In this document: positions 1 to 64,000 of the stretch, piece after piece | How the letters are laid out: every line of letters begins with the position of its first letter | How positions within the stretch are numbered: position 1 is the first letter of the stretch | Sequence record: PX994957.1 | Reading direction: 5' to 3' (one strand) | Origin: a phage | DNA: 64,000 nt | Notes under the pieces: generated by a model | Seen by the model: the letters and a program-made list of their open reading frames with translations, nothing else | The model's database searches: none | Told to the model about the DNA's origin: nothing | Made by a program: the position numbers and the translations under genes

Positions 1-174
1 TTTAATCAACACCCCAATATTACTATTAACTACTGCGTTACCTAAATCTGGATGCACCTCACGAACTTCTGCAGCTGTAATGAAATCTTTCTTAGCAATA
101 GTAATTAAAATCGCAGCAGTTTTTTCATTCAGAACATCGTTAGAAGCTTTGATGATGTAAGTTACTTTAGACAT
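1..174 (-). CDS. motA: MotA middle-transcription activator, N-terminal 58 codons; gene runs off the window start
   Basis: ATG at 174, frame open to nt 1; translation MSKVTYIIKASNDVLNEKTAAILITIAKKDF matches T4 MotA N-terminus as recalled. Confidence 0.7.
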   Translation of the reverse strand, partial: MSKVTYIIKASNDVLNEKTAAILITIAKKDFITAAEVREVHPDLGNAVVNSNIGVLIK

Positions 175-216
175 TTTCTAATCTCCGTAATTCTGTATCA
201 GTAGTTGATAGTTGTA

Positions 217-246
217 TAGTACCACAGTATGCTTTGGTTGTAAACC
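217..246 (-). promoter_or_regulatory. T-even early promoter upstream of motA
   Basis: on minus strand GTTTAC (241-246), 18-nt spacer, TACTAT (217-222); A/T-rich tract 251-278; conserved leader shared with other copies. Confidence 0.55.
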
Positions 247-254
247 GTTTTGTG

Positions 255-298
255 AAAAAAAAAATTAAAATAAAAAAGGGAGAGCCTCGGCTCTCCCT
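255..298 (-). terminator. intrinsic terminator hairpin plus U-tract
   Basis: GC-rich palindrome 279-298 (GGGAGAG..CTCTCCC) followed on minus strand by long U run. Confidence 0.6.
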
Positions 299-302
299 AA
301 AA

Positions 303-452
303 TTACTGCATGACTGTGATAACTGTCATGATAACACGTTGAATTCCGAACGCAAGAAGACCTCCTGCTACGGCTGGAACAACACCTAAACCCGCCAGTA
401 AAATGCTACCGGATACTAATGCAGCGCTTGTAATACCTATGAATGGACTCAT
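303..452 (-). CDS. 49-aa hydrophobic membrane peptide
   Basis: ATG overlaps gene 52 stop (ATGA); SD GAGGAAA; MSPFIGITSAALVSGSILLAGLGVVPAVAGG; under 60 aa so absent from ORF track. Confidence 0.5.
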   Translation of the reverse strand: MSPFIGITSAALVSGSILLAGLGVVPAVAGGLLAFGIQRVIMTVITVMQ

Positions 453-1777
453 TTGATTTCCTCTAAATCTTTAGTGTATTCGGTAACTACATTAGTAGTT
501 TTCCAATATTCGTTTTCTTCTTTCTTAGCTTTAGCTTCTTCAGCAAGTTTCTTTGCTTCGTCGGAAGTCATATGAAAAATATTCATTCCAACTAGTTTAT
601 CAACATAAGAAGAATACATATCGATTTTCGAAAGTTCTTCGGTCAGTTCTTTGCGAGTTTTACCCTGCACAACGATTTCACCTGAAATTACTTTCTTAAT
701 GAAATGTGCCTTGGCAAAGGCTAAACGAAAAGCTGACTCAGTTTCTTTGATTTTGTTATCAATTCGTTTTTGGACATAAGTTTTACGAACTTCAACAAAG
801 TCTTTAATTAAATCAACTACGTTATCGTAAACTTGTAGTTTTCCTTTCTCATTAATAACCGTAATATTCTGAGAACGACGCTCAATCAACCCGAAGTCTT
901 TCATAATTTTTGCATGGCGTTCTTCTTCGTTATCGCTCAAAGAATATTCTTTACGGAATTTAACTTTGAATCCAAAACCATGCTCACCACAAGCATCATC
1001 CCATGTAATGAAGCCTTTATCTTCAAGTGGGTCTAAGATTTTACTCACATAAGTTTCACGATCATACTTATACGGAATCTCAGTGATATGCATTTGAGTT
1101 CGTGAAGTAAACTTATATGTTCCACGAATTTCATATTGGCCATCAATCTCAACGACTTCACCACGAAATTCTGGGAATTCTACCTTCGGTTTAGTTACTT
1201 TCTTTCCTTGAAGAGCTTGTAATACAGCTTTCTTAACAGAAGAAACACTATGAGGAAGAATGTAAGTTGCATAACCAGTTGCAATACCGGAAACACCATT
1301 AAGAAGAACAGTAGGAATAATAGGCAAATAGAAAGCAGGCGGAATGTGTTCTTTATCTTGATGTACCGGAGCATATTCAGTATCTTTATATACGTTATAG
1401 AAATTTTTACTTACACGAGCAAAAATATAACGACTTGCTGCTGCTTTTTGGACGGTACGAGAACCAAAGTTTCCTTGACCATCTAACAGAGGAAAATTAT
1501 TATTCCAAGTGTTAGCCATCAAAGCACCTGCGTCTTGCGCAGAGTTTTCACCATGATGATATCCAAGGTCCGCTACACCACCTGCAATAGAAGCGAGTTT
1601 GTGAAACTTATCTTTATTTCCTCGTGCCAAATCAAGAGCTCGAGCAATAACAAATCGTTGAACTGGCTTAAATCCGTCAATCATATTTGGAATGGCACGA
1701 TTTTCAACCGTGTACATAGCATAAGCCAATGCTTCATTATCAATGATACTTTTTAAATCGCGATTATTCAGTTGCAT
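449..1777 (-). CDS. 52: DNA topoisomerase II medium subunit gp52
   Basis: 442 aa, same length as T4 gp52; MQLNNRDLKS start; position downstream of ndd and upstream of motA. Confidence 0.93.
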   Translation of the reverse strand: MQLNNRDLKSIIDNEALAYAMYTVENRAIPNMIDGFKPVQRFVIARALDLARGNKDKFHKLASIAGGVADLGYHHGENSAQDAGALMANTWNNNFPLLDGQGNFGSRTVQKAAASRYIFARVSKNFYNVYKDTEYAPVHQDKEHIPPAFYLPIIPTVLLNGVSGIATGYATYILPHSVSSVKKAVLQALQGKKVTKPKVEFPEFRGEVVEIDGQYEIRGTYKFTSRTQMHITEIPYKYDRETYVSKILDPLEDKGFITWDDACGEHGFGFKVKFRKEYSLSDNEEERHAKIMKDFGLIERRSQNITVINEKGKLQVYDNVVDLIKDFVEVRKTYVQKRIDNKIKETESAFRLAFAKAHFIKKVISGEIVVQGKTRKELTEELSKIDMYSSYVDKLVGMNIFHMTSDEAKKLAEEAKAKKEENEYWKTTNVVTEYTKDLEEIK

Positions 1778-1781
1778 AAAT

Positions 1782-1928
1782 TTACCATACTAGTGAATGT
1801 AGTGCCATAATAACATCAGAAATGAAAAGCACGACTTGAATTAATCCGAACATTACTCCATAATATAGTGCTACTAATAAAGTAGCAAGGGCTAATGAAT
1901 AGCCCAAGATTTTCTTAATCATTTTCAT
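1782..1928 (-). CDS. 48-aa hydrophobic peptide
   Basis: ATG at 1928 overlapping upstream ORF end; MKMIKKILGYSLALATLLVALYYGVMFGLIQ; stop 4 nt before gene 52 ATG. Confidence 0.4.
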   Translation of the reverse strand: MKMIKKILGYSLALATLLVALYYGVMFGLIQVVLFISDVIMALHSLVW

Positions 1929-2067
1929 TTAATAGCCAAAACAATGATAAAATTGCTAATACGCCTTGAGCTGTTGCTTGTAAAAATACTGAAGTTTCTC
2001 CAGTTATTACTGTTCCGGCGAATAAAAAGGACCAGCAGAAAAAGGCTATACCATAAACAAATTTCAT
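1915..2067 (-). CDS. 50-aa membrane peptide, possible ac-like small protein
   Basis: ATG 2067 with SD GAGGAAAAT; MKFVYGIAFFCWSFLFAGTVITGETSVFLQ; T4 has small membrane ORFs ac/stp in this interval. Confidence 0.45.
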   Translation of the reverse strand: MKFVYGIAFFCWSFLFAGTVITGETSVFLQATAQGVLAILSLFWLLNEND

Positions 2068-2079
2068 ATTTTCCTCACT

Positions 2080-2095
2080 GGCGTCCGAAGACGCC
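2080..2095 (-). other. RNA stem-loop with UUCG tetraloop immediately 5' of an SD
   Basis: GGCGTC CGAA GACGCC perfect 6-bp stem; no U-tract, abuts SD of downstream ORF. Confidence 0.45.
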
Positions 2096-2154
2096 TTTAG
2101 TTTTAAAATTATTACGATAGAACTGCATCACATGTTCGTTATGGAAATTACTCA

Positions 2155-2613
2155 TTAATATGCCTGCAAAACGAATTTAAAGTTATCAGCCAACATACGG
2201 TTCATTTCTTCAAGTGTTTGATACTCAGAATGATGATTACGAGTAAACGCTAAAGCTAACTGTCCTTTTCCAAATCCCGTCGTCAGAGGTTTCATCTTAG
2301 AAGCAGGCAGATAAAACACTGTGTATGGAACATTGTTATTTGCAATAGTACGTGCAAGCTGAGACCGACGTTGACGAATATGACTTAGAACTGCACTGAA
2401 TCCTTGCTTAGAACGCTGATTACCTACATAAAATCGTGCTGACACACATGGATTACTAAATGGACGACCATCTAATTTACTTACTAAAAAGTAAAATCCA
2501 GGTTTAGATAAAATATCTTTATGCGGAGTTCCCAAAAACCACTCACCGCCCTTGATTGTACCAATAACAGTAGCACCTGCATCATTCAGATCAGTAACAG
2601 TCATATATTTCAT
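2155..2613 (-). CDS. ndd: Ndd nucleoid disruption protein
   Basis: 152 aa from ATG 2613 (SD GAGGAAATTAAT); T4 Ndd is 151 aa; position between denB and 52; track ORF N-terminal 16 codons are read-through. Confidence 0.75.
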
Positions 2614-2673
2614 ATTAATTTCCTCTAAATTATTTTCTACTCCAAGGCCGCATGAATACACACGGCCATTAAA

Positions 2674-2889
2674 TTAATCGTCGCAGTCGACGCTCAATTC
2701 CCAAAACTCTTCTACGGTATAAGTTTCAGTATCATTTTCAATACAGAAACGTTCATTACTGTTATTTGCTAAAGTAGCGTTAACTGTCGGTTTCTCGCTA
2801 GTGCTCTTAAGAGGTGAAATACGAATTAACTGATCACCGTTATCTAAACAGAAAATTTCACCAACTTTTACATCTTTAAAACTTTTCAT
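2674..2889 (-). CDS. hypothetical protein (ndd.x-type)
   Basis: 71 aa; ATG 2889 with SD GAGGTGA. Confidence 0.55.
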   Translation of the reverse strand: MKSFKDVKVGEIFCLDNGDQLIRISPLKSTSEKPTVNATLANNSNERFCIENDTETYTVEEFWELSVDCDD

Positions 2890-3004
2890 AATTCACCTCA
2901 AGGAGTATAAAATCCAAATGCAGTTGTTGACCATCCCATCCAATATGGAAAATTTGCACCAATGTAAAACATAAGAATATAAAACCAACCGCTCAACAAA
3001 TTCA

Positions 3005-3202
3005 TCATTTTACACCATTCCAAATTGTTTCAACTACTGATTTTAAACCATTTTGATAAATATCCATTCCGACTACTGCCATCAAATAGATTCCAACTAC
3101 AACTGAACCTAAGGCGAAAATCAGCATAAAAATAAATAAAGTCGGAAAAATATTATCGAAAAACCATTCAATAAATGTAAAAGCACCGCGTTTACGCTTC
3201 AT
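3005..3202 (-). CDS. 65-aa membrane protein
   Basis: ATG 3202 with SD GAGGAAAATA; hydrophobic core FIFMLIFALGSVVVGIYLMAVVG; track start is TTG read-through. Confidence 0.55.
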   Translation of the reverse strand: MKRKRGAFTFIEWFFDNIFPTLFIFMLIFALGSVVVGIYLMAVVGMDIYQNGLKSVVETIWNGVK

Positions 3203-3209
3203 ATTTTCC

Positions 3210-3323
3210 TCACATAAATCCAAAATAAGCGTTTAACATATCAATCATTAAAACGATTGGGAATATACTCAAAACTATTAGTATTATAACTACATTCCAT
3301 ATAGCTTTAACAATCTTTTTCAT
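3210..3323 (-). CDS. 37-aa hydrophobic peptide
   Basis: ATG 3323 after SD GGAGGAACA directly downstream of early promoter; MKKIVKAIWNVVIILIVLSIFPIVLMIDM. Confidence 0.45.
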   Translation of the reverse strand: MKKIVKAIWNVVIILIVLSIFPIVLMIDMLNAYFGFM

Positions 3324-3351
3324 TTTGTGTTCCTCCGTAGTTGATAGTTGT

Positions 3352-3382
3352 ATAGTACCACAGAGGAACAGTCTTGTAAACA
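3352..3382 (-). promoter_or_regulatory. T-even early promoter
   Basis: GTTTAC (3377-3382), 18-nt spacer, TACTAT (3352-3357); flanked by inverted repeat GTTCCTC/GAGGAAC. Confidence 0.55.
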
Positions 3383-3598
3383 ACTTTTTTAAAAATATTC
3401 GTAATAAATGTGAATACCAACTACTACCGCTGAAACCTGTGCAACCCACCACGCGCAAGCAATAAGTACAGAATTAAAAATTTTCATAATAACCTCATCA
3501 CAAAAGTAAATGTTAAACAAATTAATGGAATACTAATTAACCAAACAAAACACCACCATAATGAACTCATAGTTCAATCTCAACGATTTTCATTTTAC

Positions 3599-3805
3599 TC
3601 AATAATCCGCTAAAAGATCGACGATTGCATCACGAAGACACTTATTCGCAATACGTTTAAGAGCAATTTCAGTTTCTGGAGCATTTTGAATAATCATTGA
3701 ATTCAATTCAGCCTCAGCAAACTGAAGTTCTTTAACTAATTCAGCTTTATATTTTCCTTGCCCTTTCTTAGCTTTTGCTCGTTTTAATTCAGCTGTAGTA
3801 AACAT
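3599..3805 (-). CDS. hypothetical protein (denB-proximal)
   Basis: 68 aa from ATG 3805 with SD GGAGAATAAA; track start is TTG within promoter leader. Confidence 0.55.
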   Translation of the reverse strand: MFTTAELKRAKAKKGQGKYKAELVKELQFAEAELNSMIIQNAPETEIALKRIANKCLRDAIVDLLADY

Positions 3806-3839
3806 TTTATTCTCCAAATCCGTATCAGTTGATAGTTGT

Positions 3840-3869
3840 ATATTACCACAGTCCTTGTGGTATGTAAAC
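3840..3869 (-). promoter_or_regulatory. T-even early promoter
   Basis: GTTTAC (3864-3869), 18-nt spacer, TAATAT (3840-3845); spacer dyad CCACAGTCCTTGTGG. Confidence 0.5.
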
Positions 3870-3884
3870 CGTTTGTGAAAATTT

Positions 3885-4442
3885 TTAAATGGAAAGATAC
3901 CATCCGTTGTAGTTGCTTTTTCTTACAACCTTACGAAGGTCTTCTCTGTCACCGATGAACTTCGGAGTGTACTGGATGACACCTGGATGAATTTCTTTAG
4001 TGTTGAATATAATTATACAGTCAGCGACTTGATGATTTAGAATGGGCCCTAAATTTATTCCAGAACCATATGGATACTCTCCGCTGCATCCCGTTGTTAC
4101 CGAAATCCAACGCGAGTCAGTTTGATGTGTTTTGACTTCTACACGAAGCCCGCAATATTTTGGATGCGCTAAAACATCCCATGCATACGTGTACGGGTCA
4201 TTAACGTCCTCTTGGCCTTTGTTAACATACCCGCTTAGCCAATCTGCTACAAAAAACTCTGCGTACACCGCGATACGGCATCTTTCGATAACTTCTGCTT
4301 TATCCTGGTTCGGGTTTTGTTTTAAAGAGTATCTTGCTGTATCAGCAATTTTGACCTTCATTTCACTAGTCAAATCACTGTTCGATAGGGTAAATGTCGG
4401 AATCTGAAATAGTCTCTGTAAACCCGGATTCGTTTTCTGCAT
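3885..4442 (-). CDS. denB: DenB endonuclease IV
   Basis: 185 aa, equal to T4 DenB length; ATG 4442 with SD AAAGGAAAG; adjacent to rIIB side. Confidence 0.85.
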   Translation of the reverse strand: MQKTNPGLQRLFQIPTFTLSNSDLTSEMKVKIADTARYSLKQNPNQDKAEVIERCRIAVYAEFFVADWLSGYVNKGQEDVNDPYTYAWDVLAHPKYCGLRVEVKTHQTDSRWISVTTGCSGEYPYGSGINLGPILNHQVADCIIIFNTKEIHPGVIQYTPKFIGDREDLRKVVRKSNYNGWYLSI

Positions 4443-4704
4443 TTAGACTTTCCTTTTTACCGCTGAGATAAGCGTTATATACTTTAAGAGTGCCGTAATA
4501 AATTCGGTCATTTTCATCTAAAGACTCACGGTCAAGTTCATCGAGTTCCTTTTTATCCATGACTATAACATCATTGCAATAAAGAAACCCAAGTTTTTTG
4601 TGTCCAAACTCAAATTTATTACAGTACACAATATTAGCGTGATGATTACCATGTAGAGAAATTTCTTTTATGTCGGAATCACCGATATTCATACAATAAA
4701 TCAT
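4375..4704 (-). CDS. hypothetical protein; 3' end overlaps denB start by 68 nt
   Basis: 109 aa; ATG 4704 with SD AAGGTG. Confidence 0.5.
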   Translation of the reverse strand: MIYCMNIGDSDIKEISLHGNHHANIVYCNKFEFGHKKLGFLYCNDVIVMDKKELDELDRESLDENDRIYYGTLKVYNAYLSGKKESLNAENESGFTETISDSDIYPIEQ

Positions 4705-4721
4705 AATTCACCTTAAAACAA

Positions 4722-4737
4722 AAGGGCCGAAGCCCTT
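4722..4737 (-). terminator. UUCG-loop hairpin between genes
   Basis: AAGGGC CGAA GCCCTT; followed on minus strand by UUGUUUUAA then SD of next gene. Confidence 0.5.
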
Positions 4738-4740
4738 ATT

Positions 4741-4935
4741 TTATTTGAATTGTGCAATTCTTTTCTCTAGACACTCAGCATAAGATTTCATTGAGATGAA
4801 CTGTGAAAGCAGCAGTTCTTGCTCAACTGCACTAACCGTTAGAAACTTTGTGCTTTCTAAAAATTTGCTCAGTGCATTAATTTTGAGCATTAATTGATCG
4901 TATTCTTCTTTTACTCGTGCTTGATAACCTAACAT
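4741..4935 (-). CDS. hypothetical protein (rIIB.x-type)
   Basis: 64 aa; ATG 4935 with SD AAGGAAAAT. Confidence 0.55.
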   Translation of the reverse strand: MLGYQARVKEEYDQLMLKINALSKFLESTKFLTVSAVEQELLLSQFISMKSYAECLEKRIAQFK

Positions 4936-4949
4936 AATTTTCCTTAGTT

Positions 4950-4965
4950 AAGGGCCGAAGCCCTT
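4950..4965 (-). other. intercistronic UUCG-loop hairpin abutting rIIB stop
   Basis: AAGGGC CGAA GCCCTT overlapping rIIB stop codon, directly 5' of next SD. Confidence 0.5.
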
Positions 4966-5902
4966 ATTTAAATTGTTCAGTAACGTCTTCAATTACTTCG
5001 TATTGGCAGGTACGCATTTTAGCGTCGTTGTAATCAATCGGAATTGATACTACATCACGAGGATGAACTTTAACTTTTACAACTCGGCTGGTTGAACCAC
5101 CGAAGTGACGAATATAAGATTTAGAACACACATGCAGACCACGAGAACAAGTTTGTGTATCATCGTCATTCACACGAGTACGCGGCATTTTAACTACTTT
5201 ACCAGGACTGTTATCAAAGGTATTTGAGTGACAGTCAAAGTAATTGCTGCGAACTACTTTCCAAGCATAGAAGTAACCATCTTCTGTAATTTCAATATCG
5301 TTTGCTACCAAGAAATCAAAAAGTCGAGATACCGCTTTCTGGCTTGGGTTTTCCAGCAGATTTTCCAAGAACGGAAAATAAACTTCAAAGTTTTCGCCTT
5401 TTTCCATCGAATCAAGAATACGATCAACCAAACCAGACCGCAATTCAATATTTTGATAGAATAAGCTTCCACCTTCAATTCGAACATCGCCGGAAATATA
5501 TTTTTCAACAGCGCGACGAACATTAATTTTTTGTGCCGCTTCTTCCAGCTTATCCGCTACAAGCAGATTGAGAATTTCCTGGAAGTTTGAATGAGTATTA
5601 GGTGTTGCATTATAAGTTACACCATCGACAGTAATCGAAATGAATTTTTTAGATGCATTCCAAATAATGTCAGATTTAGTAACTGGAGCAATAACTGCAT
5701 CGCTATTAACTTTAACTGTAATATCACCGCTAATAGTAACTTTAGAGCGTTTAGCTTCTTCAGCATTTTTCAAAACACGACGGATTGTATCAACCGATAC
5801 ACCTTGCCAATCAGCCAATTCCTGCTGAGTATAATTACCGCTTGAATACAGTTTAACAATTTCAGCTTGTTCGTTTTTGGTCAGGCATTTAATATTGTAC
5901 AT
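4964..5902 (-). CDS. rIIB: RIIB
   Basis: 312 aa, equal to T4 rIIB; immediately downstream of rIIA. Confidence 0.9.
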   Translation of the reverse strand: MYNIKCLTKNEQAEIVKLYSSGNYTQQELADWQGVSVDTIRRVLKNAEEAKRSKVTISGDITVKVNSDAVIAPVTKSDIIWNASKKFISITVDGVTYNATPNTHSNFQEILNLLVADKLEEAAQKINVRRAVEKYISGDVRIEGGSLFYQNIELRSGLVDRILDSMEKGENFEVYFPFLENLLENPSQKAVSRLFDFLVANDIEITEDGYFYAWKVVRSNYFDCHSNTFDNSPGKVVKMPRTRVNDDDTQTCSRGLHVCSKSYIRHFGGSTSRVVKVKVHPRDVVSIPIDYNDAKMRTCQYEVIEDVTEQFK

Positions 5903-5913
5903 AATTTTCCTTA

Positions 5914-8091
5914 TTAGGCCGCAAGGGCCTTCATAGTTTTAGCGATTTGGGAAACTTCATCATCACTTAAAGAGTTGCGATATCCGATGAAGTCGGAAAC
6001 AATACGGAATTTCTTGGTAAACTCAGCAACCATTTTATCACTGTTTTTTGAAGCATTATTTGATAATACATCAAAAAGATTAGTTACTGTCCAGATATCA
6101 TGACCGATGGTATCTTTTCCACCATTAAAATATACACCGCGCAATGAACTAACTATATTAGCGAGTCGTGTATATTCTTCAGAAACTTCATCTGTACTGA
6201 AGTACTTCATCATAAAATCTAGCTCAGGATACTTGATAATTTTATCAATATATCGTTGAGCTGAACTTGAATAACCTACATACTTATCATAATCTACATC
6301 ATCAAAAGCATCTACATATAAATCACGCAAAGCTTCAAAAATACATTGGCACTGACCGAGTTCTTTTACCTTTTTCTGTAAAAGCGGACGAATAACATAA
6401 AATTCATTAATGCCAATAAGATTAGCCATACGAATCAAAATATTCATAGATGGATGACAAAGTGATGTAGTACCATCCATAGAGAAAATATCAGAACGAT
6501 GCATATACGCTACATAACCAGTAATTTCATCTGCTTCTGACGTAAGTGTAAATAGTTCCTCTTTTTCCCAGCGCCCATCTTTAATTTCAAATTTAAATGC
6601 TGTAGCAGCTTTAGGACGAGGAGCTTTACTTTTAACTACCTTTGGAATATAACTTTTAACCAAAGCTTCAATTTCTGACAAATAGTGAATGTTAACTTCA
6701 TCACTTTCAAACATCGCCATAATATCAGGGAGTAAATCAATCTGCGATTCTACTTCCGGATTAATAAACAGAAGACGCTCATTGTGATGAATATTCAAAG
6801 TGTTATTAAATTCACTATCATCTAACGCGTGTGCTAATCCACGGACAATATTAACACGATTTTTAATATTATCAATAACGATATTAATTTTTGTTGTATT
6901 AATACCAAACAGACGATAACTTGATGCAACGGCTGAAGTTTCATGACTTTGCTTAATGCGTTTCAGTCGAGGGTCAAGATTTACTTCATACACCACGCCT
7001 GCATTACATAACTTACTGTCAGGTTCAAACATGCTCTGCATCTTCTTATATGACAGATTTTTAGTCGTGAATTTGACTGAATTACTAATCATATAATCTC
7101 GAGCAGAATAGCCCATTTTCATTAACTCGCGATACGTATGGCGAGGAGATGTAGATTCTTTAAATCGTTTTACATCTTCATTAAATGCTTTCTCACTAAG
7201 CTCTTTAACTCGTTCAATAATATTTTTACGAGTACGATCATCCAATGAAAGAGCTTCACGTGATGGAGCAATATCAAGTGAACCCATTGGAAACTTAATG
7301 TAATTCACTTCATTGCGAATGCTTAGCCAGTTACGGTCTCTAATAACACCATCGATAGGATAAACAATACCGCCATAGATAGCATATAATCCACCACGAT
7401 CAGGCCAGTATCTTTCTGGATTTACACCGTAATAATCATCAAAATCCGGAAAATAATCAATTTCACGGTCAAGACCATTAATAATAGCCAAATCTTTGAA
7501 CGGTCGCATGATATAAGAAACTTCATAAGCAAAGTTTCTAAAGTCTTTTTCTTCAACTGGAACTACGATTTCAATACCAGTTTTATCATCTGGACCCATT
7601 TCTTTTACGAATGTAGGTTTAATCTGTGGGCCATCACCATCCATGTAAGCTACATAACCACGAATTTCACCTTTATGATACGAAGTAATACTAAACGTAT
7701 CAGTATAACTAAACGGAGATTTAGAACCTAAACCAAATCCGCCAATGAAATCGTTAGATTCAGCCTTAGATGAACTGAAGTATGAATTATACAAACCAGG
7801 AGAATTATCATCACCCTGAATATCAAAATCACTCATACCCGGACCAAAATCTCGGCAAACAAATCGTGGATCTAAACGTCCAGGAACTTGAATGATAAAT
7901 TTTTCAGGATTTCCATTGAGAGCATGGGCATCAATCATGTTGGTAATCAATTCACGAACAACTGCGCGAATCTTATTTGTATACAAATCAGATGATAAGA
8001 TTTTAAATACTTTAGGAGATGCTGTGATGCTAAATGCTTTTGATTTAGAACCATTACCAAGAATTGTTTCTTTTTCAGTGGTGATAATCAT
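5914..8091 (-). CDS. rIIA: RIIA (GHKL-ATPase-like membrane-associated protein)
   Basis: 725 aa, equal to T4 rIIA; ATG 8091 with SD GAGGAAATTA. Confidence 0.93.
5916..5930 (-). other. rIIA-rIIB intercistronic hairpin
   Basis: AGGCC gcaag GGCCT palindrome between rIIA stop and rIIB SD. Confidence 0.45.
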
Positions 8092-8101
8092 AATTTCCTC
8101 A

Positions 8102-8305
8102 TTAATTCATATTACGCTTAATAACTTCAGCAACTTCTAGTAGTTCGTCTTTAGTTGCGGTGTCGGATTGAATTTTATCTCTAATATCTTTAAAGCGGTT
8201 TTTAAATTCTTCGGCTTCTCCCATATCGAAAAAGCGTTGAATGATTCTATATTCTCGATGAACTGCTTTATCAAAAAGTTCTAAATTTACTTTATATGAT
8301 TTCAT
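8102..8305 (-). CDS. rIIA.1: RIIA.1-like small protein
   Basis: 67 aa; ATG 8305 with SD GAGGATA; between gene 39 and rIIA. Confidence 0.65.
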
Positions 8306-8330
8306 TCCAATATCCTCATTTGCCCAATTA

Positions 8331-8360
8331 ATTATACCACATCCTTGTGGTAAAGTAAAC
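8331..8360 (-). promoter_or_regulatory. T-even early promoter for rIIA.1-rIIA-rIIB
   Basis: GTTTAC (8355-8360), 18-nt spacer, TGgTATAAT extended -10 (8331-8339); spacer dyad CCACATCCTTGTGG. Confidence 0.6.
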
Positions 8361-10177
8361 TACTGGCTCATCCATTCTTTACGAAGGTCAGCATTATCTC
8401 CCATGAGCATTTCAAAAAGCTCTTTCCAGTTCTCAGGAAGTTTAACAACATCATATACTGGATTTTGAATCATCTCACGATATTCAGATTTTTCCAAAGA
8501 GCCAAGTCCCTTAATATAACGGATGCTATGTTTAGGTAGAGCATCTTTAGCACTCTCATATTCAGCGACTGTATAAAACCATTCTTGTTTTTTACCGACC
8601 TGAGCGATGATTACAGGAGTTTTGACAAAGCGAATTCGTCCTTGCTCAAACAATTCTGGCCAATTACTAAAAAATCCGAGCAGAGAAGGATAAATGCTTC
8701 CTAGACCATCATGGTCAGCATCGGTCATAATAGCAATATTATGATAATTCAAGTTTTCAGCTTTTTCACCAAGAACTAATCCAGTGATTGCGCAAATATC
8801 AAACAGTTCTTTGTTTTTAAGCATATCAGCATATGACATACCCCAACTGTTGAGAACTTTACCACGCAATGGATAACCACCGTGAAGTTCTTTATCACGA
8901 ACATCAATAAGATATCCGATAGCAGAATCACCCTCAGTCAAGAAAAGAGTAGTGTCAGCATCTTTACCACAAAGATTCGCTTTGATATGTTTATGAACCT
9001 TAGCTTTAGAAGCCTTTTTAGCTGCTTTAGTTTCTGCCGCTTTTTCTGCTGCCAATTTACGGGCCAAGGCAGCTTCAATAATTGGCATCAAAATAGCTTC
9101 ATTATTTAGAATAGCGCGTGAAATCTTTTTAGCATCAAGTTGAATATGACTACGAATTTCGCCAAATGGAGAAGTCAAACGCTCTTTAGTCTGAGAATCA
9201 AATCGCATGTTTTTCATATCACGAACAAACATAACGATAGTCAAACATTCTTTAACACGTGCTTTAGTCACATCAATTTTGAACTTACGTTTGATTTGTG
9301 GAATAAGGTCTTCACAAATATCATCCATAACACAGTCAATGTGATGGCCACCATTCTTAGTGTGAATGTTATTCACATAAGTTAATTGACGAAATCCATC
9401 CGGTGAACGACCAACAGCAATAGAACAATTTTCTTGTTCTTGAACAATAGCATGCTCATCATATTGGCGTGCATATTTCTTAAAATTACCCTGAACCTTT
9501 TTACCATTAAAGGTAAATTGAATATCAGGATAAACGACAGCAAGTGTCTGGAGACGATCCAGTGTAATGTCAAGATAAACCTGAGACAGCTCATTAGTTT
9601 CAAATGACATAAAATCAGGAATGAAAGTAACACGAGTTCCTTTCCATTTTCCAGGAATAGTTTCCCAGGATTTATTTTCCATACCATTTGAACAACGAAC
9701 TACAATATTATTTTGACCATCGCCAGTTTCACCGACAAACATCACAGAAAAAATGTTTGTCAAACTAGAACCAACACCATTCATACCACCGGTGACGCGT
9801 TCTTTATCATCACCGAAGTTACCACCTGCTTTTGGAATAGTCCAGGCAGCAACAGGACCAGGAATTTCTTCACCGGTAGGTGTTTTAACCATCGCTTGTG
9901 GAATACCGCGACCGTTATCTTCAACTGTTACCTGATTATTTTTAATGGTAACATTAATTTTATTCGCGAATTTAAACTTAGTACGAATACCTTCATCTAC
10001 TGAGTTATCGATAATTTCATCAATAAGCTTAACAAGACCAGGTACATACTGAACACTTTCCCATTTACCAAACAGAAAGCGCTCATGCATTTCATTAGCA
10101 GAAGAGCCAATATACATGCCGCTACGCTTTTTGATATGTTCAATATCGCTCAGAATTTTAATTTCATTCTTAATCAT
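8360..10177 (-). CDS. 39: DNA topoisomerase II large subunit gp39, unsplit (no gene 60)
   Basis: 605 aa from ATG 10177 (SD GAGGATAAGTG); MIKNEIKILSDIEHIKKRSGMYIG; GHKL ATPase and TOPRIM regions contiguous in one ORF. Confidence 0.92.
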   Translation of the reverse strand: MIKNEIKILSDIEHIKKRSGMYIGSSANEMHERFLFGKWESVQYVPGLVKLIDEIIDNSVDEGIRTKFKFANKINVTIKNNQVTVEDNGRGIPQAMVKTPTGEEIPGPVAAWTIPKAGGNFGDDKERVTGGMNGVGSSLTNIFSVMFVGETGDGQNNIVVRCSNGMENKSWETIPGKWKGTRVTFIPDFMSFETNELSQVYLDITLDRLQTLAVVYPDIQFTFNGKKVQGNFKKYARQYDEHAIVQEQENCSIAVGRSPDGFRQLTYVNNIHTKNGGHHIDCVMDDICEDLIPQIKRKFKIDVTKARVKECLTIVMFVRDMKNMRFDSQTKERLTSPFGEIRSHIQLDAKKISRAILNNEAILMPIIEAALARKLAAEKAAETKAAKKASKAKVHKHIKANLCGKDADTTLFLTEGDSAIGYLIDVRDKELHGGYPLRGKVLNSWGMSYADMLKNKELFDICAITGLVLGEKAENLNYHNIAIMTDADHDGLGSIYPSLLGFFSNWPELFEQGRIRFVKTPVIIAQVGKKQEWFYTVAEYESAKDALPKHSIRYIKGLGSLEKSEYREMIQNPVYDVVKLPENWKELFEMLMGDNADLRKEWMSQ

Positions 10178-10204
10178 CACTTATCCTCGTTTGGTTTCGG
10201 GAAT

Positions 10205-10232
10205 ATTATACTCCGGCAATCATAAAGCTAAA
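10205..10232 (-). promoter_or_regulatory. candidate MotA-dependent middle promoter for gene 39
   Basis: TATAAT at 10205-10210 with MotA-box-like TAGCTTTA 12 nt upstream (one mismatch to TGCTTtA). Confidence 0.4.
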
Positions 10233-10246
10233 GGCCCGAAGGCCTT
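10231..10246 (-). terminator. UUCG-loop hairpin after lipoprotein gene
   Basis: AAGGCC CGAA GGCCTT immediately after stop at 10247. Confidence 0.45.
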
Positions 10247-10507
10247 TTATTTAAAACGAATAGTTGAATCCTTAAAGAACAACCCAGAACATACTGTTCC
10301 TTCTACTTTCTGCCCAGTAGGTCCAATAGCACGAAATCCAGTATGTTGGAAATCATTTTCAGAGCAACCGAACCAATTATATCCAGTGATTTCAATATTC
10401 GTAAAACCACTCGATGATAAAATTTTAGTTGCATTATCAGCATCAGTACATCCTACTAAAGATACTGCTAATACTAATGCTGCAATAGAACGATTAATAT
10501 ATTTCAT
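10247..10507 (-). CDS. predicted lipoprotein (signal peptide + lipobox LVGC)
   Basis: 86 aa from ATG 10507; MKYINRSIAALVLAVSLVGCTD. Confidence 0.6.
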   Translation of the reverse strand: MKYINRSIAALVLAVSLVGCTDADNATKILSSSGFTNIEITGYNWFGCSENDFQHTGFRAIGPTGQKVEGTVCSGLFFKDSTIRFK

Positions 10508-10512
10508 AGTTT

Positions 10513-10887
10513 TCACTTAAATTTAATGGCTTGAAGGAGACTAATAATTCTCAAACGGCTTCTTTCATCTTTAACTGTAAAAGAAAGAGGGTCGCCAGAT
10601 TTCATAGTGATAGTGCATTCAAAATCAAAATCTTCAGGAACTTCTTCGAAGAAGTCAAATTCTTCATCATAAATTAGAACTTCACTCCGCAGACTGTGAA
10701 GAATTTTTCCAGCATTTCTGCTAGTTGCTGTACTAATCATTGTAACATTATGACCTTTCATATCTTCAACGATAAATTCGCTTGTAGATATTACGGCATT
10801 AATAGAACCATTCCTATTACTAGCAGAAAGTAGATATTTCTTTTCTTCACCTTCGCGAACACGATATTTCTTACCGATTTTAAACAT
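10513..10887 (-). CDS. hypothetical protein (39.x-type)
   Basis: 124 aa from ATG 10887 with SD AAGGGTGA; track start is GTG. Confidence 0.55.
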   Translation of the reverse strand: MFKIGKKYRVREGEEKKYLLSASNRNGSINAVISTSEFIVEDMKGHNVTMISTATSRNAGKILHSLRSEVLIYDEEFDFFEEVPEDFDFECTITMKSGDPLSFTVKDERSRLRIISLLQAIKFK

Positions 10888-10889
10888 AA

Positions 10890-11066
10890 TCACCCTTTAA
10901 GTAAATCGTAAAAACCGCCATTCACATGCTTAGGAGCAGAAGGCCGACGAGTAGACAAACGATGACATTTAGGGCAAACATCATTTTCTCGTTCAGAAAT
11001 CTTTTTAATTTTTTCATATTCATGCCCGCAATCTTCGGATTGGCATTTATAATCATACATTGGCAT
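10890..11066 (-). CDS. 58-aa zinc-ribbon protein (FmdB-like CxxC..CxxC)
   Basis: MPMYDYKCQSEDCGHEYE...CPKCHRL; ATG 11066 with SD AAGGAATAAT; absent from ORF track. Confidence 0.55.
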   Translation of the reverse strand: MPMYDYKCQSEDCGHEYEKIKKISERENDVCPKCHRLSTRRPSAPKHVNGGFYDLLKG

Positions 11067-11068
11067 AA

Positions 11069-11494
11069 TTATTCCTTAAAGTGTGCTTTCAACATCTGAT
11101 ACAAAGACCATGCCTGTTCATTATTTTCAATAGTAACTTTCATGACCGGGAATTCTGTGAAATCTTCTATTTGTTCTTGCTCTTTCTCTTCCTGCTCTTG
11201 CTCTTCAGCTGCCTGGTATGGATTTTCCACTTCATCAAAGAACACAGCTTCACTCGTTGAAAGCCAGATAAAATCTTCATCCAAAATATCTTTACCAGAA
11301 GATAACGCCAATTTTCCACTAGATGTCACAAGTTTAGTAGGACGACCAAGATAGTCAATATCTGTAACTCTAAAAGGTTCCATACCAAGACGTCGTGCAT
11401 AAATTCCGTTTTCAGTATGGTCCTTGATAAAATCTTCTTGAGCTTGTTTATTTTTAAATTGATACCATTTATTAACTTCAAATTTAATAGCCAT
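11069..11494 (-). CDS. goF: GoF-like protein
   Basis: 141 aa from ATG 11494 (SD GGAAGGAAAC), equal to T4 goF length as recalled; position between 39.x ORFs and cef. Confidence 0.6.
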
Positions 11495-11709
11495 TAATAA
11501 GTTTCCTTCCAATAAGTTGTACCATCTTCAGTAATTTCGCGAAACACACCATAAATTGGTTGTTTATCACCAACTTTTTCGTACACATAAACCGAAGTCA
11601 AGTGAGTAAACTTATTAGTATGTTCCTTTTGAACTACTACAAGATTTGGATCAAATAATACATCTTCAAATTCGTCATTAGTGCAATTCTGAACAATTTT
11701 ACGTTTCAT
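11494..11709 (-). CDS. cef: Cef-like protein
   Basis: 71 aa, equal to T4 cef length as recalled; stop overlaps goF start (ATGA). Confidence 0.55.
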
Positions 11710-11722
11710 TACAATTTCCTCA

Positions 11723-11992
11723 TTAATTGAACAGTGGAGCGATGCGTTTCAGAAGAGTAGCAGCACCTTTAGCGAATTTTACATCATGAAAAACAGTTTC
11801 TTCTTCCGTTACAACACGAGCTTTAATGTTTTCACAATCCCAATTTTTGCGAACAATCTTCAAAAGCTGCAGTAAATCTTTACATTCAGCAATATCGATA
11901 ACACATCCACGAGAATCTTCCATTATTGCACGATAACCGTAAGCCATACCATAATCGTTGAAAGATTGCTCGATGATAATTAAGTTTTCCAT
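11723..11992 (-). CDS. hypothetical protein
   Basis: 89 aa from ATG 11992 with SD GGAGAATAAA; track start is TTG in promoter leader. Confidence 0.55.
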   Translation of the reverse strand: MENLIIIEQSFNDYGMAYGYRAIMEDSRGCVIDIAECKDLLQLLKIVRKNWDCENIKARVVTEEETVFHDVKFAKGAATLLKRIAPLFN

Positions 11993-12034
11993 TTTATTCT
12001 CCAAGTTATTTTCTGTATCAGTAGTTGATATTGA

Positions 12035-12064
12035 TATAGTACCATAATCAACTACTGATGTATA
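12035..12064 (-). promoter_or_regulatory. early promoter variant inside a 12-bp inverted repeat
   Basis: TACTAT -10 (12035-12040) with weak -35 ATATACA; arms TCAGTAGTTGAT / ATCAACTACTGA flank the -10. Confidence 0.35.
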
Positions 12065-12088
12065 TAGTTTTATGAAAAAATTTAAACT

Positions 12089-12586
12089 TTATGCACAGCG
12101 AGCTTTGCTATAGTGTTTAATCCAGCTTTCAGGAATGACTTTGTATGTTCCTAAAAATACCGCGTTGTACAGCTTAACACCGTCTTCTACCCACTGATCG
12201 GTAATGTATGCGCACATAGCACGAGTACGGTGTTTTTGAACAACCCCTTCCTCATCTTCAGTAAATTCGAATTCATAAGGAGCAACGAACTTAATAGCCT
12301 GACCGAGTTTCCACTTAAAGTATACACCTACATGCGAAGTATCAATCGTTTCAATTCCTTTAGCAGGAACAGCTTTCAAAAACGCAGATTCAAGAAATTT
12401 CGCACGAACATAGCCAAACTGAGGTTTAGACTTTCCATCTTTAGGAATGATACGCACTTTTACTTCAGAATCTTCATCTTTAACGCCGTGTTTAAGCTGA
12501 ATGCTTACAATTTCGACCAATTTTCCTGCTGCTTTAGAACGGGATTTATCAGATACACGAGCAATTTCACCAATATTAATAATCAT
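12089..12586 (-). CDS. motB: MotB-like protein
   Basis: 165 aa (T4 MotB about 162 aa); position between cef and dexA; shares C-terminal DQW(V/I)EDGV motif with next ORF. Confidence 0.6.
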   Translation of the reverse strand: MIINIGEIARVSDKSRSKAAGKLVEIVSIQLKHGVKDEDSEVKVRIIPKDGKSKPQFGYVRAKFLESAFLKAVPAKGIETIDTSHVGVYFKWKLGQAIKFVAPYEFEFTEDEEGVVQKHRTRAMCAYITDQWVEDGVKLYNAVFLGTYKVIPESWIKHYSKARCA

Positions 12587-12630
12587 AGTTATCTCTCACT
12601 TGTTAAAAAGATTTTATACTCCACAGGACC

Positions 12631-12660
12631 ATTATACTCTGGTCCCAAGAGTTTGTAAAC
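12631..12660 (-). promoter_or_regulatory. T-even early promoter upstream of motB
   Basis: GTTTAC (12655-12660), 18-nt spacer, TATAAT (12631-12636); -10 bracketed by GGACC/GGTCC inverted repeat. Confidence 0.55.
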
Positions 12661-12662
12661 TA

Positions 12663-13202
12663 TTAATTCAAAATAGCTACCACTGCACTACGAGGTACTA
12701 CGCTAAAATCACCTGCATGAACAACGTTCAGAAGTTCAACACCATCTTCAATCCATTGGTCTGTTACCCAACCACAGACCGAAATAAATGGAGTCTTGAT
12801 AGCTACCGCACGAGTTAAAAGGTCAGTAGGATCGCATTCTTGAAAGAGGATGAACTCTGCTTCAAAGACTATAGTTTTAATTACTTCATCATTATCTAAG
12901 CGATGTGCTCGAATCACGTAAGCTTTATTTTTATCATACCAGTTACTTTTTGAAAAGCTTTTAACCACAAACTCACCTTCACCAAAAACACTAGTCAATG
13001 CTTTATAACCCAAATTTAGTTCAGTTGTTTTAATTTCAGTTTCAACTAGTTTGTAGGTTTTGCCGATTTCAATAGCGGTAGTCATAGTAGGTTCCTTAAT
13101 TTCCAGTGGTTTAACAGGGCATACATAAGTGCTTACAACATCAAAATCAATCAGTTTAGCTACCGGATTTGGTATGTATTCAGGATTATAATTAAATTTC
13201 AT
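12663..13202 (-). CDS. MotB paralog
   Basis: 179 aa; C-terminus VTDQWIEDGVELLNVVHAGDFSVVP parallels motB ITDQWVEDGVKLYNAVFLGTYKVIP. Confidence 0.55.
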   Translation of the reverse strand: MKFNYNPEYIPNPVAKLIDFDVVSTYVCPVKPLEIKEPTMTTAIEIGKTYKLVETEIKTTELNLGYKALTSVFGEGEFVVKSFSKSNWYDKNKAYVIRAHRLDNDEVIKTIVFEAEFILFQECDPTDLLTRAVAIKTPFISVCGWVTDQWIEDGVELLNVVHAGDFSVVPRSAVVAILN

Positions 13203-13204
13203 AA

Positions 13205-13705
13205 TTATCTCATTTCAATAAAATCTACAAGTTCAGCATGGGATTTACGGAACATTACTTGATGCCCACCAATAATAACTTGGTCATCTGGTACTTCGTA
13301 TACAGCAAGATAAAATCCTTTCGAAGATAATTCTTCACGCTCTTCTCGTGTGAACCATCTCATCATATCATATTCGCTAGCAAAAGCAAAATGATAAAGA
13401 GCTATAAACCATCCGGGAATATGATATTCTACTCCAACATAATCTTTCTTGAACTTAGTATTAATTACGATATTAGCATTTTTAACTAATAGTTTATCTT
13501 CGTGTGGTAAAGGAATTCTTTTATTATTATCGCTATGATGCATAAAATTAGGTCTGTCATAACCTACGTGTAATAGCCACTCTTCGCTCCATGAATCTAT
13601 TATACTCCTGTACGGCGTTATTTGAACACAAAGATTTCGACGTATTGTTATAGCATCTTCATAATCAAGAATACTAAACGATGATTCAACACGATAAATT
13701 TTCAT
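13205..13705 (-). CDS. hypothetical protein (motB.x-type)
   Basis: 166 aa from ATG 13705 with SD GAGGATAATAAA; track N-terminus is promoter read-through. Confidence 0.55.
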   Translation of the reverse strand: MKIYRVESSFSILDYEDAITIRRNLCVQITPYRSIIDSWSEEWLLHVGYDRPNFMHHSDNNKRIPLPHEDKLLVKNANIVINTKFKKDYVGVEYHIPGWFIALYHFAFASEYDMMRWFTREEREELSSKGFYLAVYEVPDDQVIIGGHQVMFRKSHAELVDFIEMR

Positions 13706-13732
13706 TTTATTATCCTCAGTAGCTATGGTGTT

Positions 13733-13762
13733 ATAATACCACAACTAACCGAGGAAGTAAAC
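13733..13762 (-). promoter_or_regulatory. T-even early promoter
   Basis: GTTTAC (13757-13762), 18-nt spacer, TATTAT (13733-13738). Confidence 0.5.
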
Positions 13763-13768
13763 AACTTT

Positions 13769-14452
13769 TTATCGTTTTGTTGGAAGAGATAGAGGATCGC
13801 ATTCTTCCTCTGATGGAGCGTCTTCAAGACCCATAGCATACCGCAAAGCATACTTCATCATCAGGATGTCTTTCGCACAGTCATGAATAGAATCATGTGC
13901 AACGAATCCATCTAAAGTTCCCTTTGGAAGAGGACAAGTGGTCATATCACGAACAAGTAGAAGTGCTTCAATTCTGGTACGAATATCACGCTGATTCCAG
14001 AATTTACACGGTTCTAACTTAAATGTATCAAGCTCATTCTCGGAAACGCCATTAAGACGTTGAATATCACGAATGAGATCGACTAAAATTGGAAAATCAA
14101 ACGACATTCCACGGCACCAACCCTGAGATTTCCAAGGATCGATATTATGCGCATTGATGTAATCATTGAATTTTGCAATACCATCAATAGTGCTTACATC
14201 TTCATCTGACGGTGCAATATTTTTTCGAGCTTCAGGGGATTGATTCTTCCACCATTCGATAGTGCTTTTAGTAAAAAGACGATGTCCTTTTTGGCTTTTT
14301 AAATCAAATTTGATTTTAATGCCACGTGAAACTAATTCATCGAATGTTTCAACGACTTCTGGATTAGGGTCAAAAGCAATTACAGCTAAATCAATAACAG
14401 CTGCCTTTTCGCCGCTTCCCATTGTTTCAAAATCTATAATAAAATCAAACAT
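13769..14452 (-). CDS. dexA: DexA exonuclease A (DEDDh 3'-5' exonuclease)
   Basis: 227 aa, equal to T4 DexA; FIIDFETMG and HDSIHD motifs; SD AAGGAAAAT. Confidence 0.88.
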   Translation of the reverse strand: MFDFIIDFETMGSGEKAAVIDLAVIAFDPNPEVVETFDELVSRGIKIKFDLKSQKGHRLFTKSTIEWWKNQSPEARKNIAPSDEDVSTIDGIAKFNDYINAHNIDPWKSQGWCRGMSFDFPILVDLIRDIQRLNGVSENELDTFKLEPCKFWNQRDIRTRIEALLLVRDMTTCPLPKGTLDGFVAHDSIHDCAKDILMMKYALRYAMGLEDAPSEEECDPLSLPTKR

Positions 14453-14694
14453 TAAATTTTCCTTGCTAAATCGCGAATTTGACCTACAGTATAGTCTTGA
14501 ATATAAACTTTATTAATAGGCTCATCAATAAATTTTGCAATAGATTCAATGTCTTTTTGTATCTCTTCAAGACTGTATACTATCTTTGAAGCTTTTTCGC
14601 GAATAGTAATATTTTCAGGACCCGGATTTTCTTCAATGACAGCTTTAACATTTGTCATAAGAGATTTAAACTGACACCAACTTAATTCAATCAT
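14452..14694 (-). CDS. hypothetical protein (dexA.1-type)
   Basis: 80 aa; ATG 14694. Confidence 0.5.
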   Translation of the reverse strand: MIELSWCQFKSLMTNVKAVIEENPGPENITIREKASKIVYSLEEIQKDIESIAKFIDEPINKVYIQDYTVGQIRDLARKI

Positions 14695-14932
14695 TAATAA
14701 TCGCCTTATAAAGATAGCTAATTTCGCCTAAAATATAATCATTGATTGTAACAGTTTTCACTTCACCACAAAAGAATTCTAACGCAATTAAATCTCGTTC
14801 AATTTCTTCTAATTGAAGCCTCAACTTACTAGATTCTATTTTTACAGTTTCACGATTTTTGCTATAAGCAATTTCATAAATTTCGCTTACTTTATCTTGA
14901 AGAAGATAAAACTGATCTTTAGTTATTTCCAC
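14687..14932 (-). CDS. hypothetical protein (dexA.2-type), GTG start
   Basis: 81 aa from GTG 14932 preceded by SD GAGGAAG; no in-frame ATG near 5' end. Confidence 0.45.
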   Translation of the reverse strand: MEITKDQFYLLQDKVSEIYEIAYSKNRETVKIESSKLRLQLEEIERDLIALEFFCGEVKTVTINDYILGEISYLYKAIIND

Positions 14933-15179
14933 GAATAGCTTCCTCAAATTTAATTAGTAATTTACAGACACTTTCATCTAGTGTAATTACCGTATCTGTA
15001 TTACTGTGATATGATTGTTTTTCAATTCGTTTAATTGCTAATATAGTATCACTTATAAGATAAAGCTTATGAAGGAGCTCAGCTCCTGTTACCATAACAT
15101 TAAGATTATCTTGCTTATTAGTATGCTTCCTTATACCATCTATTAGACGATTTAAATATTTTGAATTGATGTTAATCAT
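14919..15179 (-). CDS. hypothetical protein
   Basis: 86 aa; ATG 15179 with SD GAGGATAT overlapping dda stop. Confidence 0.5.
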   Translation of the reverse strand: MININSKYLNRLIDGIRKHTNKQDNLNVMVTGAELLHKLYLISDTILAIKRIEKQSYHSNTDTVITLDESVCKLLIKFEEAIRGNN

Positions 15180-15185
15180 ATATCC

Positions 15186-16505
15186 TCACACATAAAATAC
15201 GTCATAACGACCACGGGTAACACCAACATAAAGAAGCTGCTGAGCTAGTTCAGCATCTGCATAATGAATACAAGGCGTATAAATGAAAGCACGGTCTACA
15301 GACATACCCTGAGCTTTATGGAATGTTGATGCAGGAAGCGCTTTCACTTTACTAAACTGTGATTTAGCATCCCAAAAATCACTCCACGGAGCTTTTCCGC
15401 CTTTATTCCAATTTTTATAAGTTTCTGCCGTTTTACCTAAAAACAGGTTAAACTTATATAGCTCTTCATCAGATGAAATTATTTTAATCTTTTCACGATA
15501 ATATTCATCATCGCCGTAAGTTTCTACTGTTAAATCCCAATGACGAATTAAGTATTCTCCAGGAACACCACGAGCTTTAACAAACGTTGATGTATACTCT
15601 GCTTCTATAATACGAACTAATTGTCCATTATTAAAAATAATTTCTGATACAGGCTTTCCATCAATTTTATATGTTTTAATTAATGGTTCCTGCATTACAA
15701 TAATTTCACCGACAATAAAATCTTTATCAGTTTCAAAAATCTTTTTACGAATAATGCTATTTAACTTATCAACAGATTTATTCGTAAATGCCATTACGCG
15801 ATTTTCAAACAAATCATCTAAAGATTTGACGATTGAAAAATAATTTACCATAAAATCGCGTAAAGCGGTATCACCAGTAAATCCACGTACTCCATGCCCG
15901 TCAACAACTTTATCATAAATCCACTTACCGTTACGAACATCAGTAGCTACATCAATAATAGGAGCATTACTGCGTTTAACTTCAGTAAGTTCACATTGAT
16001 AAAAATCTTTGTGTGTAAAGAATGGACTGATATAAGCAGTATTTTCTCCTGGATCAACAGGTCTAATTTGCTTATTATCACCTATTCCAATTATTGTGCA
16101 CCACGGCGGAATAGTTGAAAGCAGAATTTTAAATAGCTTTCTATCATACATTGACACTTCGTCGCAGATTAATACCCTGCATTTAGCTAAATCTGGTACT
16201 TCCTTCTGTTCAAAAAGAACGTTTTCTTCATACGTAACTGGGTTAATTTTAAGAATACTGTGAATAGTACTCGCTTCTTTCCCCGACAGTTTTGAAAGAA
16301 TCTTTTTAGCTGCATGAGTAGGAGCTGCCAAAATGATACCAGTTTCACCCGTAGATATTAAAGCTTCAATGATGAACTTAGTAAGAGTAGTCTTACCAGT
16401 ACCAGCAGGTCCATTAATAGTTACATGATGTTTCTTTTCTTTAATAGCCCTCATAACGATGTTAAAGGCATTTTTCTGGCCTTCTGTCAAATCATCAAAT
16501 GTCAT
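15186..16505 (-). CDS. dda: Dda SF1 DNA helicase
   Basis: 439 aa, equal to T4 Dda; Walker A GPAGTGKTT; helicase motifs throughout. Confidence 0.93.
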   Translation of the reverse strand: MTFDDLTEGQKNAFNIVMRAIKEKKHHVTINGPAGTGKTTLTKFIIEALISTGETGIILAAPTHAAKKILSKLSGKEASTIHSILKINPVTYEENVLFEQKEVPDLAKCRVLICDEVSMYDRKLFKILLSTIPPWCTIIGIGDNKQIRPVDPGENTAYISPFFTHKDFYQCELTEVKRSNAPIIDVATDVRNGKWIYDKVVDGHGVRGFTGDTALRDFMVNYFSIVKSLDDLFENRVMAFTNKSVDKLNSIIRKKIFETDKDFIVGEIIVMQEPLIKTYKIDGKPVSEIIFNNGQLVRIIEAEYTSTFVKARGVPGEYLIRHWDLTVETYGDDEYYREKIKIISSDEELYKFNLFLGKTAETYKNWNKGGKAPWSDFWDAKSQFSKVKALPASTFHKAQGMSVDRAFIYTPCIHYADAELAQQLLYVGVTRGRYDVFYV

Positions 16506-16813
16506 CGGAAAGTCCCTGCAATTGGAATACTAACAATACGCCCAGTATCTAGAATTCGTTGATATAATCTTTGTGTATCTACATCAGGCTTAACATGTTT
16601 AACTTCTATTTTATTAAACCAAAACTTGCGTGGAGTCTCAACTAGTCTTGGAATTCCCATACCTAAAGCTAGTTTATATTGGTCTTTGAGAGTAGTAAAA
16701 ACTCTATCAGCAATCTCTCTTTCAAAAAATACAGCAGGACGATGTTCATCAAGTGGAACTGGCGCCGTAAATCCGTCTTTGTCTCGGTAAACTATCGCAT
16801 ATACATAAACCAT
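16502..16813 (-). CDS. hypothetical protein (dda.1-type)
   Basis: 103 aa; stop overlaps dda start. Confidence 0.55.
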   Translation of the reverse strand: MVYVYAIVYRDKDGFTAPVPLDEHRPAVFFEREIADRVFTTLKDQYKLALGMGIPRLVETPRKFWFNKIEVKHVKPDVDTQRLYQRILDTGRIVSIPIAGTFR

Positions 16814-16814
16814 A

Positions 16815-17561
16815 TTATCCTCGGATAAGTTTAAAAATTGAACAATTTAGTGGGTATCCTCTTTTCAGTTTAAGTTTATCAATAAAAGACAAGTTTTGAT
16901 ACCGCTCTACACCTTGAATAATTTTATCACACATATCATATTGCATTTCTGCTTCTGACAACTTTTTCACAATTTTCCAATCCGAGCCTTTAAGAAGAAC
17001 GTTCAGTTTAACAACTTCAGCGCCTTCTGCTATGCGAGAACCATCAATACGAGCTTTAAGTGCTATAATCCTTAGCTTAATGTCAGAGGTCTGTTTTGAT
17101 TTAGAAAGCTGAGAAATGTGTTCAATTCGATTTTCACGCTTTTTCTGTATAGCTTTAATTTGATTATAAGTCTTTTTGATTTTAGCCCATTTCTTTTCAT
17201 CTAAATTTAGTTTATGAACTTTTTTCGCAGATGAACGACCAATTCGCAAAGCAAATAAATCCCGTTTTTCAATCAACTCTTCTAAAGTATAATCAGAACG
17301 AAATGTATTATACTTTTTCTTTACTGCAATAACGTTCCCTTTAATGTATCCAATGTTATTATCAAAACGTTCTAATGATAATTTCTCTCCTTCAATACGA
17401 TTATCAAAAGGTTCTCCTGAATAGGCACAAACTTTTTGATCTAAAATGTTCTTAATGTAATTGAAGTCTAAGTTAAAATCTTTAGAACGTCTTTTTGCAG
17501 ATGCCTGAGTATGCTCTAAACGACGTTTAATTTTACGAATTTGGTTATTAGACAGTTTCAT
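16815..17561 (-). CDS. srd: Srd-like protein (sigma-mimic host-takeover factor)
   Basis: 248 aa basic protein between dda.1 and modA, the T4 srd position; assignment by position and size only. Confidence 0.5.
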   Translation of the reverse strand: MKLSNNQIRKIKRRLEHTQASAKRRSKDFNLDFNYIKNILDQKVCAYSGEPFDNRIEGEKLSLERFDNNIGYIKGNVIAVKKKYNTFRSDYTLEELIEKRDLFALRIGRSSAKKVHKLNLDEKKWAKIKKTYNQIKAIQKKRENRIEHISQLSKSKQTSDIKLRIIALKARIDGSRIAEGAEVVKLNVLLKGSDWKIVKKLSEAEMQYDMCDKIIQGVERYQNLSFIDKLKLKRGYPLNCSIFKLIRG

Positions 17562-17591
17562 ATTTTTCTCACGGACGGTTAACTTACTTAT

Positions 17592-17621
17592 ACTATATCA
17601 TTTTTACTTCAGCTTGTAAAC
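17592..17621 (-). promoter_or_regulatory. T-even early promoter upstream of srd
   Basis: GTTTAC (17616-17621), 18-nt spacer, TATAGT (17592-17597). Confidence 0.5.
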
Positions 17622-17677
17622 AACTTTATGTAAAATGCTTTAAAACTTTCGTGGTATAATGAATCTAAGTCCTTCCA

Positions 17678-18280
17678 TTATAGATTAAATCCTTCAAAAT
17701 CAAGAGTATAGATAGTGTATGTTGAATACTTTTTATACTCATATCTATCTGCAATTCTAAATACACTTCCAGCTGGTATCATTACTTCTTGTTCATCTGA
17801 AACTAATTCCATATTACGATAACGATGGCTATCCGGAAACTTAAAGTTTGGATTGTATTCTTTACAGCGTAGAGCTTTTATAGCATACTCCTGGAAATTG
17901 AATACCATAGGAGCTTTGAATTCAAAAATAACCTGTGTGTTATACTCTAAACCGGAAGCAAAATGTAGAGCTATATTTTTATCATATGAAGCTGATACTA
18001 CTTTATCAAATGTAATAATATCAATTCCTTGATTTAACACTTGCTTAGTCTCGACTGGAACACCTCTCCAAAGAGGTTTATCGTTTGGTTCCAAACGAGA
18101 TTTGATTATTTCATTTAACCAAGTATGGTCATCTGGTTTGTTGGTAATACAATGAATTAAAAGTTCAATTTCAGATAAATTAAACCCTTCAGAAAGTAAT
18201 TCTTCACGAATAGAAGCACGCACCGATGCATCCATTGATTTTATTTTAAAATCTTTTAGTTGCATTACTGAGTATTTCAT
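17678..18280 (-). CDS. modA: ModA ADP-ribosyltransferase
   Basis: 200 aa, equal to T4 ModA; ART-like R / S-x-S / E-x-E pattern (LWRGV, SAS, EQEVMIP). Confidence 0.75.
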   Translation of the reverse strand: MKYSVMQLKDFKIKSMDASVRASIREELLSEGFNLSEIELLIHCITNKPDDHTWLNEIIKSRLEPNDKPLWRGVPVETKQVLNQGIDIITFDKVVSASYDKNIALHFASGLEYNTQVIFEFKAPMVFNFQEYAIKALRCKEYNPNFKFPDSHRYRNMELVSDEQEVMIPAGSVFRIADRYEYKKYSTYTIYTLDFEGFNL

Positions 18281-18900
18281 TCAACTACCTCAATATCATA
18301 AACTTTAAATGTTCCAAATGAATCGTGTAATTTTTCTTTTGAAATAGAAGTTATTTTATACTTTCCAATTGGAATCATCCATTCTTGTTCACGCACAATC
18401 ATCATTAAGTTATCAGTTCTTTCTGAATCTAACCCGTCAGTATCTTCATACGTGTACTTAAACTCAGTATTAGGAGAAGAAAGTATAATATCGCTGATAT
18501 GGTCAGAATAATTAAAAGCTTTATCAGTTTTTAAGCGAAAAATTATTTCAGTGAAATATTCAGCATAAGAAAAAGAACACGCTGTATGCAAACTAGTAGT
18601 AAATGAATCTACCCTGTTCGTTGAAAACACTTCTCCAACTTGTAAATCTTTAATGAGTTCTTTTGTCGATTTTGATATACCACGATATAATTGATAAGGC
18701 GATTTAATTAAATGCTTTTTAATGATTTTATTCAACTGTCTGTGAAGAGCTTCATTCTTTTTGGCTTCCATACATTGCCAAAGAACAGACTGCTCAAAGT
18801 CAGTAAATTTTTCACAGACCTTTTTATACATATCATATTGAAAATCAACGCTTTCAGCTTTTATAGATAACTGTTCAACATCTGCAAGATTAATAATCAT
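18277..18900 (-). CDS. modB: ModB ADP-ribosyltransferase
   Basis: 207 aa, equal to T4 ModB; paralog of modA (LYRGIS, EQEWMIP). Confidence 0.75.
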   Translation of the reverse strand: MIINLADVEQLSIKAESVDFQYDMYKKVCEKFTDFEQSVLWQCMEAKKNEALHRQLNKIIKKHLIKSPYQLYRGISKSTKELIKDLQVGEVFSTNRVDSFTTSLHTACSFSYAEYFTEIIFRLKTDKAFNYSDHISDIILSSPNTEFKYTYEDTDGLDSERTDNLMMIVREQEWMIPIGKYKITSISKEKLHDSFGTFKVYDIEVVE

Positions 18901-18926
18901 GATAGCCTCCGTATACTTCAGAAGCT

Positions 18927-18956
18927 ATCATATCATCGTTAGAAAGGAAAGTAAAC
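18927..18956 (-). promoter_or_regulatory. T-even early promoter upstream of modB
   Basis: GTTTAC (18951-18956), 18-nt spacer, TATGAT (18927-18932). Confidence 0.5.
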
Positions 18957-18967
18957 AACTTTTTGAA

Positions 18968-19150
18968 TTATTTTGCCCAGGGAGCCCAAGGCGGAGGGTC
19001 AAGATGGTATGAAGCTAGTTCTTCTAGAAGAGCATCTGGAGCTTCAATTCCATAATTCTGTAATACTATACGGTATTCTTTCTTATAATCACTAGAATCA
19101 TTCTGGTTATTCGTAGAATGATTATCTTCTAACATCTCAAATAAATCCAT
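18968..19150 (-). CDS. hypothetical acidic protein
   Basis: 60 aa; ATG 19150 with SD AGGAATTAAT. Confidence 0.5.
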   Translation of the reverse strand: MDLFEMLEDNHSTNNQNDSSDYKKEYRIVLQNYGIEAPDALLEELASYHLDPPPWAPWAK

Positions 19151-19158
19151 ATTAATTC

Positions 19159-19629
19159 CTAGCGATAAAAACCAAATTGACGATTAGCTTCAACAATCTT
19201 TCTTTCTTCTTCAGACATTCTCCAGCGTAGTCCAACGTCAAAATGAGCCCAGACCATCTTAACAAATGCATTTATATCTTTAATATCTTCAATAATGAAT
19301 GTTTTACTTTTCGAAGGTTGACTCGCTAATTTAACTTTATCATCTTCAAACAGGTCAAAAAGACCATATTCATGAGCTCTTTTATAGCCTTTAATAGTTA
19401 AAGCTTCAGAAGAAGAAAACGGTGAATCAGTATTCTGCAAAATATCTTCAGTATGCTTTATAATTAGAATAACATTTTCTGGATATTTTCTTTCTTTTAT
19501 ATCTTTAATTAAAAAATCCGGATTTTCTGCTAAAGGAATAATTAACGAGCATTTTTTACCAAGAGTATTTACTGATTTACCTTCTTTAGACATAAATTCT
19601 ATTGAATAATGTTTTGCTACTTCAATCAT
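19159..19629 (-). CDS. hypothetical protein
   Basis: 156 aa; ATG 19629. Confidence 0.55.
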
Positions 19630-19786
19630 GTGATTTCCTTTTGCCTACTAATGGACCGTCGGGAATTTTGTTTTCCTGGATATATTTCTCATTTTCTTCC
19701 ATCATTTTACTACCGATTTTAAGAAGCAAATCCATTGCTTCATTTGCTTTAGCTTTAGCCTCTTCTAACGTCATATCTTTGTTCAT
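19622..19786 (-). CDS. 54-aa hypothetical protein
   Basis: ATG 19786 overlapping upstream stop (ATGA); [25 protein letters not shown]; absent from ORF track. Confidence 0.4.
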
Positions 19787-19986
19787 GATTTATCACCATA
19801 GATGTCTCTCATCAATTTAAGCGCTGAGCGTTCTAATTTCTTTTCTTTCTCAGCACTAATCATTGATTTCATCCATTCTTCCGATTCGTTCTGCATTTCT
19901 TTATTTGCTTGTTCAACCCAGCCATCATCAATATACATTGAGTTTGGTCGATTAAACCATTCAAATATTTTCTTTAGGACTTTCAT
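19783..19986 (-). CDS. hypothetical protein
   Basis: 67 aa; ATG 19986. Confidence 0.5.
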
Positions 19987-20455
19987 TCATTTTACCTAAA
20001 ACAATAGTAGGAGCATCGTCAAATTTATGAATTTTTAGCAAATTTGGAGTTAATTTATTCCATAAAGAAGTAATAAAATATGATAGCGCAATTTCTTCCG
20101 CAATTATGAATTTATTTCCCTTATCTCCCTTATCTATTTTCCAGTCATGTACTGAATCATATGAATAGAAGGACAGCGGTTTATTGTTATAAAATGCTTC
20201 ACCAACATCAATATAGTTAGATTTAGTAAATGCTTGAATTGACGTAAATGGAGAATTTTGTACAGTTTCAATAATTCCGATCTTTTTAAGTTTTATTTCA
20301 ACATCTTCTGGAACTGGCATTGAAATAAAATCTTCTACTAGATACATGCTATTGTCATATCTTTTGTCAATCATTACTGCTACAGTAATTGGAACATCCT
20401 TGACAAACGCCATACTAATACTATTAATAAACATTTCAAACAAAATTGCTTCCAT
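19961..20455 (-). CDS. hypothetical protein
   Basis: 164 aa from ATG 20455 with SD GAGGAAAATT; track start is TTG. Confidence 0.55.
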
Positions 20456-20463
20456 AATTTTCC

Positions 20464-20796
20464 TCAATCACAAGATGTAGATGAACAACTAGAATCACAA
20501 GAACTTCCGCATGAATCACTTGCCCATACGTGAACAGGAACATTTGTATCATATGAAGAATTAGAACTTTTAACTTCGTTAGAAGATGTAGGTACTGACC
20601 ATCGCCAAGGATTTTTATAATATTCTTGGGCTTCTTCATAAGTCATAGTAACTGCTTCTACTGTTCCATCTCCCATATAAACATACTCAACTACAGTTAA
20701 AGGAAGGTAGTCATTTGAAATAGGAACTACACCTTCCCCAGGAGTCGTAGAGAAAAAATCCGTAAAGAAACTTTTAAACCAATTAAAGATAAACAC
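20464..20796 (-). CDS. hypothetical protein with Cys/Ser-rich C-terminal tail
   Basis: 110 aa, GTG start after SD GAGAGGT; C-terminus [18 protein letters not shown]. Confidence 0.5.
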
Positions 20797-21002
20797 TACA
20801 AAAAACCTCTCTTGAATTCAACTTGCTTCTCGCCATAATCATATCGAATCTCTGCATTAAATTCGACAGAACCATCTGCGTACATCATAAATGAATGCAC
20901 AACAACTTCTGTGGACCATGGCTGCAGTTCATATTTCTTCATTACATGTCGTGAAATGATAATATCTAAATCTTCATTTGGTTTAATCCAACGATTTAAC
21001 AT
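20796..21002 (-). CDS. hypothetical protein (soc.x-type)
   Basis: 68 aa; ATG 21002 with SD GAGGAGAGCAC. Confidence 0.55.
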   Translation of the reverse strand: MLNRWIKPNEDLDIIISRHVMKKYELQPWSTEVVVHSFMMYADGSVEFNAEIRYDYGEKQVEFKRGFL

Positions 21003-21027
21003 AGTGCTCTCCTCTATAAGATAATTT

Positions 21028-21057
21028 TATTATACCATACTCATTTTGGAAAGTAAA
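21028..21057 (-). promoter_or_regulatory. T-even early promoter
   Basis: GTTTAC (21052-21057), 18-nt spacer, TATAAT (21028-21033). Confidence 0.5.
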
Positions 21058-21073
21058 CCGGTAAAATGAAAAA

Positions 21074-21091
21074 GGACTCCCTAGGGAGTCC
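21074..21091 (-). terminator. intrinsic terminator after soc
   Basis: perfect palindrome GGACTCCCTAGGGAGTCC followed on minus strand by CUUUUUCAUUUU. Confidence 0.6.
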
Positions 21092-21099
21092 TTGAATTA

Positions 21100-21336
21100 T
21101 TAACCACCTATTTCTGTAGGCGTAAACATTGCAGCATTCTTAGTTTTCCAAGTTGCTGCATCGGAAACTACATCAGAATAAGCTGCTTTTTCTGACGGAA
21201 AGATTTGATAATGAGAATCTGCAATACGGTGTTCATTTGAATATACATCAAATGCTACAGAAACTTCCATACCTTTAACTTCTTTGCCTTCACCTGCTGG
21301 ATGAGTAAAGGTCTTGATGTTAACGAAACCACCCAT
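21100..21336 (-). CDS. soc: Soc small outer capsid protein
   Basis: 78 aa; VNIKTF, SVAF, HYQIFPSEKAAYS resemble T4 Soc; late promoter motif upstream. Confidence 0.75.
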   Translation of the reverse strand: MGGFVNIKTFTHPAGEGKEVKGMEVSVAFDVYSNEHRIADSHYQIFPSEKAAYSDVVSDAATWKTKNAAMFTPTEIGG

Positions 21337-21367
21337 AATAAACTCCTTTATTGTTTAATTACAGGTG

Positions 21368-21375
21368 TATTTATA
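21368..21375 (-). promoter_or_regulatory. T4-type late promoter (TATAAATA) for soc
   Basis: exact TATAAATA on minus strand about 30 nt upstream of soc SD AAAGGAG. Confidence 0.55.
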
Positions 21376-21377
21376 AC

Positions 21378-21518
21378 TTACAATTTAGCGGCTTTCCAGA
21401 GTTGTTCAATAATCTCTTGGTCTATTTCTTTAGTTATTTCATTACGTAATAAAGCAGTAAGGGCTTTCGCCCTTTTCTTATTCAACTTTTTGAGTTGACG
21501 TTTATTTAAACAAGCCAT
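21378..21518 (-). CDS. possible 46-aa basic protein; may be non-coding
   Basis: ATG overlaps gp56 stop (TAATG) but no SD; contains GAAA-loop hairpin (21460-21475) and MotA-box-like TGCTTTA. Confidence 0.3.
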   Translation of the reverse strand: MACLNKRQLKKLNKKRAKALTALLRNEITKEIDQEIIEQLWKAAKL

Positions 21519-22036
21519 TAATAACCTCGGTCTTGACGTGCGAAATTTTCAGCATTTTTCAGGTAATAAAGTTTAAAGATTTCTTCTGCTGTAAGACCAA
21601 GACCTTGGAACATGTTCAGAACGAAATGGAGAATATCAATCATTTCAAACTTAATTTCCAGTTGGTCTTGTGGAGACAAATCAGTAATCAGAGTTTCACG
21701 GCGTTCACCATGCTGCGACTTCCAAGGCTTCCATACAGCAGATGCATCTTTTTCACCATTGCTCATACCACCAAGAGAAGTCAGAAGTTCACGGAATTCA
21801 TCATCAATATAATCTTTCTGATTACGCAACCAATCAACAACTTCACCGGCAGTAGCCAAGTCATCAGGATGACGATTATATTCAGGTTTATCTTTAGCTA
21901 AACGAATTTGCAGAGATTTCTGCATGTCAAGCATTACCTGCAGCGGGTCTTTTTCATCACCGAGAATATCCCAATATTCATTTTGAGCTTTATCAGCGCC
22001 TTCGATCAGTTGACTACATTCGTTGAAATGTGGCAT
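21518..22036 (-). CDS. 56: gp56 dCTPase/dUTPase (MazG-like)
   Basis: 172 aa (T4 gp56 171 aa); ATG 22036 with SD AAAGGAAAAAT. Confidence 0.88.
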   Translation of the reverse strand: MPHFNECSQLIEGADKAQNEYWDILGDEKDPLQVMLDMQKSLQIRLAKDKPEYNRHPDDLATAGEVVDWLRNQKDYIDDEFRELLTSLGGMSNGEKDASAVWKPWKSQHGERRETLITDLSPQDQLEIKFEMIDILHFVLNMFQGLGLTAEEIFKLYYLKNAENFARQDRGY

Positions 22037-22072
22037 GTTATTTTTCCTTTCAATTCATGGGTTAGTAGATTA

Positions 22073-22097
22073 ATTATACAATAAATATATAAAGCAA
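22073..22097 (-). promoter_or_regulatory. MotA-dependent middle promoter for gene 56
   Basis: MotA box TTGCTTTA (22090-22097), 11-nt spacer, TATAAT (22073-22078). Confidence 0.5.
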
Positions 22098-22109
22098 TAA
22101 GGAGGACAT

Positions 22110-22310
22110 ATGGTACAAAAATTAATGGCACTTGTTAATGCCATAAAAGGTAATAAAAAACGTATAGCTTTTACTATTTCTGCTATGGTAGGAATTTTAC
22201 TCTGGAACTTTATTCTATCACCTGTTGCAATTGCGCATGGTATTAATATTCCAGTAGTTACTCTTGATACATTTGTAGATTTAGCATTTGCTTTAGTTGG
22301 GTTAATTTAA
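22110..22310 (+). CDS. 66-aa hydrophobic protein on the opposite strand between 56 and 61
   Basis: strong SD AAGGAGG (22099-22105) then ATG 22110; MVQKLMALVNAIKGNKKRIAFTISAMVGILLWNFILSPVAIAHG; stop interleaved with gp61 stop. Confidence 0.45.
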   Translation: MVQKLMALVNAIKGNKKRIAFTISAMVGILLWNFILSPVAIAHGINIPVVTLDTFVDLAFALVGLI

Positions 22311-23335
22311 ATCTTAGCATATTTAGATAGCCGCATTTTAGCCATCAACCCCTGGGCAATATTATTTTTCATATATTCCATAATTTGTTCAGGGGTTGCA
22401 CCTTCCTTTCTAATCATATCATTAACATCTTTTGATTTCCAGGGAGATTTATCCCAAAACATAACCCTTTCTCCTGCATCAACTAATTTAGTCATTCGCT
22501 TAATAGTGTCAGGATGACGAGGTTCATTATCTAAGACCCACACACGCCTATCTTTAAATGGAACAACTTCTAGGTCTAATTGACCACCCGTAATAGCTAT
22601 ACCATTTTCAATAAAAAGTGAATCTATAGGTCCTTCTAGAACATATACATCGCCATCTTTAACTCGTTCAACACCGTAAATTTTTGTTGCCTCAGGATAA
22701 GCTTTAATGGTGATATATTTTTGAGGAGCATCTTTCTTTAATGCACGTCCTTGAAAAGACTCAGCTTTTCCATTAGCATTATAAATTGGAATAACAAGAC
22801 GAGGCTCAGAAATTTCCTTTTTGTATGTTCCCGGTGCTATGCTATTAACTAATTTAGGCCATTCGGTTGTAAACCAAAGATATTTCCATTTATCCTTTGG
22901 AATACAACGAGCTTTTACATATTTTATAATTGGATGGTCTTCCGCCAGTTTATCTAATCTAACACACGACGGAAGAGATTTAATTATTTTCTTCTCAGGT
23001 TGTTTAGGAAGTTCTTTAGGTTTTTCTACTGGACGACTTTTACCTTTTTCTTTTCTTATTTCAAAGATATACTCACGATATAAATCGGGTTCAAACTCCT
23101 TTAAATATATTCCGATTGGTGCATGATAGTTACAGTTATAACAATGAATATTTCCTTCATTATTATCACCATAATACCATCCACGAGCTTTATTCTGATC
23201 GGTTTTTGAATCTCCACAAACAGGGCATCTAAACCGCAATTTAAAAGTTGAACTATTATTTACTTGTGTGAATTTAGGTAAATGAGCTAATGCACGATAC
23301 GCAAACTCATTATCAATCCAAGGTATTGATGACAT
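22307..23335 (-). CDS. 61: gp61 DNA primase
   Basis: 342 aa, equal to T4 gp61; N-terminal zinc ribbon CPVCGD...CYNC; TOPRIM-like VLEGPIDSL / VLDNEPRHPD. Confidence 0.9.
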   Translation of the reverse strand: MSSIPWIDNEFAYRALAHLPKFTQVNNSSTFKLRFRCPVCGDSKTDQNKARGWYYGDNNEGNIHCYNCNYHAPIGIYLKEFEPDLYREYIFEIRKEKGKSRPVEKPKELPKQPEKKIIKSLPSCVRLDKLAEDHPIIKYVKARCIPKDKWKYLWFTTEWPKLVNSIAPGTYKKEISEPRLVIPIYNANGKAESFQGRALKKDAPQKYITIKAYPEATKIYGVERVKDGDVYVLEGPIDSLFIENGIAITGGQLDLEVVPFKDRRVWVLDNEPRHPDTIKRMTKLVDAGERVMFWDKSPWKSKDVNDMIRKEGATPEQIMEYMKNNIAQGLMAKMRLSKYAKI

Positions 23336-23337
23336 TT

Positions 23338-23502
23338 TTACTCTTCTTTTTCTTTAGATTCCTCTTTCTTCTTTTTAGGAATCTGTTCAGGACCTTTATT
23401 TACTACAGCGCCCGACGTTGTTCCAGTAGAGATATTTTCAGGATTACCACCTGAATCTCCAGCGACCATATCTTCTTTGATAAATTCTTTATATGTTTTC
23501 AT
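23338..23502 (-). CDS. 54-aa Lys/Glu-rich protein
   Basis: ATG 23502 inside repeat copy A (TAATATG junction); MKTYKEFIKEDMVAGDSGGNPEN; absent from ORF track. Confidence 0.45.
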   Translation of the reverse strand: MKTYKEFIKEDMVAGDSGGNPENISTGTTSGAVVNKGPEQIPKKKKEESKEKEE

Positions 23503-23546
23503 ATTAACCTCTATTCATAAAAGCATTAAAAATTTGGTCATCAATA
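23500..23546. repeat. 47-bp direct repeat, copy A
   Basis: catattaacctctattcataaaagcattaaaaatttggtcatcaatag; 2 mismatches to copy B. Confidence 0.8.
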
Positions 23547-23860
23547 GATGGAATAGCAACCTTTTCGGCATCATTTAGCAAATCATTAATTTCATCAGAT
23601 AGCATAACACATGTGCCTTTATTTCCTGTAATTGTTACTGCGCAATTACGAACGTTTTCTTTATCAAATTTTAGGTTAATATTTTCGTAGTGAAAATCCT
23701 TTAATGCCGAATATATCTTTAAAATGAAATTGTCTTTTACTACAATAAACCCAACCTCACTATTAAAACGTGGTTCATGGAAACTGTAATAAACCTTTTC
23801 ATCTATAAAATCGTATGAAATTTTTTCCATTTTTAAATATGAAAATTCAGAACTATACAT
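23504..23860 (-). CDS. hypothetical protein (61.x-type) bracketed by 47-bp direct repeats
   Basis: 118 aa; ATG 23860 with SD AAAGGTTAAT; C-terminus SIDDQIFNAFMNRG shared with next gene. Confidence 0.6.
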   Translation of the reverse strand: MYSSEFSYLKMEKISYDFIDEKVYYSFHEPRFNSEVGFIVVKDNFILKIYSALKDFHYENINLKFDKENVRNCAVTITGNKGTCVMLSDEINDLLNDAEKVAIPSIDDQIFNAFMNRG

Positions 23861-23904
23861 ATTAACCTTTATTCATAAAAGCATTAAAAATTTGATCATC
23901 AATA
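23858..23904. repeat. 47-bp direct repeat, copy B
   Basis: catattaacctttattcataaaagcattaaaaatttgatcatcaatag; 358 bp from copy A. Confidence 0.8.
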
Positions 23905-24494
23905 GAAACATTTACTTTAGACTGTTTTTCTGATGGTAATTCATATCCACATATTACAATTTTGTGATCAATATCAAAATACACAGAAGCAATATGATTA
24001 ATGATGTTTTCAGTAAAGTCTAAATCAACATCAATATCTTTTTGACCACAGCCCAAAGGATAAATAATGCGAGTAATTCGATTATCTTTAACAAATATTC
24101 CACCGACATACTCTGTGCTGCGTTTAAAGTTTACACGTTTCCTAAATGAAAAATATTCAGGTTCTTTATGAGCCCGACTCATAGGACACAATGAGTAGCT
24201 AGAATAAGAGATGTCAAATCCTACACCTTCAATATGAGCCAACGCGTCATGATTAAACCAATTATAATCATATGCCAAATCCATTATATTGTAATATGTG
24301 AAAGGCACCGGATTAACATCATGTGTTGTACCTTTAAAATCTGCCCAGGCAACGATTTCGTTATCTTTAACAATTACAAAAATTGTGTCAATAAGATATC
24401 CACGGTTATTTTCATCAGGCGTTATATTATAACATTGTGCATCAGGAAATTTACCGTATTTAAACGGTGGATTTTTGTGCATATAATAAATCAT
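23862..24494 (-). CDS. hypothetical protein (61.2-type)
   Basis: 210 aa from ATG 24494 with SD AGGTGAATAAT; C-terminus SIDDQIFNAFMNKG. Confidence 0.6.
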   Translation of the reverse strand: MIYYMHKNPPFKYGKFPDAQCYNITPDENNRGYLIDTIFVIVKDNEIVAWADFKGTTHDVNPVPFTYYNIMDLAYDYNWFNHDALAHIEGVGFDISYSSYSLCPMSRAHKEPEYFSFRKRVNFKRSTEYVGGIFVKDNRITRIIYPLGCGQKDIDVDLDFTENIINHIASVYFDIDHKIVICGYELPSEKQSKVNVSIDDQIFNAFMNKG

Positions 24495-24495
24495 A

Positions 24496-24789
24496 TTATT
24501 CACCTGTGATTTCGGTTACGATATTTTTGTTATTAAAGTTTTTATCGCAATACAGAACATAATTATACTGCATTACACCACCAAACTTAAGTTGTTTTTG
24601 CACTTCAGCTTTCATTTTAGGACGATCGCGCTCAACAATATTCATAATATCCGCTTCAATTTGAGTTTCAACTTCAGTCTGATCTGCAGTCATAGACCAT
24701 TCACACAAGTCTTTATCATATCCTGCCATAGCAGGCTGAGCAGCACAAGAAGCCAAAGTAAAAATTGTAGCAAAAATAAATTTTTTCAT
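24496..24789 (-). CDS. sp: Sp (spackle) periplasmic protein
   Basis: 97 aa, equal to T4 Sp; signal peptide MKKFIFATIFTLASCAAQPAMA; SD GAGGAGATTATC. Confidence 0.7.
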   Translation of the reverse strand: MKKFIFATIFTLASCAAQPAMAGYDKDLCEWSMTADQTEVETQIEADIMNIVERDRPKMKAEVQKQLKFGGVMQYNYVLYCDKNFNNKNIVTEITGE

Positions 24790-24817
24790 GATAATCTCCT
24801 CAGTAGTTTATGTTTAT

Positions 24818-24847
24818 ATAATATCTCAATTTCCAACAAAAGTAAAC
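24818..24847 (-). promoter_or_regulatory. candidate early promoter upstream of sp
   Basis: GTTTAC (24842-24847) with A/T-rich -10 region 17-18 nt downstream. Confidence 0.4.
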
Positions 24848-24849
24848 AG

Positions 24850-25107
24850 CTATTTTAAAACTTCTGCATAATCACATGTTACAAACTGTTTCTCTAGCTT
24901 AACGATCTTACGAAAGTATCTTTTGCATTGACGAATCTGCCGTTTCGTAGGACGTACAGCAAACTTAATAAATTCCACTCGACCAAATGGAGGGCTTTCT
25001 TCTGCCGGAATATCTAACACCAATTCCCACGTATCCGCAATAAGTGCTTTGAATTGAGTATTTTTCCTGACGTTATACGGAGTAGGTTTAAATAAAACAA
25101 TATGCAT
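24850..25107 (-). CDS. hypothetical basic protein at the T4 61.4 position
   Basis: 85 aa; ATG 25107 with SD GAGGATAATATG; between sp and dmd. Confidence 0.55.
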   Translation of the reverse strand: MHIVLFKPTPYNVRKNTQFKALIADTWELVLDIPAEESPPFGRVEFIKFAVRPTKRQIRQCKRYFRKIVKLEKQFVTCDYAEVLK

Positions 25108-25108
25108 A

Positions 25109-25291
25109 TTATCCTCGGCAATCTACTTCACATACTTTCTTGTCATCAATGAAAGCTTTAACTAATGCTTTATTAACTTCAGCATATTGAGTAGTAGCCC
25201 ATTGAACGTCATCTTTCATCATTGTGGTTTCTTTAGTAAACATGCTTTCATTCTTAAACCACCCCATAAAAACTACCTTTACCAATTCCAT
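25109..25291 (-). CDS. dmd: Dmd antitoxin (inhibitor of host RnlA/LsoA toxins)
   Basis: 60 aa, equal to T4 Dmd; MELVKVVFMGWFKNESMF; adjacent to gene 41. Confidence 0.75.
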   Translation of the reverse strand: MELVKVVFMGWFKNESMFTKETTMMKDDVQWATTQYAEVNKALVKAFIDDKKVCEVDCRG

Positions 25292-25320
25292 AACAATCTC
25301 CTCATTTAACCAACAAGACT

Positions 25321-25350
25321 ACTATACCATAGTCTTGTCAGTTTGTAAAC
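25321..25350 (-). promoter_or_regulatory. T-even early promoter upstream of dmd
   Basis: GTTTAC (25345-25350), 18-nt spacer, TATAGT (25321-25326); dyad CAAGACTA / TAGTCTTG around -10. Confidence 0.5.
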
Positions 25351-26777
25351 TAAAATTTTAATTCATTTGCCAAAGCATCTAACTGAGCTCGAGTGGATTC
25401 ATTTCTTTGATAGCGATTCTGTTCAGCCTGAATCTGTTGTGAACCTGCTACTTCACTCACTTCAGTTGGAGTAGAATCTTGTTCAATTTCTACCCATTTT
25501 TGATTTCCTTTTTGAACACCCATCAAAAACTTATTCCACTTATTCTTATCACCATATCGTGATTTGATTTGCTTAATAAGTTGTTGTTCAGCAGCTGCTA
25601 GCTCCTCGGTTTCAATGACCGCAAGCATAAAATCAGCTGTTGCTGGAAGACCAGCAGATTCTGCAATATCGCTCATGTTAACATCGGAAGAGTCCCAAGC
25701 TTGTTTACCGACCTGTGCTGCAGTCCAAAGAACAGTTTCGGTTTCAACAGCCAGAGCACGCAATTCCTCTGCGATAGCTTTAACAGTTGTGTAACTATTT
25801 TCTGAATAAACTCTAATGCGGCAAGATTTACAAATACCTAGATAGTCGACAATAATGATTGTTGGAACAAAATTCTTCTTGAGCTTCAATTCATTCAAGA
25901 GAGACCTGAATGTGTTAGCATCTGCCCCACCAGTGGGATACTGTTTAACGATTAAACGACCAAGAGTAGATTTCTCACGCCATTTTTCCATTTTTCCTTT
26001 ATACTCAGCGTAAGAAATATGCCCATCATCAATGTCATCAAGAGAAACATCAAGCATATTAGCATCAATACGCTTAGCACAGACTTCTTCTGCCATTTCC
26101 ATGGAAATGTAAAGAACATTATGTCCGAGCTGCAAATAATCTGCTGCCAATGAACAAAGTCCTAATGATTTACCAACGTTAACGCCAGCCATTAAAACGT
26201 TCAGTGTCCCAGTCTCAGCTCCGCCTTTAGTAATTTTGTTTAGAATTCTGAGTTTAAATGGAACCTTACGAGCTTTATTCATATAAGATAGCCAACGTGC
26301 TTCGTAGTCATCCATCCAATCATGACCAACGTAACTATCAAATGAAATTGATAATGCTTGGCGCATGATGTCAGGAATAGCACCAACGTCCGGCATTTTC
26401 TTATTTCGTTTTTCCGGAGGAAGCTCAGCATTAGTTTGAATTTCGATTATTTTAGACGTAGCATTAAACATCGCCCTTTGCTGAACATATTTTTCTGTTT
26501 CTTTTACTAACCAGCTGTGGTCTTCCGGAGAATCAGCTAGTTTTGAAATAAGTGTTTTTACACCAGAATATTCTGTTTCAGTAAATGAACTATTTTCTAA
26601 TGCAACATTTAACGCATTAATAGATGGAACGCTATGGTACTCGTTAACATGAGATTTAATTAATTTGAACGTATTTTTAGCTGGACCACTTTCAAAATAT
26701 TCTGAATCCATATATGGCCAAACTTTTGAAAAATAAGCTTGATCAAATATGAGATGAGAAAGAATAATTTCTACCAC
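25350..26777 (-). CDS. 41: gp41 replicative DNA helicase (DnaB-like)
   Basis: 475 aa, equal to T4 gp41; Walker A GVNVGKS; GTG start behind SD AAGGAG. Confidence 0.93.
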   Translation of the reverse strand: MVEIILSHLIFDQAYFSKVWPYMDSEYFESGPAKNTFKLIKSHVNEYHSVPSINALNVALENSSFTETEYSGVKTLISKLADSPEDHSWLVKETEKYVQQRAMFNATSKIIEIQTNAELPPEKRNKKMPDVGAIPDIMRQALSISFDSYVGHDWMDDYEARWLSYMNKARKVPFKLRILNKITKGGAETGTLNVLMAGVNVGKSLGLCSLAADYLQLGHNVLYISMEMAEEVCAKRIDANMLDVSLDDIDDGHISYAEYKGKMEKWREKSTLGRLIVKQYPTGGADANTFRSLLNELKLKKNFVPTIIIVDYLGICKSCRIRVYSENSYTTVKAIAEELRALAVETETVLWTAAQVGKQAWDSSDVNMSDIAESAGLPATADFMLAVIETEELAAAEQQLIKQIKSRYGDKNKWNKFLMGVQKGNQKWVEIEQDSTPTEVSEVAGSQQIQAEQNRYQRNESTRAQLDALANELKF

Positions 26778-26786
26778 ACTTACTCC

Positions 26787-27131
26787 TTAAAAGAATTTAA
26801 ACTTTTTCTTTGACCTTTTATTAAATGCATCTTGTAGTTGCATTGTAATACATTTTTCTACATGAGGAGCTAACTCAGCTTTTCTTTTTTGGTCAAGAAC
26901 AGCAAAGTCCATTACGACTTTTCCATCAACCCAATCTAATTTTGTCACATACACAATATGTGTAGAACCATCTTCTAGTTTAATGACAATCTCCTGGATA
27001 ACATTTTCCATGGCAGATTTAATTATCTTAAGAGATTCATTAAAAAGACGTTCTTTTCTTTCTTCTTCCCCCTCCGAAGAGGGGGATTCATCGATAATTT
27101 CTAGATCTAAATCTAAATCATCTTTATTCAT
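26787..27131 (-). CDS. 40: gp40 head-vertex assembly chaperone
   Basis: 114 aa from ATG 27131 with SD GGAAGAA (track GTG start gives 120 aa); position between uvsX and 41. Confidence 0.65.
   Translation of the reverse strand: MNKDDLDLDLEIIDESPSSEGEEERKERLFNESLKIIKSAMENVIQEIVIKLEDGSTHIVYVTKLDWVDGKVVMDFAVLDQKRKAELAPHVEKCITMQLQDAFNKRSKKKFKFF
27068..27085 (-). other. GC-rich UUCG-loop hairpin inside the gp40 coding sequence
   Basis: CCCCCTC CGAA GAGGGGG perfect 7-bp G/C stem in an otherwise AT-rich region; encodes SPSSEGEE. Confidence 0.6.
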
Positions 27132-28305
27132 TAAATTCTTCCATATCACTTAACTGCTCGAGGTCAGTTTCTAAATCAGCTGCTGATTTACTTTTACTTT
27201 CTGGAGATTTAAATTTTTCAACCTTTGAGTTAATCAATTCATCAACTTCAGCTTCAACAATTTCATTACTATCAATAGCACCTAACTGATAAGCACGTTT
27301 AATAGCATCTCGGAATGGTTGATGCTTAAATAAAGGACCCCAGAATGTAGTGCAGTTGGTATCTTTTGCACGCCAAGATTTTTCTTCGCGAATCATCTCG
27401 CCGGTTTCTTCGTCAAGAAATTCACGAGCATACCAACCATTCTTAGGTTTTACTACAAATCCTAATTCTAGAGCCATATCTAACAATCCAGAATAAGGAT
27501 CGATACCACCGTCAAATTTAACATCAATAAAGAATTTACTTTTTTCTTTAACGGTACGAGATTTTTCTACATTTAGAACAAATTGATACCCCTGAAGATC
27601 AGAACCATCTTTAATCTGACGCTTACCGATAATGAATACAGTATCAGCCGAATACATTACGCCTGTACCACCTGTCATCACGGTTTTACTAAACATTTCA
27701 ATTGTTTCAATTGTATGGTTAACCGCAACACATGGAATATTTTTAATGCTAAAATAAGGAGTAACAATACGAAATAATGACTTCAGTGATTTAGCACGAG
27801 TCATATCTGCCACAGATTTTTCATTCAAGGCGTCTTCCGTTTCTTTCTTAGAAGCCATATTACCGATTGAGTCGATGAATACAATAACCTTTTCACCACG
27901 CTCAATAGCTTCAAGTTGATTCACCATATCAATTTTCAGCTGTTCAACTGACTGAATTGGCGTATGAATTACTCGTTCCGGGTCAACTCCCATGGATCGC
28001 AAATAAGCTGGAGTAATACCAAATTCGCTATCATAGAATAGACAAACCGCGTCAGGATATTTGTTCAAATATGCCGCAACCATAGTCAAAGACATATTTG
28101 ATTTAAAGTGTTTAGAAGGCCCTGCGAAAATAGTTAAACCAGACTGCATACCGCCATCAATCGCACCAGAAATAGCAATATTCAGCATTGGAATTTTTGT
28201 ACGGATTACATCCTTTTCATTAAAGAATTTAGATGTAGTCAGTTCAGCAGTCATTTTAGAAGTGGAAGCTTTAATCAAACGGGATTTTAAATCTGCAATA
28301 GACAT
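27124..28305 (-). CDS. uvsX: UvsX recombinase (RecA-like)
   Basis: 393 aa (T4 UvsX about 391 aa); Walker A GPSKHFKS; RecA-fold region. Confidence 0.92.
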   Translation of the reverse strand: MSIADLKSRLIKASTSKMTAELTTSKFFNEKDVIRTKIPMLNIAISGAIDGGMQSGLTIFAGPSKHFKSNMSLTMVAAYLNKYPDAVCLFYDSEFGITPAYLRSMGVDPERVIHTPIQSVEQLKIDMVNQLEAIERGEKVIVFIDSIGNMASKKETEDALNEKSVADMTRAKSLKSLFRIVTPYFSIKNIPCVAVNHTIETIEMFSKTVMTGGTGVMYSADTVFIIGKRQIKDGSDLQGYQFVLNVEKSRTVKEKSKFFIDVKFDGGIDPYSGLLDMALELGFVVKPKNGWYAREFLDEETGEMIREEKSWRAKDTNCTTFWGPLFKHQPFRDAIKRAYQLGAIDSNEIVEAEVDELINSKVEKFKSPESKSKSAADLETDLEQLSDMEEFNE

Positions 28306-28384
28306 TCATTTTTTTTCCATAGGCATCATTATATTTTCCTCACTGGTTAAAGATAGAGTAATTATAACACAATAAATTTAGGCA

Positions 28385-29227
28385 TTAATCAACTGCTATT
28401 GGATGAATAGCATTAAACTTATGAAATGCTTCTGATTTTTCTTTACGTGAAACGCACATGCGAAGAACCTTTAATGGCTCGTCTTCTTCACCCAACGATT
28501 TTCGTTTTTCAATATTCGACGTTTTCCAACGAGCTTGCTCTGGAAACTCTCTATTGATTTGCTCAAGCGCTCTATTATGTTTAGAATTACTACGAATTGA
28601 ACTGCACCCGCCAGGAGCTTGTGCTTTTCCAGATACAACCAGATATTTGAACAAGGCCAAATGCGGATAACCTTGATTAATTAAATTGAGAAATGCATAC
28701 ATATCTTCGCACAAATCAATTTTTCCATACCCAATTTGTTCTGTCGTAAGTTTTCCAAGGTCATACCATGTATTCGTGAATCCATATGAATTTTCACGAT
28801 AATTACCCCAAGATGAAGTAATTTTAAAAATAGGTAGACGAGCATGACCATGATAATACCCGCAATCCATGGCATCTTCGACGTATTGAATCAATTCATA
28901 GAACTGTTCATGAGTCAATTGATTAACTTTATCCACACAACGACGGTCATCTCTTTTTCGCATTGAACTCATACGAATAGTAGTATCATCGTCAATCATC
29001 CAGATTCGTTGACCTGCATACATATCAGTAATTGCTTTACGAGTACCGGCAATTCCGTTTACATCATCAGGAATAGTTATAATTTTAGCTCTAGACCCAT
29101 AGGCATCATAATAAGCTTTTTCTTCATGTTCACGCACTACAATATGGGGTTCATAATCAGTCGGAAACATATCAAGGGCAGAAACTGCCCCGACACGCTG
29201 ATAACTTGGAATTACGAATTGAATCAT
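28385..29227 (-). CDS. GT-A-like glycosyltransferase at the beta-gt position; candidate beta-alpha glucosyltransferase
   Basis: 280 aa from ATG 29227 (ATGA overlap with gene 42 stop); DxD-like MIDDDTTI; too short for T4 beta-gt (351 aa, GT-B). Confidence 0.6.
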   Translation of the reverse strand: MIQFVIPSYQRVGAVSALDMFPTDYEPHIVVREHEEKAYYDAYGSRAKIITIPDDVNGIAGTRKAITDMYAGQRIWMIDDDTTIRMSSMRKRDDRRCVDKVNQLTHEQFYELIQYVEDAMDCGYYHGHARLPIFKITSSWGNYRENSYGFTNTWYDLGKLTTEQIGYGKIDLCEDMYAFLNLINQGYPHLALFKYLVVSGKAQAPGGCSSIRSNSKHNRALEQINREFPEQARWKTSNIEKRKSLGEEDEPLKVLRMCVSRKEKSEAFHKFNAIHPIAVD

Positions 29228-29964
29228 TTCCACTCACCTTTATAGTCTTTTTTCACAATATGAGTTTCGCCAGTATTCCACCAATGATCAACCAAGTAAA
29301 AATGACGAGAATATACATGAAGACTTCCGACATTCCATATAATAGAACCTGCTTTATACTGACGAGTTGAATCGCCGGCATTCAAATCAGATACTAATTT
29401 ATCTAATACGTATTTTTGCCATGCATAATCATTACGGAATCCGAAGACTACGTCATTTGAGCGCATGCTTACTACTGCATTGACTTTCTTATCACGAATC
29501 AGGTACTGTACTGTATTAGTACACATGAAATCTGACATGCCATCTTTATTGTAGTCAAATTGCATGGATGGACGAGTATAAATCATGATACCACGTCGAG
29601 AATCAGGATTTTGACCAAGTTCAGCTAAACACATATCATACTGAGCATAGTTATCTTCTGACCAAATAGCCCAACCATAATTCGAGTTAATTTCGCCTTT
29701 AGAAGATGCTACCTGCTGCCAAATCTTTGGTGTTTCACCTGGAATATCTTTAACAAACAAGCTCTTAGATTTATACCATTCAAGTTCGCGCTGAATGTAT
29801 TCATCATTAAGAGCGCCAAAAATAAACGGTTCATCTGCTACAAATGATGCGCCAATAATTTCAATAGTTTTAACACCAGTTTTATCAACTACGAAATCTT
29901 TTTCCTTTAATGCAGTTCCCAAATAAAAACGGATTTCTTCAACTGTCATAGAGTCATTAATCAT
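29224..29964 (-). CDS. 42: gp42 dCMP hydroxymethylase
   Basis: 246 aa, equal to T4 gp42; thymidylate-synthase-like fold. Confidence 0.92.
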   Translation of the reverse strand: MINDSMTVEEIRFYLGTALKEKDFVVDKTGVKTIEIIGASFVADEPFIFGALNDEYIQRELEWYKSKSLFVKDIPGETPKIWQQVASSKGEINSNYGWAIWSEDNYAQYDMCLAELGQNPDSRRGIMIYTRPSMQFDYNKDGMSDFMCTNTVQYLIRDKKVNAVVSMRSNDVVFGFRNDYAWQKYVLDKLVSDLNAGDSTRQYKAGSIIWNVGSLHVYSRHFYLVDHWWNTGETHIVKKDYKGEWK

Positions 29965-29971
29965 TTAAACC

Positions 29972-30121
29972 TCAATTGATGCATTCATATTTAAATTGTA
30001 ACAGTAATAAACCCCACCCTATGATAAGAGTTGGAATCATAGCAGGAACTGTTACGCTATAGTATATACTTATTATAACCATCAAGATTAAAAGCAACAC
30101 TGTTATAATTTTGCTTTTCAT
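29972..30121 (-). CDS. 49-aa membrane peptide
   Basis: ATG overlaps imm stop (ATGA), SD AGAAGGA; MKSKIITVLLLILMVIISIYYSVTVPAMIPTLIIGWGLLLL; absent from ORF track. Confidence 0.4.
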   Translation of the reverse strand: MKSKIITVLLLILMVIISIYYSVTVPAMIPTLIIGWGLLLLQFKYECIN

Positions 30122-30369
30122 TCCTTCTCTCTGATGATAATTACTTGATTTGGTTGTGCGGATTTTTTAGTTTCACCCGCAATTGACCAAATAAATGTAA
30201 TAAACCAACCAATAATTGACCAGTTAAACAGTAAAGATGTGAAAAAGATTCCTACTGTTGATTTTGACCCACGCATCAAGGCGATGAACCATGGAAGCAT
30301 GTATATAATAATAGCCAACACACCTGAAACTAAAACCATAAAAATTGAACCTGCTACTAAAGTTTCCAT
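30118..30369 (-). CDS. imm: Imm superinfection immunity membrane protein
   Basis: 83 aa, equal to T4 Imm; two hydrophobic helices; between 42 and 43. Confidence 0.82.
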   Translation of the reverse strand: METLVAGSIFMVLVSGVLAIIIYMLPWFIALMRGSKSTVGIFFTSLLFNWSIIGWFITFIWSIAGETKKSAQPNQVIIIREKE

Positions 30370-30376
30370 GCTTTCC

Positions 30377-30757
30377 TCACTTAGTCAAATTTTTTACACA
30401 TGAATTATAAGAATTCACTACATACTCCATCGGAGCATTTTTACCAGTACGCCATTGGTAATTATTAGCCCAATTAGCCCAAAGTTCGGCGCAGTAGTTT
30501 TCAATTTTTTCTTCGCGTGTAATTACATCTGAATTACGATATGCTTGAGCAGATTCATCTGGACGAATAGCTTCGTCAAAATTTGCCTGCATTTGTTCTA
30601 CTGTTTGCTTTGGAGCTTCTTTATAACACTTGACATTAGGATTATAAAACTTGCTTGAACAGTTTACAATTTTTCCTACATCAGACTGATTTACTACCGG
30701 TCCTTGAGCCACACAACCAGTAAGACCTAATGCAATAACCAAAATAGCGATTTTCAT
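30377..30757 (-). CDS. lipoprotein (imm.1-type)
   Basis: 126 aa; signal peptide + lipobox MKIAILVIALGLTGC; SD GAGGAAATTATT. Confidence 0.6.
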   Translation of the reverse strand: MKIAILVIALGLTGCVAQGPVVNQSDVGKIVNCSSKFYNPNVKCYKEAPKQTVEQMQANFDEAIRPDESAQAYRNSDVITREEKIENYCAELWANWANNYQWRTGKNAPMEYVVNSYNSCVKNLTK

Positions 30758-30767
30758 AATAATTTCC

Positions 30768-31004
30768 TCAAATGCAAGTAGTAATTACTCCAGTAGTGCT
30801 TATGCAGGTATTACCAATTTGCACACCTAAAGATCCATTTGTATTCACATGAAGATTATCATCAATTTTAACTGATATTTTACCATTAGTGTGAATAACG
30901 GTGCTAGATTCAATCACAGGTTGAGTATCATTTTCAACACTAACAAATGGAACTGCTGCTAATGCAACTAAACAAACTGCTAAGCATCCCATAACAATTT
31001 TCAT
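30768..31004 (-). CDS. small exported protein with signal peptide
   Basis: 78 aa from ATG 31004 with SD GGAGAATAAA; MKIVMGCLAVCLVALAAVPFVS. Confidence 0.5.
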   Translation of the reverse strand: MKIVMGCLAVCLVALAAVPFVSVENDTQPVIESSTVIHTNGKISVKIDDNLHVNTNGSLGVQIGNTCISTTGVITTCI

Positions 31005-31041
31005 TTTATTCTCCAAATCCGTATCAGTAGTTGATAGTTGT

Positions 31042-31071
31042 ATAGTACCATGGAAGAACATTCTTGTAAAC
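31042..31071 (-). promoter_or_regulatory. T-even early promoter
   Basis: GTTTAC (31066-31071), 18-nt spacer, TACTAT (31042-31047); conserved leader. Confidence 0.55.
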
Positions 31072-31158
31072 AGTTTTGTGAAAATTTTTTAGGGAATTTT
31101 AAATGTCCAGAATCATCTGTTTTTCATAAGTATAGATTTATATTACTTGTATGAAAAA

Positions 31159-31174
31159 GGGACCCGGAGGTCCC
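31159..31174 (-). terminator. intrinsic terminator after gene 43
   Basis: GGGACC CGGA GGTCCC hairpin followed on minus strand by UUUUUCAUAC. Confidence 0.6.
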
Positions 31175-31187
31175 TAGATTTATTCTA

Positions 31188-33884
31188 TCAGCCAAACAGG
31201 AAGTCTAACGAAGCTTTTTCTTCATAGTCCATACCAGCCGATTCACACATGCCCGCAAGCGGTTTAACAAACGATTTTTGGAACAAAGTTGAGTAGTCAA
31301 TCCAAAACAGTACGTCAGAACGAATTTCTTTTGGAAGTTCTGTACCCGACGGCCAAGCAATGCATTTGTCACCAAATGGATTTCCTTCACGCAATGGAAG
31401 AACCATTACTTTATTTCCATCCAAAATTGGAGCTACACCTAAACCGCTAACAGCTCGACGATAAGTTAGCACACCACGAATATGGAACGGACATTTAAAT
31501 CCTGGCCAACCTTTATCATCATATTTCGCTATATCGTTCGCAGTTTTTACTTCAGCAATAACTTTATAATCAAGTTGACGATATTCTTTCTCAAAGTTCT
31601 TGTAGTATTCTTGGACAGACTCTTCACCTTCTTGAAGAATACGACGAATACTTTCTTCGAGAGCTTCTTGGACCGCTTTAGGCGTTGAACTCTGCTGAGT
31701 TTCCATACCCATGATTTTTAGATGTGGTTCAGCAAAACGCTTATCTTCCATATCATAAACGTTCAGAGCATAACGCTTTTTCGCTTTCCAAAATCCACCA
31801 ACACCCTTTGAACCAAGCGGAGGGCAAGAAATAGCTTCACGGTCCATATGCATCAGATGCTCGCGGTTATTCATATAATCACATAACTCACGATATGCAA
31901 CATCAATCATAGGTTCCATCTTTTTCTTACCAAACTGATTCATGAATTCAACTAAATCATTTTGTTCTTTAAAGCGGTCAAGACCTACTTTTTCAATTAC
32001 TTTATCTACACAAACATATACCGAATCAGTATCACCTGCTGCGATGAAATCTTCACCATTAGTTCCACATACTTTATTCAGATATTCATTAATTTTGCGA
32101 GCAATCCACTGAATACCGACTTGACCGAAAATTGTGATAGCAGTAGCATTTCGCAAATCATAGTAACGGAAATGAATATTACCAAGAGCACCATAAAGAC
32201 TGTTAATAAGAATTTTACGGTTCAGCTGATTTGTGTTAGCAAGTGTAGCTGCTTTTTCACATTCTTCGATCAGACTATTAAGAACAGATTCGGTGTAATT
32301 CGATAATTCGTTTAAGAAATCATCACTGAACTTAACATATCGTTCAACTTCTGGTTTAGTTGAGCAAGACCCTGCGCCTTTCATAATAATCTTTTTAATA
32401 GCTTCGGCATTCATTTCTTCCGCGAACATTTTCTTTTTCCAATCTTTACGCTGGAAAAATACTTTAGCGATTTCCTTTGGAATGATACCTTCTTGGTGCT
32501 TATCATACATCCATCCATTCGGAGAGCAAGAATATTCATCACTTGGCTTAGGAGCTGTTCCTGCGATATATTCATGAATTGGATGAACTTTAAACTGCCC
32601 ACGAATAGTCTCAGGACTAATGTTAACCTGACGAATAATGCTAGGATACAGAGACGTCAAGTCAAAACTCATAATGTATCGACGAGCAATCGGTTTAGGT
32701 TCAAACACAAATGCACCTGGAAAACTCTGTTTAACGTGCGAACCTTGTTGAGGAATAACCTTATGTTCACCTTTCAGTGAGTTAAAAATAATAGCATCCC
32801 AAGTTTTAATAGGACTCATTACACCAGAAAAAGGCATTTTAGCGTAATAAGACATACTTAAAACTAGATCGATAAACCCACGAATTTTATCAATTGCTTG
32901 AACTGATTCTACGTCAATGATGTTATAACTAATGTATCTCTGATGATTAGTCTCACGAAGTTTATTAATAGGACCATCATACGGTAATTTACCTTTTTTG
33001 GTTTCATGCTGAGCAACTGATTCCAAAGAGAATGACGGCAAATTAGTAAATGCGAATTTCTTATACAAATCTAAATAATCAAGAATAGATACGCCATCAA
33101 TAGAATAAATTTCTTTGCTACCGTACACATTTTGAATTAGTTTAGATTTTACTCGACCGATTGGAGAGAAGCGTTTCATACTACGTTCACCGAGAACCAT
33201 TTTAACGCGATTCATGATATACGGAACGTCAAATCCCTCAATATTCCAACCAGTAAAAATAGCAGGTCGTTTCTGTTCCCAAAGATTGATATATTCCATG
33301 AGCATATCACGCTCATTATCAAATGACATATAAATTACTCGGTCAAGAATTTCTTGAGGAACTTCATCACCACCTTCGCAGTCGAGCTTAGCAGCTAACT
33401 TTGCATCCCATTTTGATACTGAACCGTACATTGAATTCAAAAGGTCGAAAACATAAAAACGATCGTCAATTGAATCATAATGAGTGATAGCATCAATTTC
33501 ATATTCAGCTTTCATTGGATCAGGAAATTTATCACCAGTAACCTCAATGTCACAGTTAGCTACACGAACAAATTTTCGGTCATAAACAATTTCTGAACCA
33601 TACGTATCACTGATATAAGCGAGTTTAAAATCGTTCATACCAAGAGCTTCGAGACCGATGTCTTCCATTCGCTTCATCCAATCTCGAGCATCTTTCATTG
33701 ATGGAAATTTTTGAGGAGCGCAATTTTTACCATAGATGTCTTTGTATTTTGACTCTTCCTTACAATGTCTAAACATAGTTGGAAGATATTCTACTTCACG
33801 AGTACGTTCCTTTCCATTTTCATCAATATAACGTTCAACAATGTTATTTCCGACTGTTTCGATAGAGATATAAAATTCTTTCAT
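31188..33884 (-). CDS. 43: gp43 DNA polymerase (family B)
   Basis: 898 aa, equal to T4 gp43; exo and pol motifs (FDIE, SLYPSII, YGDTDS); N- and C-termini as recalled for T4. Confidence 0.96.
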   Translation of the reverse strand: MKEFYISIETVGNNIVERYIDENGKERTREVEYLPTMFRHCKEESKYKDIYGKNCAPQKFPSMKDARDWMKRMEDIGLEALGMNDFKLAYISDTYGSEIVYDRKFVRVANCDIEVTGDKFPDPMKAEYEIDAITHYDSIDDRFYVFDLLNSMYGSVSKWDAKLAAKLDCEGGDEVPQEILDRVIYMSFDNERDMLMEYINLWEQKRPAIFTGWNIEGFDVPYIMNRVKMVLGERSMKRFSPIGRVKSKLIQNVYGSKEIYSIDGVSILDYLDLYKKFAFTNLPSFSLESVAQHETKKGKLPYDGPINKLRETNHQRYISYNIIDVESVQAIDKIRGFIDLVLSMSYYAKMPFSGVMSPIKTWDAIIFNSLKGEHKVIPQQGSHVKQSFPGAFVFEPKPIARRYIMSFDLTSLYPSIIRQVNISPETIRGQFKVHPIHEYIAGTAPKPSDEYSCSPNGWMYDKHQEGIIPKEIAKVFFQRKDWKKKMFAEEMNAEAIKKIIMKGAGSCSTKPEVERYVKFSDDFLNELSNYTESVLNSLIEECEKAATLANTNQLNRKILINSLYGALGNIHFRYYDLRNATAITIFGQVGIQWIARKINEYLNKVCGTNGEDFIAAGDTDSVYVCVDKVIEKVGLDRFKEQNDLVEFMNQFGKKKMEPMIDVAYRELCDYMNNREHLMHMDREAISCPPLGSKGVGGFWKAKKRYALNVYDMEDKRFAEPHLKIMGMETQQSSTPKAVQEALEESIRRILQEGEESVQEYYKNFEKEYRQLDYKVIAEVKTANDIAKYDDKGWPGFKCPFHIRGVLTYRRAVSGLGVAPILDGNKVMVLPLREGNPFGDKCIAWPSGTELPKEIRSDVLFWIDYSTLFQKSFVKPLAGMCESAGMDYEEKASLDFLFG

Positions 33885-33890
33885 AGATAT

Positions 33891-33925
33891 TCCTTAGTTT
33901 ATAGCCCGAGTTATTAGGCTCTTGA
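33891..33925 (-). promoter_or_regulatory. gene 43 translational operator hairpin plus SD
   Basis: minus-strand GAGCCUAAUAACUCGGGCU hairpin directly 5' of SD AAGGAAUAUCUAUG, matching the gp43 autoregulatory operator as recalled. Confidence 0.55.
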
Positions 33926-33942
33926 TATATTATACTCCAAAT

Positions 33943-33960
33943 AAGGGGCCGAAGCCCCTT
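33943..33960 (-). terminator. UUCG-loop hairpin
   Basis: AAGGGGC CGAA GCCCCTT immediately after stop at 33963. Confidence 0.5.
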
Positions 33961-33962
33961 GC

Positions 33963-34184
33963 TTAAATTAATACCAGTTGTCGGTGAAAAATTGTCAATC
34001 CATCTGCATTAATTGACTTAACGACTGCTGTAAAATGTTTTTGTTCTGGATGAACTAGTTTTTGAAATTCTACTTGAAATTTTAGTTGGAGGTTTTCTGG
34101 TAAATCAAAAAGCGTTTCTGTCGCAGAAAGATTATATTTTTCTTTAAGAGACGTCATGTATTCTTGTGGAGTTATAGCAGTCAT
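33963..34184 (-). CDS. hypothetical protein between regA and 43
   Basis: 73 aa from ATG 34184 (TAATATG junction with regA stop). Confidence 0.45.
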   Translation of the reverse strand: MTAITPQEYMTSLKEKYNLSATETLFDLPENLQLKFQVEFQKLVHPEQKHFTAVVKSINADGLTIFHRQLVLI

Positions 34185-34185
34185 A

Positions 34186-34554
34186 TTAATTACCAATCGT
34201 ATATTTAGGAACGAGTTTCCATTCATGTTTTTGTTTAAAAGAAATAACTCGGAAGTTATTAGTTAAATCTTTCATAAAAGTTCTTTGACCAGGGACGATT
34301 TCAATCAGTCCCCAATCTTCTAACAGCCATGCAATCGAATCACGACGAACTTCATCTTCTTCTGTCATTTCAACTTGACGGCCATCCATACGAAGCATTT
34401 CTTTAAAATGAACGATATAGTATAGTCCTTTTTTCTGAAGAATATGACAGGACTGATACAGAACTTTATCTTTATTATTAGCAATTCCCATACGAGTCAA
34501 AGTTTCTTTTACTTTCAGAAAATCTTCAGGTTTTTTAAGAGTAATTTCAATCAT
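34186..34554 (-). CDS. regA: RegA translational repressor
   Basis: 122 aa, equal to T4 RegA; between 62 and 43. Confidence 0.88.
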   Translation of the reverse strand: MIEITLKKPEDFLKVKETLTRMGIANNKDKVLYQSCHILQKKGLYYIVHFKEMLRMDGRQVEMTEEDEVRRDSIAWLLEDWGLIEIVPGQRTFMKDLTNNFRVISFKQKHEWKLVPKYTIGN

Positions 34555-34555
34555 T

Positions 34556-35119
34556 TTACCATTCCAATGCTAGTTTTTTGAGTTGTTTCTGTTCTTTTAC
34601 GTTCTTAGTCACTTCTTTCAAAAAATCATCCGTGACTAAACCTTTTAGTTCTTTTAATACTAAAGGAAGTTTTCCATTTTTAGTAAGAATTGATTTATAG
34701 TTAATTGCATCATTTGTATTAACTTGATAACGCTTAGCAAGTAACTTAATAATCAATACTTCGGTGGAATCTTCAACTAGTTTTGCCCATTTACCATATC
34801 TTTTACCACGAGGAACTGCAGCCATTAGATAATTAAAATGGGCTTCATCACTTAAGCCTGATCCAATTAAATTCATAGCATATACAGCTGGCATGCACTC
34901 TGGAAATTGTGATAATGCATTTTCAACCATGAATTTTGAATAATCTTTTTGAGCAATAGAGCATTTAGTTTTATTATTAATAGCTCCAATTATTTCAAAA
35001 AACTCATTTTCAGCTTTTTCTTTAAAAGTATCAGCAGAAGATTGGACAGCTGTCCAATCTTTAGAATACCAAGCAACTTGATGCTCGTTTAATTGAATAT
35101 CATCTTCAAATAAGCTCAT
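34556..35119 (-). CDS. 62: gp62 clamp-loader subunit
   Basis: 187 aa from ATG 35119, equal to T4 gp62; track start is GTG. Confidence 0.85.
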
Positions 35120-35120
35120 A

Positions 35121-36080
35121 TCACTTCCACTGCATTTCACATGCTAATTGAATGAAAAGATAAGCTAAATGCAATTCAGTATTAGCTGCAATACCATGAT
35201 ACTGATTATTTTCGCCGACAATTTCGTACATACGAATAATACTCTGTGGAGTTACACGTGAATAGATTTCTTCGGCAAGTTTACCCACGAACCACGAATA
35301 ATCGGCTGCATATTTTGGTGCTAAAGCTCTGAGTTGTTTAACATCTTTATTTTTGAGAGACTCAAGAACATCATCAATAGCACCACGATCGTTAGTAACC
35401 AGTGATAAAATACCAGCATCCAAAACACCTTTAGATGAATAACTATCGAGCTCGCCAATAGTTTTACGAAAATCAGGAAAATTCTTTTTAACCAAAGCTG
35501 CTACAACTTTCATATCAGCTATAGCAATTCCTTCATGCTTGCAGATTTCAGTCAATCGACGAATCATCTGCTTCATCATTTCAATTTTATCTTCATCGGT
35601 CGGTTGACCGAACGTAATAACTCGGCAGCGTGACTGAAGTGGTTTAATAATACCATCAATATTGTTAGCAGTAATAATAATACTACAGTTTGAACTATAA
35701 GCTTCCATAAAGGAACGAAGATGTCGCTGAGACTCTGCTAGCCCTGAACGGTCAAATTCATCAATAACGATTACTTTTTGACGACCATCAAATGAAGCTG
35801 CGCTGGCAAAATTAGTCAAAGGACCGCGAACGAAATCAATTTTACAATCTGACCCATTCACAAACATCATATCAGCATTTACATCATGACACAATGCTTT
35901 TGCTACAGTTGTTTTACCTGTTCCTGGAGAAGGAGAATGAAGAATAATATGTGGAATCTTACCTTTACTTGTAATAGATTTAAAGGTTTCTTTATCAAAG
36001 GCGGGAAGAATACATTCATCGATAGTAGATGGACGATATTTCTGTTCAAGAATGTGTTCTTTTTCATTTACGGTAATCAT
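35121..36080 (-). CDS. 44: gp44 clamp-loader ATPase (AAA+)
   Basis: 319 aa from ATG 36080 (SD GAGGAAATT), equal to T4 gp44; Walker [10 protein letters not shown]. Confidence 0.9.
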
Positions 36081-36115
36081 AATTTCCTCATTCAAGTTTT
36101 AGTGTAAATTATAAA

Positions 36116-36127
36116 GGGCCGAAGCCC
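36116..36127 (-). other. UUCG-loop hairpin between 45 and 44
   Basis: GGGC CGAA GCCC after gp45 stop. Confidence 0.45.
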
Positions 36128-36131
36128 TCTA

Positions 36132-36818
36132 TTAAAAATCGTGGGTAGAATCAGCTTCAAGAGCTACTACATAATTCGCGTGTTCACCTTCAAATTTAGC
36201 AGCACCTTGTTTACCTTTTGCCCAGAGCAGAAGTTTATAATTTCCTGGTTGCATTTTCATATTTGCCATATTGATAATGAAATTAAATGTATTTTCACCA
36301 TCATAATCACCAAGAGTCAAAGAATATTTAACACGGGTCAGAGCAGAATCTTCTACTTTATTAAAACCGTTAATTACGATTTTACCTTCTTTTACCGTGA
36401 TAGCAATTGTATCAATTTGCAGACCACGAGATACACGCAACAGTTGTTGAAGGTCTTCAGCTTTAATTTCAGTAACAACAGATGCTACCGGGAATGGAAT
36501 TGGTTTATTAGGAGCAACTACTGTACTCGGATCGGCTGCTGGCCAAAAAATTGTTGAACGAGCATCAGCAATTTTAATATTTCCATCTTCTGACTGGGAA
36601 ATTTCTGCATCATCATTAACTAGAGACAGAATACCGAGAAAACCGTTCAAATCGTAAATTGCTACATCAAAATCAATAACGTCAGAAATATTTGCTTCCG
36701 CATAAGTTGTACCATTAACTGCTCGAGTCATAATAAATTGACCGGATTTAAGCATAATACCAGAGTTAATAGTAGCGAAATTTTTCAGCAGAGCAGTAGT
36801 ATCTTTAGACAGTTTCAT
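36132..36818 (-). CDS. 45: gp45 sliding clamp
   Basis: 228 aa, equal to T4 gp45; SD AAGGAAATTAC. Confidence 0.9.
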   Translation of the reverse strand: MKLSKDTTALLKNFATINSGIMLKSGQFIMTRAVNGTTYAEANISDVIDFDVAIYDLNGFLGILSLVNDDAEISQSEDGNIKIADARSTIFWPAADPSTVVAPNKPIPFPVASVVTEIKAEDLQQLLRVSRGLQIDTIAITVKEGKIVINGFNKVEDSALTRVKYSLTLGDYDGENTFNFIINMANMKMQPGNYKLLLWAKGKQGAAKFEGEHANYVVALEADSTHDF

Positions 36819-36849
36819 GTAATTTCCTTCAATTCAAATGAGATTTAAT

Positions 36850-36873
36850 TTTATAATTAATTTAATAAAGCAA
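36850..36873 (-). promoter_or_regulatory. MotA-dependent middle promoter for gene 45
   Basis: MotA box TTGCTTTA (36866-36873) with A/T-rich -10 (TATAAA/TAAAAT) 10-12 nt downstream. Confidence 0.5.
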
Positions 36874-37263
36874 TTAACGATTAAAATCAGCCGCAATTGT
36901 TTCAGCAACAATTTGAGCAGCAACAATTAGACGTTCATCTGCATTACCGCAATAATCATCTTCAAGACGTTCACCGCATGAAGTCATAATAAATTTAGCA
37001 CCGGCGTTTAGGGATTCTGTAGTATGTTTGCGCATTAGTTCAATCCATTTATTACTTACTTCACGATCGATAGCTTCATAATACGCATGACGAGCAGGTG
37101 CAGATTTAATTTTGTTCTGAATAACTTCCATTGCGTTATCAGAAAGAGACAAAACCCATGCTCGACGAATTTTATTTTGGTTTTGTGGATTTGATTCAGA
37201 ACGCACGTGTTTTGGCTGAATATCTTTTACATCAACAGTATAATTCACAGTAATTTTAGTCAT
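36874..37263 (-). CDS. rpbA: RpbA RNA-polymerase-binding protein
   Basis: 129 aa, equal to T4 RpbA; between 46 and 45. Confidence 0.75.
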
Positions 37264-37272
37264 AATACACCT

Positions 37273-37461
37273 TTAGTCATAATAATCAGTAACAGTCCAA
37301 GCTTCATTTCTATTGGACATTATTTTTGTATATTCTGCTTTAAATGCATTCCTAAGCATAGATTCAGTAACTATATGCTCTTCATTAGAAAAATTATTTC
37401 TCAGAATATATCGTTTTATTTCAGGAATAGTTAATAGATGTTGTCCAGTTGAATATTCCAT
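37273..37461 (-). CDS. hypothetical protein (45.2-type)
   Basis: 62 aa; ATG 37461 with SD GGAGGAAAAAC. Confidence 0.55.
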   Translation of the reverse strand: MEYSTGQHLLTIPEIKRYILRNNFSNEEHIVTESMLRNAFKAEYTKIMSNRNEAWTVTDYYD

Positions 37462-37478
37462 GTTTTTCCTCCACAGAG

Positions 37479-37502
37479 ATTATACTCTAATAAATTAAAG
37501 CA
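37479..37502 (-). promoter_or_regulatory. MotA-dependent middle promoter
   Basis: MotA box aTGCTTTA, 11-nt spacer, TATAAT (37479-37484); inside inverted repeat GAGATTAT / ATAATCTC. Confidence 0.5.
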
Positions 37503-37516
37503 TAATCTCTTATAAA

Positions 37517-39199
37517 TTAAACCATTACAGTAAATCGACCAACTTTCTTCATTTGAAGGTGCTGACCATATGCTTGTGGGTCATGGTCTCTATGCGAAAT
37601 AACAAAAACATTAGTATTTTTTAAACTATCTAAAATAGTTGAAATAGCTTTTACACCTTCAACATCGGTCGCTGAATCAAAAACTTCATCAAGAATTAGT
37701 GTGTTTATTTTAACACCTGAAACTTTTTCAGCAATATCACGCCAAGTAAATAAAAGAGCAATATCAATTCGTGCTTTTTCACCTTGACTGAATGAAGCAT
37801 AACTAAAATCTTCACGACCACGGGATTTAATTGTCTCATTAAATTCTTCATCTAATGTAAACACATAATCCGCTTCCATTATTTTAAGATAATGGTTAAT
37901 CTGCTTATTAAATAATGGAATGTACTTTTTAATAATAGCACCTTTAATACCAGAATCTTTGAGCATATCAGTCAAAATTCCTCGGTGGTATTTTTCCATT
38001 ACTAAATTAGTTTTTGTCTTAACAATTTTATCAAGTTCTTCTTGAAGCAATGCTATTTCATCAGCATGGTCAATAAACTCAGAAGATGCTTTTTCTATAG
38101 CCGCTTTAACTTTTTTAGCTTTATCTACCGTCGTGATTAGAGATTGCTTTTTATTGCGAATATCATTTGCCAACGACTGCTGGGTTTTAATATTATCTCG
38201 GTATTCATCAACAAGAACTTTTAAATTATCACGGTGTGTTGAAAGCTGTTCAAATGAATGCGTACATTCAGAAACTTTATCTTTAATTTTAGAAACAACT
38301 TTATCACCGGAACTTAATTGTGACAAACAGGTTGGACATAATCCACCTTCGTGATACATATTAATGACTTTATTATACGAGTCAATTTTTGATTTAATTA
38401 AAACTGCTTCTTGACCGATTTTATTAAATGCATCAGTCGGGTCTTCATCCAAAACAATATTAACTAATCTTTCATTAGCTTCTTCTATTTCCGATTTTAG
38501 CGTTCTAGCTTCTTTTGCCAAATCATCATACATATTCTGCAGACGAGTAAGGTTGTCACCAGACAATTTTTTCTGGCGTTCAACATTATCATTATATATT
38601 TTAATTTGTTGGATAATACTATCTTTTTTAACATCAAGCACTTGGTTTTGTGAATTTAATTCACGTATTAGTGCTTTATTAAGCTTATCCATTTCAGCTA
38701 ATGTTCCTACCTCAAGCAGGTCTTCCACAAGCTTTCTTCGTGCAGGGGTCGACAAACCCATGAAAGGGGTATACCCTGCTGTACCAAGGACAACAATCTG
38801 CTTGAAACTGGCATATGACATTCCGATAAGCTGTTCAAATTCTGCTTGGAAATCTTTACTGCTGGCAGATTCATTAAGACGTGTACCGTTAACGGTGATT
38901 TCGAAAACGTTTGGTTTTTGTCCTCTTTTGATATAGTACTTTTTCTCATCATATTCCATCCACAGTTCAACTAAAAGTTCTTTCTTATTTGTGCTGTTTA
39001 TTAATTGACCTTTCTTTACATCACGAAATGGCTTACCAAAAAGCCCAAATGTGATGGCTTCTAGCATAGTAGACTTACCGCCGCCATTTCGTCCAGTAAT
39101 AAGAGTTTTTTGAACCTTATCTAATTGAATGTCAATAGGATTTCCACCTACTGACATTATATTTTGATACCTAACTCGGTTTAGTTTAAAATTCTTCAC
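37517..39199 (-). CDS. 46: gp46 recombination nuclease subunit (SbcC/Rad50-like ATPase)
   Basis: 560 aa, equal to T4 gp46; Walker A GRNGGGKST; coiled-coil middle; GTG start behind SD AAAGGAA. Confidence 0.9.
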   Translation of the reverse strand: MKNFKLNRVRYQNIMSVGGNPIDIQLDKVQKTLITGRNGGGKSTMLEAITFGLFGKPFRDVKKGQLINSTNKKELLVELWMEYDEKKYYIKRGQKPNVFEITVNGTRLNESASSKDFQAEFEQLIGMSYASFKQIVVLGTAGYTPFMGLSTPARRKLVEDLLEVGTLAEMDKLNKALIRELNSQNQVLDVKKDSIIQQIKIYNDNVERQKKLSGDNLTRLQNMYDDLAKEARTLKSEIEEANERLVNIVLDEDPTDAFNKIGQEAVLIKSKIDSYNKVINMYHEGGLCPTCLSQLSSGDKVVSKIKDKVSECTHSFEQLSTHRDNLKVLVDEYRDNIKTQQSLANDIRNKKQSLITTVDKAKKVKAAIEKASSEFIDHADEIALLQEELDKIVKTKTNLVMEKYHRGILTDMLKDSGIKGAIIKKYIPLFNKQINHYLKIMEADYVFTLDEEFNETIKSRGREDFSYASFSQGEKARIDIALLFTWRDIAEKVSGVKINTLILDEVFDSATDVEGVKAISTILDSLKNTNVFVISHRDHDPQAYGQHLQMKKVGRFTVMV

Positions 39200-39459
39200 A
39201 AAAGATTCCTTTTAATGTATCTTTTAGACCATTCTATCATATCATCATAATCTAAAAAGTATTCATCAAATTCAGCCATGCAAACAACACCTTGTGCTGT
39301 TTTTGATGTAATATAAATTATTCCAACATATCTAGAATCTTCTTCGGTATAATCAATATTTGCTATGAATTCATCATTAATGTCAAATGTCGAAAACTTC
39401 ACAATATGCATCCTTAATACAAGATACAGCCATATCTCGTAATGATTTAGGTGTGTCAT
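39196..39459 (-). CDS. hypothetical protein (46.1-type)
   Basis: 87 aa; overlaps upstream ORF by 77 nt in another frame; start uncertain. Confidence 0.4.
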   Translation of the reverse strand: MTHLNHYEIWLYLVLRMHIVKFSTFDINDEFIANIDYTEEDSRYVGIIYITSKTAQGVVCMAEFDEYFLDYDDMIEWSKRYIKRNLL

Positions 39460-39646
39460 TATCTAAAATGTTGAAGTTAAAAGATACAGCCCAGTCAGTG
39501 CAGACCGTAACCTTTTTAATACAATTATCTTCAACCTCTAGCGGTTCAAACCAATATTCAATAATTTCTTTATGACCAATATCATCTTTTACTTCGCATT
39601 CAAAATGCTGACTCATCATAACATTTTTAAATTCATCAAAAGTCAT
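39383..39646 (-). CDS. hypothetical protein (46.2-type)
   Basis: 87 aa; ATG 39646 overlaps gp47 stop (ATGA). Confidence 0.5.
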   Translation of the reverse strand: MTFDEFKNVMMSQHFECEVKDDIGHKEIIEYWFEPLEVEDNCIKKVTVCTDWAVSFNFNILDNDTPKSLRDMAVSCIKDAYCEVFDI

Positions 39647-40662
39647 TGTGTTGCCTCTACATATAACTGATTTGCATATTGAATAAGTGCTTCACGGTCA
39701 GAATCAGTGATGTCTGGAATTGCATTAATGTATTCTTCCATCAACGTCTGAAGAGATTGAACTTCAACTTCTTCACTGTCATCTGACTCGACAAAGTTAT
39801 CAATCTTTGACACAACTCGTAATGAATGCACAACTTTTTCTAGTTCAGATTCGAACTTCGTTAGATTTTTGTCTACTTCAGTTACTATAACACGTACTGA
39901 TAGATTTGTAAAATCTTTATAGTCAATTTTTCCTTTAAATGGATAATGAATTCTACGATGCCAGGTAGTATTGTTTGGAATAAATTCCATTCGTTCTGTT
40001 TCTGTATCAAACATCCAGAACCCACGAGGGTCATTCTCGTCACCTGCAGTTAGTGTCCATGGTGTCCCAATATATCTAACGTTAGCAGCCTCAGAGATAG
40101 TATGGAAGTGACCAGACCACACTTCTTTATAAGTCTTAAGGAAATCAGGTTCAAGACCATGAGATTTCATTCCTTTATAAAAATAAAATCCATTCAGTTC
40201 CCAGTGACCAACACAAAAAGAAGCAGATGAAGTTTTGATGTGTTCAAGAATTTCACCAGTATTTTCTTCACACATCCAAGGAATTAAATCAATTAAACAT
40301 CCGTCAAAATCTACTGTAGTAGGCTTATCATATACTTTAACATTAGGATATTTAGCCAAAAGCTCAGTAGAAGCATTTGGATGCATTACATTTTTGTAGT
40401 GAAGATCGTGATTTCCTACAATAGTATGTAGGGTAATACCAGCATCATCAAGCATTTGAACTATTTCACGAGCAAATTCCATAGTTTTATGCGTGATCGC
40501 TTTTCGCACATCAAAAATATCACCGTATTGAATCCATACCGTAATTCCATTTTTCTTAGAATATTCTATCGCTTGCTTAATTCCATCAATTTGAATACCG
40601 CGAATCCACTCATCATCAGCTTTAACGCCTAAATGCCAATCACCTAAATTTAAAATTTTCAT
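39643..40662 (-). CDS. 47: gp47 recombination nuclease subunit (SbcD/Mre11-like)
   Basis: 339 aa, equal to T4 gp47; phosphoesterase motifs DWH, GDIFD, GNHD. Confidence 0.9.
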   Translation of the reverse strand: MKILNLGDWHLGVKADDEWIRGIQIDGIKQAIEYSKKNGITVWIQYGDIFDVRKAITHKTMEFAREIVQMLDDAGITLHTIVGNHDLHYKNVMHPNASTELLAKYPNVKVYDKPTTVDFDGCLIDLIPWMCEENTGEILEHIKTSSASFCVGHWELNGFYFYKGMKSHGLEPDFLKTYKEVWSGHFHTISEAANVRYIGTPWTLTAGDENDPRGFWMFDTETERMEFIPNNTTWHRRIHYPFKGKIDYKDFTNLSVRVIVTEVDKNLTKFESELEKVVHSLRVVSKIDNFVESDDSEEVEVQSLQTLMEEYINAIPDITDSDREALIQYANQLYVEATQ

Positions 40663-40799
40663 ATATCAAGAACCGTCGTTGAAATGCAAAATAAAATTAT
40701 TGAAATAAACCCATCTGGTGTGCTAAAGAACCCAATCCAACATGCTCTAGTGAATAGATAAAATGCGAGAAAAAGTATCACATATCCAAGAAATATCAT
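40660..40799 (-). CDS. 46-aa hydrophobic peptide (47.1-type)
   Basis: stop overlaps gp47 ATG (ATGA); MIFLGYVILFLAFYLFTRACWIGFFSTPDGFISIILF; absent from ORF track. Confidence 0.4.
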
Positions 40800-40822
40800 T
40801 ATATCAAACTCTGTATAAAGCT

Positions 40823-40840
40823 AAAGGGCCGAAGCCCTTT
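40823..40840 (-). terminator. UUCG-loop hairpin after a-gt
   Basis: AAAGGGC CGAA GCCCTTT overlapping a-gt stop, followed by U/A-rich tract. Confidence 0.5.
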
Positions 40841-42041
40841 ATTTTGTAATAATGTCAAACTGTTCTTTAAAGCAGAAGCTTGAATCTTGATGCTGATACA
40901 AAAATTCATAAGCTTTTTCGCGTTCGCGGTCATAAAGAGTTCGGTCAGATGACAGTTCTTTAATACGTTCAAATGTTGATTCCATGTCATTTTCATCAAA
41001 CCAAATGATACCGCTATCATGCGAGGTCAAAGGAGTATTATCAACACGGAATTTTAAATTTTCGCCAGTAGATTTCCAAAATACCGGAATTGTTCCACAT
41101 GCACCAAGCTCGAGATGAGTATATTCTAAAGAACGTTGTAGATATTTTTTGTCCAACTTACTCAGCTGATAACCAAATCCGGATTTACTCATACGTTCAA
41201 GCATTTCGCTATTTACATAACGGTCAAGAATTTGCGTTGGCAAATTAGGAGCAATTTTAATTTGGTCTACTTGATGAAGACGATAATACTCGTATGGAAT
41301 TCCTTTTTCTTTAATAGGAATGAACGCTGGAGAACGTTCCAGACCTTCCATAATAGTACTTAGTCCTGCAGGTTTAAGATGTTTTTCATGAAAATCAAAC
41401 ATCTGATAAAAACCTTTCCATGTAGTCGTACGACCAATCCAACGGTTAACATTCATGTTAATTTCAGAAACATCTTTCCAGTAGGTTGATCGAACCTTCG
41501 CAATATCCATAGGAGGCTGAAAGTTATATACTGTCGGTGCTTCTTCAATATCATCAAACAGAGAAACAGTTTCTGGATACCATTCTTTCATCAGAACTTT
41601 ATTAAAATCACCATTATCAGAATGGCTAAAAATAACATCAGCTCGACGAACAGTTTCTTCTAATCCCAAATTTCGGCGCAAAGAAAGAGAAGAATGGTCA
41701 TGTTGATAAACTACAACACGAACCGAAGGTTTAATGTTATCAATAATTTTTTTATAGTTATTAATAGTGTCTTCTTCAACTGAAGTAGCAGGAACTGAAT
41801 TGATAATTAGAATATCACAATCATTTACCAGCTTAAGTGTTTTATCATATTCTTTTGCCAATAAAACCGGAATTGAAAATGATTTATAATCATGCGCGCA
41901 ATTACGAGTAAATGATTTATCTTTAGCATAAACCAAAGTCACTTCATGACCATTTTTAATAAACCAATCACGTTGCTCGAGTGAGAATTTTGTTACACCA
42001 CAACCTTCAAGACCTCGAGCCATAAAAATACATACTTTCAT
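40839..42041 (-). CDS. a-gt: alpha-glucosyltransferase
   Basis: 400 aa, equal to T4 a-gt; N-terminus ICIFMARGLEGCGVTKFSLEQRDWFIKNGHEV as recalled. Confidence 0.92.
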   Translation of the reverse strand: MKVCIFMARGLEGCGVTKFSLEQRDWFIKNGHEVTLVYAKDKSFTRNCAHDYKSFSIPVLLAKEYDKTLKLVNDCDILIINSVPATSVEEDTINNYKKIIDNIKPSVRVVVYQHDHSSLSLRRNLGLEETVRRADVIFSHSDNGDFNKVLMKEWYPETVSLFDDIEEAPTVYNFQPPMDIAKVRSTYWKDVSEINMNVNRWIGRTTTWKGFYQMFDFHEKHLKPAGLSTIMEGLERSPAFIPIKEKGIPYEYYRLHQVDQIKIAPNLPTQILDRYVNSEMLERMSKSGFGYQLSKLDKKYLQRSLEYTHLELGACGTIPVFWKSTGENLKFRVDNTPLTSHDSGIIWFDENDMESTFERIKELSSDRTLYDREREKAYEFLYQHQDSSFCFKEQFDIITK

Positions 42042-42065
42042 TTAATATCCTCTTTGTTTTGGTTT

Positions 42066-42090
42066 ATTTTACCAAAAATTTATAAAGCAA
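42066..42090 (-). promoter_or_regulatory. MotA-dependent middle promoter for a-gt
   Basis: MotA box TTGCTTTA (42083-42090), 11-nt spacer, TAAAAT (42066-42071). Confidence 0.5.
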
Positions 42091-42094
42091 TATA

Positions 42095-42109
42095 GGAGCC
42101 GAAGCTCCT
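42095..42109 (-). other. UUCG-loop hairpin
   Basis: GGAGC CGAA GCTCC directly upstream of the MotA box. Confidence 0.45.
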
Positions 42110-42284
42110 ATCCACATAATACGCCATACAGAGGCTCGTTAGAACTTTTAAATTTTATGCGCTTATATTTTATAGTTCCTTCTGCTTTAGCTTTATCATG
42201 AGACTCTTTAAAGCGTCTCATCATTTCCTCTTTAGAGGAACGAACTTTATTATAATCTATTTCAGAAGTCTGGGTGTTCATCTT

Positions 42285-42488
42285 TCATAACTGCCACCAT
42301 TTTTTAACTTGATAAGAATCAACCCACACTTTCATATTAGGGTCTGCTCTTACAATAGGAGGATTAACTTCTTTAATTGAACTATCATGGTATTCTTTTT
42401 CAGAAATTTTCACACAAAGATGACCATTCAAAGATTCAGTAAATCCTGCATTAATTTTAAGACGCTTGAATTTTACATGCGTAAGCAT
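42285..42488 (-). CDS. hypothetical protein
   Basis: 67 aa from ATG 42488; overlaps upstream ORF by 32 nt. Confidence 0.45.
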   Translation of the reverse strand: MLTHVKFKRLKINAGFTESLNGHLCVKISEKEYHDSSIKEVNPPIVRADPNMKVWVDSYQVKKWWQL

Positions 42489-42774
42489 CAATCATATCCT
42501 CAATCTGTGATCTAGTAGTCTTCCAAAGAATACTAATAAGTTCATCGTTATATGGCTGTTTTAGAATATCCCGACTTTTCTTGATAGCATATTCGTATTG
42601 AGCAAAATTATTGTTTTCAGCTGCGATCTGAGCGTGCTTATAAAGACGATTCAGTTCGCGTTTGTTTTTAGACAATAACTTATTTGCTTTTCTTTCTGCT
42701 TCAAGACGGTTCTTTTCTTCAATAGAAGAAATAAGCTTTTCCACTTCATCATTAATTTCGGGTTTATCAGTCAT
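42457..42774 (-). CDS. hypothetical coiled-coil protein
   Basis: 105 aa; ATG 42774. Confidence 0.55.
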   Translation of the reverse strand: MTDKPEINDEVEKLISSIEEKNRLEAERKANKLLSKNKRELNRLYKHAQIAAENNNFAQYEYAIKKSRDILKQPYNDELISILWKTTRSQIEDMIDAYACKIQAS

Positions 42775-42775
42775 A

Positions 42776-42994
42776 TTATTTCTCTAATATAAAATAAAAA
42801 TCATCATCTGTTAAATGATACCGATAGTTTAATTCTACACCATTAGATTTAAAAGCGGTATCATACGGATTTTCTGGATCAATATCAATGTCAAGAGCTA
42901 AAACTTCCCTGAGATACATTTTAAGTAAATAGGGAATAGCTTCAACTTCAGGTATTTCTTCCAAGAATCCGGAGAGGTTAATTGTTAGCCTCAT
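42776..42994 (-). CDS. hypothetical protein
   Basis: 72 aa; ATG 42994. Confidence 0.5.
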
Positions 42995-43535
42995 ATAAAA
43001 AATCCAAACTAGGAGAATCGTCTACAACACTTTTCTTTTCAGCCCCCGGTGTTCTATAGGTTGATTCTTCGTAATGCGTCATTTTATCATAGATGTCTTG
43101 AATAAAAGTTTCATCTACTAACGCAACCATATCGTCGTCACGGCTGTCATAGACATTGTGAACGAAGTAACTATATTTCTTTGCAACTTCCTTACGTTCT
43201 TTTTTAATACGTTGGACGAATGCATTAAAACAAGCTTGAGTTATATATGCATGTGGGTTTTTATATTTCGTTTCATCAAAATTATGAAGCCCCTTAATAG
43301 AAGCTTCTATACCATCTGCAATCATTTCTTGTTTCCAAGACTGGGTGTATCCTGAAAAGTTGAAACGTTTAGATAAGCCTTCTGCAATAAGCATAATGGC
43401 TAATCCGATAGTATCATTCTGACGAACTACTTTATTTGGGTCTTTATTATTTGCTAATTCTGTTTTCCAATCAATAATAGCTTGTAAAAGCTCTTTATTG
43501 TTTACGTAATTATATTTAGGCTTAGTTTCTGACAT
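42978..43535 (-). CDS. 55: gp55 late sigma factor
   Basis: 185 aa from ATG 43535 (SD AAGAGGTG), equal to T4 gp55; [20 protein letters not shown]. Confidence 0.9.
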
Positions 43536-43613
43536 TTTCACCTCTTAGCTCAATTCATAGATCTATTATATCATAATATTTGAAGATCTATCTTAAAGCA
43601 TAGAGGATATCAG

Positions 43614-43883
43614 TTATCTAAGTAAACAGTATGCTTGGAATACTTTCTCCATCATCTTTTTAAATTCATGAATATCTATATAATGACTAGTTAGATCAGC
43701 ATGATATAAAAAGTCTAAAAACTTTTCATGTGTACTAACATATTCACTTTCATTTAATTCAGAAACATGACTTTCCCAATATCCAACACCAGTCTTATTT
43801 GGGAAAAATGAAATTTTCATGTATTGGTCAACATAGAAAATGCCATAATTTTCAATAGTAATAGAAATATTAATAAATTTCAT
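43614..43883 (-). CDS. hypothetical protein (55.x-type)
   Basis: 89 aa; ATG 43883. Confidence 0.5.
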   Translation of the reverse strand: MKFINISITIENYGIFYVDQYMKISFFPNKTGVGYWESHVSELNESEYVSTHEKFLDFLYHADLTSHYIDIHEFKKMMEKVFQAYCLLR

Positions 43884-44095
43884 ACATTCATCAGCTTAGC
43901 CGCTCCAAGAGCTGCATCTAGTGAATCAAATTGGTCAACGTATTCAATCAATTCGCCGTAATTAGCGTATAACCACCATTGGCTAAATTCATACTCAAGG
44001 ATGAATCCATTTCCTTCAATTTGAGTTAAACCATTGCCGTTTGTATTTACTTCATATCCGGCAAGACGCAAATCGTTAATAAAAGCTTCGTTCAT
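43880..44095 (-). CDS. hypothetical protein (55.x-type)
   Basis: 71 aa; ATG 44095. Confidence 0.5.
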   Translation of the reverse strand: MNEAFINDLRLAGYEVNTNGNGLTQIEGNGFILEYEFSQWWLYANYGELIEYVDQFDSLDAALGAAKLMNV

Positions 44096-44097
44096 AA

Positions 44098-44424
44098 TTA
44101 TACCTTAGTAATTTTCAGGTCTGCAAATTTTTTCTTGCGTTGATTTTTCATGCGACGAATAGTTTTATCGGAAATTTCATGCTTTTGATAAGCTTTAGAT
44201 TCTACACCAAAAGCTTTAACATCAAATTCTGACAAGATATATTGAACCAACAATTCACGGACAGTATTGCGTCCAATTTTCTGATCATTCTGTTTCATCG
44301 TCTGATGAAGTTCTTTTTCCCATTTATCCAAAATTTGAGGAGTTACAATATCGCCTTTTTCTAGCAAAGAAACTACTTTATCATATGCGTAAGAATTGAT
44401 GGCGTTTTTAATTTGAATAGTCAT
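44098..44424 (-). CDS. hypothetical basic protein (55.x-type)
   Basis: 108 aa; ATG 44424 with SD GAGGATAATG. Confidence 0.55.
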   Translation of the reverse strand: MTIQIKNAINSYAYDKVVSLLEKGDIVTPQILDKWEKELHQTMKQNDQKIGRNTVRELLVQYILSEFDVKAFGVESKAYQKHEISDKTIRRMKNQRKKKFADLKITKV

Positions 44425-44464
44425 ACATTATCCTCAATTGCGTTAAAATTTTATTATCCAAAAA

Positions 44465-44480
44465 AAGGGCCGAAGCCCTT
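44465..44480 (-). terminator. intrinsic terminator
   Basis: AAGGGC CGAA GCCCTT followed on minus strand by UUUUUUGGAUAAUAAAAUUUU. Confidence 0.6.
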
Positions 44481-44679
44481 AGCTAAACTGTTTGGCACCC
44501 TTCCAGCCTTCGTACATCATTGCGACTGACAATGACAAAGCTCCTTCGCATGCTGCATACTTATTATTCCAGAACCAATTTAGAAAAACTTCATCCTCAA
44601 TACCATTGTGTTTCATGTTCTGGAAAAATTTGGCGCGTTCTTCACGAAGCTTTTGCGATAACATAGATTCAGGATTCAT
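44479..44679 (-). CDS. hypothetical protein
   Basis: 66 aa; ATG 44679 (TAAATG junction). Confidence 0.5.
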   Translation of the reverse strand: MNPESMLSQKLREERAKFFQNMKHNGIEDEVFLNWFWNNKYAACEGALSLSVAMMYEGWKGAKQFS

Positions 44680-44811
44680 TTAAATTTTCCAGTTACCGTT
44701 TTCATCAATAAATTTAATCCAGTCATTTACTGACCACTTAGTTGTATCGCCTTTTGGAGTAACATTTAAAGTATATAGCCCTTGCTTAAAAAGCATTCGT
44801 TTGATATTCAT
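44680..44811 (-). CDS. 43-aa hypothetical protein
   Basis: ATG 44811 with SD GAGGAAAAT; MNIKRMLFKQGLYTLNVTPKGDTTKW; absent from ORF track. Confidence 0.45.
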   Translation of the reverse strand: MNIKRMLFKQGLYTLNVTPKGDTTKWSVNDWIKFIDENGNWKI

Positions 44812-44818
44812 ATTTTCC

Positions 44819-45112
44819 TCAGCTGTAACGATAGCACTCGTTTGATTTACGCTTAGCAACTAGTTGAGAAGTATTATAATCAAAATCATCGTCAATGTAA
44901 ACTGATTTTTTCAACTTTCTTACTTCACCACGCAGTTGACGATTCAATTCATTCTTAACCTCTGAATCAACACCTCGCATACGTCGCCATTTATCTGAAC
45001 GAAAAATGTTTTCAACCATATCTTTATGACTTACCCCATCAGGAGCTTTACGCTTTCCGAAATAGTCATAATCACGAACTTTCAAGTCTTTACGACGATA
45101 CGTTTTACCCAT
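44819..45112 (-). CDS. hypothetical basic protein
   Basis: 97 aa from ATG 45112; track start is read-through across the upstream small gene. Confidence 0.5.
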   Translation of the reverse strand: MGKTYRRKDLKVRDYDYFGKRKAPDGVSHKDMVENIFRSDKWRRMRGVDSEVKNELNRQLRGEVRKLKKSVYIDDDFDYNTSQLVAKRKSNECYRYS

Positions 45113-45281
45113 GGAGTTTAATTTCCTTAGCAACTGAACTAAATACAGCACGATCACAAATCATACGTTTGTTCCATTTAATCACAGTATAATGAACATC
45201 TAAATCATCGACTGCTGTAACAATAACGATATGTCCGTTAGCACGATAGTACTGGTCAATTTTAATCTCTTTATCAACCAT
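45105..45281 (-). CDS. 58-aa hypothetical protein
   Basis: ATG 45281 with SD GAGGAATTGAT just downstream of early promoter; absent from ORF track. Confidence 0.5.
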   Translation of the reverse strand: MVDKEIKIDQYYRANGHIVIVTAVDDLDVHYTVIKWNKRMICDRAVFSSVAKEIKLHG

Positions 45282-45311
45282 ATCAATTCCTCAAAGGTAA
45301 TTCATATGTTA

Positions 45312-45341
45312 ATAATACCACGGTTTGAACTTCTTGTAAAC
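45312..45341 (-). promoter_or_regulatory. T-even early promoter
   Basis: GTTTAC (45336-45341), 18-nt spacer, TATTAT (45312-45317). Confidence 0.5.
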
Positions 45342-45422
45342 AACTTTGTGAAAATTATTTTAGGGAATGATAAGAAGTGAACGATAGCTTAGAATGGTAA
45401 TATACAGAATGTGAGAAAGAAA

Positions 45423-45435
45423 GGCCCAGAGGGCC
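45423..45435 (-). terminator. hairpin terminator after nrdH
   Basis: GGCCC aga GGGCC followed on minus strand by UUUCUUUCUC. Confidence 0.5.
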
Positions 45436-45439
45436 CGTC

Positions 45440-45763
45440 TTAGTCTTCTATGATATCTCTATCATATCCAAGTGAAATGAGAGTTTCTTTGAAGTGTTTA
45501 ATGTTCTTTTGTCTAGAATCATTAATGAAAATGACTGGATAACGAATGTTAAGAGATGTGAATCCGGCGCGTTTGGCAAGAGATACAATCAGTGGACGAT
45601 CATACTCAATCTTACCATTATTTGTAAGAACTTTATAGAAAGTAAAAGGAGCACTGAGCTCCTTTAGAAGTTTTGTAACTGATTGACATCCAGGACAACG
45701 ACCTACTTCATCTGGAATTCCATAGACTTCAATCTTATTCTTTAAGTTCGAGTTTTGTTCCAC
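45440..45763 (-). CDS. nrdH: NrdH-like glutaredoxin
   Basis: CPGC redox motif after a KIEVYG beta-strand; no in-frame ATG, probable GTG start at 45763 behind SD AAGGAA; start uncertain. Confidence 0.6.
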   Translation of the reverse strand: MEQNSNLKNKIEVYGIPDEVGRCPGCQSVTKLLKELSAPFTFYKVLTNNGKIEYDRPLIVSLAKRAGFTSLNIRYPVIFINDSRQKNIKHFKETLISLGYDRDIIED

Positions 45764-46046
45764 GAGAAATAATTCCTTGGTAAGCCCAATAAGGAGGATT
45801 AACAGAATCCTCACCAGAGTTTTCTTCAGGAAAATAAACCTGGATAACGAAGCCGGATTCATCAAAGGTGAAATAAGTAGTAGGCAGTTCACCTAACAAA
45901 TCGGCACGAGCGTTGATTTCTTCGAGGTCTTGTTCACGTCCAGCCCAGAAGCTTGGGTTCAGACTACATTCATAGAAATAATAGTCATTACCGAACATAT
46001 CAAAACCATTCCAACTCTCTACTACATACCGCTCAAAACTAATCAT
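45735..46046 (-). CDS. hypothetical protein (55.x-type)
   Basis: 103 aa; ATG 46046 with SD AAGGCTTAATT. Confidence 0.5.
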   Translation of the reverse strand: MISFERYVVESWNGFDMFGNDYYFYECSLNPSFWAGREQDLEEINARADLLGELPTTYFTFDESGFVIQVYFPEENSGEDSVNPPYWAYQGIISRGTKLELKE

Positions 46047-46048
46047 AA

Positions 46049-46264
46049 TTAAGCCTTTTTATCAAGAACAGCATTCAGCTTGTTAGTAATTTTATCCAGA
46101 CGCTCATTGAACTCACTAGAAGATAAGCCTTTTTCTGGAGAAATTAAGCTAATCACGAAAAATACAACAATAAAAGGAATAAGGAAAATAGCTCCAACTG
46201 CCATAAACAGAAAGAATGTTACAGTTGTAAGAAAATCAGCTAAACCTTTACGAAATTTATACAT
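46049..46264 (-). CDS. small membrane protein
   Basis: 71 aa; hydrophobic stretch TVTFFLFMAVGAIFLIPFIVVFFVISLI. Confidence 0.5.
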   Translation of the reverse strand: MYKFRKGLADFLTTVTFFLFMAVGAIFLIPFIVVFFVISLISPEKGLSSSEFNERLDKITNKLNAVLDKKA

Positions 46265-46379
46265 ATTTTATCCTTAATTAATTAACCAAGCATTGATAAG
46301 CACTAAACTATATTGGGAATAAAATTCTGGACCAAAATGAAAAATCATATCATTTATAGTATCCATAATGTAATTCAAT

Positions 46380-46850
46380 TTAATCATGTTTCCACACCCC
46401 ATCGGTATTTGACCAAAGTCGCTGATTATCTGATCCTCGCCACAGCTTTTTGGTCGGAAGATTTTTCTCATACTTCCCATCAATAATAACATCAACATAT
46501 TTAAGCATTTCTAGTTGTTTAATATCTTCAAACTTATATCCTGTCCACAACCAAATGCTTTTACTGGGATAAAGATTTTTTACTGTTTGAACAATGCAAT
46601 GAATCACGTCTCTGTTATCAGGATAAAGAGGGTCTCCTCCAGTTATAGTTAATCCTTCTATATAATCATTATTCAAACATTCAATTAATTGTTCCAGTGT
46701 TTCACCAGTGAATGGAACGCCATTTCTAGCATTCCATGTTGATTTATTATAACACCCTTCGCATTTATGCAAACAACCTGTAACGAAAAGAACGACCCTG
46801 CAACCAGGGCCATTAACAAAATCGCAAGGATAAAATCTATCATAATTCAT
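46380..46850 (-). CDS. nrdG: NrdG anaerobic ribonucleotide reductase activase (radical SAM)
   Basis: 156 aa, equal to T4 NrdG; Cys cluster CLHKCEGC; ATG overlaps nrdD stop. Confidence 0.88.
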   Translation of the reverse strand: MNYDRFYPCDFVNGPGCRVVLFVTGCLHKCEGCYNKSTWNARNGVPFTGETLEQLIECLNNDYIEGLTITGGDPLYPDNRDVIHCIVQTVKNLYPSKSIWLWTGYKFEDIKQLEMLKYVDVIIDGKYEKNLPTKKLWRGSDNQRLWSNTDGVWKHD

Positions 46851-48664
46851 TGGTGTTTAACCCTATGCATGATTTCTTTATTTTTACCGAGATTAAATCC
46901 GCGTTCGTTCGGATTTCCCAAATAACCACATGTTCTTCTTATGGTATTCATCTTTTTAGGATCAGTTTCTCCACAAATAGAACAAACAAATCCGTTTTCA
47001 GTAGGAGTCATTTCATGGGTACTTCCACACGTAAAACATTTATCTACCGGCATATTAACACCAAAATAATCTAAATGTTGTGCGGCATAATCCCATACAG
47101 CCTCAAGACCTTTTAAGTTATTTTTCATATCAGGAAGTTCAACATAAGAAATGTGACCACCTGTCGCAATGAAATGATATGGCGCTTCACGAGAAATCTT
47201 TTCAAACGGAGTAACATTTTCTTCTACTGAAACGTGGAAACTGTTAGTGTACCAGCCTTTATCAGTAACATCCTTTACACTTCCATATTTTTCTGTATCA
47301 AGTTTACAGAAGCGATAGCAAAGGTTTTCAGCAGGAGTAGAATACAAACTAAAAGCAAACCCAGTTCTTTCAGTCCACTGTTTAAGATGAGCATTCATTT
47401 TAGTTAAAATTTCTTGTCCAATATCACGACCGATAAGAATATTCAATTCGTGAATACCAATGTATCCTAAAGACACTGAACTTCTACCGTTTTTAAATAA
47501 CTCAATTATATCGTCATCGGGTTTAAGACGAACCCCGAATGCACCTTCTTGGTAAAGAATAGGAGCAACAGTAGCTTTAATTCCTTTTAAGGAACTAATT
47601 CTACACATCAAAGCTTCAAAACATAAATCCATTCGTTCATTGAACAATTCGATAAATTTCTGTTCATTGAACTGTGTTCCAATATAAGAATCTAACGCGA
47701 TGCGAGGAAGATTCAGTGTTACAACACCAAGATTATTACGTCCATCAAGAATTTCATTACCAGTCGAATCTTTCCATACGCTCAAGAAACTACGGCAACC
47801 CATTGGAGAAACAGGAACAGATGAACCAGTGATAGCTTTATTGTTCTTAGCTGAAATAATATCAGGATACATCCTTTTGCTTGCACACTCTAAAGCAAGC
47901 TGCTTAATATCATAGTTCGGATCATCTTTATAAAGATTAACACCTTCTTCAACGAACATAACAAGCTTAGGGAAAATAGGAGTTATCCCATCACGACCAA
48001 GACCTTTAATACGATTTTTCAGAATTGCTTTCTGAATCATTCGTTCAGTCCAGTCAGTTCCCGTACCAAATGTAATTGTTACAAAAGGTGTTTGTCCGTT
48101 TGAACTAAAGAGAGTATTTACTTCATATTCATAAGCTTGGAATGCATCGTATACGTCTTTTTCTGTTTTAGATTGGGCATAATTTAACGCATCAGCGATT
48201 TGCCATTTTTCTGCATCCTCAATATGTTTTGCATAGGTGCGTTTAACATAAGGAGAAAGTACTTTATCTACATTAGCAAAAGTCGTTCCGCCGTATTGAT
48301 GGGAAGCAACCTGTGCAGTAATTTGTGCCATAATTGCAGTAGCAACACCGATTGATTTAGGAGTTTCAATCTGTGCATTACCAAGCTTAAATCCGTTCTC
48401 AAGCATTCCTTTTAAATCTACTAAACAACAATTAGTAAATGGAAGAGCAGGGGAATAATCAATATCATGGAAATGGATAATTCCGCTTTCATGCGCTTTC
48501 ATAATAAAAGACGGGACCATATTTTTGGCAATGTGTTTAGACACAATACCAGCCATAAGGTCCCGTTGAGTTGGAAAAACACGAGAATCTTTATTAGCAT
48601 TCTCGTTTAAAAGGTCTTTATTAGTTTTATGAATCAATCCTTCAATTTCTTTTTCAATTGTCAT
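46847..48664 (-). CDS. nrdD: NrdD anaerobic ribonucleotide reductase, uninterrupted
   Basis: 605 aa single ORF; C-terminal zinc site CFTCGS...CSICG and glycyl-radical region RTCGYLG. Confidence 0.92.
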   Translation of the reverse strand: MTIEKEIEGLIHKTNKDLLNENANKDSRVFPTQRDLMAGIVSKHIAKNMVPSFIMKAHESGIIHFHDIDYSPALPFTNCCLVDLKGMLENGFKLGNAQIETPKSIGVATAIMAQITAQVASHQYGGTTFANVDKVLSPYVKRTYAKHIEDAEKWQIADALNYAQSKTEKDVYDAFQAYEYEVNTLFSSNGQTPFVTITFGTGTDWTERMIQKAILKNRIKGLGRDGITPIFPKLVMFVEEGVNLYKDDPNYDIKQLALECASKRMYPDIISAKNNKAITGSSVPVSPMGCRSFLSVWKDSTGNEILDGRNNLGVVTLNLPRIALDSYIGTQFNEQKFIELFNERMDLCFEALMCRISSLKGIKATVAPILYQEGAFGVRLKPDDDIIELFKNGRSSVSLGYIGIHELNILIGRDIGQEILTKMNAHLKQWTERTGFAFSLYSTPAENLCYRFCKLDTEKYGSVKDVTDKGWYTNSFHVSVEENVTPFEKISREAPYHFIATGGHISYVELPDMKNNLKGLEAVWDYAAQHLDYFGVNMPVDKCFTCGSTHEMTPTENGFVCSICGETDPKKMNTIRRTCGYLGNPNERGFNLGKNKEIMHRVKHQ

Positions 48665-49134
48665 TTTAAACTCTTTCTAAGCTGCTTCTTAAATGAAGCT
48701 ATTAATTGTGTTTTAGTGTCAGATTCATTATATTCAAATCCTCTTTGAAGCATCTCAGCCATCATTTCCTCTTTTCCTAAACGAGAAAATTCCTTTGATT
48801 TATCTCCAACAAAGTTAGGGTGAATATTATTTTGGGTGTAATCGGATTTTAAATAAGTAAGTAAATTTTCTAACCATTCAAGATAATCAACACCTTGCCC
48901 CTTTAAGCCAGAACGATTAAATTTATGCTTCATTTGACCTTCTGCGGCATTGCAGAGATTACAAAGCAATCCACGTACCTTTCCTGCTTTTGGCCCATTT
49001 AATTCATGGTCATGATCAAGATGATTAGCTTGAACATCAGGATTTAGTTCTCGTTGGCAAATTAAGCATTTACCGTTTTGTGCATCATAAAATTTCTGTT
49101 TTTCTTCTTTATATAATTTGCCAGTCAATAACAT
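48661..49134 (-). CDS. 49: gp49 endonuclease VII (Holliday junction resolvase)
   Basis: 157 aa, equal to T4 endo VII; zinc-binding CLIC...CNLCN. Confidence 0.9.
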   Translation of the reverse strand: MLLTGKLYKEEKQKFYDAQNGKCLICQRELNPDVQANHLDHDHELNGPKAGKVRGLLCNLCNAAEGQMKHKFNRSGLKGQGVDYLEWLENLLTYLKSDYTQNNIHPNFVGDKSKEFSRLGKEEMMAEMLQRGFEYNESDTKTQLIASFKKQLRKSLK

Positions 49135-49140
49135 AATAAA

Positions 49141-49163
49141 CCCTTACCTTAAATAGATAAGGG
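49141..49163 (-). promoter_or_regulatory. stem-loop sequestering the gene 49 SD
   Basis: CCCTTA / TAAGGG arms with the SD AAGGTAAGG in the loop and 3' arm; T4 gene 49 is recalled to be regulated by such a hairpin. Confidence 0.45.
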
Positions 49164-49175
49164 TATTTATTATTT

Positions 49176-49661
49176 TCAAGTATTGTAAAACATTTGATTC
49201 AATCGCTTATATTGCCGAATCTTTTGGTCAGAAAAAGAAATTTGGGTTTCAAGCCATTCAATATATTCTGCCGCAGCTTGCATCAAATTTCCTTCATAGC
49301 CATCGTTATTTTCTTGTGCAGCTAATTTAGCTAATGCGTATGAAATACGTTCACCTTGAAAATCAGCTTTAGGCTTCTGAACAACTTGATTAGTTCTCTC
49401 TACAACTTCTTCAATTTCGCCATTTTCTACTGATTCAGTATTCCACAAGCACCAATACGTAATTGGCTTATCGTAGATGTTAATAATCTTTCCATCAGAA
49501 AGTTCAATTTCAATAATTCCAGTATCAGGTTCTATATCATCTTCACATTCTTTTGCAAGTTCACGAACTTTAAAGACAGTACCTGCACTAAGTTCCGGCC
49601 AGTAATTACACAGCCCTGTATCAGCACGATTAATTCTAAACCACTTATCTACTGTAATCAT
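49176..49661 (-). CDS. pin: Pin (inhibitor of host Lon protease)
   Basis: 161 aa from ATG 49661 (SD GGAGATGGGAC), equal to T4 Pin; track start is TTG. Confidence 0.7.
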   Translation of the reverse strand: MITVDKWFRINRADTGLCNYWPELSAGTVFKVRELAKECEDDIEPDTGIIEIELSDGKIINIYDKPITYWCLWNTESVENGEIEEVVERTNQVVQKPKADFQGERISYALAKLAAQENNDGYEGNLMQAAAEYIEWLETQISFSDQKIRQYKRLNQMFYNT

Positions 49662-49701
49662 GTCCCATCTCCATATCAATTAAGTCATTTATCGTTGGTT
49701 C

Positions 49702-49731
49702 ATTATATACTGTTTCTTCATCAGTGTAAAC
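49702..49731 (-). promoter_or_regulatory. T-even early promoter upstream of pin
   Basis: GTTTAC (49726-49731), 18-nt spacer, TATAAT (49702-49707). Confidence 0.55.
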
Positions 49732-49783
49732 CGGTTCTTCCGGCTCTGGCTCTACAGTTTCCCATCTAGCCGCCCACCAAGGT

Positions 49784-49993
49784 TTAACCCCGAAGCTTAT
49801 TAAGTTCTTCATCATCAATCCAGGATTCTAGTCCTGATGGCAGGTCACATTCAATTTCCCAAAGAAGTTCTTCAATTTTCTGAAGACGATCTAGTTCTTC
49901 AGCAGGAATAGTAACCATTGACGGAGCTCTTGCTACATTAATATCGTAAATCATATTTACCCCAGTTTGACCATACAATCGCCGTATTTCCAC
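49784..49993 (-). CDS. hypothetical protein (49.x-type)
   Basis: 69 aa ORF from track. Confidence 0.5.
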   Translation of the reverse strand: MEIRRLYGQTGVNMIYDINVARAPSMVTIPAEELDRLQKIEELLWEIECDLPSGLESWIDDEELNKLRG

Positions 49994-50172
49994 TTAGAAA
50001 TAGACTTTTCACCATTAGAATAATAAACTTCAAGTTTAGCACGATTATTTTTAATTTGAATAACCTTTGCTGTCATCAAAGTTCCATACCCATAATAAAC
50101 TGCAACTTCATCACCTACATATACCGCGCTTCCGCGGTAATCGTGAATATAGTCAGTTCCTTCGAGCATCAT
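49957..50172 (-). CDS. hypothetical protein (49.x-type)
   Basis: 71 aa ORF from track. Confidence 0.5.
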   Translation of the reverse strand: MMLEGTDYIHDYRGSAVYVGDEVAVYYGYGTLMTAKVIQIKNNRAKLEVYYSNGEKSISKWKYGDCMVKLG

Positions 50173-50432
50173 TTAAAATATTCTCGCAGTTGGTCAAATC
50201 CACCAATATGACTTCCATCAGGAGCAAATACTTGTGGCATTGTCAAACCAATTTGAGTATCACGGCCTAGTTTAGTCAGAAGCTCAGCGATTTTTTCATC
50301 ATCAAAAACACCTTTTTCCGGCATAATGTTGATAAATTCAAACGGCTGTTTCTTCACGGTCAAAAGACGTTTTGCATTATCGCAATACACACATTTATGG
50401 ATGTTGCTATCATAACCATATACTTTAAACAT
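50169..50432 (-). CDS. nrdC: NrdC thioredoxin/glutaredoxin
   Basis: 87 aa, equal to T4 NrdC; active site CVYC; SD AAGGAATAAT. Confidence 0.88.
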   Translation of the reverse strand: MFKVYGYDSNIHKCVYCDNAKRLLTVKKQPFEFINIMPEKGVFDDEKIAELLTKLGRDTQIGLTMPQVFAPDGSHIGGFDQLREYFK

Positions 50433-50433
50433 A

Positions 50434-50676
50434 TTATTCCTTAATTCCTAGTACTTGTTTAAAAGTCTCGTCGTAATCAAGACTTTGGCCCGTTTGTTCT
50501 TTATGTTTGTATATAATATCACTTACTTCTGATAGCATATTTTTGTATGAACGAGTTACAGCAGATTTAAGCACGCTGTATCTATCAGGAAATTTACCAT
50601 GTTCATTATAATAAGCTATTGCTAATTCACGGACTGCCTTTTCAGCAGTCTCCATATATTCTTTACGCTTGGTCAT
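50434..50676 (-). CDS. hypothetical protein (nrdC.1-type)
   Basis: 80 aa; ATG 50676. Confidence 0.5.
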
Positions 50677-50678
50677 TT

Positions 50679-51068
50679 TTAATCCAAAATATTATTAGGC
50701 ATTGGTTGAACACTCACAAGTTCTTTAAAGAACTCAGTAGAGTCAGGCAATTTAACCATTTCCGGAGCATGCTTATTAAATTTATGTTTACAATGACGGC
50801 ATTTATATTCAAGCTCTGGTTTACGCCAGTTAATCAATTGAACTTGTTCAGTACCGCATTCAGGGCAATTAGGAACGTTTTTAGAAGCTCTTTCACGTCG
50901 TTCAACCATAGCCATAATAGCATCCCATGCTGGAGGTTTAAAATCTAAATCGTCGCAGCCGTGAATCTTTCCACGCATTTCCAGATCGTCTTCTTCACCA
51001 GCCATAATAATTTTAATTAGACTAGAATTACTTGAAGCTGCAATGTCTTCTAATAGACGCTTTTTCAT
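50679..51068 (-). CDS. zinc-finger protein
   Basis: 129 aa; CPECG...CRHCKH. Confidence 0.5.
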
Positions 51069-51991
51069 TTCAATACCTCAATAGCATTACGTAAACCATT
51101 TGCTTTGGCGGTTAAAGCCTTAAGAACTTTAGTATGCTCTTCAATTTGTTTTTCAACTTCAGTCAAACGGACATTGAGATATTCACGTTCTTCTTTCATA
51201 GTATCATTTCCATGATTGGGTTTTGGTATAGGTTTAAATTCACTAGGGTCCTTTAATTTAATAACAAATTTAGTTTCAAACAGTGAAAGACCATAATTCG
51301 TATTATCATCAAAGGATTTGACTACATCCATATCAGATAATAACACGCGCAAATTATAAGCCAAAGAACTAATAGTTTCATTGTGTTTATTAGCTTCGCG
51401 TGGTTTCATATACGGAAGATTTTTATATATCTCATGCGGAGCGCAAACGATAATTGACAATTCAAATTGTCCATTCTGGGACGATGGAATGAATTTAGCC
51501 GTAACCCAGTCTTTTACATTCACATTAATAGTACGGTTATCACCATGACAAAACAGTCTACGAGAATGCTTAAAAAGCATATTCACGTTATTATTGAATT
51601 CGTGTGAAAATTCACTAGCAAATTTTTCTTTACTATCTTTAGAAAACCATTCTTCTAAATAAGTTCTTTTCACGTCGTTAATAATATTAAATGTAACAAC
51701 ACTAGCATTTGATACATTAGTCTTAATGTAGCTTGGATACATAAATTTTTTAACATTATTAACAGCTATCACAGAAGATAGTAATCGGGAACGTTTGAAC
51801 CACTCGAGCAAAGAACCAAGAGAATGTGAATACGCATTTTGTGTATCTTTACAAATATGGTTTTCCCATCCAATATAGTCTAAAAAATCACGAAGAATAT
51901 TATTGATTACTGCTCTGTGTCCGATTTGATAATTACGGTGTTTAGTAATAAGACTGTCAAAATAATCAATATAATGTTTACGAGTTTTCAT
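51065..51991 (-). CDS. hypothetical protein with C-terminal coiled coil (array member 1)
   Basis: 308 aa; MKTRKHYIDYF start; tail [42 protein letters not shown]. Confidence 0.6.
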   Translation of the reverse strand: MKTRKHYIDYFDSLITKHRNYQIGHRAVINNILRDFLDYIGWENHICKDTQNAYSHSLGSLLEWFKRSRLLSSVIAVNNVKKFMYPSYIKTNVSNASVVTFNIINDVKRTYLEEWFSKDSKEKFASEFSHEFNNNVNMLFKHSRRLFCHGDNRTINVNVKDWVTAKFIPSSQNGQFELSIIVCAPHEIYKNLPYMKPREANKHNETISSLAYNLRVLLSDMDVVKSFDDNTNYGLSLFETKFVIKLKDPSEFKPIPKPNHGNDTMKEEREYLNVRLTEVEKQIEEHTKVLKALTAKANGLRNAIEVLK

Positions 51992-52013
51992 GTTCTTCTC
52001 ACTTGGTTAATGA

Positions 52014-52043
52014 TTTATACTCCGAGCCATCCTTGGCTTTAAA
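52014..52043 (-). promoter_or_regulatory. early promoter variant
   Basis: TTTAAA -35 (52038-52043), 18-nt spacer with AGCCATCCTTGGCT dyad, TATAAA -10 (52014-52019). Confidence 0.4.
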
Positions 52044-53045
52044 TTACTTAATTAACTGTAAAGCTTGTTCAAGACGATCAAGACGATTAACAGATTCTTC
52101 CCAAATCCTTTTAGCCTGCTCATATTCTTTCTGCGCTTTATTAGAAATTTCTAGAACTTCTTTATAAGCTTTTTCTAGTGCAATAACTTCTGGACGAATT
52201 TCTACCGGTTCAGGTGAATCATCAAGATTATCCATTAGTTCCTCAAGGGTAGTTTCTTCTTTAGGAGTATTCACAATTTCATCACATTTTTGTTGATAAA
52301 TTTCTTTATCAGTAGGTGAGTACGCGCACTTTACTTCACGAAGACTAATTACAATTTTATATCCTTCCCAACCGCATATATTCTTAAAAGGATAAGTATG
52401 AATATTTTCTACTGTTTCCATACAATCCAAAGCCGTCTCTAATTGATGAGTTATAGTGCTAGCAATTGAGAAAAATTTATTAATATTCTTTTGGTTAGCT
52501 TCTGGTGTAAAAAATTCGTAATTCACAAAAATAGCTACTTTGTTTTTATCAAGCTCATATTCTTTTACGATAATCATATCAGAAGCCAAAGGATGAATTT
52601 GACGATAATCGCCATAACATAATTTAGAAGCTGATTTTAGAATTTGTCCTTTAAAAAGTCTGAAATTACTAATCCAACGACGAGTAAAAATATTCTTAGG
52701 GTCTTCTTTGATATTAAGATGATAAGAATTAACATCACCGAACCAATTGTATCCTATTACACCTTTAGTTTGTTTAATTTCTTTCCCAAATTTACTAAGA
52801 ATATCTCTGTTGACTAAGTATGAAAGAAGACGAGACCCTTTAAAGATTATCTTAATATCATCTTTATCTACACGGCTAGAAATTTCACGAACTTCATGAA
52901 TAAATTTACTGGAAGAAACAATACTTGCATCAATACTGCTGAGCCATTGATTGATAATAGAAAGAACAACGTTCTGACTAGACATGGGTTTAACTTTATC
53001 ATCAATAACACTATTGAATGATTTGATATATTCGTTACGAGTCAT
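52044..53045 (-). CDS. hypothetical protein with C-terminal coiled coil (array member 2)
   Basis: 333 aa from ATG 53045 with SD GAGGAGATTATT (track start lies inside the promoter -10); tail KEYEQAKRIWEESVNRLDRLEQALQLIK. Confidence 0.6.
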   Translation of the reverse strand: MTRNEYIKSFNSVIDDKVKPMSSQNVVLSIINQWLSSIDASIVSSSKFIHEVREISSRVDKDDIKIIFKGSRLLSYLVNRDILSKFGKEIKQTKGVIGYNWFGDVNSYHLNIKEDPKNIFTRRWISNFRLFKGQILKSASKLCYGDYRQIHPLASDMIIVKEYELDKNKVAIFVNYEFFTPEANQKNINKFFSIASTITHQLETALDCMETVENIHTYPFKNICGWEGYKIVISLREVKCAYSPTDKEIYQQKCDEIVNTPKEETTLEELMDNLDDSPEPVEIRPEVIALEKAYKEVLEISNKAQKEYEQAKRIWEESVNRLDRLEQALQLIK

Positions 53046-53073
53046 AATAATCTCCTCAGTAGAAAGTAAGAAC

Positions 53074-53103
53074 ATTATACCACATCCTTGTGGTAAAGTA
53101 AAC
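53074..53103 (-). promoter_or_regulatory. T-even early promoter
   Basis: GTTTAC (53098-53103), 18-nt spacer, TATAAT (53074-53079); same spacer dyad as the rIIA.1 promoter. Confidence 0.55.
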
Positions 53104-54128
53104 TAGTTCAGTGCATTTAATGCATTGTTCAGTTTAGAACGTTGCTTCGTGAGATTTTTGACTTTTTCTTGTGCTTTTTCTAGCATCTTTTCAGCTTCTA
53201 ACACTTCATTGGTCGCTTTAACGAGTTCATCATCTACTGCCTTGATAGACTTCTCAATCGCATCCGCGTGCCATTTTTCAACAGGTTTAAGACTCGGATT
53301 TTCAATAGGAAGAAAATTCACTTTATTGAATTTCCATGCATCTTTATTACCTGAACTATACATCCAAAATTTAGGATCGTTTGATGAGTAATTGGATAAA
53401 TTTAAATTTAAGTTATCTTGCACTTCCTGCTTCTTCTCTTGCGTGACTTCGTCCTTTCTCAAAAAATCATATTTAAATGAAACAATCATATCAAGTTCAT
53501 ATGTTGTTGTGTCTAATTTAAATCGTTCGAAATGCTGTGAAATCTTAGATTGAACAGCAGCAACAACATCCATATACTTAAATGCTTCTGTCAGCTGTGA
53601 TTTAAGGCATTCACAAATTGAAAGAGAATTTTTTGTATTAGGTTTAAAGCTAATTCGTGCAGTTCTATTATTTTCTTTTAACGGTCTTACTTCCATCTGA
53701 AGAGTATAACCATCAAATTTCAGGTTCTTTAAGTTAATGTCAGAACCTTTTAATCGACTAGCCGTCGACAAAATTTGCTTTAATTGTTTACGGAATAGAG
53801 CAATAAATCTCCATTCAAGACGGTAATGATTTGGATTAAAAAATCCTGTTGATAAATCAACCTTACTCTGACCAACGCCTTGAACAAATAGAGGATTTTT
53901 ATAATCAATAGTTTTACAGAAATCGGTGAGCTGTTCGCGAGCAGTCATTTGCGTAATATATCCAGCTTTATCAAAATGTCGCAGCCATTCACTGCTATTC
54001 ATATACTTAAAGTGAATGGAACTATTAACTCTATCAGGGTCTAAATTATTTTGGCACAAAAATGTCATAACATCACGAGTATAGCTGGCATTACGAACCA
54101 TATCTTCAATTTGAGAACGAGTTTTCAT
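53103..54128 (-). CDS. hypothetical protein with C-terminal coiled coil (array member 3)
   Basis: 341 aa; MKTRSQIEDMV start; tail LEAEKMLEKAQEKVKNLTKQRSKLNNALNALN. Confidence 0.6.
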   Translation of the reverse strand: MKTRSQIEDMVRNASYTRDVMTFLCQNNLDPDRVNSSIHFKYMNSSEWLRHFDKAGYITQMTAREQLTDFCKTIDYKNPLFVQGVGQSKVDLSTGFFNPNHYRLEWRFIALFRKQLKQILSTASRLKGSDINLKNLKFDGYTLQMEVRPLKENNRTARISFKPNTKNSLSICECLKSQLTEAFKYMDVVAAVQSKISQHFERFKLDTTTYELDMIVSFKYDFLRKDEVTQEKKQEVQDNLNLNLSNYSSNDPKFWMYSSGNKDAWKFNKVNFLPIENPSLKPVEKWHADAIEKSIKAVDDELVKATNEVLEAEKMLEKAQEKVKNLTKQRSKLNNALNALN

Positions 54129-54136
54129 GGTGTTCC

Positions 54137-55024
54137 TTAAGATTTAAGTAAATCAACAATTTTAATTAATTTTTCACGTTCAGATTTAGCTTTACTACTC
54201 AATCCAGATAGTCTGAATATTTCATCATCATATTGTTGAATAGAAATATTTAGCTCTTCAATTTGCTTATTAAAATAATCAATTTGTTCAGAATGTTTTT
54301 CGTTACTACGAACTGGTACAGGTTTTGTAGGTAATTTAGATGAACTGGATTCATCCGGGCGATAAATTAAAATACAACTTGAACCAATTGGACATTTTGC
54401 ACCAGACACATATTCTAATGTTCCGGCTTCTTTTAAAACTTCAAAAGCTAAACAGAGATGATGCCCCATATTAACATAATCTGTAGAGCGAGCTCTGACG
54501 TAATAATCATCTCCACGAGTGCTAAATTTAAAGCATTTAAGGTCTTCTGTATTATTTGTCTTAAAAATCATTTGTTTATCTAGACCTTTAGCTAATCGAG
54601 CGCCTAATGCTAATAATCGTCGTTGATTTTCCCACAAATCCTCAATCATTTGATCGAATGATAATTTTGGCATTAGTCGACCATAAAGGTCATATCCTTT
54701 ATTATAATTGCGAAGAATTTCACTTGCATTAATACGAGACAATGCTCCAATTTTATTAAGGGCTTTCATAATGCGATTAGATAAATCCATTCCAGACTCG
54801 TGTGTTCGCTGCAAATGTTTTTCTAATCCAAATCCAATATCAACTTTAAATTTATCTAAAATTTCAGCATGAACATCTTTGTCAATAACATTCAAATTCA
54901 GAGTTAGATTAAATCTATGAAAAAATTTATCTGGCTCTCCACGACGAAGTACAGTCCATTCATTCATTTTTTTATTAACTAAAGATTTAATTACTGCATT
55001 GACATTATTAATTACTACTGACAT
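54137..55024 (-). CDS. hypothetical protein with C-terminal coiled coil (array member 4)
   Basis: 295 aa from ATG 55024 with SD GTGAGGAAAATATG; tail QIEELNISIQQYDDEIFRLSGLSSKAKSEREKLIKIVDLLKS. Confidence 0.55.
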   Translation of the reverse strand: MSVVINNVNAVIKSLVNKKMNEWTVLRRGEPDKFFHRFNLTLNLNVIDKDVHAEILDKFKVDIGFGLEKHLQRTHESGMDLSNRIMKALNKIGALSRINASEILRNYNKGYDLYGRLMPKLSFDQMIEDLWENQRRLLALGARLAKGLDKQMIFKTNNTEDLKCFKFSTRGDDYYVRARSTDYVNMGHHLCLAFEVLKEAGTLEYVSGAKCPIGSSCILIYRPDESSSSKLPTKPVPVRSNEKHSEQIDYFNKQIEELNISIQQYDDEIFRLSGLSSKAKSEREKLIKIVDLLKS

Positions 55025-55031
55025 ATTTTCC

Positions 55032-55439
55032 TCACTCAATTTCAATTTTACTAAATACGCAGAATATGATGGAAAAGACTATATAAGCACCGCATACAGA
55101 TTGAACTAATACCATTCCAAAGAACCAAACAATATTATCAAACAATGTCTGTTTTACGTCGAAAGGACGTAAACTTACAGTAATATTATCACCTTTTTCT
55201 ATTGAAGAATACATCTCTGGTGAAATATATTCGCTAAATCTATAACCGTCATTTAGTTCATATACAGCAATAAACGATAAACTAGACCCCTTTCCTTGAG
55301 TTCCTGTAAAGGTATTAACTACAGTAACATCATAATCTTTATAATGCATATAATCATTAATTGCGTAATAACCATATGCAATTACTATACATAAACAACA
55401 TATCAATAAATTCAATCTTTTAATTATCAACCGTTTCAT
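55032..55439 (-). CDS. membrane protein (two predicted TM segments)
   Basis: 135 aa; N-terminal LLICCLCIVIAYGYYAI and C-terminal FFGMVLVQSVCGAYIVFSIIFCVF hydrophobic stretches. Confidence 0.55.
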   Translation of the reverse strand: MKRLIIKRLNLLICCLCIVIAYGYYAINDYMHYKDYDVTVVNTFTGTQGKGSSLSFIAVYELNDGYRFSEYISPEMYSSIEKGDNITVSLRPFDVKQTLFDNIVWFFGMVLVQSVCGAYIVFSIIFCVFSKIEIE

Positions 55440-55468
55440 AATAATCTCAATTAAAAGGGCTTAGAACC

Positions 55469-55498
55469 ATTATACCATCCTTGGTATAAAGCGGTTAT
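55469..55498 (-). promoter_or_regulatory. candidate extended -10 promoter
   Basis: TGgTATAAT on minus strand (55469-55477) but no recognisable -35. Confidence 0.3.
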
Positions 55499-56022
55499 GC
55501 GAGTACCGTCTTTAACCGTTCTTCAAACTTCCGAAGAGTATTTTGGCGTTCAGCTCTTTGCTTTTTGTAAGTTTCAATACGCTCTGAAATGAGAGTGTAT
55601 CGTTCATTTACTGATTTTTTCATAAAATCAGGAATTTCACGAGAAGCTTTAATCTCGTCAAATTTATCAATAACAGCTTGCTCTTCAGCAATTAAGTTAT
55701 CATACATCAAAATATCTTTCTTGATGAACTCAATATCTTCTTGAGTTACACGAGATAATTTAGATGCTTTATCCTTTTTGTACTGTTCGTTAGTATCACG
55801 AGACCAGTGTAATGTACGATTTTTATTCGTGTTCTTGTAAATTTCTACAATACCAATCTCATCGATAATAACGATCCAATTCCAACGGGATTTGTAAATT
55901 TGCCCTCCATCAACCGTGATTTCACCACCGATTGAGACATCATTAAAGAACTTGCTTTGAGCTTCAGATTTAAATTTACCATCATTGTAGTTTACCAAGT
56001 TGAAAATATCTTTAGCATTCAT
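55495..56022 (-). CDS. hypothetical protein with C-terminal coiled coil
   Basis: 175 aa from ATG 56022 with SD GGAGGAACAGAAA; track N-terminus is promoter read-through. Confidence 0.55.
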   Translation of the reverse strand: MNAKDIFNLVNYNDGKFKSEAQSKFFNDVSIGGEITVDGGQIYKSRWNWIVIIDEIGIVEIYKNTNKNRTLHWSRDTNEQYKKDKASKLSRVTQEDIEFIKKDILMYDNLIAEEQAVIDKFDEIKASREIPDFMKKSVNERYTLISERIETYKKQRAERQNTLRKFEERLKTVLA

Positions 56023-56050
56023 TTTCTGTTCCTCCGTAGTTGATAGTTGC

Positions 56051-56080
56051 ATAGTACCACAGAGGAACGGTCTTGTAAAC
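56051..56080 (-). promoter_or_regulatory. T-even early promoter
   Basis: GTTTAC (56075-56080), 18-nt spacer, TACTAT (56051-56056); GTTCCTC / GAGGAAC inverted repeat. Confidence 0.55.
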
Positions 56081-56082
56081 AA

Positions 56083-56397
56083 CTAAAAGAAACTTCTTTC
56101 ACAATTTTTTCCACTGAACCAAGCGCTCACTGCTTTCTTAGTCTCAGGAGCAGTGTTATCCATAAACCATTCAAAGGCAGCCTTTTTATGATTCTGGAGG
56201 GCTTCTCGGGCTTTAATCTGCTCACGGTCTATTAACACTAACATATGAGCCTTTCTTGTCACCAAAGGCTTCTTATGATTTTTTGAATACTCCCAATCAT
56301 TTGTCCAACGCATTGTCGTTGCGAACTGAAATACTGCTTCTTTAATTTTAGTTTCGTAAATTTCACGAGCCTTTGAGTATAACATCATTACCTCCAT
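56083..56397 (-). CDS. hypothetical protein
   Basis: 104 aa; start may be the ATG 9-12 nt downstream, just after SD GGAGGT. Confidence 0.5.
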   Translation of the reverse strand: MEVMMLYSKAREIYETKIKEAVFQFATTMRWTNDWEYSKNHKKPLVTRKAHMLVLIDREQIKAREALQNHKKAAFEWFMDNTAPETKKAVSAWFSGKNCERSFF

Positions 56398-56487
56398 TTA
56401 CCAGTTTAATTCTAGTCATCTTTTTGATGGCAGTCCATATAATCTATTTCTGAACTGCCTTTTTGTCTTAGAAGGCCTCTTATGAAT

Positions 56488-57456
56488 TTATTTCAGAAGA
56501 GTAACCTCAGCGATTTCTTGCCAACCGTTTTTGTCGGTCATAATAAAGTCAGCAAGATAAAGTGCAGTACGCAGTGAAACATTGCGTAAACGGTTAACAT
56601 TGACTTTCATCCATGATAATGCTTTATAAGTTTCTTCATCAGAAAGACCGCGCTTTTGCATCATGTCGGTTGAAAGAATAACATCTTCAACCCTGACCAT
56701 AATTTCTTCATTAGTGTGAACACCCAAATCTAAATAAACTGAGCGGGACACTAATGCTTGTAAATGTGGAGCAAGTTTAGTACCACGGTCTAATTCGCGG
56801 TCAATGTCAACGTTTGTGATAAAAACAATCGTTCCTTTAAATTCAAACTCACGCTCAATGCCTTTTTCTTCTAAGTAAGAAGATGCAGTGCTCCAGCAGA
56901 CTTTACGGGTCTCTCCAGTGTCCAGAGCAGCTTTCAGAAGATTAAGAATGTCCATATCAGAGAAAACATCCACATCATCAATCAAAAGGACAGAATTCTC
57001 TTCACGATTATTCCAAAGTTGTTCATAAAGACCGATACCGGAGATTTTACCGTTAATGCTTTTATATTCAATGTATCCATTATCATTTGCTTTATTCAAA
57101 GCTTTATCTAAAGAATACGTTTTACCAATACCCGCCGCACCAGAGATAATTAATGAACGAATGTTTCCGTTAATAATACCATTCGTCATCATTCCCATAA
57201 CATTAAATCTTTTATTAATGCGGGTTTTCATATCTTCATATGATTCTTTAACTTCTTCAACTTTTACACCATCATATGAAATGTCTGATTTATAAACCCA
57301 AACACCGCGACGTTTACCGTCAATTTCAACAAAAACTTTACCATCTCCTTGTGCATCTACCGGAGCATTATCTGGGAACCATTCGCCTAAGAGCTCAAAA
57401 GTTCCAGAGATTTCTTTACCGAAGTAGATACCCTTATTGATAGTTACAGTTTTCAT
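56488..57456 (-). CDS. P-loop NTPase (AAA-like ATPase)
   Basis: 322 aa from ATG 57456 with SD GGAGAATAAA; Walker A GAAGIGKT, Walker B VLLIDDVD; track N-terminus is promoter read-through. Confidence 0.65.
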   Translation of the reverse strand: MKTVTINKGIYFGKEISGTFELLGEWFPDNAPVDAQGDGKVFVEIDGKRRGVWVYKSDISYDGVKVEEVKESYEDMKTRINKRFNVMGMMTNGIINGNIRSLIISGAAGIGKTYSLDKALNKANDNGYIEYKSINGKISGIGLYEQLWNNREENSVLLIDDVDVFSDMDILNLLKAALDTGETRKVCWSTASSYLEEKGIEREFEFKGTIVFITNVDIDRELDRGTKLAPHLQALVSRSVYLDLGVHTNEEIMVRVEDVILSTDMMQKRGLSDEETYKALSWMKVNVNRLRNVSLRTALYLADFIMTDKNGWQEIAEVTLLK

Positions 57457-57490
57457 TTTATTCTCCAAATCCGTATCAGTTGATAGTTGT

Positions 57491-57520
57491 ATAGTACCAT
57501 AAAGCTTTATGCTTGTAAAC
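57491..57520 (-). promoter_or_regulatory. T-even early promoter upstream of the ATPase gene
   Basis: GTTTAC (57515-57520), 18-nt spacer containing palindrome ATAAAGCTTTAT, TACTAT (57491-57496). Confidence 0.55.
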
Positions 57521-57552
57521 AATTTTGTGAAAAAATTTTTGAAATAAAAAAA

Positions 57553-57570
57553 GGGAGCCCGAAGGCTCCC
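57553..57570 (-). terminator. intrinsic terminator after the NTase-like gene
   Basis: GGGAGCC CGAA GGCTCCC followed on minus strand by UUUUUUUAUUUC. Confidence 0.65.
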
Positions 57571-57572
57571 TA

Positions 57573-58586
57573 TCATTTATAATAACTTCGGTGGTTTTCA
57601 AGATAAACCTTCTCAAGGAAGTCATCCCAGAAACCCATGTCTACTTTTTGCTGCATACCGTTCTTAGAAGCTTCAGTAGATGCTGCTTCTACTTGATCGA
57701 CCACATCTTCCAAAAACTCTTGAACTGTTTTAAATGGATGTTTACCCAACTTCACGTCGAGAATAAATGGAGCATCTTGAAGTGGATAAACCAAGTCACC
57801 AGTTTTGTAAATTTCCAATAGTTGAAGTCCACCACGGCAAGCATGGCTCAGAGCTTTCCAGTCAATGCCCTCATTCGCTTCAGCCTTACGAGCACGTTCG
57901 CCGTATTCAGCATCTAATTTGTTAAGTGACTGCTTAAGCTCAATAAGAGAAAGTGTTGTCTGATATTTACGACCCAACACAGTGTAAAACGTTTGTGGAC
58001 CTGTTTTCTCATGATTATGGAATACCCATTCACAGAACTCGTTTTCAGGGAGTCTGTGTTTGATATCTTCTATCTTAGTACGACGAAGTCTATCAGGGAT
58101 TCCTTCTTGATAGTCGACCCACTGGTCAGGGATTTGATTAACTACTTTCAATACATCACGTAATGCGGCCAAACGAGAACCCTTGACACCGTATTTAGAA
58201 GCTTGCTTGCGGACATATCCTAAATAGGATTTCATGTTAGTTGTATAAAACCGTGAACGATTGTCTTGGATAAATTTCCATACATCAGGCAAATCAGATT
58301 TAACCACTAGTTCAGGCGGAGTGTGAAGCATATCCAATGCTACAGTTTCACCATCTGCTGCTAATTTAAAGAAATACTTAAGACTGTATAGTTCATGGTC
58401 AATATCATCTTTAGTGTTTTTAGATGATGTGTTGTTAGTGTTTTTACTCATATGCTCTTTAACATTTCCGATAAGAATATCGCGAGCACGAGGAACAAAG
58501 ATTTCTTTAAAATCTACATCAGATTCTGGAGTAGAAGTTCCATAAAGATGACTACCAAAATAGCTTTTCATTACTGTTTTCATCAT
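57573..58586 (-). CDS. nucleotidyltransferase-fold protein
   Basis: 337 aa; N-terminal FGSHLYGTSTPESDVDF fits Pol-beta NTase GS-x10-DxD signature with a later candidate catalytic Asp (VALDMLH). Confidence 0.55.
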   Translation of the reverse strand: MMKTVMKSYFGSHLYGTSTPESDVDFKEIFVPRARDILIGNVKEHMSKNTNNTSSKNTKDDIDHELYSLKYFFKLAADGETVALDMLHTPPELVVKSDLPDVWKFIQDNRSRFYTTNMKSYLGYVRKQASKYGVKGSRLAALRDVLKVVNQIPDQWVDYQEGIPDRLRRTKIEDIKHRLPENEFCEWVFHNHEKTGPQTFYTVLGRKYQTTLSLIELKQSLNKLDAEYGERARKAEANEGIDWKALSHACRGGLQLLEIYKTGDLVYPLQDAPFILDVKLGKHPFKTVQEFLEDVVDQVEAASTEASKNGMQQKVDMGFWDDFLEKVYLENHRSYYK

Positions 58587-59044
58587 TCAGCCTTATATTC
58601 AATAACAGGACATACTTTAGCTTTACGAGCTTTTAAAAATTCAACGATAATCGATTTCTTGGATTGAATAGGAGGTAAACCTTTATTTTTCCTATCAATA
58701 TTTTCTACGTGTAAAGCATAATCCTTTTTCCATTTATAATCTTTATATTTTTCACGCAAATGTGCAGGAATAACAAATGAACCGATAATAAGTAAAACAA
58801 CCAAAAGCGCAAGTATAAATGCCGATGGAAGAAGAGCCCATAAACTACCGAAAATAAGCCAACGTTGTAGGCTTTCTGCACAAATAATTGTTAACCCTAC
58901 GAGTATAGCACACCCAAAAATAGAAACGAAAAATGTAGGTATGGCAATAGACCAAAAATATGCGCATAGTGTCTTAGGTCGTTGCCATTCATCGTTAAAC
59001 AATTTGAATAATTTATAGTGCCAAGAGTTTTCATTAATAATCAT
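58583..59044 (-). CDS. membrane protein
   Basis: 153 aa; hydrophobic segments SIAIPTFFVSIFGCAILVGLTIICA and GSLWALLPSAFILALLVVLLIIGSFVI. Confidence 0.55.
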   Translation of the reverse strand: MIINENSWHYKLFKLFNDEWQRPKTLCAYFWSIAIPTFFVSIFGCAILVGLTIICAESLQRWLIFGSLWALLPSAFILALLVVLLIIGSFVIPAHLREKYKDYKWKKDYALHVENIDRKNKGLPPIQSKKSIIVEFLKARKAKVCPVIEYKAE

Positions 59045-59046
59045 AA

Positions 59047-59568
59047 TTATCCTTTCATTGAAGGCGTAACGGTTGTTAAATACTTAATCATAGCTTCAGC
59101 TTCTGATTTTGATAGTGAAATTTCTTCACCGTTTTGGCGAATAGAAACAAAATCTGGATGACGATCACCACCAGCTTTTAAAACACACATATAAGTATCA
59201 GCTTCGCCTTCAATATTTGAAATGATTGAAGCAGTTCCACACGAATGTGGTTTTTGATAAATCAATACAGCTTTTCTTCCACCATTTGACTGTTCATAGG
59301 CTTTTAATACATCAAACAAATCAGTTCTTTTATCAATAGCTAAAATGTTATTTTCATCTTCAATGTTAAATCCTTCGGATACTTCATAAAGCGTTACCCA
59401 TAAATCACCAATGTCAATAACAGCATTTACTTTTCCACGACTTTCAAGAGTATGACAAATTTTCTTGATTTCGTCATAACTCATTTTAATAATATCATCT
59501 CCTTGACTAAGGAAGATGTCATTTTTAAATTCAACACGAATTAAACCGCTTCCACTTGAAATAAACAT
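59047..59568 (-). CDS. hypothetical protein (paralog pair member)
   Basis: 173 aa; C-terminal FVSIRQNGEEISLSKSEAEAMIKYLTTVTPSM parallels next ORF. Confidence 0.55.
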   Translation of the reverse strand: MFISSGSGLIRVEFKNDIFLSQGDDIIKMSYDEIKKICHTLESRGKVNAVIDIGDLWVTLYEVSEGFNIEDENNILAIDKRTDLFDVLKAYEQSNGGRKAVLIYQKPHSCGTASIISNIEGEADTYMCVLKAGGDRHPDFVSIRQNGEEISLSKSEAEAMIKYLTTVTPSMKG

Positions 59569-59574
59569 ATTTCC

Positions 59575-60129
59575 TCACTTTGAAATCATAGTTGGAATAA
59601 CAGAATCAAGATAAGTCTTTAGTGCAATAGCTTCGTCTTTGGTAAATGTGACAATATGTGATCGAAAATCGTCAATTTGACGAATAGATACTATATCTCC
59701 CTCTTCATAGCATTTTGAAACATTTAAAATAGTTTCATCATTCTGATTACAGGAGTTAGTAATAATAGCATTACATTTTTTAAACCATTTTAAATTATGT
59801 TTTCTTTTAGTAGAATCATAAAAATATTTAATGTTAGTTATAAAATTATCCCAATTATTAATTGATAAGCACATTGACTCGCTTTTAATATTAAATCCTG
59901 GACATGAAGAATAAAAATGAATTTTATGCTCATCATTAATGCTTACAATTTTATCAGTGTAAGCATATTCAATTTGGGTTAAACGAACAATTTCACTAGG
60001 CGTAAAATATAACATATCGTCTTCTTGTGTCAAACGATACATATTATTTACTTTTTCTATAGCCAATTCACCAAAAAGTGAACTAACTTCTAATACTAAT
60101 CGTTTCATATTAATCCTTTTTAATGGCAT
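59575..60129 (-). CDS. hypothetical protein (paralog pair member)
   Basis: 184 aa; C-terminal IVSIRQIDDFRSHIVTFTKDEAIALKTYLDSVIPTM. Confidence 0.55.
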   Translation of the reverse strand: MPLKRINMKRLVLEVSSLFGELAIEKVNNMYRLTQEDDMLYFTPSEIVRLTQIEYAYTDKIVSINDEHKIHFYSSCPGFNIKSESMCLSINNWDNFITNIKYFYDSTKRKHNLKWFKKCNAIITNSCNQNDETILNVSKCYEEGDIVSIRQIDDFRSHIVTFTKDEAIALKTYLDSVIPTMISK

Positions 60130-60376
60130 GAATTTGTTCTAAAATTTTAGAGTATTCCTTTATATCAGATTTACGTACAATCGATACACTATAAGGCATA
60201 CTATCGGTGTCTTTTATAAAGCGTTCCAAATGACACTCTAACAAAATTTCTGGATTATAAATCGTGTACATCAAATTACCTGTTGCTCCACGATATTGAC
60301 AGATTTCTACTGATTGAGCATCATTCCACAATTTTGTTAAGACCAAATCACCTACTTCTAATTTAGGAAAGCCCAT
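60110..60376 (-). CDS. hypothetical protein
   Basis: 88 aa from ATG 60376 (TAACATG junction, SD GGTGA). Confidence 0.5.
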   Translation of the reverse strand: MGFPKLEVGDLVLTKLWNDAQSVEICQYRGATGNLMYTIYNPEILLECHLERFIKDTDSMPYSVSIVRKSDIKEYSKILEQIHAIKKD

Positions 60377-60377
60377 G

Positions 60378-60563
60378 TTATTCACCAATTAAAGTTTCAA
60401 TATAAGAATCAAGATTTACTTTAGCTTCTTCCATAAGAGTTTTGTATTTAATCTTGATAGCATGTCCGGAGAAAGCTGATTCATCAATAACTGTTGCTGT
60501 ATGAACAGCTTTGCTATATGTTTCAATTAATTCTCTTAATTTAAAAGCCTGCTCACTCGTCAT
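60378..60563 (-). CDS. hypothetical protein
   Basis: 61 aa; ATG 60563 with SD AAAGGAGT. Confidence 0.5.
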   Translation of the reverse strand: MTSEQAFKLRELIETYSKAVHTATVIDESAFSGHAIKIKYKTLMEEAKVNLDSYIETLIGE

Positions 60564-60667
60564 TACATACTCCTTTGAATCATATCAATAATATTGTTCA
60601 CCAGATTATAGGTAAACAAAGGATAATTATATTGAATCATCACATACACGACAAACAAAATTTTCAT
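60563..60667 (-). CDS. 34-aa hydrophobic peptide
   Basis: ATG 60667 with strong SD GAGGAGAAGAGA directly downstream of early promoter; absent from ORF track. Confidence 0.4.
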   Translation of the reverse strand: MKILFVVYVMIQYNYPLFTYNLVNNIIDMIQRSM

Positions 60668-60695
60668 TCTCTTCTCCTCAGCAGTTGACAAGATT

Positions 60696-60725
60696 ACTAT
60701 ACCATAACCTTGCCAACTTGTAAAC
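60696..60725 (-). promoter_or_regulatory. T-even early promoter
   Basis: GTTTAC (60720-60725), 18-nt spacer, TATAGT (60696-60701). Confidence 0.5.
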
Positions 60726-60727
60726 CA

Positions 60728-60901
60728 TTAAATGGCGTTTTCAATAAAATTCTGAAGCTTTGTGTGAGCATCAACCATGATTTTCATTTCTTCTTTGGCG
60801 AAAGCTGTACCTCTTTCCCGAGAAGAACATTCATAGTCAGAAACTGCATTAGCATATTCTTCGATTAGTTTCATTAAAAACATCTGTTTTTCAGTTTTCA
60901 T
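60728..60901 (-). CDS. 57-aa hypothetical protein
   Basis: ATG 60901 with SD AGGTGGAATA; MKTEKQMFLMKLIEEYANAVSDYECSS; absent from ORF track. Confidence 0.45.
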   Translation of the reverse strand: MKTEKQMFLMKLIEEYANAVSDYECSSRERGTAFAKEEMKIMVDAHTKLQNFIENAI

Positions 60902-61085
60902 TATTCCACCTAATCATTTCAAGATATTGAACTAACTTAGCTTTAGATTTATCCAAATCCTTTTTAGCTGCTTCTATACCGTCGTATGAATATCCTTCAC
61001 AATGCTCAACTGCTAATTGATATGAATCTATTTCAATATCACGTGCTAATTTAATGATTTTTTCAAACTGTTCGCGTGTTAGCAT
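60891..61085 (-). CDS. hypothetical protein
   Basis: 64 aa; ATG 61085. Confidence 0.5.
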   Translation of the reverse strand: MLTREQFEKIIKLARDIEIDSYQLAVEHCEGYSYDGIEAAKKDLDKSKAKLVQYLEMIRWNNEN

Positions 61086-61087
61086 AC

Positions 61088-61291
61088 TTACACTCTCGTA
61101 TTATGATCGATAATTTCATCAAGAAACATATCTAACGCTTCTATAGCATTATCCACTTTAGTTTCAAAGTCTTTAATGCCTTTATTCGAAATACCCGATG
61201 AATACCAAGCAAAGTCAATCAGCTCTTCATCTGCTTTACGAATTGAAGCCACTAATTCCTTGATTTTATCTGCTTGCTCTATACTAATCAT
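61088..61291 (-). CDS. hypothetical protein
   Basis: 67 aa from ATG 61291 (TAATG junction, SD GGTGGAATA); track start is GTG. Confidence 0.5.
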   Translation of the reverse strand: MISIEQADKIKELVASIRKADEELIDFAWYSSGISNKGIKDFETKVDNAIEALDMFLDEIIDHNTRV

Positions 61292-61479
61292 TATTCCACC
61301 ACATATGACAGAGAGAATATTGCACACGCCATGTGAGTTGCAACTTCATCACACATATTATAACGTTTCTTAAGAAATTCTACAAGTTCTTCACTAGTAA
61401 CTTCATCCATGTCGACGAAAAAATCACCATTAATGATGACGTAGATATTTCCTTCTTGATTGAGTGCTTCAATTTTCAT
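61291..61479 (-). CDS. hypothetical protein
   Basis: 62 aa from ATG 61479 with SD GAGGAGAATATC. Confidence 0.5.
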
Positions 61480-61507
61480 GATATTCTCCTCTTTATCTGA
61501 TAGTTGT

Positions 61508-61537
61508 ATAGTATCACAGCTCAAACGGAAAGTAAAC
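61508..61537 (-). promoter_or_regulatory. T-even early promoter
   Basis: GTTTAC (61532-61537), 18-nt spacer, TACTAT (61508-61513). Confidence 0.5.
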
Positions 61538-61553
61538 CGGTAAAATGAAAAAA

Positions 61554-61569
61554 GTCTCCCGAAGGAGAC
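61554..61569 (-). terminator. intrinsic terminator after rI.-1
   Basis: GTCTCC CGAA GGAGAC followed on minus strand by UUUUUUCAUUUUA. Confidence 0.6.
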
Positions 61570-61574
61570 TAATG

Positions 61575-61961
61575 TTATTCGAGGGAAAGAAGATACTTAC
61601 TCTGGTAAAACATTCCAGTAATATCATCTATCGTGCTTTGAATGGCTGGAGGCATTTCTTTATAAATGCTGTTAGATTGGTCTAGTATGCGATCAATCAT
61701 TTTAATTGTGTCGGTAGGAAGTTTACTGGCATCTGGAATTGAAGGCGTGTATTTTCTACCAGAATACCCCAAATATTGCTCACCAAATTTATCAATCAAA
61801 TCTGGCAACTCGGAGAAAATAAAATCGTATGCTTTGTGTCTAGCATAACTTTTAGTTTCAAAATGCGCAGAATGAAAATAAGCTTGTGCAGCCATTAATA
61901 AACCTAAGTATTCATCTGCCTTTGAAGGTTTTCCACTTTGTGAAAAGTCGCTGAATTTCAT
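61575..61961 (-). CDS. rI.-1: rI.-1-like protein
   Basis: 128 aa, same length as T4 rI.-1 as recalled; immediately downstream of rI. Confidence 0.6.
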
Positions 61962-62251
61962 TCAGTCTCCAATTTAATGTTCATAATTCTAGCGTATGAT
62001 TGTGCCATCTCCGCGCCTCGTTCTATACATTCAAAATCAGAAGAGCACGGGTCATTTTTATAGGTCGTTCTCATAAAACTATAGAACTGTTCAGATGATT
62101 CTACGCTTTTATTTTCAAAAAGCATATAAACATGTCTAATACCAGATTCCATAAATTTATCAAAATGAGGATCGACATTCGCTTCAATTGGTGGAGATAA
62201 AGCAAATGACAATCCTAGCATGGCAAAAAGTGCCGTTGCTTTTAAGGCCAT
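61958..62251 (-). CDS. rI: RI lysis-inhibition regulator
   Basis: 97 aa, equal to T4 RI; N-terminal signal-anchor MALKATALFAMLGLSFALSP; SD GGAGG. Confidence 0.8.
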   Translation of the reverse strand: MALKATALFAMLGLSFALSPPIEANVDPHFDKFMESGIRHVYMLFENKSVESSEQFYSFMRTTYKNDPCSSDFECIERGAEMAQSYARIMNIKLETE

Positions 62252-62263
62252 AAAGGCCTCCTA

Positions 62264-62476
62264 TCATTTTTGTCCTGTATTTACTTTATGCCGATGCACG
62301 GCCTTAACTTTATCAAGGTATTTTTCAAAATTTCGCAATCTAGTATAGTCTGCCGGAGATTGGTTGAGTGATACTTCTCGACGCAAAGCTGAAATGATAT
62401 TTCCAACTTCCCTACGAATTTCATCTAATTGAAGCACAGTAAGATTGCGAAGTTGCTTTTCAGTTAATTGTAGCAT
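62264..62476 (-). CDS. hypothetical protein (rI.1-type)
   Basis: 70 aa; ATG 62476; late promoter motif upstream. Confidence 0.5.
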
Positions 62477-62501
62477 ATATACCCCTTTAGTTAGATAAAC
62501 C

Positions 62502-62509
62502 TATTTATA
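62502..62509 (-). promoter_or_regulatory. T4-type late promoter (TATAAATA)
   Basis: exact TATAAATA on minus strand about 27 nt upstream of the rI.1 ATG. Confidence 0.45.
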
Positions 62510-62518
62510 ACTTTTGCA

Positions 62519-63100
62519 CTAACCGAGCTTTTTAGTTAATTCATTCCAATGTTTTCTACACAAAGAAACATAAATTTCATCACCAATACAGATTTGATTA
62601 CCTTCTTTAACTGGTGTTCCATCTTCCATTAATCGAGCTGTCATAATCGCTTTTTTGCCGCAATGACAAACTGCCTTTAGTTCAATAAGTTTATCTGCAA
62701 TCGCTAAAAGTTCTTTAGAACCTTCAAACAATTTTCCAGCGAAATCAGTCCTTAATCCATAAGCCATAACAGGAACATTATATGTATCAACAATTCGGCT
62801 CAATTGATGCACTTGTTCAGTTTTTAAAAACTGAGCTTCATCTACAAATACACAATGAATATCTTTTTGTGCTTCAGCCCATTTATAGAACTCGAAAATA
62901 TCCATATCATCTGTAATAATATTCGCTTCCTGTTTAATTCCAATGCGAGAAACAACTTCACAGACAGAATCGCGAGTATCAATAGCCGGCTTAAGAACTA
63001 ATACACTCATTCCACGTTCTTTATAATTATGTGCAGCAGTCAAAAGAGAAGCAGATTTTCCAGCATTCATTGCTGCATAAGTAAAAATTAAACTCGCCAT
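62519..63100 (-). CDS. tk: thymidine kinase
   Basis: 193 aa, equal to T4 Tk; P-loop NAGKSAS; C-terminal zinc-binding cysteines. Confidence 0.92.
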   Translation of the reverse strand: MASLIFTYAAMNAGKSASLLTAAHNYKERGMSVLVLKPAIDTRDSVCEVVSRIGIKQEANIITDDMDIFEFYKWAEAQKDIHCVFVDEAQFLKTEQVHQLSRIVDTYNVPVMAYGLRTDFAGKLFEGSKELLAIADKLIELKAVCHCGKKAIMTARLMEDGTPVKEGNQICIGDEIYVSLCRKHWNELTKKLG

Positions 63101-63109
63101 ATCACCTTC

Positions 63110-63295
63110 TTAAAGCGTATTCACATAAGCTATTAATTCATTTTCTTTCTTATCAAACCGATCAGCAAATTCTTCCTGCTGTTCAGGAGATAGCGGGCCG
63201 TATTCATCATAAAAGGTGTTTGCTTCTGTATGCTCATCTAGAAGTTCATGGATAAGCTCAAACAATTTATCTTTTTGTTCTTTACTCAGACTCAT
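63110..63295 (-). CDS. hypothetical acidic protein (tk.1-type)
   Basis: 61 aa; ATG 63295. Confidence 0.5.
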   Translation of the reverse strand: MSLSKEQKDKLFELIHELLDEHTEANTFYDEYGPLSPEQQEEFADRFDKKENELIAYVNTL

Positions 63296-63465
63296 ATATT
63301 AATTTCCAGGAGTTTTAAAATAATTCGCTTTTGCTTAAATATTTCCATAGTTAAATGACTAGTATCTTTTTGACCGATTCCAATGGCAAAACCTTTATTA
63401 ACAGCGAGTTCAATTAAATTATCAAGCTCACGTAACACTTCGTATTGTAACTCAAAACTATTCAT
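63292..63465 (-). CDS. 57-aa hypothetical protein
   Basis: ATG 63465 with SD AAGAAGGTAAACC; stop overlaps tk.1-type ATG (ATGA); absent from ORF track. Confidence 0.45.
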   Translation of the reverse strand: MNSFELQYEVLRELDNLIELAVNKGFAIGIGQKDTSHLTMEIFKQKRIILKLLEINI

Positions 63466-63668
63466 TTTGGTTTACCTTCTTTAACGAAATCAGGATAAGG
63501 ATAAAATCCTGAATAAAATCCTTCACCTTTATGATTGATGCATCCTTTATTAGAACAATAGCACCAATAATCGAAATCACAAGCCATTTCATCATTACAT
63601 AAAGCAAAAACAACCGGCCACTTACACTTTTCACAGTGGGCATTTTTAAGAATACTAGTTTGGCTCAT
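63462..63668 (-). CDS. Cys-rich small protein (probable zinc-binding)
   Basis: 68 aa from ATG 63668 with SD AAAGGTTACA; CEKCKW...CNDEMACDFDYWCYCSNKGC. Confidence 0.5.
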   Translation of the reverse strand: MSQTSILKNAHCEKCKWPVVFALCNDEMACDFDYWCYCSNKGCINHKGEGFYSGFYPYPDFVKEGKPK

Positions 63669-63877
63669 AACCATGTAACCTTTAAGCAATATTCTTCTAC
63701 ATGTTGTTTACGACCTTTCTTATCAATAAAGGTATATTCAACGAATGTTCCAATGTAGTCTTTATCTACATCATGTGGACTATTAATTGGACATTTAGTA
63801 CGGCAAATGCGTTCCCATTGACGAATAATTTCTGCTTTGTTTTTAGGATCAAACGGATGCGGGTAATGCACTTTCAT
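63665..63877 (-). CDS. hypothetical protein (tk.x-type)
   Basis: 70 aa; ATG 63877 with SD GGTGGATT. Confidence 0.5.
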   Translation of the reverse strand: MKVHYPHPFDPKNKAEIIRQWERICRTKCPINSPHDVDKDYIGTFVEYTFIDKKGRKQHVEEYCLKVTWL

Positions 63878-64000
63878 AATCCACCACTATTAAATCAATA
63901 TCAGGAGTAAACATGTCAATTAATTTAGAAACCTTATCCCAATCGCCGCCAGCGATACCACAACCTATGCGTGGAATGTAAATTACTGGTTTGAACAAAA
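63848..64000 (-). CDS. C-terminal fragment of an ORF entering from beyond the window end
   Basis: open frame to nt 64000, stop at 63848; ...FKPVIYIPRIGCGIAGGDWDKVSKLIDMFTPDIDLIVVDYESALPASV. Confidence 0.4.

Follow-up and report, generated by a model that had tools for sequence, protein, structure and literature searches.

A lipoprotein gene linked to imm in T4-like phages, and its neighbours in the imm region of a Tequatrovirus

Exclusion among the T-even phages acts after adsorption, and for T4 it is established that Imm excludes superinfecting T-even phages by blocking the entry of their DNA. In 1989, Lu and Henning reportedly obtained exclusion with plasmid-borne imm alone, so that Imm.1, the product of the adjoining gene, would not be strictly required. 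The receptors of T2, T4 and T6 differ (OmpF/FadL, OmpC/LPS and Tsx, respectively). T4 Spackle (Sp, PF25676) acts in the periplasm, where it inhibits the tail lysozyme gp5 (PMC7677548), and outer-membrane lipoproteins of T5 (Llp) and of phi80 and N15 (Cor) block FhuA (PMC9586334).

The DNA considered here is a stretch of 64,000 nucleotides from a phage (sequence record PX994957.1; "the window"). Its positions 29972-31004, on the minus strand, correspond to the imm region of Tequatrovirus, with 98.5% identity to published phages having the same gene order. Judged by its sequence, the region comes from a T2/T6-like Tequatrovirus, and it is largely ordinary and near-identical to hundreds of deposited genomes; since every one of its four genes sits in an already catalogued phage family, novelty is low, and among the four a known function attaches to Imm alone. 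A preliminary description had read the region as four consecutive envelope-protein genes of 49, 83, 126 and 78 amino acids, and these ORFs are present on the minus strand with the coordinates and lengths claimed (Table 1). The envelope-directed character of the products is likewise borne out by sequence rules (hydrophobic segments, a lipobox, an N-terminal signal), which are the sole basis on which localisation and topology were assigned. PADLOC and NCBIfam scans of the four proteins gave no meaningful matches, a sequence search of solved structures with Imm, Imm.1 and the orf78 product gave nothing below E 0.3, and Rfam and tandem-repeat scans of the imm region gave nothing relevant.

Table 1. 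Positions of the genes and signals discussed, numbered along the window
Feature	Coordinates	Strand	Match or basis
Other lipoprotein	10247-10516	-	Lipobox LVGC by rule; phrog_902 (without functional annotation)
sp (Spackle), second known exclusion gene	24496-24789	-	PF25676, E 4.7e-44; phrog_1586
Gene 42 (dCMP hydroxymethylase), essential, downstream in same unit as imm	29224-29964	-	ORF list
orf49, membrane hairpin peptide (predicted), 49 aa	29972-30121	-	Start in ATGA overlap with imm stop; phrog_3610
imm, inner-membrane superinfection-immunity protein, 83 aa	30118-30369	-	PF14373; phrog_1039
imm.1, lipoprotein with lipobox LTGC, 126 aa	30377-30757	-	PF17578 (DUF5481); phrog_1754
orf78, accessory small secreted or membrane-anchored protein (predicted), 78 aa	30768-31004	-	Shine-Dalgarno GGAG 6 nt upstream
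Early-type promoter-like site	31042-31070	-	TTTACA, 17 nt, TACTAT, TG before -10; consensus scan
Intrinsic terminator after gene 43	31158-31175	-	7-bp stem, 5 G-C pairs, then TTTTTC
Gene 43 (DNA polymerase)	31188-33884

Strongly hydrophobic segments are encoded by 12 of the 119 minus-strand ORFs crudely called in the window, and four of the 12 are consecutive; a run of at least four such ORFs came up in 0.7% of 20,000 shuffles (P ~0.007), and a run of four envelope genes is unlikely to have arisen by chance. This speaks against one reading of the locus, in which four unrelated small envelope genes have gathered by historical accident where the genome is plastic, downstream of gene 43, with an exclusion role for Imm alone and the others serving, for example, envelope stress, lysis timing or host-specific fitness. 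That reading, which we regard as somewhat unlikely overall, does draw support from the many other small membrane ORFs spread over the window. The preliminary description had counted at least six envelope-directed proteins, including Sp and a second lipoprotein; the count holds as a minimum and is an underestimate, about 13 ORFs having such features. Both of the named genes are as it had proposed: the Spackle profile is matched above its curated threshold (149.4 bits, cut-off 27), and the lipoprotein encoded from position 10247 has the LVGC lipobox, with no Pfam match.

The gene order would make of the region a single early unit. After the gene 43 terminator, which is kept in T4, T2 and T6, there is one early-type promoter-like site, followed by orf78, imm.1, imm, orf49 and gene 42; the sequence of the site is conserved in T4 and nearly so in T6 and T2 (2-3 spacer changes each). 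From its position it would drive all five genes, and the four envelope genes are probably expressed early behind this consensus match. A Shine-Dalgarno GGAG or GAGG lies 5-8 nt before the ATG of orf78, imm.1 and imm. All four ORFs are under coding constraint, with pN/pS of 0.04-0.4 (Nei-Gojobori counts on 9-34 loci) indicating purifying selection, and the gene 42 product is 94-98% identical to gp42 of related phages, with the same annotation in related records.

Imm is the least problematic of the four products, its presence in the cluster being confirmed by the match to PF14373 (Imm_superinfect; 58.2 bits, cut-off 27.9, E 7.7e-16) and by phrog_1039 (E 3.6e-32). By the Kyte-Doolittle scale it is hydrophobic over residues 1-34 and 39-65, and its loop (R33, K36) and its tail are charged. 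It is identical to T6 Imm and shares 82 of 83 residues with T4 Imm (T43A), from which it shows no substantial difference: both have two hydrophobic segments and are encoded in the same position upstream of gene 42. Because of this near-identity, the exclusion function of T4 Imm can be assigned to it by transfer: it would insert in the inner membrane and block DNA entry by superinfecting T-even phages. The imm gene has a pN/pS of ~0.03 within the genus and 0.42 pooled across genera.

By sequence rule, the product of the 126-aa ORF upstream of imm was also correctly taken for a lipoprotein. Its product matches PF17578 (DUF5481) at 239.2 bits (cut-off 27) and phrog_1754 at E 5e-44, and its N-terminus, MKIAILVIALGLTGC, satisfies the PROSITE PS51257-type lipobox rule; the criterion used here was a basic n-region, a hydrophobic core and a lipobox of the form [LVI][ASTVI][GAS]C. 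The match to Pfam LPAM_1 is below threshold (E 0.44). The +2 residue is Val, and by the E. coli Lol rule (no Asp at +2) Imm.1 is therefore predicted to be a periplasmic protein anchored in the outer membrane. An AlphaFold2 model (overall pLDDT 59.5, from a shallow alignment), of too low confidence for its fold to be inferred, has three helices at residues 53-125, with pLDDT 61-86; this C-terminal domain is predicted to be helical and carries Cys pairs. Foldseek searches with the Imm.1 and orf78 models gave a best E of 2.4 in the PDB and recovered from BFVD each protein's own family only, and literature searches turned up no functional study of imm.1. The product name "iduronate sulfatase" given to T4 Imm.1 in RefSeq was unsupported in domain scans. 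T4 Imm.1 is 99% identical to the protein of the window, with the same lipobox and the same place upstream of imm: there is one substitution, and the window protein has one extra C-terminal Lys, missing from T4, that results from an indel of 1 nt immediately ahead of the stop. The protein differs from that of T2 at two residues and from that of T6 at one, and the pooled pN/pS of imm.1 is 0.04.

The preliminary description had proposed receptor masking as a plausible role; in such a reading, Imm.1, the orf78 product and possibly the orf49 product would be factors of the T5 Llp/Cor type, binding the phage's own outer-membrane receptor and blocking adsorption. Imm.1 resembles Llp and Cor in being a phage lipoprotein, probably early (from the promoter-like site) and predicted to reach the outer membrane, and orf78 is variable and accessory, as would be expected of a strain-specific factor. 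Against this, the window proteins have no homology to Llp or Cor in Pfam, PHROGs, NCBIfam or PADLOC scans, nor similarity to any PADLOC model, and T-even exclusion is post-adsorption. The sequence of Imm.1 also tells against masking. A protein that blocks one particular receptor would be expected to change as receptor specificity changes, whereas Imm.1 is at most two residues apart among the window phage, T2, T4 and T6 and shows at least 95% identity across 502 phage records with hosts in several genera. Receptor masking by Imm.1 is thus unsupported, and the Llp/Cor-type reading as a whole is most improbable.

A different role is suggested by the company that imm.1 keeps. Imm.1 is ~33% identical in 155 Mosigvirus-type records, and at most one gene separates imm from a lipoprotein gene in at least five T4-like lineages. 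The arrangements vary: imm.1-imm in Tequatrovirus; 43 / lipoprotein / imm / 42 in two further lineages (loci L046/L047 and L054/L055/L058); 43 / imm / orf49 / lipoprotein in Dhakavirus and a related lineage; and, in Mosigvirus, dmd / imm.1 (35% identical, lipobox LTGC) / imm / sp, where each gene has an early-type promoter of its own. In the last case the imm.1-imm pair has been relocated and directly adjoins sp, whereas in this phage sp is ~5 kb from the imm region. That the lipoprotein-imm linkage recurs, and that the Mosigvirus pair moved together and landed next to the spackle gene, suggests that Imm.1 works with Imm in a shared exclusion role, and both observations tell against the historical-accident explanation. 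The variation in gene order between genera is what that explanation would lead one to expect, as is the knock-down of imm.1 in T4, without laboratory fitness effect (called "Not Fit", -0.77, in the CRISPRi-ART data; PMC11879866 supplement); gene adjacency in T4-like early regions can also be historical rather than functional.

All of the imm-linked lipoproteins have a Cys in a mid helix and another near the C-terminus. The gene 43-proximal lipoproteins of other genera (Dhakavirus, Kanagawavirus, Winklervirus, Kagamiyamavirus and others) share with Imm.1 the neighbourhood (gene 43, imm, orf49), a helical C-terminal half and the conserved Cys pair; in most of them, a Q-G-x-V-x-N/A-S-E/D-VGK motif comes after the lipobox. 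Their length exceeds that of Imm.1 by 20-50 residues, and most have an extra NQCGxNC motif. Their homology to Imm.1 is unproven, because the hhalign probability of 97% came largely from the signal peptide: without it the value is 50%, and hmmsearch gives 15 bits. In three genera a related lipoprotein was found with no detectable imm, in a pattern-limited scan that leaves the absence of imm unproven. Spackle itself resembles Imm.1 in being small, probably early, exported and furnished with Cys residues, and it acts in exclusion; it has no sequence or fold similarity to Imm.1 or to the orf78 and orf49 products, and, as a soluble periplasmic protein, it lacks the lipid anchor predicted for Imm.1.

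We lean, by a little, towards a model in which the locus is an imm region with Imm.1 as a co-factor or parallel layer of the exclusion function of Imm and Spackle, with orf49 as a separate gene and orf78 as a cassette. Imm.1 would be exported and lipid-modified at Cys15; the Val at +2 makes the outer membrane its probable destination, and from the inner face of that membrane it would expose a disulfide-stapled helical domain to the periplasm. Its target would not be the variable outer-membrane receptor but something invariant, perhaps the incoming tail tip or DNA conduit, or else some conserved part of the host envelope. The wider proposal that the cluster encodes superinfection-exclusion factors survives in part: it stands for Imm, known from T4, and partly, by gene association, for Imm.1, and is unsupported for orf49, whose adjacency to imm is positional, and for orf78, a cassette that offers no functional clue. 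As a lipoprotein travelling with imm across genera, Imm.1 is a concrete and cheap candidate for an Imm partner, testable with existing T4 genetics.

The 49-aa membrane peptide of the preliminary description is a real ORF that is kept intact at all 34 loci, drawn from eight Tevenvirinae genera, with hydrophobic stretches at residues 1-29 and 25-43 and Lys at both ends. It matches phrog_3610 over essentially its full length (E 2.4e-26; residues 3-49 on positions 1-47 of the 47-position profile), and PF26865 has a precomputed match on all 19 of its homologue clusters; these are a small membrane protein family of T4-like phages without attached function, for which a set of 1.84 billion proteins yields only three real clusters at 50% identity. 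Y20, P26, M28-T31, W36 and Q42 are invariant in 29 of 29 distinct sequences, N49 occurs in every one, and K44 and C47 are each altered in a single lineage, giving a nearly invariant motif P-x-MIPT...W...Q-x-K/R-x-x-C-x-N. The records of T4, T2, T6, JoYop, HY03, PBM-1 and CT01 leave the ORF unannotated, a minor omission but one that touches the best-studied phage of all, where a conserved gene for a membrane protein lies between imm and gene 42.

From the overlap of its start codon with the imm stop codon, orf49 would be translationally coupled to imm, and its own stop codon (TGA) sits within the GAGG Shine-Dalgarno of gene 42. Could it then be a mere coupling or leader ORF, by which ribosomes pass from imm to the start of gene 42 and no functional protein is made? 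Both overlaps would fit, as would its omission from reference annotations and the two lineages that lack orf49, in which imm overlaps gene 42 directly and is coupled to it. The peptide is conserved across genera at saturated synonymous sites, however (pN/pS 0.15-0.33 between genera; 0.40 pooled), with the motif just described, and the ORF is kept where the next gene is not gene 42 but a nucleotidyltransferase or lipoprotein gene, sometimes after a 38-nt gap; a pure leader role is accordingly very doubtful. In Winklervirus, Kagamiyamavirus, Kanagawavirus and Mosigvirus, orf49 lies downstream of gene 43 with no imm at the locus. Because it stays near gene 43 with or without imm, its adjacency to imm is best regarded as positional, an independence that is also in keeping with a historically assembled cluster. 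In the favoured model, orf49 would encode a separate small inner-membrane hairpin with both ends probably cytoplasmic, and would be a positionally conserved gene downstream of gene 43, translated by coupling to whatever is upstream; in this phage its translation would probably feed gene 42 initiation, and its role would not be tied to Imm.

Knock-downs of imm should probably be read with orf49 in mind. In the same T4 CRISPRi-ART work, the supplement gives imm knock-down as "Fit" (1.40, p 0.022) and gene 42 as "Fit", although a supplementary table lists imm as non-essential (PMC11879866). The "Fit" call for imm was counted toward coupling to gene 42; other causes could be behind it. A more ambitious combination is that lipoproteins of the Imm.1 type supply Imm with its missing partner in the periplasm and that orf49 is a genuine Tevenvirinae gene of many genera, for a 46-49-aa membrane protein, that links imm and gene 42 translation. 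We hold this conjunction to be unlikely as it stands. Should it be true, T-even immunity would be a two-component device, made of an inner-membrane protein and an outer-membrane-anchored lipoprotein and joined by Spackle in some genera, that spans the periplasm and intercepts the incoming tail tip or DNA conduit.

A resemblance of orf49 to signal peptidase I (Peptidase_S26; a second transmembrane segment plus box B, "AMIPTL" against "SMxPTL") was rejected as chance. The match is sub-threshold (11.3 bits, cut-off 22.9; in NCBIfam E 0.022 and 14 bits, cut-off 277) and is found in just 2 of the 15 members of the family; the Ser that is catalytic in box B (SGSMxPTL) is missing, the residue before M28 being variously A, L, V, P, C or H. 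When the 1.84 billion proteins were searched exhaustively with the profile, no peptidases came back, and the non-family matches were two repeat artefacts.

The remaining gene, orf78, would be a cassette, dispensable and with a secreted product, that occupies a polymorphic slot immediately after the promoter. T4 lacks it through a clean 247-bp indel that runs from its ATG to the imm.1 ATG; in T6 there is nothing in the slot, in T2 an unrelated ORF occupies it and CT01 has a rearrangement there, a polymorphism that again suits the view of the cluster as a historical accident. The gene was found in 326 phage records, all of them, among the matches listed, Tequatrovirus-type; its product matches phrog_4189 (E 3.7e-30) and has no Pfam match, and its pooled pN/pS is 0.38. 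A longer, 97-aa reading of the ORF was set aside: its start (31061) falls inside the promoter-like site (31070-31042), flanked there by the -35 and -10 hexamers, and no Shine-Dalgarno precedes it, and for these reasons the 78-aa reading is taken as the right one. The product has a predicted beta-rich body and two C-terminal Cys; its AlphaFold2 model (pLDDT 50.8, six short strands, shallow alignment) is too weak for fold inference. The N-terminus consists of MK, a 15-residue hydrophobic core and A-L-A, and fits the Sec rule of small residues at -3 and -1 (K2, hydrophobic residues 3-17, A14-L15-A16 before A17), though it may instead be an uncleaved anchor. No canonical lipobox was found in the window protein, VMGC (Cys7) being too near the N-terminus and LAVC having Val at -1; in 85-aa variants, an in-frame 7-residue duplication creates LAAC, and one UniRef name for such a protein is "Lipoprotein".

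A feature of modest interest in the imm region is a linkage that recurs beyond the genus: imm has a lipoprotein gene adjoining it, or one gene off, in at least five lineages, relocation included. The phage itself is a Tequatrovirus; bases 29900-31200 share 98.5% identity with Escherichia phage Ec_O157kw, and coverage of this stretch reaches 80% or more in 496 phage records. The cluster sequences are nearly identical to deposited ones and all fall within catalogued families, so the finding is, in kind, already known. The preliminary description of four consecutive envelope-targeted genes was correct in its coordinates, lengths and LGLTGC lipobox; Spackle at 24496 and the lipoprotein at 10247, whose lipobox is LVGC, were confirmed as well.

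Features of the imm region, in minus-strand order, and further small hydrophobic ORFs of the window
Feature	Coordinates	Strand	Position
gene 43	31188-33884	minus	first in order
terminator	31175-31158	minus	after gene 43
promoter-like site (TTTACA, 17 nt, TACTAT)	31070-31042	minus	after terminator
orf78	31004-30768	minus	directly behind promoter-like site
imm.1	30757-30377	minus	after orf78
imm	30369-30118	minus	after imm.1
orf49	30121-29972	minus	overlaps imm end
gene 42	29964-29224	minus	after orf49
T2/T6-type beta-glucosyl-HMC-alpha-glucosyltransferase gene	28385-29233	minus	after gene 42
small hydrophobic ORF	1782-1928	minus	
small hydrophobic ORF	3005-3202	minus	
small hydrophobic ORF	40659-40799	minus	
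small hydrophobic ORF	46049-46264	minus	
small hydrophobic ORF	55032-55439	minus	
small hydrophobic ORF	58583-59044	minus	

A GGAG or GAGG Shine-Dalgarno sequence precedes each of orf78, imm.1 and imm, and the orf49 start codon overlaps the stop of imm as ATGA. By rule-based analysis, Orf49 is a hairpin of two hydrophobic segments and has Lys at each end, Imm has two membrane segments, Imm.1 carries the canonical lipoprotein signal MKIAILVIALGLTGC with Val at +2, and the Orf78 signal consists of MK, a hydrophobic core and A-L-A, with no canonical lipobox found in the window form. Family scans place Imm in PF14373, Imm.1 in DUF5481, and Orf49 and Orf78 in PHROG families with no assigned function (phrog_3610 and phrog_4189). 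Substitution counts over 9-34 loci indicate purifying selection on all four genes: pooled pN/pS is 0.04 for imm.1, 0.38 for orf78 and 0.40 for orf49. Comparisons between genera, in which synonymous sites have reached saturation, give 0.15-0.33 for orf49. The imm values are about 0.03 inside the genus and 0.42 with genera pooled. Among 119 minus-strand ORFs from a crude gene call, 12 contain a strongly hydrophobic segment; shuffling produced a run of four such ORFs in 0.7% of cases. The suggestion that the window encodes at least six envelope-directed proteins holds as a lower bound but is low: the six further small hydrophobic ORFs, with matches to DUF7396, DUF7248 (with a phrog “periplasmic protein”), phrog_6693, phrog_1930, phrog_2547 and phrog_944 (“membrane protein”), bring the number to about 13.

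Within Tequatrovirus, Imm.1 is almost invariant: relative to the window protein, T4 has one substitution and lacks the C-terminal Lys, T2 differs at two residues, and T6 at one. T2, T4 and T6 use different receptors, and this near-invariance speaks against a receptor-specific masking role. The proposal that the cluster encodes exclusion or receptor-masking factors survives in part: Imm is a known exclusion protein and Imm.1 a reasonable candidate partner for it, but not a receptor mask, and for Orf49 and Orf78 an exclusion role is not supported.

The recurrent linkage, of modest interest in itself, is the main evidence that an Imm.1-type lipoprotein and Imm may work together, and is an association only. 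The second Imm.1 group (155 Mosigvirus-type records, homologue about 33% identical) keeps the LTGC lipobox and a C-terminal Cys pair. In Mosigvirus, imm.1 is not near gene 43, but sits between dmd and 61.2 in a contiguous block ordered imm.1, imm, sp (2495-3530 of the PhAPEC2 locus, L034; also L035 and L042), each gene with its own GTTTAC-type early promoter; orf49 has been left behind near gene 43. Other arrangements are 43 / lipoprotein / imm / 42 (loci L046/L047 and L054/L055/L058) and 43 / imm / orf49 / lipoprotein (Dhakavirus and the L044 type). The lipoproteins of other genera may be homologues of Imm.1: hhalign gave 97% when the signal peptide was included and 50% once it was removed. 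They share a late Cys pair, and in most of them the lipidated Cys is followed by a QG-x-V-x-N/A-S-E/D-VGK motif. Plasmid-borne imm alone reportedly gives exclusion. The AlphaFold2 model of Imm.1 has three helices (residues 53-125, moderate confidence), and fold searches with it gave no match beyond its own family. In T4 CRISPRi-ART data, imm.1 knock-down carries no fitness cost (PMC11879866), which is compatible with the gene mattering only during superinfection or in certain hosts. The RefSeq product name of T4 imm.1 (NC_000866, 26636-27013), “iduronate sulfatase”, looks like an annotation error, because domain scans give only DUF5481; the same record labels gene 42 “thymidylate synthase”.

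Found in 326 phage records, against 502 for Imm.1 at 95% identity or more, orf78 is an accessory cassette, and the slot that it occupies, immediately after the promoter-like site, is polymorphic. T4 lacks it through a clean 247-bp indel running from the orf78 ATG to the imm.1 ATG, so that T4 imm.1 uses the ribosome-binding site serving orf78 here; it is missing from T6 too. The T2 slot (L033 601-852) holds an unrelated 83-aa ORF (MKNIQTNFIQ...) with no signal sequence. In Shigella phage CT01 (L031 609-1446) the slot separating gene 43 from imm.1 is a duplicated, rearranged scar, which the record annotates as two hypothetical proteins: a truncated imm.1 N-terminus, an orf78 fragment, a duplicated promoter region, then full imm.1. 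The signal peptide (30940-31004) has undergone independent in-frame 21-bp (7-residue) duplications of a CLVALAA unit at three positions (variants P0025, P0033, P0034, L007 and L030); in one form the result is a canonical LAAC lipobox, and the family may thus switch between secreted and lipid-anchored forms.

By tblastn, orf49 matches 582 phage records, in genera that include Dhakavirus, Mosigvirus, Kanagawavirus, Winklervirus and Kagamiyamavirus besides Tequatrovirus, always shortly downstream of gene 43. In the last four of these other genera it is present without imm at the locus, following an arabinose-5-phosphate isomerase gene, and it is absent from the two lineages in which imm directly overlaps gene 42; its adjacency to imm is thus positional, not functional. 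In genera whose genomes have both the isomerase and a nucleotidyltransferase gene (L003, L004, L006, L008, L020-L022), it is found between the two; here it immediately precedes gene 42 and the glucosyltransferase gene. These genes serve the sugar modification of hydroxymethylcytosine, which puts orf49 usually just upstream of DNA-modification genes. The core is nearly invariant (Y20, P26, M28-I29-P30-T31, W36, Q42, K/R44, C47, N49), and homologues carry PF26865, a family newer than the Pfam copy scanned locally. A profile search run exhaustively against 1.84 billion representatives returned only three real clusters; the family is confined to these T4-like phages. A weak likeness between residues 20-36, IYYSVTVPAMIPTLIIGW, and the signal peptidase I sequence FIYEPFQIPSGSMMPTLLIGD (box B of E. 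coli LepB) was judged to be chance, because the match is sub-threshold and not common to the family.

Also of modest interest is that this conserved small gene is absent from the T4, T2 and T6 annotations. In T4 the reading frame is uninterrupted at the corresponding position (NC_000866 26227-26376; L001 4228-4377) but unannotated in RefSeq, and likewise in T2, T6, JoYop, HY03, PBM-1 and CT01; elsewhere it is labelled “immunity protein” or “hypothetical protein”. The GAGG Shine-Dalgarno of gene 42 contains the orf49 stop codon, an arrangement that, together with the ATGA overlap, points to a chain of translational coupling running from imm via orf49 into gene 42, and to a polar effect. In T4 CRISPRi-ART, imm knock-down scores “Fit”, though the paper's own supplementary table has imm as non-essential, and the T4 gene table of that study lists nothing between imm and 42 (PMC11879866); we infer that this score could be a polar effect of the chain (29964-30125). 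The end of gene 42 is in turn overlapped by the start of the glucosyltransferase gene, whose product has a Pfam TAGT match (E 1e-9) and is of T2/T6 type, not T4 beta-gt; one relative (L025) has a 213-aa ORF between the two.

Follow-up and report, generated by a model that had tools for sequence, protein, structure and literature searches.

Four consecutive genes of similar size occupy the early nrdC-mobD region of a T4-like phage, which raises the question of whether they are related to one another beyond their C-terminal ends and what they might do for the phage. The stretch of DNA analysed here (the window, 64,000 nucleotides of record PX994957.1) comes from a Tequatrovirus; over the array it shares 97% identity with RB51 and 94% with T4. 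The initial annotation had described four minus-strand ORFs in a row, and their coordinates, strand and sizes (295-341 aa) were all reproduced. The comparison with T4-type phages that it proposed identified the interval, located between endonuclease VII/nrdC and mobD, as T4 nrdC.3-nrdC.6, annotated as "hypothetical" genes; the ORFs of this part of the window are annotated nrdC.3-nrdC.8. The array genes are as follows:

54137..55024, minus strand: nrdC.6, 295 aa, first in transcription order and the most divergent paralog (PF26899 on homologs, phrog_2257)
53103..54128, minus strand: nrdC.5, 341 aa (Pfam DUF7235)
52044..53045, minus strand: nrdC.4, 333 aa (PF26897 / phrog_1435), the hub paralog, chosen for the structure model
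51065..51991, minus strand: nrdC.3, 308 aa, with a PHROG in common with nrdC.4

Spacing within the array is tight, with gaps of 8-57 nt between adjacent, co-oriented genes, and the end of nrdC.3 overlaps the start of nrdC.2 by 4 nt. A GGAG motif is found 7 nt upstream of the nrdC.4 ATG at 53045. Two of the ORFs, nrdC.3 and nrdC.5, do start with MKTR, as had been remarked, and nrdC.4 starts with MTR. Two early-promoter-like sites accompany the genes:

53074..53102, minus strand: TTTACT, 17 nt spacer and TATAAT with TG, in the 57-nt gap upstream of nrdC.4; a putative promoter by its match to the T4 consensus
56051..56079, minus strand: TTTACA, 17 nt spacer and TACTAT with TG, upstream of nrdC.8

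The promoter scan overall was at background (41 sites vs 34.8+-5.7), and only individual intergenic sites are cited here. The site at 56051..56079 probably also drives nrdC.7, nrdC.6 and nrdC.5, all of which come after it at spacings of 8-55 nt. T4 nrdC.5 is termed an early gene in PMC9391042. The position of the array in the early region, with early-promoter-like sites, does not fit late structural genes of the tail/neck module.

Relatedness of the heads

By eye and by BLASTP, nrdC.3 and nrdC.4 are the sole pair with detectable similarity (E=1e-4), and recent duplication at the DNA level is ruled out, just short chance repeats being seen. Existing models divide the array into three separate families of unassigned function, namely DUF7235 / PHROG 2351 for nrdC.5, PF26897 / 1435 for nrdC.3/4 and PF26899 / 2257 for nrdC.6. 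The nrdC.5 product covers the whole DUF7235 profile (PF23882; positions 1-307 of 307) and scores 404.8 bits (E=3.4e-121), against a gathering score of 30 bits. The 14.5 bits of nrdC.3, confined to the tail, exclude it from this family. End-to-end matches to phrog_1435 were obtained for nrdC.4 (E=4.6e-166) and nrdC.3 (E=1.4e-98), and nrdC.6 matches phrog_2257 over residues 1-295 (E=9.1e-150). PF26897 is a precomputed annotation on nrdC.4 homologs, and its assignment to nrdC.4 is taken via these homologs; PF26899 is carried by nrdC.6 homologs. Pfam and NCBIfam gave no thioredoxin-family match (thioredoxin/glutaredoxin domain) for any of the four proteins, and the name "thioredoxin" in many GenBank records is wrong, a label derived from the gene symbol nrdC.x. 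NCBIfam and PADLOC searches of the array gave no meaningful match.

In contrast to this division, profile-profile and structural comparison join the four proteins in one superfamily, and the earlier impression that their N-terminal domains are unalike and only the tail is shared has to be given up. The nrdC.4-family HMM matches the nrdC.3 head (residues 3-228) with E=6e-14. First hhalign runs with shallow alignments gave probabilities of 6-14% only; convincing links came after the addition of divergent Gaprivervirus and Dhakavirus homologs, together with a shuffle null. The nrdC.3/4 profile then aligned with nrdC.5 over 245 columns (probability 87.6%, E=3.5e-6), and with nrdC.6 over 196 columns, colinear and all in the head (E=1.7e-4). 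With the tails removed, the score against nrdC.5 is 46.1 (null 14.2+-2.5; z=12.7) and that against nrdC.6 is 30.6 (null 14.9+-2.5; z=6.3), where the null consists of column shuffles with a maximum of 22 and reversed controls score 13-16. The nrdC.5 and nrdC.6 profiles compared directly are not significantly similar (z=1.3), and their relationship follows from both matching nrdC.3/4. When matches across families are ranked among the 105 ORFs of the window, nrdC.5 and nrdC.3 are each other's best match. Similarity between tails alone is weaker than that between heads. Searched against 1.84 billion proteins, the nrdC.3/4 profile did not reach the nrdC.5 and nrdC.6 families at E<=1e-3; its 9 matches all belong to its own family, and the search therefore provides no bridge to nrdC.5/nrdC.6 and no cellular relatives. 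A head motif is shared by all four proteins (FKGSRLLSYLV..IL..F in nrdC.4, FKRSRLLSSVI in nrdC.3, FDKAGYITQMT in nrdC.5, LNKIGALSRIN in nrdC.6), and further shared motifs lie in the alpha/beta core of nrdC.4 (ILKSASKL.YGD, ALDCMETVE).

Structure prediction, also proposed in the initial annotation, succeeded for nrdC.4 (AF2 model, pLDDT 79.9, pTM 0.65), in which two head regions are delimited:

52794..53039, minus strand: nrdC.4 N-terminal helical bundle, aa 3-84 (model and shared motif)
52341..52784, minus strand: nrdC.4 alpha/beta core, aa 88-235 (model and shared motifs)

Foldseek matched this model to NrdC.3 (3.8e-8) and, over 338 columns, to the JS10 NrdC.6 in BFVD (4.5e-5), both with probability 1.0. 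The nrdC.5 model, in contrast, is poor (pLDDT 50), its alignment being too shallow, and gave no match at E<=1e-3. Further matches of the nrdC.4 model are about 10 uncharacterized Straboviridae proteins of 300-370 aa (TM 0.4-0.5) from phages of Acinetobacter, Erwinia, Serratia, Pectobacterium and Enterobacter. Two of these are encoded by tandem adjacent genes adjoining nrdC in Acinetobacter phage Acj61; no link between this pair and the array was found by sequence, and the connection is structural only. Members of the superfamily are too diverged for sequence searches, Acj61 p120 retrieving just itself, and the superfamily has so far been detected only in T4-like phages (Straboviridae).

The observations that most head pairs appear blank by eye and BLASTP, that nrdC.5 and nrdC.6 fail to align directly, that recombination between paralogs occurs (natural deletions and fusions of array members exist), and that nrdC.3 alleles hold their ends constant around a differing middle could be reconciled with unrelated heads that acquired a common C-terminal coiled coil by module shuffling or convergence. 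However, this explanation is largely refuted, and is considered very improbable, given the colinear tail-less alignments, the nrdC.3/nrdC.4 head match, the Foldseek matches that the nrdC.4 model makes with NrdC.3 and NrdC.6 over the full length, and tails that are less similar by profile than the heads. As the heads are related at the profile and structure level, the locus is an old tandem-paralog array: nrdC.3, nrdC.4, nrdC.5 and nrdC.6 are full-length diverged tandem paralogs of one superfamily. The diverged paralog array entertained from the outset is thus supported by colinear full-length similarity for nrdC.3-nrdC.4, nrdC.3/4-nrdC.5 and nrdC.3/4-nrdC.6.

C-terminal coiled-coil tails

The K/E/L-rich, heptad-like C-terminal segments reported for the four ORFs are well founded. 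From heptad score and family alignment, the tails were placed as follows:

54140..54307, minus strand: nrdC.6 coiled-coil tail, aa 240-295
53106..53285, minus strand: nrdC.5 coiled-coil tail, aa 282-341
52047..52193, minus strand: nrdC.4 coiled-coil tail, aa 285-333, a single 48-residue helix in the model
51068..51193, minus strand: nrdC.3 coiled-coil tail, aa 267-308

Heptad scores were computed over 28-residue windows and compared with 300 shuffles per protein. The best-scoring segment is C-terminal in all four proteins, and its score was reached by 0/300, 3/300, 0/300 and 7/300 shuffles; none of six neighbouring ORFs, scored in the same way as a control, was significant. On family alignments, the hydrophobicity of the tails repeats every 3.45-3.5 residues and not every 3.6, a period that homologs conserve, the heptad register runs without a break over 49-60 residues (7-8 heptads), and a/d positions are 74-84% hydrophobic vs 22-28% at other positions. 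All four tails are coiled coils by the criterion of at least 4 uninterrupted heptads with hydrophobic a/d positions, and all end in a similar motif, L..A(L/I)..L(K/N). In PDB sequence searches, the only matches were to designed helical repeats and to coiled coils, those of the nrdC.5 tail being weak and solely to keratin and Smc coiled coils. The tails may oligomerise, as dimers or higher assemblies. A similar ending had been ascribed to a fifth ORF (55495-56022, nrdC.8), for which 53/300 shuffles reach the heptad score, no 3.5 periodicity is seen and hhalign finds no significant profile similarity to the four array families; nrdC.8 was rejected as a fifth member on these grounds.

Counter-defence and allelic variation

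In T4, nrdC.5 overcomes the defence system Dsr1, and when it alone is expressed from a plasmid, a T4 deletion clone can again plate on dsr1 cells (Srikant, Guegler & Laub, eLife 2022, PMC9391042). There, nrdC.5 appears as one uncharacterized gene, with no mention of paralogs and no domain analysis or mechanism. The nrdC.5 of the window is 92.6% identical to T4 NrdC.5 over 339 residues and holds the same array position; on sequence, it is the ortholog of the anti-Dsr1 gene, and by this orthology it is predicted to share the activity known from T4. Given that nrdC.5 is a published counter-defence gene, nrdC.3, nrdC.4 and nrdC.6 are good candidate anti-defence genes, a role suggested by paralogy to the one member with a known phenotype. 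PMC9391042 also describes the T4 anti-TA island (dmd, tifA, adfA), whose early non-essential genes each disarm a different host defence. The island and the nrdC.x array are alike as clusters of early, non-essential T4 genes; unlike the array, in which a single gene was duplicated in tandem, the island genes are not presented there as paralogs. The closest functional analogue of NrdC.5 is DSAD1, an SPbeta-group phage inhibitor described as acting on DSR2, a defence-associated sirtuin triggered by a virion protein. The two phage proteins are likened by function only, both opposing sirtuin defence, with DSR2 as the target of DSAD1 and Dsr1 as the target system of NrdC.5. DSAD1 is a small, direct binder of DSR2, and it is not known to have the head and coiled-coil-tail architecture of the array proteins.

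The array varies among phages. Tequatrovirus carries four copies, and Gaprivervirus and Dhakavirus carry three, with the gene order C6-C5-C4(-C3) kept across genera; some natural phages are without nrdC.4 and without most of nrdC.3 and nrdC.5. In addition, the central part of nrdC.3 differs between two Tequatrovirus allele classes:

51206..51811, minus strand: nrdC.3 central part, aa 61-262

About 140 records fall at >=90% identity and 284 records at 60-80%. Between the classes, the middle has 30-57% and the ends have 80-100% aa identity, and dN/dS is 0.40 in the middle vs 0.11-0.24 at the ends. The two alleles are ancient, and they swap independently of the other array members. Variable heads on a common tail, as first suggested, do not describe the four genes, whose homologous heads have one fold; a softened form of the idea holds within the nrdC.3 alleles. 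Overall, the array genes are under purifying selection (dN/dS 0.16-0.22), and with values below 1, positive selection has no direct signature. Their aa identity to T4 is 90-95%, vs 97-100% for flanking genes.

The adjacency and tight spacing of the co-oriented genes, the tail-end motif common to all and the conserved order would also suit subunits of one hetero-oligomeric complex, joined by their tails and serving a single function in place of independent effectors. This arrangement is judged unlikely, as copy number is three or four, members are missing from natural phages, nrdC.3 alleles are replaced independently of the other genes, and plasmid-borne nrdC.5 alone restored infection on dsr1 cells, although the available text leaves unstated which paralogs the deletion clone retained. 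Equally improbable is that the genes are true paralogs for general host takeover or phage physiology, with an indirect effect of nrdC.5 on Dsr1. The unpublished mechanism of nrdC.5 and the purifying selection would fit such a role; against it stand the dispensability of the genes on laboratory hosts and their loss in natural phages, their lower identity to T4 than that of flanking genes, the central-domain dimorphism of nrdC.3, and the location of the array in the early, not the late structural, region.

The interpretation preferred here, and held to be reasonably probable, is that the array consists of old tandem paralogs acting as early, dispensable host-range/counter-defence factors, in which the head would give specificity and the tail would oligomerise. 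The four genes would be old tandem duplicates of one gene, whose products are all built in the same way: first a short helical bundle at the N-terminus, then an alpha/beta core and a linker that is variable and partly disordered, and at the C-terminus an amphipathic helix with 7-8 heptads. NrdC.5 neutralises the SIR2 NADase defence protein Dsr1, as the literature shows for T4, and the most likely targets of the nrdC.3, nrdC.4 and nrdC.6 products are other immune proteins of the host. Activation of a defence protein may be blocked by the globular head, chiefly through its central alpha/beta domain, which would bind that protein or its sensor domain. The coiled-coil tail may let the inhibitor dimerise or form higher oligomers, which would bind oligomeric defence proteins with greater avidity. 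Host range would then be tuned as array members duplicate, diverge, exchange alleles or are deleted.

The core topology of nrdC.4 resembles that of tail terminator / tail completion proteins (lambda gpU, SPP1 gp17-like, DUF3168), at Z below 8 and 3-16% sequence identity; RNA polymerase alpha/Rpb11-like domains, which appear in the same hit list, have the same fold class. The array differs from these tail proteins in its early, non-essential genes and in the additional N-terminal helices and coiled-coil tail. The virion-protein-like shape of the modelled core is the basis for a more specific and doubtful proposal, in which the superfamily would comprise oligomeric decoys or blockers of the pattern-recognition receptors with which bacteria sense conserved virion proteins, each paralog or allele plugging a different Dsr1- or Avs-type sensor cavity. 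Dsr1 has the sensor of Avs7, which recognises the major capsid protein, and this structural protein is the Dsr1 trigger (PMC13581612). A tail-terminator decoy of the Dsr1 trigger is weakened because it is the major capsid protein that Dsr1 reportedly senses and not a tail terminator.

The findings are incremental and not surprising, as accessory anti-defence genes are expected in this T4 region. Even so, the nrdC.x genes are still "hypothetical" or misnamed "thioredoxin" although T4 is the best-studied phage, and three domains of unknown function are now joined into one Straboviridae-wide superfamily. The gain would be three concrete candidate counter-defence genes and a putative domain map (specificity head, variable central domain, oligomerising tail), with the two nrdC.3 alleles as a natural experiment on specificity. 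If the decoy or blocker proposal is true, the phage would track receptor diversity by duplicating these genes in tandem and by swapping alleles of the central domain.

Location and annotation of the array

The 5.1-kb stretch holding the array shares 97.1% identity with phage RB51 and 93.7% with T4; some 600 phage records, almost all from Tequatrovirus, match it. The initial annotation had placed its four ORFs correctly, in both coordinates and strand.

ORFs of the array
51065-51991, minus strand, nrdC.3
52044-53045, minus strand, nrdC.4
53103-54128, minus strand, nrdC.5
54137-55024, minus strand, nrdC.6

T4 annotation lists the same ORFs as nrdC.3 (308 aa), nrdC.4 (333 aa), nrdC.5 (340 aa) and nrdC.6, together with nrdC.7 (a membrane protein) and nrdC.8, all on a single strand between nrdC/endonuclease VII and nrdC.10/nrdC.11/mobD, and every one labelled "hypothetical". 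Many deposited phage genomes name every nrdC.x gene "thioredoxin", e.g. 'thioredoxin (x8)' (window 51065-56397). This identity was rejected for nrdC.3-nrdC.6, as none of the four has a thioredoxin domain; the name is carried over from the gene symbol. GGAG lies 7 nt 5' of the nrdC.4 start, and the nrdC.6 start (MS...) is kept in all homologs. Early expression of the array genes agrees with T4-type early-promoter-like sites, consensus matches only, upstream of nrdC.4 (53102-53074) and nrdC.8 (56079-56051).

Among the flanking genes, nrdC.2 (50679-51068), whose start overlaps the nrdC.3 end by 4 nt, encodes a zinc-ribbon protein of 129 aa, compared with 104 aa in T4. In the nrdC.10/nrdC.11 region (56488-58586), nrdC.11 encodes an RlaP-like (RNA-repair-pathway) nucleotidyltransferase (PF10127, E=7.7e-11), and the adjoining nrdC.10 a weak P-loop/STAND-like NTPase. 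A strong terminator-like hairpin (57571-57552) and a T-run immediately follow the nrdC.11 stop, with an early-promoter-like site next (57519-57491). Given these signals (57491-57576), the mechanically listed 362-aa nrdC.10 ORF is probably over-extended at its start; the T4-type start, MKTVTINKG, lies at about 57465.

Related heads and heptad tails

The heads of the array proteins are homologous. One PHROG (phrog_1435; PF26897) takes in both nrdC.3 and nrdC.4 at full length, BLASTP aligns their residues 65-225 and 68-213 (E=1e-4), and the nrdC.4-family HMM matches nrdC.3 residues 3-228 (E=6e-14). Initial profile-profile runs on shallow alignments gave colinear yet weak matches. Once the nrdC.5 (DUF7235) alignment was deepened with 23-28%-identical nrdC.5-like proteins from Gaprivervirus and Dhakavirus, hhalign matched it to the joint nrdC.3/4 profile with 87.6% probability (E=3.5e-6, 245 columns); the match of nrdC.3/4 to nrdC.6 (PF26899/phrog_2257; E=1.7e-4, 196 columns) lies entirely in the head. 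Without tails, nrdC.5 and nrdC.6 score 46.1 and 30.6 against nrdC.3/4, compared with 14.2±2.5 (maximum 22.2) and 14.9±2.5 (maximum 20.8) for 60 column-shuffled profiles and 13-16 for reversed controls, while tail-only comparisons score lower than the heads, at 12.6-18.8. Direct comparison of nrdC.5 with nrdC.6 is not significant (z=1.3), so their kinship is transitive through nrdC.3/4. Of the window's ORFs, 105 reach 80 aa or more; among these, the top foreign match of the nrdC.3/4 HMM is nrdC.5 (1.2e-4), and that of the nrdC.5 HMM is nrdC.3 (6.4e-4). Three motifs recur in the alignments: FKGSRLLSYLV / FKRSRLLSSVI / FDKAGYITQMT / LNKIGALSRIN; ILKSASKL.YGD / ILSTASRLKGSD / LLALGARLAKG / MLFKHSRRLFCHGD; and ALDCMETVE / AFKYMDVVA / LLSDMDVVK. 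No DNA-level repeat was found among the array genes, which marks the duplications as old.

The tails were scored for heptads in 28-residue windows against 300 composition-preserving shuffles per protein. The maximum is C-terminal in all four proteins, and few shuffles reach it (nrdC.3, 0/300; nrdC.4, 3/300; nrdC.5, 0/300; nrdC.6, 7/300); none of six neighbouring ORFs scores significantly. On family alignments, mean hydrophobicity of tail columns peaks at a period of 3.45-3.5 residues, with two to four times less power at 3.6, and a single unbroken register spans 49-60 residues, with 74-84% hydrophobic residues at a/d and 22-28% elsewhere. These sequence patterns identify the tails as real coiled-coil segments that are predicted to oligomerise. 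Their termini are alike in all four proteins (AIEVLK, ALQLIK, ALNALN, IVDLLKS), with similar ends in Gaprivervirus (AIKALK) and Acinetobacter phage Acj61 (KALEIMML).

What the initial annotation noticed is non-random and for the most part correct: the coiled-coil tails and the diverged paralog array stand, and the HHalign comparison of head domains that it proposed links nrdC.5 and nrdC.6 to nrdC.3/4 independently of the tails. Its view that only the tail is shared does not hold, and the competing explanation of unrelated heads on a shuffled tail is essentially refuted by the head matches. The proposed fifth member with a like ending, nrdC.8 (55495-56022), was ruled out, as it fails every heptad, periodicity and family test.

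Structure models and distant relatives

The nrdC.4 model (pLDDT 79.9, pTM 0.65) has the following predicted parts.

Parts of the nrdC.4 model, by residue
3-84, N-terminal helical bundle
88-235, strand/helix core
261-287, low-confidence linker
285-332, long C-helix, a single helix

Searched against BFVD with Foldseek, this model matches NrdC.3 of phage fPS-65 (3.8e-8) and NrdC.6 of JS10 (4.5e-5, probability 1.0, 338 columns). Other matches are uncharacterized proteins of 300-370 aa from Acinetobacter phages Acj61, Acj9 and fHyAci03, Enterobacter IME523, Pectobacterium PM2, Erwinia Cronus, and Serratia PS2 and CBH8, most with TM 0.4-0.5 and 11-14% identity. The Acj61 matches (330 and 304 aa), from the separate subfamily Twarogvirinae, are neighbouring genes in the syntenic position immediately upstream of nrdC and have heptad-like tails; a sequence search of 50,697 phage records with one of them returned only itself. 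About 30 kb from this pair, Acj61 (6229-8938 of locus L016) carries nicotinamide phosphoribosyltransferase and ribose-phosphate pyrophosphokinase genes, a set that looks like an NAD+ reconstitution pathway.

The nrdC.5 model is weak (pLDDT 50) and agrees with nrdC.4 in secondary-structure order. Its sub-threshold Foldseek matches are once more tail completion proteins, joined by A0A023W506 of Serratia PS2 and A0A2D1GM86 of Salmonella phage Melville, which both recur among the nrdC.4 matches, and by E5EYP1, which adjoins the nrdC.4 match E5EYP0 in accession number. The possible resemblance of the modelled core to tail terminators is a lead only.

Variation and a predicted counter-defence role

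The array families are very narrow: a search of 1.84 billion cluster representatives with the nrdC.3/4 profile yields 9 proteins at E<=1e-3. Matched phage records number 654 (nrdC.3), 554 (nrdC.4), 582 (nrdC.5) and 742 (nrdC.6). The order nrdC.6-nrdC.5-nrdC.4(-nrdC.3) is conserved, with four copies in Tequatrovirus and three in Gaprivervirus and Dhakavirus; nrdC.3 is annotated in RB69 too. The latter two genera have a predicted membrane protein of 71-78 aa between nrdC.6 and the nrdC.5-like gene (L002 4712-4948; L003 4736-4951), unlike Tequatrovirus, where the membrane protein nrdC.7 lies upstream of nrdC.6. The NrdC.6 homolog of Shigella phage Sf25 (P0121), 95% identical to the window protein, has 378 aa rather than the usual 295 and may be a fusion or start-site artefact.

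The array proteins are 90-95% identical to T4 and most flanking proteins 96-100%, with nrdC.2 (82.5%), which diverges further than any other gene here, and nrdC.7 (90.2%) as exceptions. Their dN/dS of 0.16-0.22 indicates real, constrained genes, albeit less constrained than most neighbours (gene 49, pin, nrdC, nrdC.8, nrdC.9 and nrdC.11, 0-0.11); nrdC.7 (0.65) and nrdC.10 (0.29) lie higher. Dimorphism of the central domain is seen in nrdC.3, which has two allele classes within genomes that elsewhere exceed 90% identity; some 140 records have the gene at >=90% identity and 284 at 60-80%. The classes share 100% nucleotide identity over 20 codons at the start and 7 at the end; in the middle, nucleotide identity falls to 43-72% and amino-acid identity to 30-60%, with dN/dS of 0.40 (0.11-0.24 at the ends) and dS of 0.6-1.1. 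They are ancient alleles swapped through recombination, differing chiefly in the alpha/beta core.

The genes are accessory, and natural deletions between paralogs join nrdC.5 to nrdC.3 and take out nrdC.4. One left an in-frame NrdC.5::NrdC.3 chimera (P0056) joined at a short common ...VN motif; by another, phage ACG-C40 (L017 4302-4713) has lost nrdC.4 together with the greater part of nrdC.5 and nrdC.3. Set beside such losses, a single hetero-oligomeric complex made by the paralogs through their predicted oligomerising tails appears unlikely.

A T4 clone missing non-essential DNA lost plating on ECOR17 and regained it upon deletion of host dsr1, while cloned dsr1 protected MG1655 from this clone; in T4, nrdC.5 overcomes Dsr1 (Srikant, Guegler, Laub, eLife 2022, PMC9391042). 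Dsr1 is a SIR2 NADase; the major capsid protein triggers its sensor, which Avs7 shares (Nature 2026, PMC13581612). No paper after PMC9391042 was found on nrdC.3-nrdC.6, and none was found calling them paralogs. A non-immune role in host takeover is improbable. In the favoured counter-defence reading, the head of each paralog would bind a defence protein, the central domain would set specificity and the tail would oligomerise, and nrdC.3, nrdC.4 and nrdC.6 would counter other defence systems.

Earlier work had already described the array genes themselves and one of their functions. The new element is that three families of unknown function are united in a common architecture as one coiled-coil-tailed superfamily, which predicts three more counter-defence genes, nrdC.3, nrdC.4 and nrdC.6.

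Follow-up and report, generated by a model that had tools for sequence, protein, structure and literature searches.

Organization of the window and of the nrdC.11/nrdC.10 cassette

The DNA analyzed here (hereafter the window) comprises 64,000 nt of the phage record PX994957.1, with positions counted from its first letter. It represents the early-gene part of a T4/T2-like coliphage genome (Tequatrovirus). It is 96-98% identical to many T4/T2-like phages and collinear with T4 from motA via rIIA up to tk.4, all its genes being on the minus strand. The end of the window corresponds to about 61 kb of T4, so the position of regB (62.3-62.7 kb in T4) falls past it. A search of the whole window with the Rfam covariance models at the gathering score returned zero matches.

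The junction between nrdC.11 and nrdC.10 is occupied by a compact series of signals on the minus strand. The TGA stop codon of the upstream gene, nrdC.11, lies at 57573-57575 (the tblastn match of T4 NrdC.11 ends at 57576), and a terminator-like hairpin, AGGGAGCC-UUCG-GGCUCCCU (57552-57571; 8 pairs, 6 of them G-C; -15.7 kcal/mol), starts 1 nt past it. The stem is followed by seven T's (57551-57545) and then by an A+T-rich, UP-like stretch ending in AAAAATTTTTTCACAAAATT (the two together spanning 57521-57551), which also contains the TTTTCACAAAAC common to the long-leader family described below. Next come the -35 box GTTTAC (57515-57520) and an extended -10 box, TGG followed by TACTAT (57491-57499, with the hexamer at 57496-57491). 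We placed start sites 36 nt downstream of the G of the -35 box, an offset that reproduces the T4 map units Pe26.4, Pe35.3 and Pe40.4 (PMC6024815). It predicts initiation at about 57484 and a 28-nt 5' UTR, AUCAACUGAUACGGAUUUGGAGAAUAAA (57457-57484). At the 3' end of this leader, GGAGAATAAAA (57456-57466) holds the Shine-Dalgarno (SD) motif GGAG (57466-57463) inside an exact match to the RegB/S1 consensus GGAGRAYARAA, and its last A is the A of the nrdC.10 start codon (ATG, 57454-57456), as placed by comparison with T4 NrdC.10.

This cassette shares 96% identity with the sequence found upstream of nrdC.10 in T4 (U76612.1), in which the same hairpin is labeled a terminator and the boxes are annotated as the minus_35_signal and minus_10_signal of "early promoter 54.4". 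With its stem-loop, its U-tract and its position at the stop codon, the hairpin has the features of an intrinsic (rho-independent) terminator, and we regard it as a probable one. Located right after the nrdC.11 stop, the C(UUCG)G hairpin and U-tract would end or attenuate upstream transcripts, while the promoter 32 nt beyond would start transcription anew ahead of nrdC.10. Through its 3' end the leader may play a double role, as ribosome-binding site (RBS) and as optimal RegB/S1 cleavage site; we therefore propose that the mRNA is translated immediately and is inactivated afterwards, while infection is still at an early stage.

A mechanically called ORF (56488-57576) is in frame across hairpin, promoter and leader sequences (...GTIQLSTDTDLENK-MKTVT...), and thus gives nrdC.10 40 N-terminal residues that, in agreement with the earlier note, we consider spurious. 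That the leader is instead translated as a true N-terminal extension of nrdC.10 and its relatives has a negligible chance of being correct. The frame does stay open across the leader, but ribosomes producing the extension would have to pass through both the terminator hairpin and the promoter. They would also have to initiate at an ATG (57576) that lacks an SD, shares bases with the nrdC.11 stop codon and lies upstream of the predicted start site at 57484, whereas GGAG stands 7 nt 5' of the ATG at 57456. Moreover, the T4 annotation starts nrdC.10 at MKTVT, and unrelated proteins are preceded by the identical type of leader.

The early promoter core across the window

The pattern GTTTAC-N18-TAnnnT occurs 21 times in the window, always on the minus strand, against a chance expectation of 0.91 for both strands; none of 100 shuffled sequences attained this number. 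This two-strand search, suggested by the earlier note, recovered the promoter element at all 18 of the coordinates that it had named, with deviations of at most 1 nt. The spacing is rigid: in 21 of the 22 matches with a perfect GTTTAC the spacer is 18 nt, equivalent to 17 nt when counted from TTTAC(A/T). The 25 nt 5' of GTTTAC average 75% A+T (19 promoters) versus 66% for the window. The TG of the extended -10 is present in 17 of the 21 tabulated cassettes, being missing in the motB, sp, 55.5-internal and 49.1-internal sites; at motA, which falls outside that table, TGG precedes the -10 box as well. An SD and an ATG follow the predicted start sites within 19-55 nt.

Relaxing the pattern added little. 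Allowing one mismatch in GTTTAC gave 25 minus-strand and 28 plus-strand matches, i.e. no enrichment, and the sole credible site among these is that at 39913, while a position weight matrix scan of the window contributed a single additional site, at 12065. A generic sigma70 consensus scan was uninformative, with 84-98 sites per 20 kb compared to 80-86 in shuffled sequences, indicating that the signal resides in the T4-specific pattern.

The same scan of the first 80 kb of T4 yielded 25 minus-strand and no plus-strand matches at orthologous positions, and 20 of the 21 window sites are conserved there. The exception, at 60617 within mobD.2, is without an equivalent in T4 and probably reflects chance. 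Absence of the motif from relatives, which the earlier note had held would overturn its reading, is thus not what the comparison found. The orthologs carry terminator, -35 and -10 labels in the T4 entry U76612.1, including "early promoter 54.4", "57.9" and "50.0", and the published promoters Pe26.4, Pe20.3, Pe19.8, Pe35.3 and Pe40.4 (PMC6024815) correspond to window positions 31071, 25350, 24847, 39913 and 44902, respectively. For Pe40.4 and Pe35.3 there is primer extension evidence in T4 (PMC6024815).

The T4 early promoters (Pe; Liebig and Ruger 1989, J Mol Biol 208:517, as cited in PMC9391042) belong to the UP/-35/TGn/-10 class (review PMC2988021). The window elements are like them in consensus (UP-like A/T, GTTTAC, TGn and TAnnAT), in strand and in the orthologous genes that they precede; they differ by a few base changes and in that three window cassettes drive small ORFs absent in T4, but in nothing essential. 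We hence interpret them, with a probability of about 0.93, as host-sigma70-dependent early promoters of a T4-like phage, the identity that the earlier note had assigned to them and that the placement of the window in Tequatrovirus and the match of the nrdC.10 cassette to an annotated T4 promoter support. Each promoter would consist of an A+T-rich UP-like region, a -35 box GTTTAC(A/T), a 17-nt spacer counted from TTTAC(A/T), and an extended -10 box of the form TGG-TAnnAT, and would be followed by a 5' UTR of 19-37 nt with a GGAG or GAGG SD, leading to the start codon of an early gene on the minus strand. The start sites, termination and RegB cleavage given here are predictions by analogy to T4.

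Distribution of the cassettes

All remaining cassettes likewise lie on the minus strand. At the motA end of the window, a cassette at 172-298 combines a hairpin with a CGAG loop (298-277), a -35 box (245-240), a -10 box (221-216), a variant of the long leader and an ATG at 174. It is followed by the ndd.4 cassette (3321-3381), which has a short leader, and by a long-leader cassette (3803-3869) driving orfX1 (68 aa, 3805-3599), which is absent in T4. Beyond the rIIA.1 cassette (8303-8360), the site at 12065 (cassette 11990-12065) has a degenerate -35 box (ATATAC), a 13-bp dyad across the -10 box and a variant of the long leader, and drives orfX2 (89 aa). Dyads also lie over the -10 box at motB (12584-12660), dmd (25289-25350; the Pe20.3 equivalent) and mobD.2 (60665-60725), whereas at motB.2 (13703-13762) a long dyad reaches up to the SD. 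The srd (17559-17621), modB (18898-18956), mrh.2 (21000-21093) and sp (24787-24847; the Pe19.8 equivalent) cassettes complete this part of the window.

Between gene 43 and imm.1, the Pe26.4-equivalent cassette (31002-31175) consists of a hairpin, a promoter and the full 33-nt leader, and drives an extra ORF, orfX3 (78 aa, 31004-30768). Other sites are located within coding sequences: that in gene 47 (39884-39913; the Pe35.3 equivalent) has TTTTAC as its -35 box; that in 55.5 (44873-44902) is the equivalent of Pe40.4, for which the primer extension was done in T4; and a promoter-like site within 49.1 (49702-49731), 5' of pin, is kept in T4 at 47452. The series is completed by the 55.6 (45279-45436), nrdC.4 (53043-53103; "early promoter 50.0" of T4), nrdC.8 (56020-56080; short leader) and mobD.5 (61477-61570; "early promoter 57.9") cassettes.

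Upstream hairpins

The six hairpins that the earlier note had named were all found within 1-2 nt of its positions, and each has a GC-rich stem with a T-tract behind it; a -35 box is found 14-87 nt downstream of each. Besides those at motA and nrdC.10, they are the ones at mrh.2 (21093-21072, CUAG), gene 43/imm.1 (31175-31158, UCCG), 55.6 (45436-45422, UCU) and mobD.5 (61570-61553, UUCG). The frequencies claimed for them did not hold: terminator-like hairpins precede only 6 of the approximately 22 promoters rather than many of them, and their loops are not mostly UUCG, which is found in two of the six, the rest being UCCG, CGAG, CUAG and UCU. Several UUCG hairpins of the window lie away from promoters. 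C(UUCG)G tetraloop hairpins are said to have been reported from T4 intercistronic regions by Tuerk et al. in 1988. The nrdC.10 and mobD.5 hairpins resemble these in having C(UUCG)G followed by a U-tract, whereas the other four promoter-adjacent hairpins have different loops.

Leaders and RegB/S1 sites

The earlier note had also described a 33-nt leader conserved across about 20 copies, a claim that has to be narrowed: the sequence it quoted, with up to 3 mismatches allowed, matches the window once, at 31041-31009. What is shared is a small long-leader family ending in GGAGAATAAAA, with 4 copies (-35 boxes at 3869, 12065, 31071 and 57520) and the motA variant at 245. A distinct short leader, ACAACTATCAACTACGGAGGAAC, has copies at 3381 and 56080 and a partial one at 61537 (mobD.5); the nrdC.8 and ndd.4 cassettes that bear it are approximately 93% identical. 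The remaining 12 or so promoters are followed by unrelated leaders of 19-24 nt, which have only the SD in common and whose 35-65% identity is the background for such short alignments. Within the long-leader family, the region from the -10 box to the ATG is identical at 42 of 43 to 43 of 46 positions, while the spacers are at chance-level identity.

The RegB/S1 cleavage consensus of T4 early mRNAs is GG*AGRAYARAA (PMC3014915). It has four exact matches, all of them in long leaders, against 0.43 expected. In position these exact matches agree with the strong RegB/S1 targets (PMC3014915), being placed where translation of early genes initiates. A difference is that the full consensus is present in only 4 of about 22 cassettes, with most of the others having a bare GGAG or GAGG. 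From this consensus and position we predict that the GGAGAATAAAA of the long leaders is a RegB/S1 site.

Dyads and sequestration of the ribosome-binding site

Folding of the promoter regions revealed seven whose z-scores did not exceed -3.8 and whose dyads cover the -10 box or the spacer. In certain cassettes the dyad involves the translation initiation region: at modB a hairpin (18932-18898) joins the -10 region to the SD and ATG, and at ndd.4 the spacer segment GTTCCTCTGTGG pairs with CTACGGAGGAAC, which contains the SD. We computed the predicted unpaired probability of the initiation region for 19 cassettes in three kinds of RNA, namely own-promoter transcripts, read-through transcripts and read-through transcripts with shuffled upstream sequence. 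Sequestration as a property of the entire class was rejected by this comparison (means of 0.43 for read-through versus 0.44 for the shuffled control; Wilcoxon p = 0.89). The only outliers are modB (0 of 60 shuffles) and ndd.4 (1 of 60); at motB.2, where the long dyad meets the SD, the read-through effect is not significant.

RBS-sequestering hairpins are known from the T4 genes e, soc, 49 and I-TevI (PMC3014915). The parallel is that at modB and ndd.4, and at nrdC.8 in the minimum free energy fold, base pairing links the promoter region to the SD or ATG. At these three the start site falls inside or past the 5' arm, so the RBS is predicted to be exposed only on transcripts from the local promoter. 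On the other hand, the known cases use late promoters, and the effect here is not class-wide. A tentative reading, which we judge rather unlikely, is that some of the dyads are a promoter-choice switch for translation and that the long leader is kept so uniform by serving both as a RegB/S1 site and as a recombination linker. The 5' end of the leader, or else the SD and ATG, would be the pairing partner of the spacer or -10 region, most clearly at modB and in the ndd.4/nrdC.8 type, and the downstream gene would be translated only from its own-promoter transcript, remaining silent on read-through transcripts.

Relationship to PeSL cassettes and gene exchange

The earlier note matched the elements to promoter-early stem-loop (PeSL) cassettes proposed as mobile modules, and Comeau et al. 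2014 (PMC4122927) indeed describe such cassettes in the PST/T4 pair, where the promoters follow the consensus TTTACW-N17-TAYWAT. Units of a PeSL and an ORFan have been likened to integron cassettes (Arbiol et al. 2010, PMC2839356), and in RB49/phi1 excised mini-circles between neighboring cassettes were seen by PCR (PMC2839356). Like PeSLs (PMC2839356, PMC4122927), the window elements join an early promoter and a stem-loop to an SD and ATG; their stem-loops stand either 5' of the promoter or at its -35 and -10 boxes, between or overlapping these; and some copies adjoin ORF presence/absence differences. With an early promoter, a stem-loop and the SD/ATG of a downstream gene, they can be classed on sequence grounds as putative PeSL cassettes. 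They differ from the RB49/phi1 PeSLs, which have a TTGACA -35 box and polyG/polyC stems, and to which the authors consider the T-even elements analogs rather than homologs; the association with indels between the window and T4 is also weak. Mobility of the cassettes is a published proposal that would apply here by analogy: a common sequence of 60-100 nt would act as a homologous crossover site through which the small ORF that follows is exchanged.

Alignment with T4 and, at one locus, with T2 shows exchange at a cassette in one place and a weak overall tendency of indels to fall in cassettes. The clear instance is the gene 43/imm.1 locus with its three alleles: in T4 the leader is followed by no ORF, in the window a long leader is followed by orfX3, and in T2 a short leader of the nrdC.8 type is followed by an unrelated ORF. 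The alleles part within the promoter spacer and rejoin at the SD of imm.1. Three of the five long-leader copies adjoin an ORF that is missing in T4 or left there as a deletion remnant. Yet only 4 of the 23 indel or replacement events touch cassettes. With cassettes making up 4.8% of the window, about 2.2 of the 46 breakpoints would be expected in them and 4 were observed, a weak enrichment. Homing endonucleases or an intron are involved in seven of the 23 events; further events map to gene junctions that have no promoter, including one flanked by 48-bp direct repeats of a gene 3' end.

To survey downstream ORFs we used the phage GenBank collection, as the long leader was found in only 2 IMG/VR contigs, too few for this purpose. 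A 79-nt cassette query matched 2152 places in 538 phage records. Both orfX1 and orfX3, which T4 lacks, are widespread (125 and 322 phage records, respectively), but they gave no evidence of movement of either between cassettes: each has one place per record, and in the records with T4 numbering the map positions fit the same locus.

These data bear on whether the copies are kept alike by exchange or by function. They might be functional promoters and leaders only, their likeness reflecting selection for strong recognition by RNA polymerase, the ribosome and RegB, with the indels arising by generic microhomology recombination that falls in intergenic DNA by coincidence; this is a possibility of some weight, though well short of an even chance. 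The conserved functional blocks amid -35/-10 spacers of chance-level identity, the small share of events touching cassettes and the single locus of orfX1 and orfX3 in each record all fit it. Further, T4 recombines at 6-10 bp microhomologies anywhere in its genome (PMC9391042), which alone could account for the junctions at 7-8 bp repeats (TAAAATG and ATGAAAAT). Selection of this kind sits less easily with leaders that are 92-100% identical over at least 40 nt, exceeding any obvious need of the SD or RegB. The copies also include mosaics, such as T4 e.8 with an imm.1-like spacer and a cef-like 3' leader, and the window ndd.4 copy is closer to the nrdC.8 copy than to its own T4 ortholog. The T2 allele, in which an unrelated ORF with the other type of cassette was swapped in by a crossover inside the promoter, likewise argues for exchange.

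Far less probable is a mobile element, autonomous or driven by an enzyme and resembling a MITE or an integron, that actively copies itself around the genome. A dispersed family with several copies per genome across hundreds of records might evoke one, as might the integron comparison of Arbiol et al. (PMC2839356). However, the window and T4 copies stand at identical orthologous positions, the borders of homology have neither terminal inverted repeats nor target-site duplications, and the spacers have diverged while the functional blocks were retained. No recombinase is known for these elements, and the PeSL authors found none (PMC2839356).

Biological implications

The repeated element of the window is the long-described early promoter of T4-like phages, a real signal whose recognition is decades old, and it constitutes no new biological class: the T4 early promoters, the terminators, the RegB sites and the idea of PeSL shuffling are all already published. 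The results support the interpretation of the earlier note as real, correctly read and already known, whereas the observation itself is partly confirmed. To this the present analysis adds a clean three-allele ORF exchange at gene 43/imm.1 with the crossover inside the promoter cassette, the quantitative caution that most indels of the region relative to T4 fall outside cassettes, and the restriction of the common leader to a small sub-family with an exact RegB consensus at its 3' end. If the promoter-choice reading of the dyads is true, it would extend the late-promoter mechanism of e, soc, 49 and I-TevI to early cassettes. Naive ORF calls cross these cassettes, as at nrdC.10; at the same time, a reader with the sequence alone can recover from them the transcription punctuation of a T4-like early region.

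A repeated early promoter on the minus strand

Over long stretches the window shares 96-98% identity with many T4/T2-like coliphages (genus Tequatrovirus), and BLAST shows it to be collinear with T4 (AF158101), running from motA (T4 ~163.4 kb) through rIIB and rIIA to tk.3/tk.4 (T4 ~61 kb), with T4 position 1 aligned to window 5903. By tblastn, some 110 early and middle genes of T4 could be placed, every one on the minus strand; the G+C content is 32-36% and the GC skew is negative throughout. Missing relative to T4 are 60.1/mobA together with ~1.1 kb at the gene 60-39 junction of T4, segF, dam, segA and the beta-glucosyltransferase (~950 bp in their place), mobB, mobC, the nrdD intron with I-TevII, and mobD (~960 bp in its place); the window sites of these losses are 8695-8760, 21375-21518, 22078-22099, 28293-29242, 42032-42057, 46830-46850, 48126-48129 and 58587-59550.

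The pattern GTTTAC-N18-TAnnnT occurs 21 times in the window, always on the minus strand, against 0.91 matches expected on both strands, and none of 100 shuffles reached this count. The repeated promoter element is thus real and far beyond chance, and each promoter coordinate listed in the earlier note falls within 1 nt of one of these matches. When one mismatch is allowed in GTTTAC the two strands yield 25 and 28 hits and the strand bias disappears; hence, the signal resides in the exact hexamer. Among inexact -35 sites, only 39913 (TTTTAC) and 12065 (ATATAC), where the leader is conserved, were judged credible. A GTTTAC-N18-TATTAT match within the mobD.2 coding sequence (60588-60617 (-)) has no T4 counterpart and is probably a chance hit, consistent with the roughly one expected. 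In most cassettes a TG precedes the -10, and the 25 nt before GTTTAC average 75% A+T; T4 early promoters form the UP/-35/TGn/-10 class (Hinton review, PMC2988021). Rfam returned no family match in the whole window.

The first 80 kb of T4 contain 25 minus-strand and no plus-strand matches to the pattern, and four further minus-strand matches lie at 160-169 kb; these sites are orthologous to those of the window. The older T4 GenBank record U76612.1 has annotations for a terminator and "early promoter 57.9" (window equivalent 61537), for "early promoter 50.0" (53103), and for unnamed -35/-10 pairs preceding mobD.2 and nrdC.8 (60725 and 56080). Patterson-West et al. (PMC6024815) named Pe26.4, Pe20.3, Pe19.8, Pe35.3 and Pe40.4 with map units, which equal the T4 coordinate of the -35 G minus 36 nt. 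The first three correspond to window 31071, 25350 and 24847, while Pe35.3 and Pe40.4 correspond to 39884-39913 (-) in gene 47 and 44873-44902 (-) in gene 55.5. The latter two sites at first appeared doubtful on account of their intragenic position; however, primer extension has been reported for the T4 promoters to which they are orthologous (PMC6024815). A search confined to intergenic DNA would miss them.

The nrdC.10 cassette and the upstream hairpins

Read on the minus strand, the cassette follows the stop codon TGA of nrdC.11 (57575-57573) and consists of a hairpin, AGGGAGCC-TTCG-GGCTCCCT (57571-57552), with seven T's after it, an A/T-rich stretch ending TTTTTTCACAAAATT, the -35 GTTTAC (57520-57515), an 18-nt spacer, TGG-TACTAT (-10 hexamer 57496-57491), then the leader ACAACTATCAACTGATACGGATTTGGAGAATAAA and the nrdC.10 ATG at 57456. 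The same 36-nt offset from the -35 G places the predicted start site at ~57484, giving a 28-nt 5' UTR. The T4 counterpart is 96% identical, with an identical hairpin, and U76612.1 annotates in it a terminator as well as a -35 and a -10 labelled "early promoter 54.4" upstream of nrdC.10. A mechanical ORF, 56488..57576, stays open in frame through the hairpin, the promoter and the leader (...GTIQLSTDTDLENKMKTVT...), bearing out the suggestion that such leaders are mistranslated as spurious N-terminal extensions.

All six upstream hairpins of the earlier note were recovered, 14-87 nt upstream of a -35, but they accompany six of ~22 promoters rather than "many copies". Nor are their loops mostly UUCG, as had been claimed: only two of the six have this loop, the others being UCCG, CGAG, CUAG and UCU. 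C(UUCG)G hairpins of the minus-strand transcript also lie away from early promoters, at 44480-44465, 42111-42092, 40841-40822, 4966-4949, 4737-4722 and 2095-2080.

Leader families and a putative RegB site

Leaders were grouped on an identity matrix and an alignment that took in every related copy of the window and of T4. The proposed conservation of the leader across copies holds within small families, but the 33-nt leader originally quoted matches only once (31041-31009). A long-leader family comprises four copies ending GGAGAATAAAA (-35 at 3869, 12065, 31071 and 57520) and a motA variant (245). The short leader ACAACTATCAACTACGGAGGAAC is shared by ndd.4 (3381) and nrdC.8 (56080) and in part also by mobD.5 (61537), while ~12 promoters have unrelated leaders of 19-24 nt with only a GAGG or GGAG Shine-Dalgarno in common. 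Among the long-leader copies of nrdC.10 and the small ORFs orfX1 and orfX3, identity from the -10 to the ATG is 42/43 to 43/46; the 18-nt spacers within the family are identical only at chance level. The shared homology extends from ~25 nt before the -35 (TTTTCACAAAAC) to the ATG or a few bases beyond.

Strong intergenic sites of RegB/S1, the T4 early-mRNA endoribonuclease system, have the consensus GG*AGRAYARAA and lie in translation initiation regions of early genes (Uzan and Miller, PMC3014915). The 3' end of the long leader matches this consensus exactly, and the consensus occurs four times in the window, only within long leaders, against 0.43 expected. Most economically, this stretch would act as ribosome-binding site and predicted RegB inactivation site in one; regB itself is located past the window end.

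The annotated start of T4 ndd.4 is an ATG within CTATGGAGG, i.e. the Shine-Dalgarno, and the same codon is ACG in the window (3321-3345 (-)). Hence, the conserved start is most likely the ATG further downstream, at 3323 (MKKIVKAIW), which would make the T4 annotation five codons too long.

Stem-loops within the promoters

Folding of the spacer, the -10 and the first 22 transcribed nucleotides predicted strong dyads at seven promoters, with the -35 at 12065 (-20.1 kcal/mol, z -8.4), 13762 (-23.7, z -7.1), 25350 (-18.9, z -7.2), 60725 (-19.0, z -6.1), 12660 (-17.4, z -4.8), 3381 (-15.4, z -4.5) and 56080 (-15.4, z -3.8). They are arranged like the subclasses of promoter-early stem-loops (PeSLs) of Arbiol et al., in which the stem-loop lies between the two boxes or covers the -10. 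The promoters of dmd (25289-25350 (-)) and mobD.2 (60665-60725 (-)) have a common dyad centred on the -10, with arms CAAGACTA/TAGTCTTG and CAAGGTTA/TAATCTTG; these paralogous dyads differ by a compensatory C-G to U-A change, and show wobble changes relative to T4.

The dyads do not act as general maskers of the ribosome-binding site on read-through RNA: the predicted probability of being unpaired averages 0.43 there and 0.44 when the upstream sequence is shuffled (p = 0.89). modB and ndd.4 are single exceptions. In a 14-bp modB hairpin (18898-18932 (-)), unchanged in T4, the promoter -10 region pairs with the modB Shine-Dalgarno and ATG. We infer a start site at 18920, immediately past the 5' arm, so the ribosome-binding site would be exposed only on transcripts from modB's own promoter. 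The predicted unpaired probability is 0.65 on such RNA and 0.16 on read-through RNA, and none of 60 shuffles was that low.

Cassettes and proposed module exchange

All the parts are of known kinds, namely T4 early promoters, intrinsic terminators, RegB sites and PeSLs. The definition of PeSLs comes from RB49/phi1 (PMC2839356), and a later study of the PST/T4 pair extended it, with the promoter consensus TTTACW-N17-TAYWAT (PMC4122927); the link made in the earlier note to PeSLs, proposed as mobile modules, is thus correct and applicable to this phage group. Overall, the core description and interpretation agree with established knowledge, while leader extent, upstream-hairpin frequency and UUCG prevalence had been overstated.

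Counting indels and replacements of at least 30 bp against T4 only, we found 23 events, four of which touch a cassette interval; cassettes make up 4.8% of the window. Between the window and T4, breakpoints are not significantly enriched in cassettes (4/46 versus ~2.2 expected). In seven of the 23, a homing endonuclease or an intron is involved (mobA/gene 60, segF, segA, mobB, mobC, I-TevII and mobD), and others lie at gene junctions without a promoter. An extra ORF of ~310 bp between genes 61.1 and 61.2 (23548-23858), likewise an indel without promoter connection, is flanked by a ~48-bp direct repeat of the gene 61.1 3' end (TCTATTGATGAYCAAATTTTTAATGCTTTTATGAATARAGGTTAATATG). Two features of the alignments would also be compatible with recombination among copies: T4 e.8 combines the imm.1 and cef types in one mosaic copy, and ndd.4 of the window is closer to nrdC.8 than to its T4 ortholog. 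T4 recombines generally at microhomologies of 6-10 bp (PMC9391042); hence, a special role for the cassettes stays a proposal, plausible but unproven.

Three of the five long-leader copies adjoin a small ORF that is missing from T4 or kept there as a remnant. These are orfX1 (3805-3599 (-), 68 aa), absent from T4 and flanked by the direct repeat TAAAATG; orfX2 (11992-11723 (-), 89 aa), of which T4 keeps only an internal-deletion remnant; and orfX3 (31004-30768 (-), 78 aa), absent from T4 and with its junction at the short direct repeat ATGAAAAT. Phage records with orfX3 number 322 and those with orfX1 125; either ORF occupies one place per record, and in T4-numbered records the positions fit the same locus.

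The clearest case is the gene 43/imm.1 junction, which has three alleles (window 30700-31200 (-), T2 L008 300-800 and T4 26960-27210). The T4 and T6 allele joins the leader directly to imm.1; the window and ~317 other phages have the long leader followed by orfX3; and T2 has an unrelated ORF (RB51ORF048) behind a short nrdC.8-type spacer and leader. Divergence among the three begins within the promoter spacer and ends at the imm.1 Shine-Dalgarno, a pattern that, as read from these alleles, is what cassette-mediated exchange of modules would predict.
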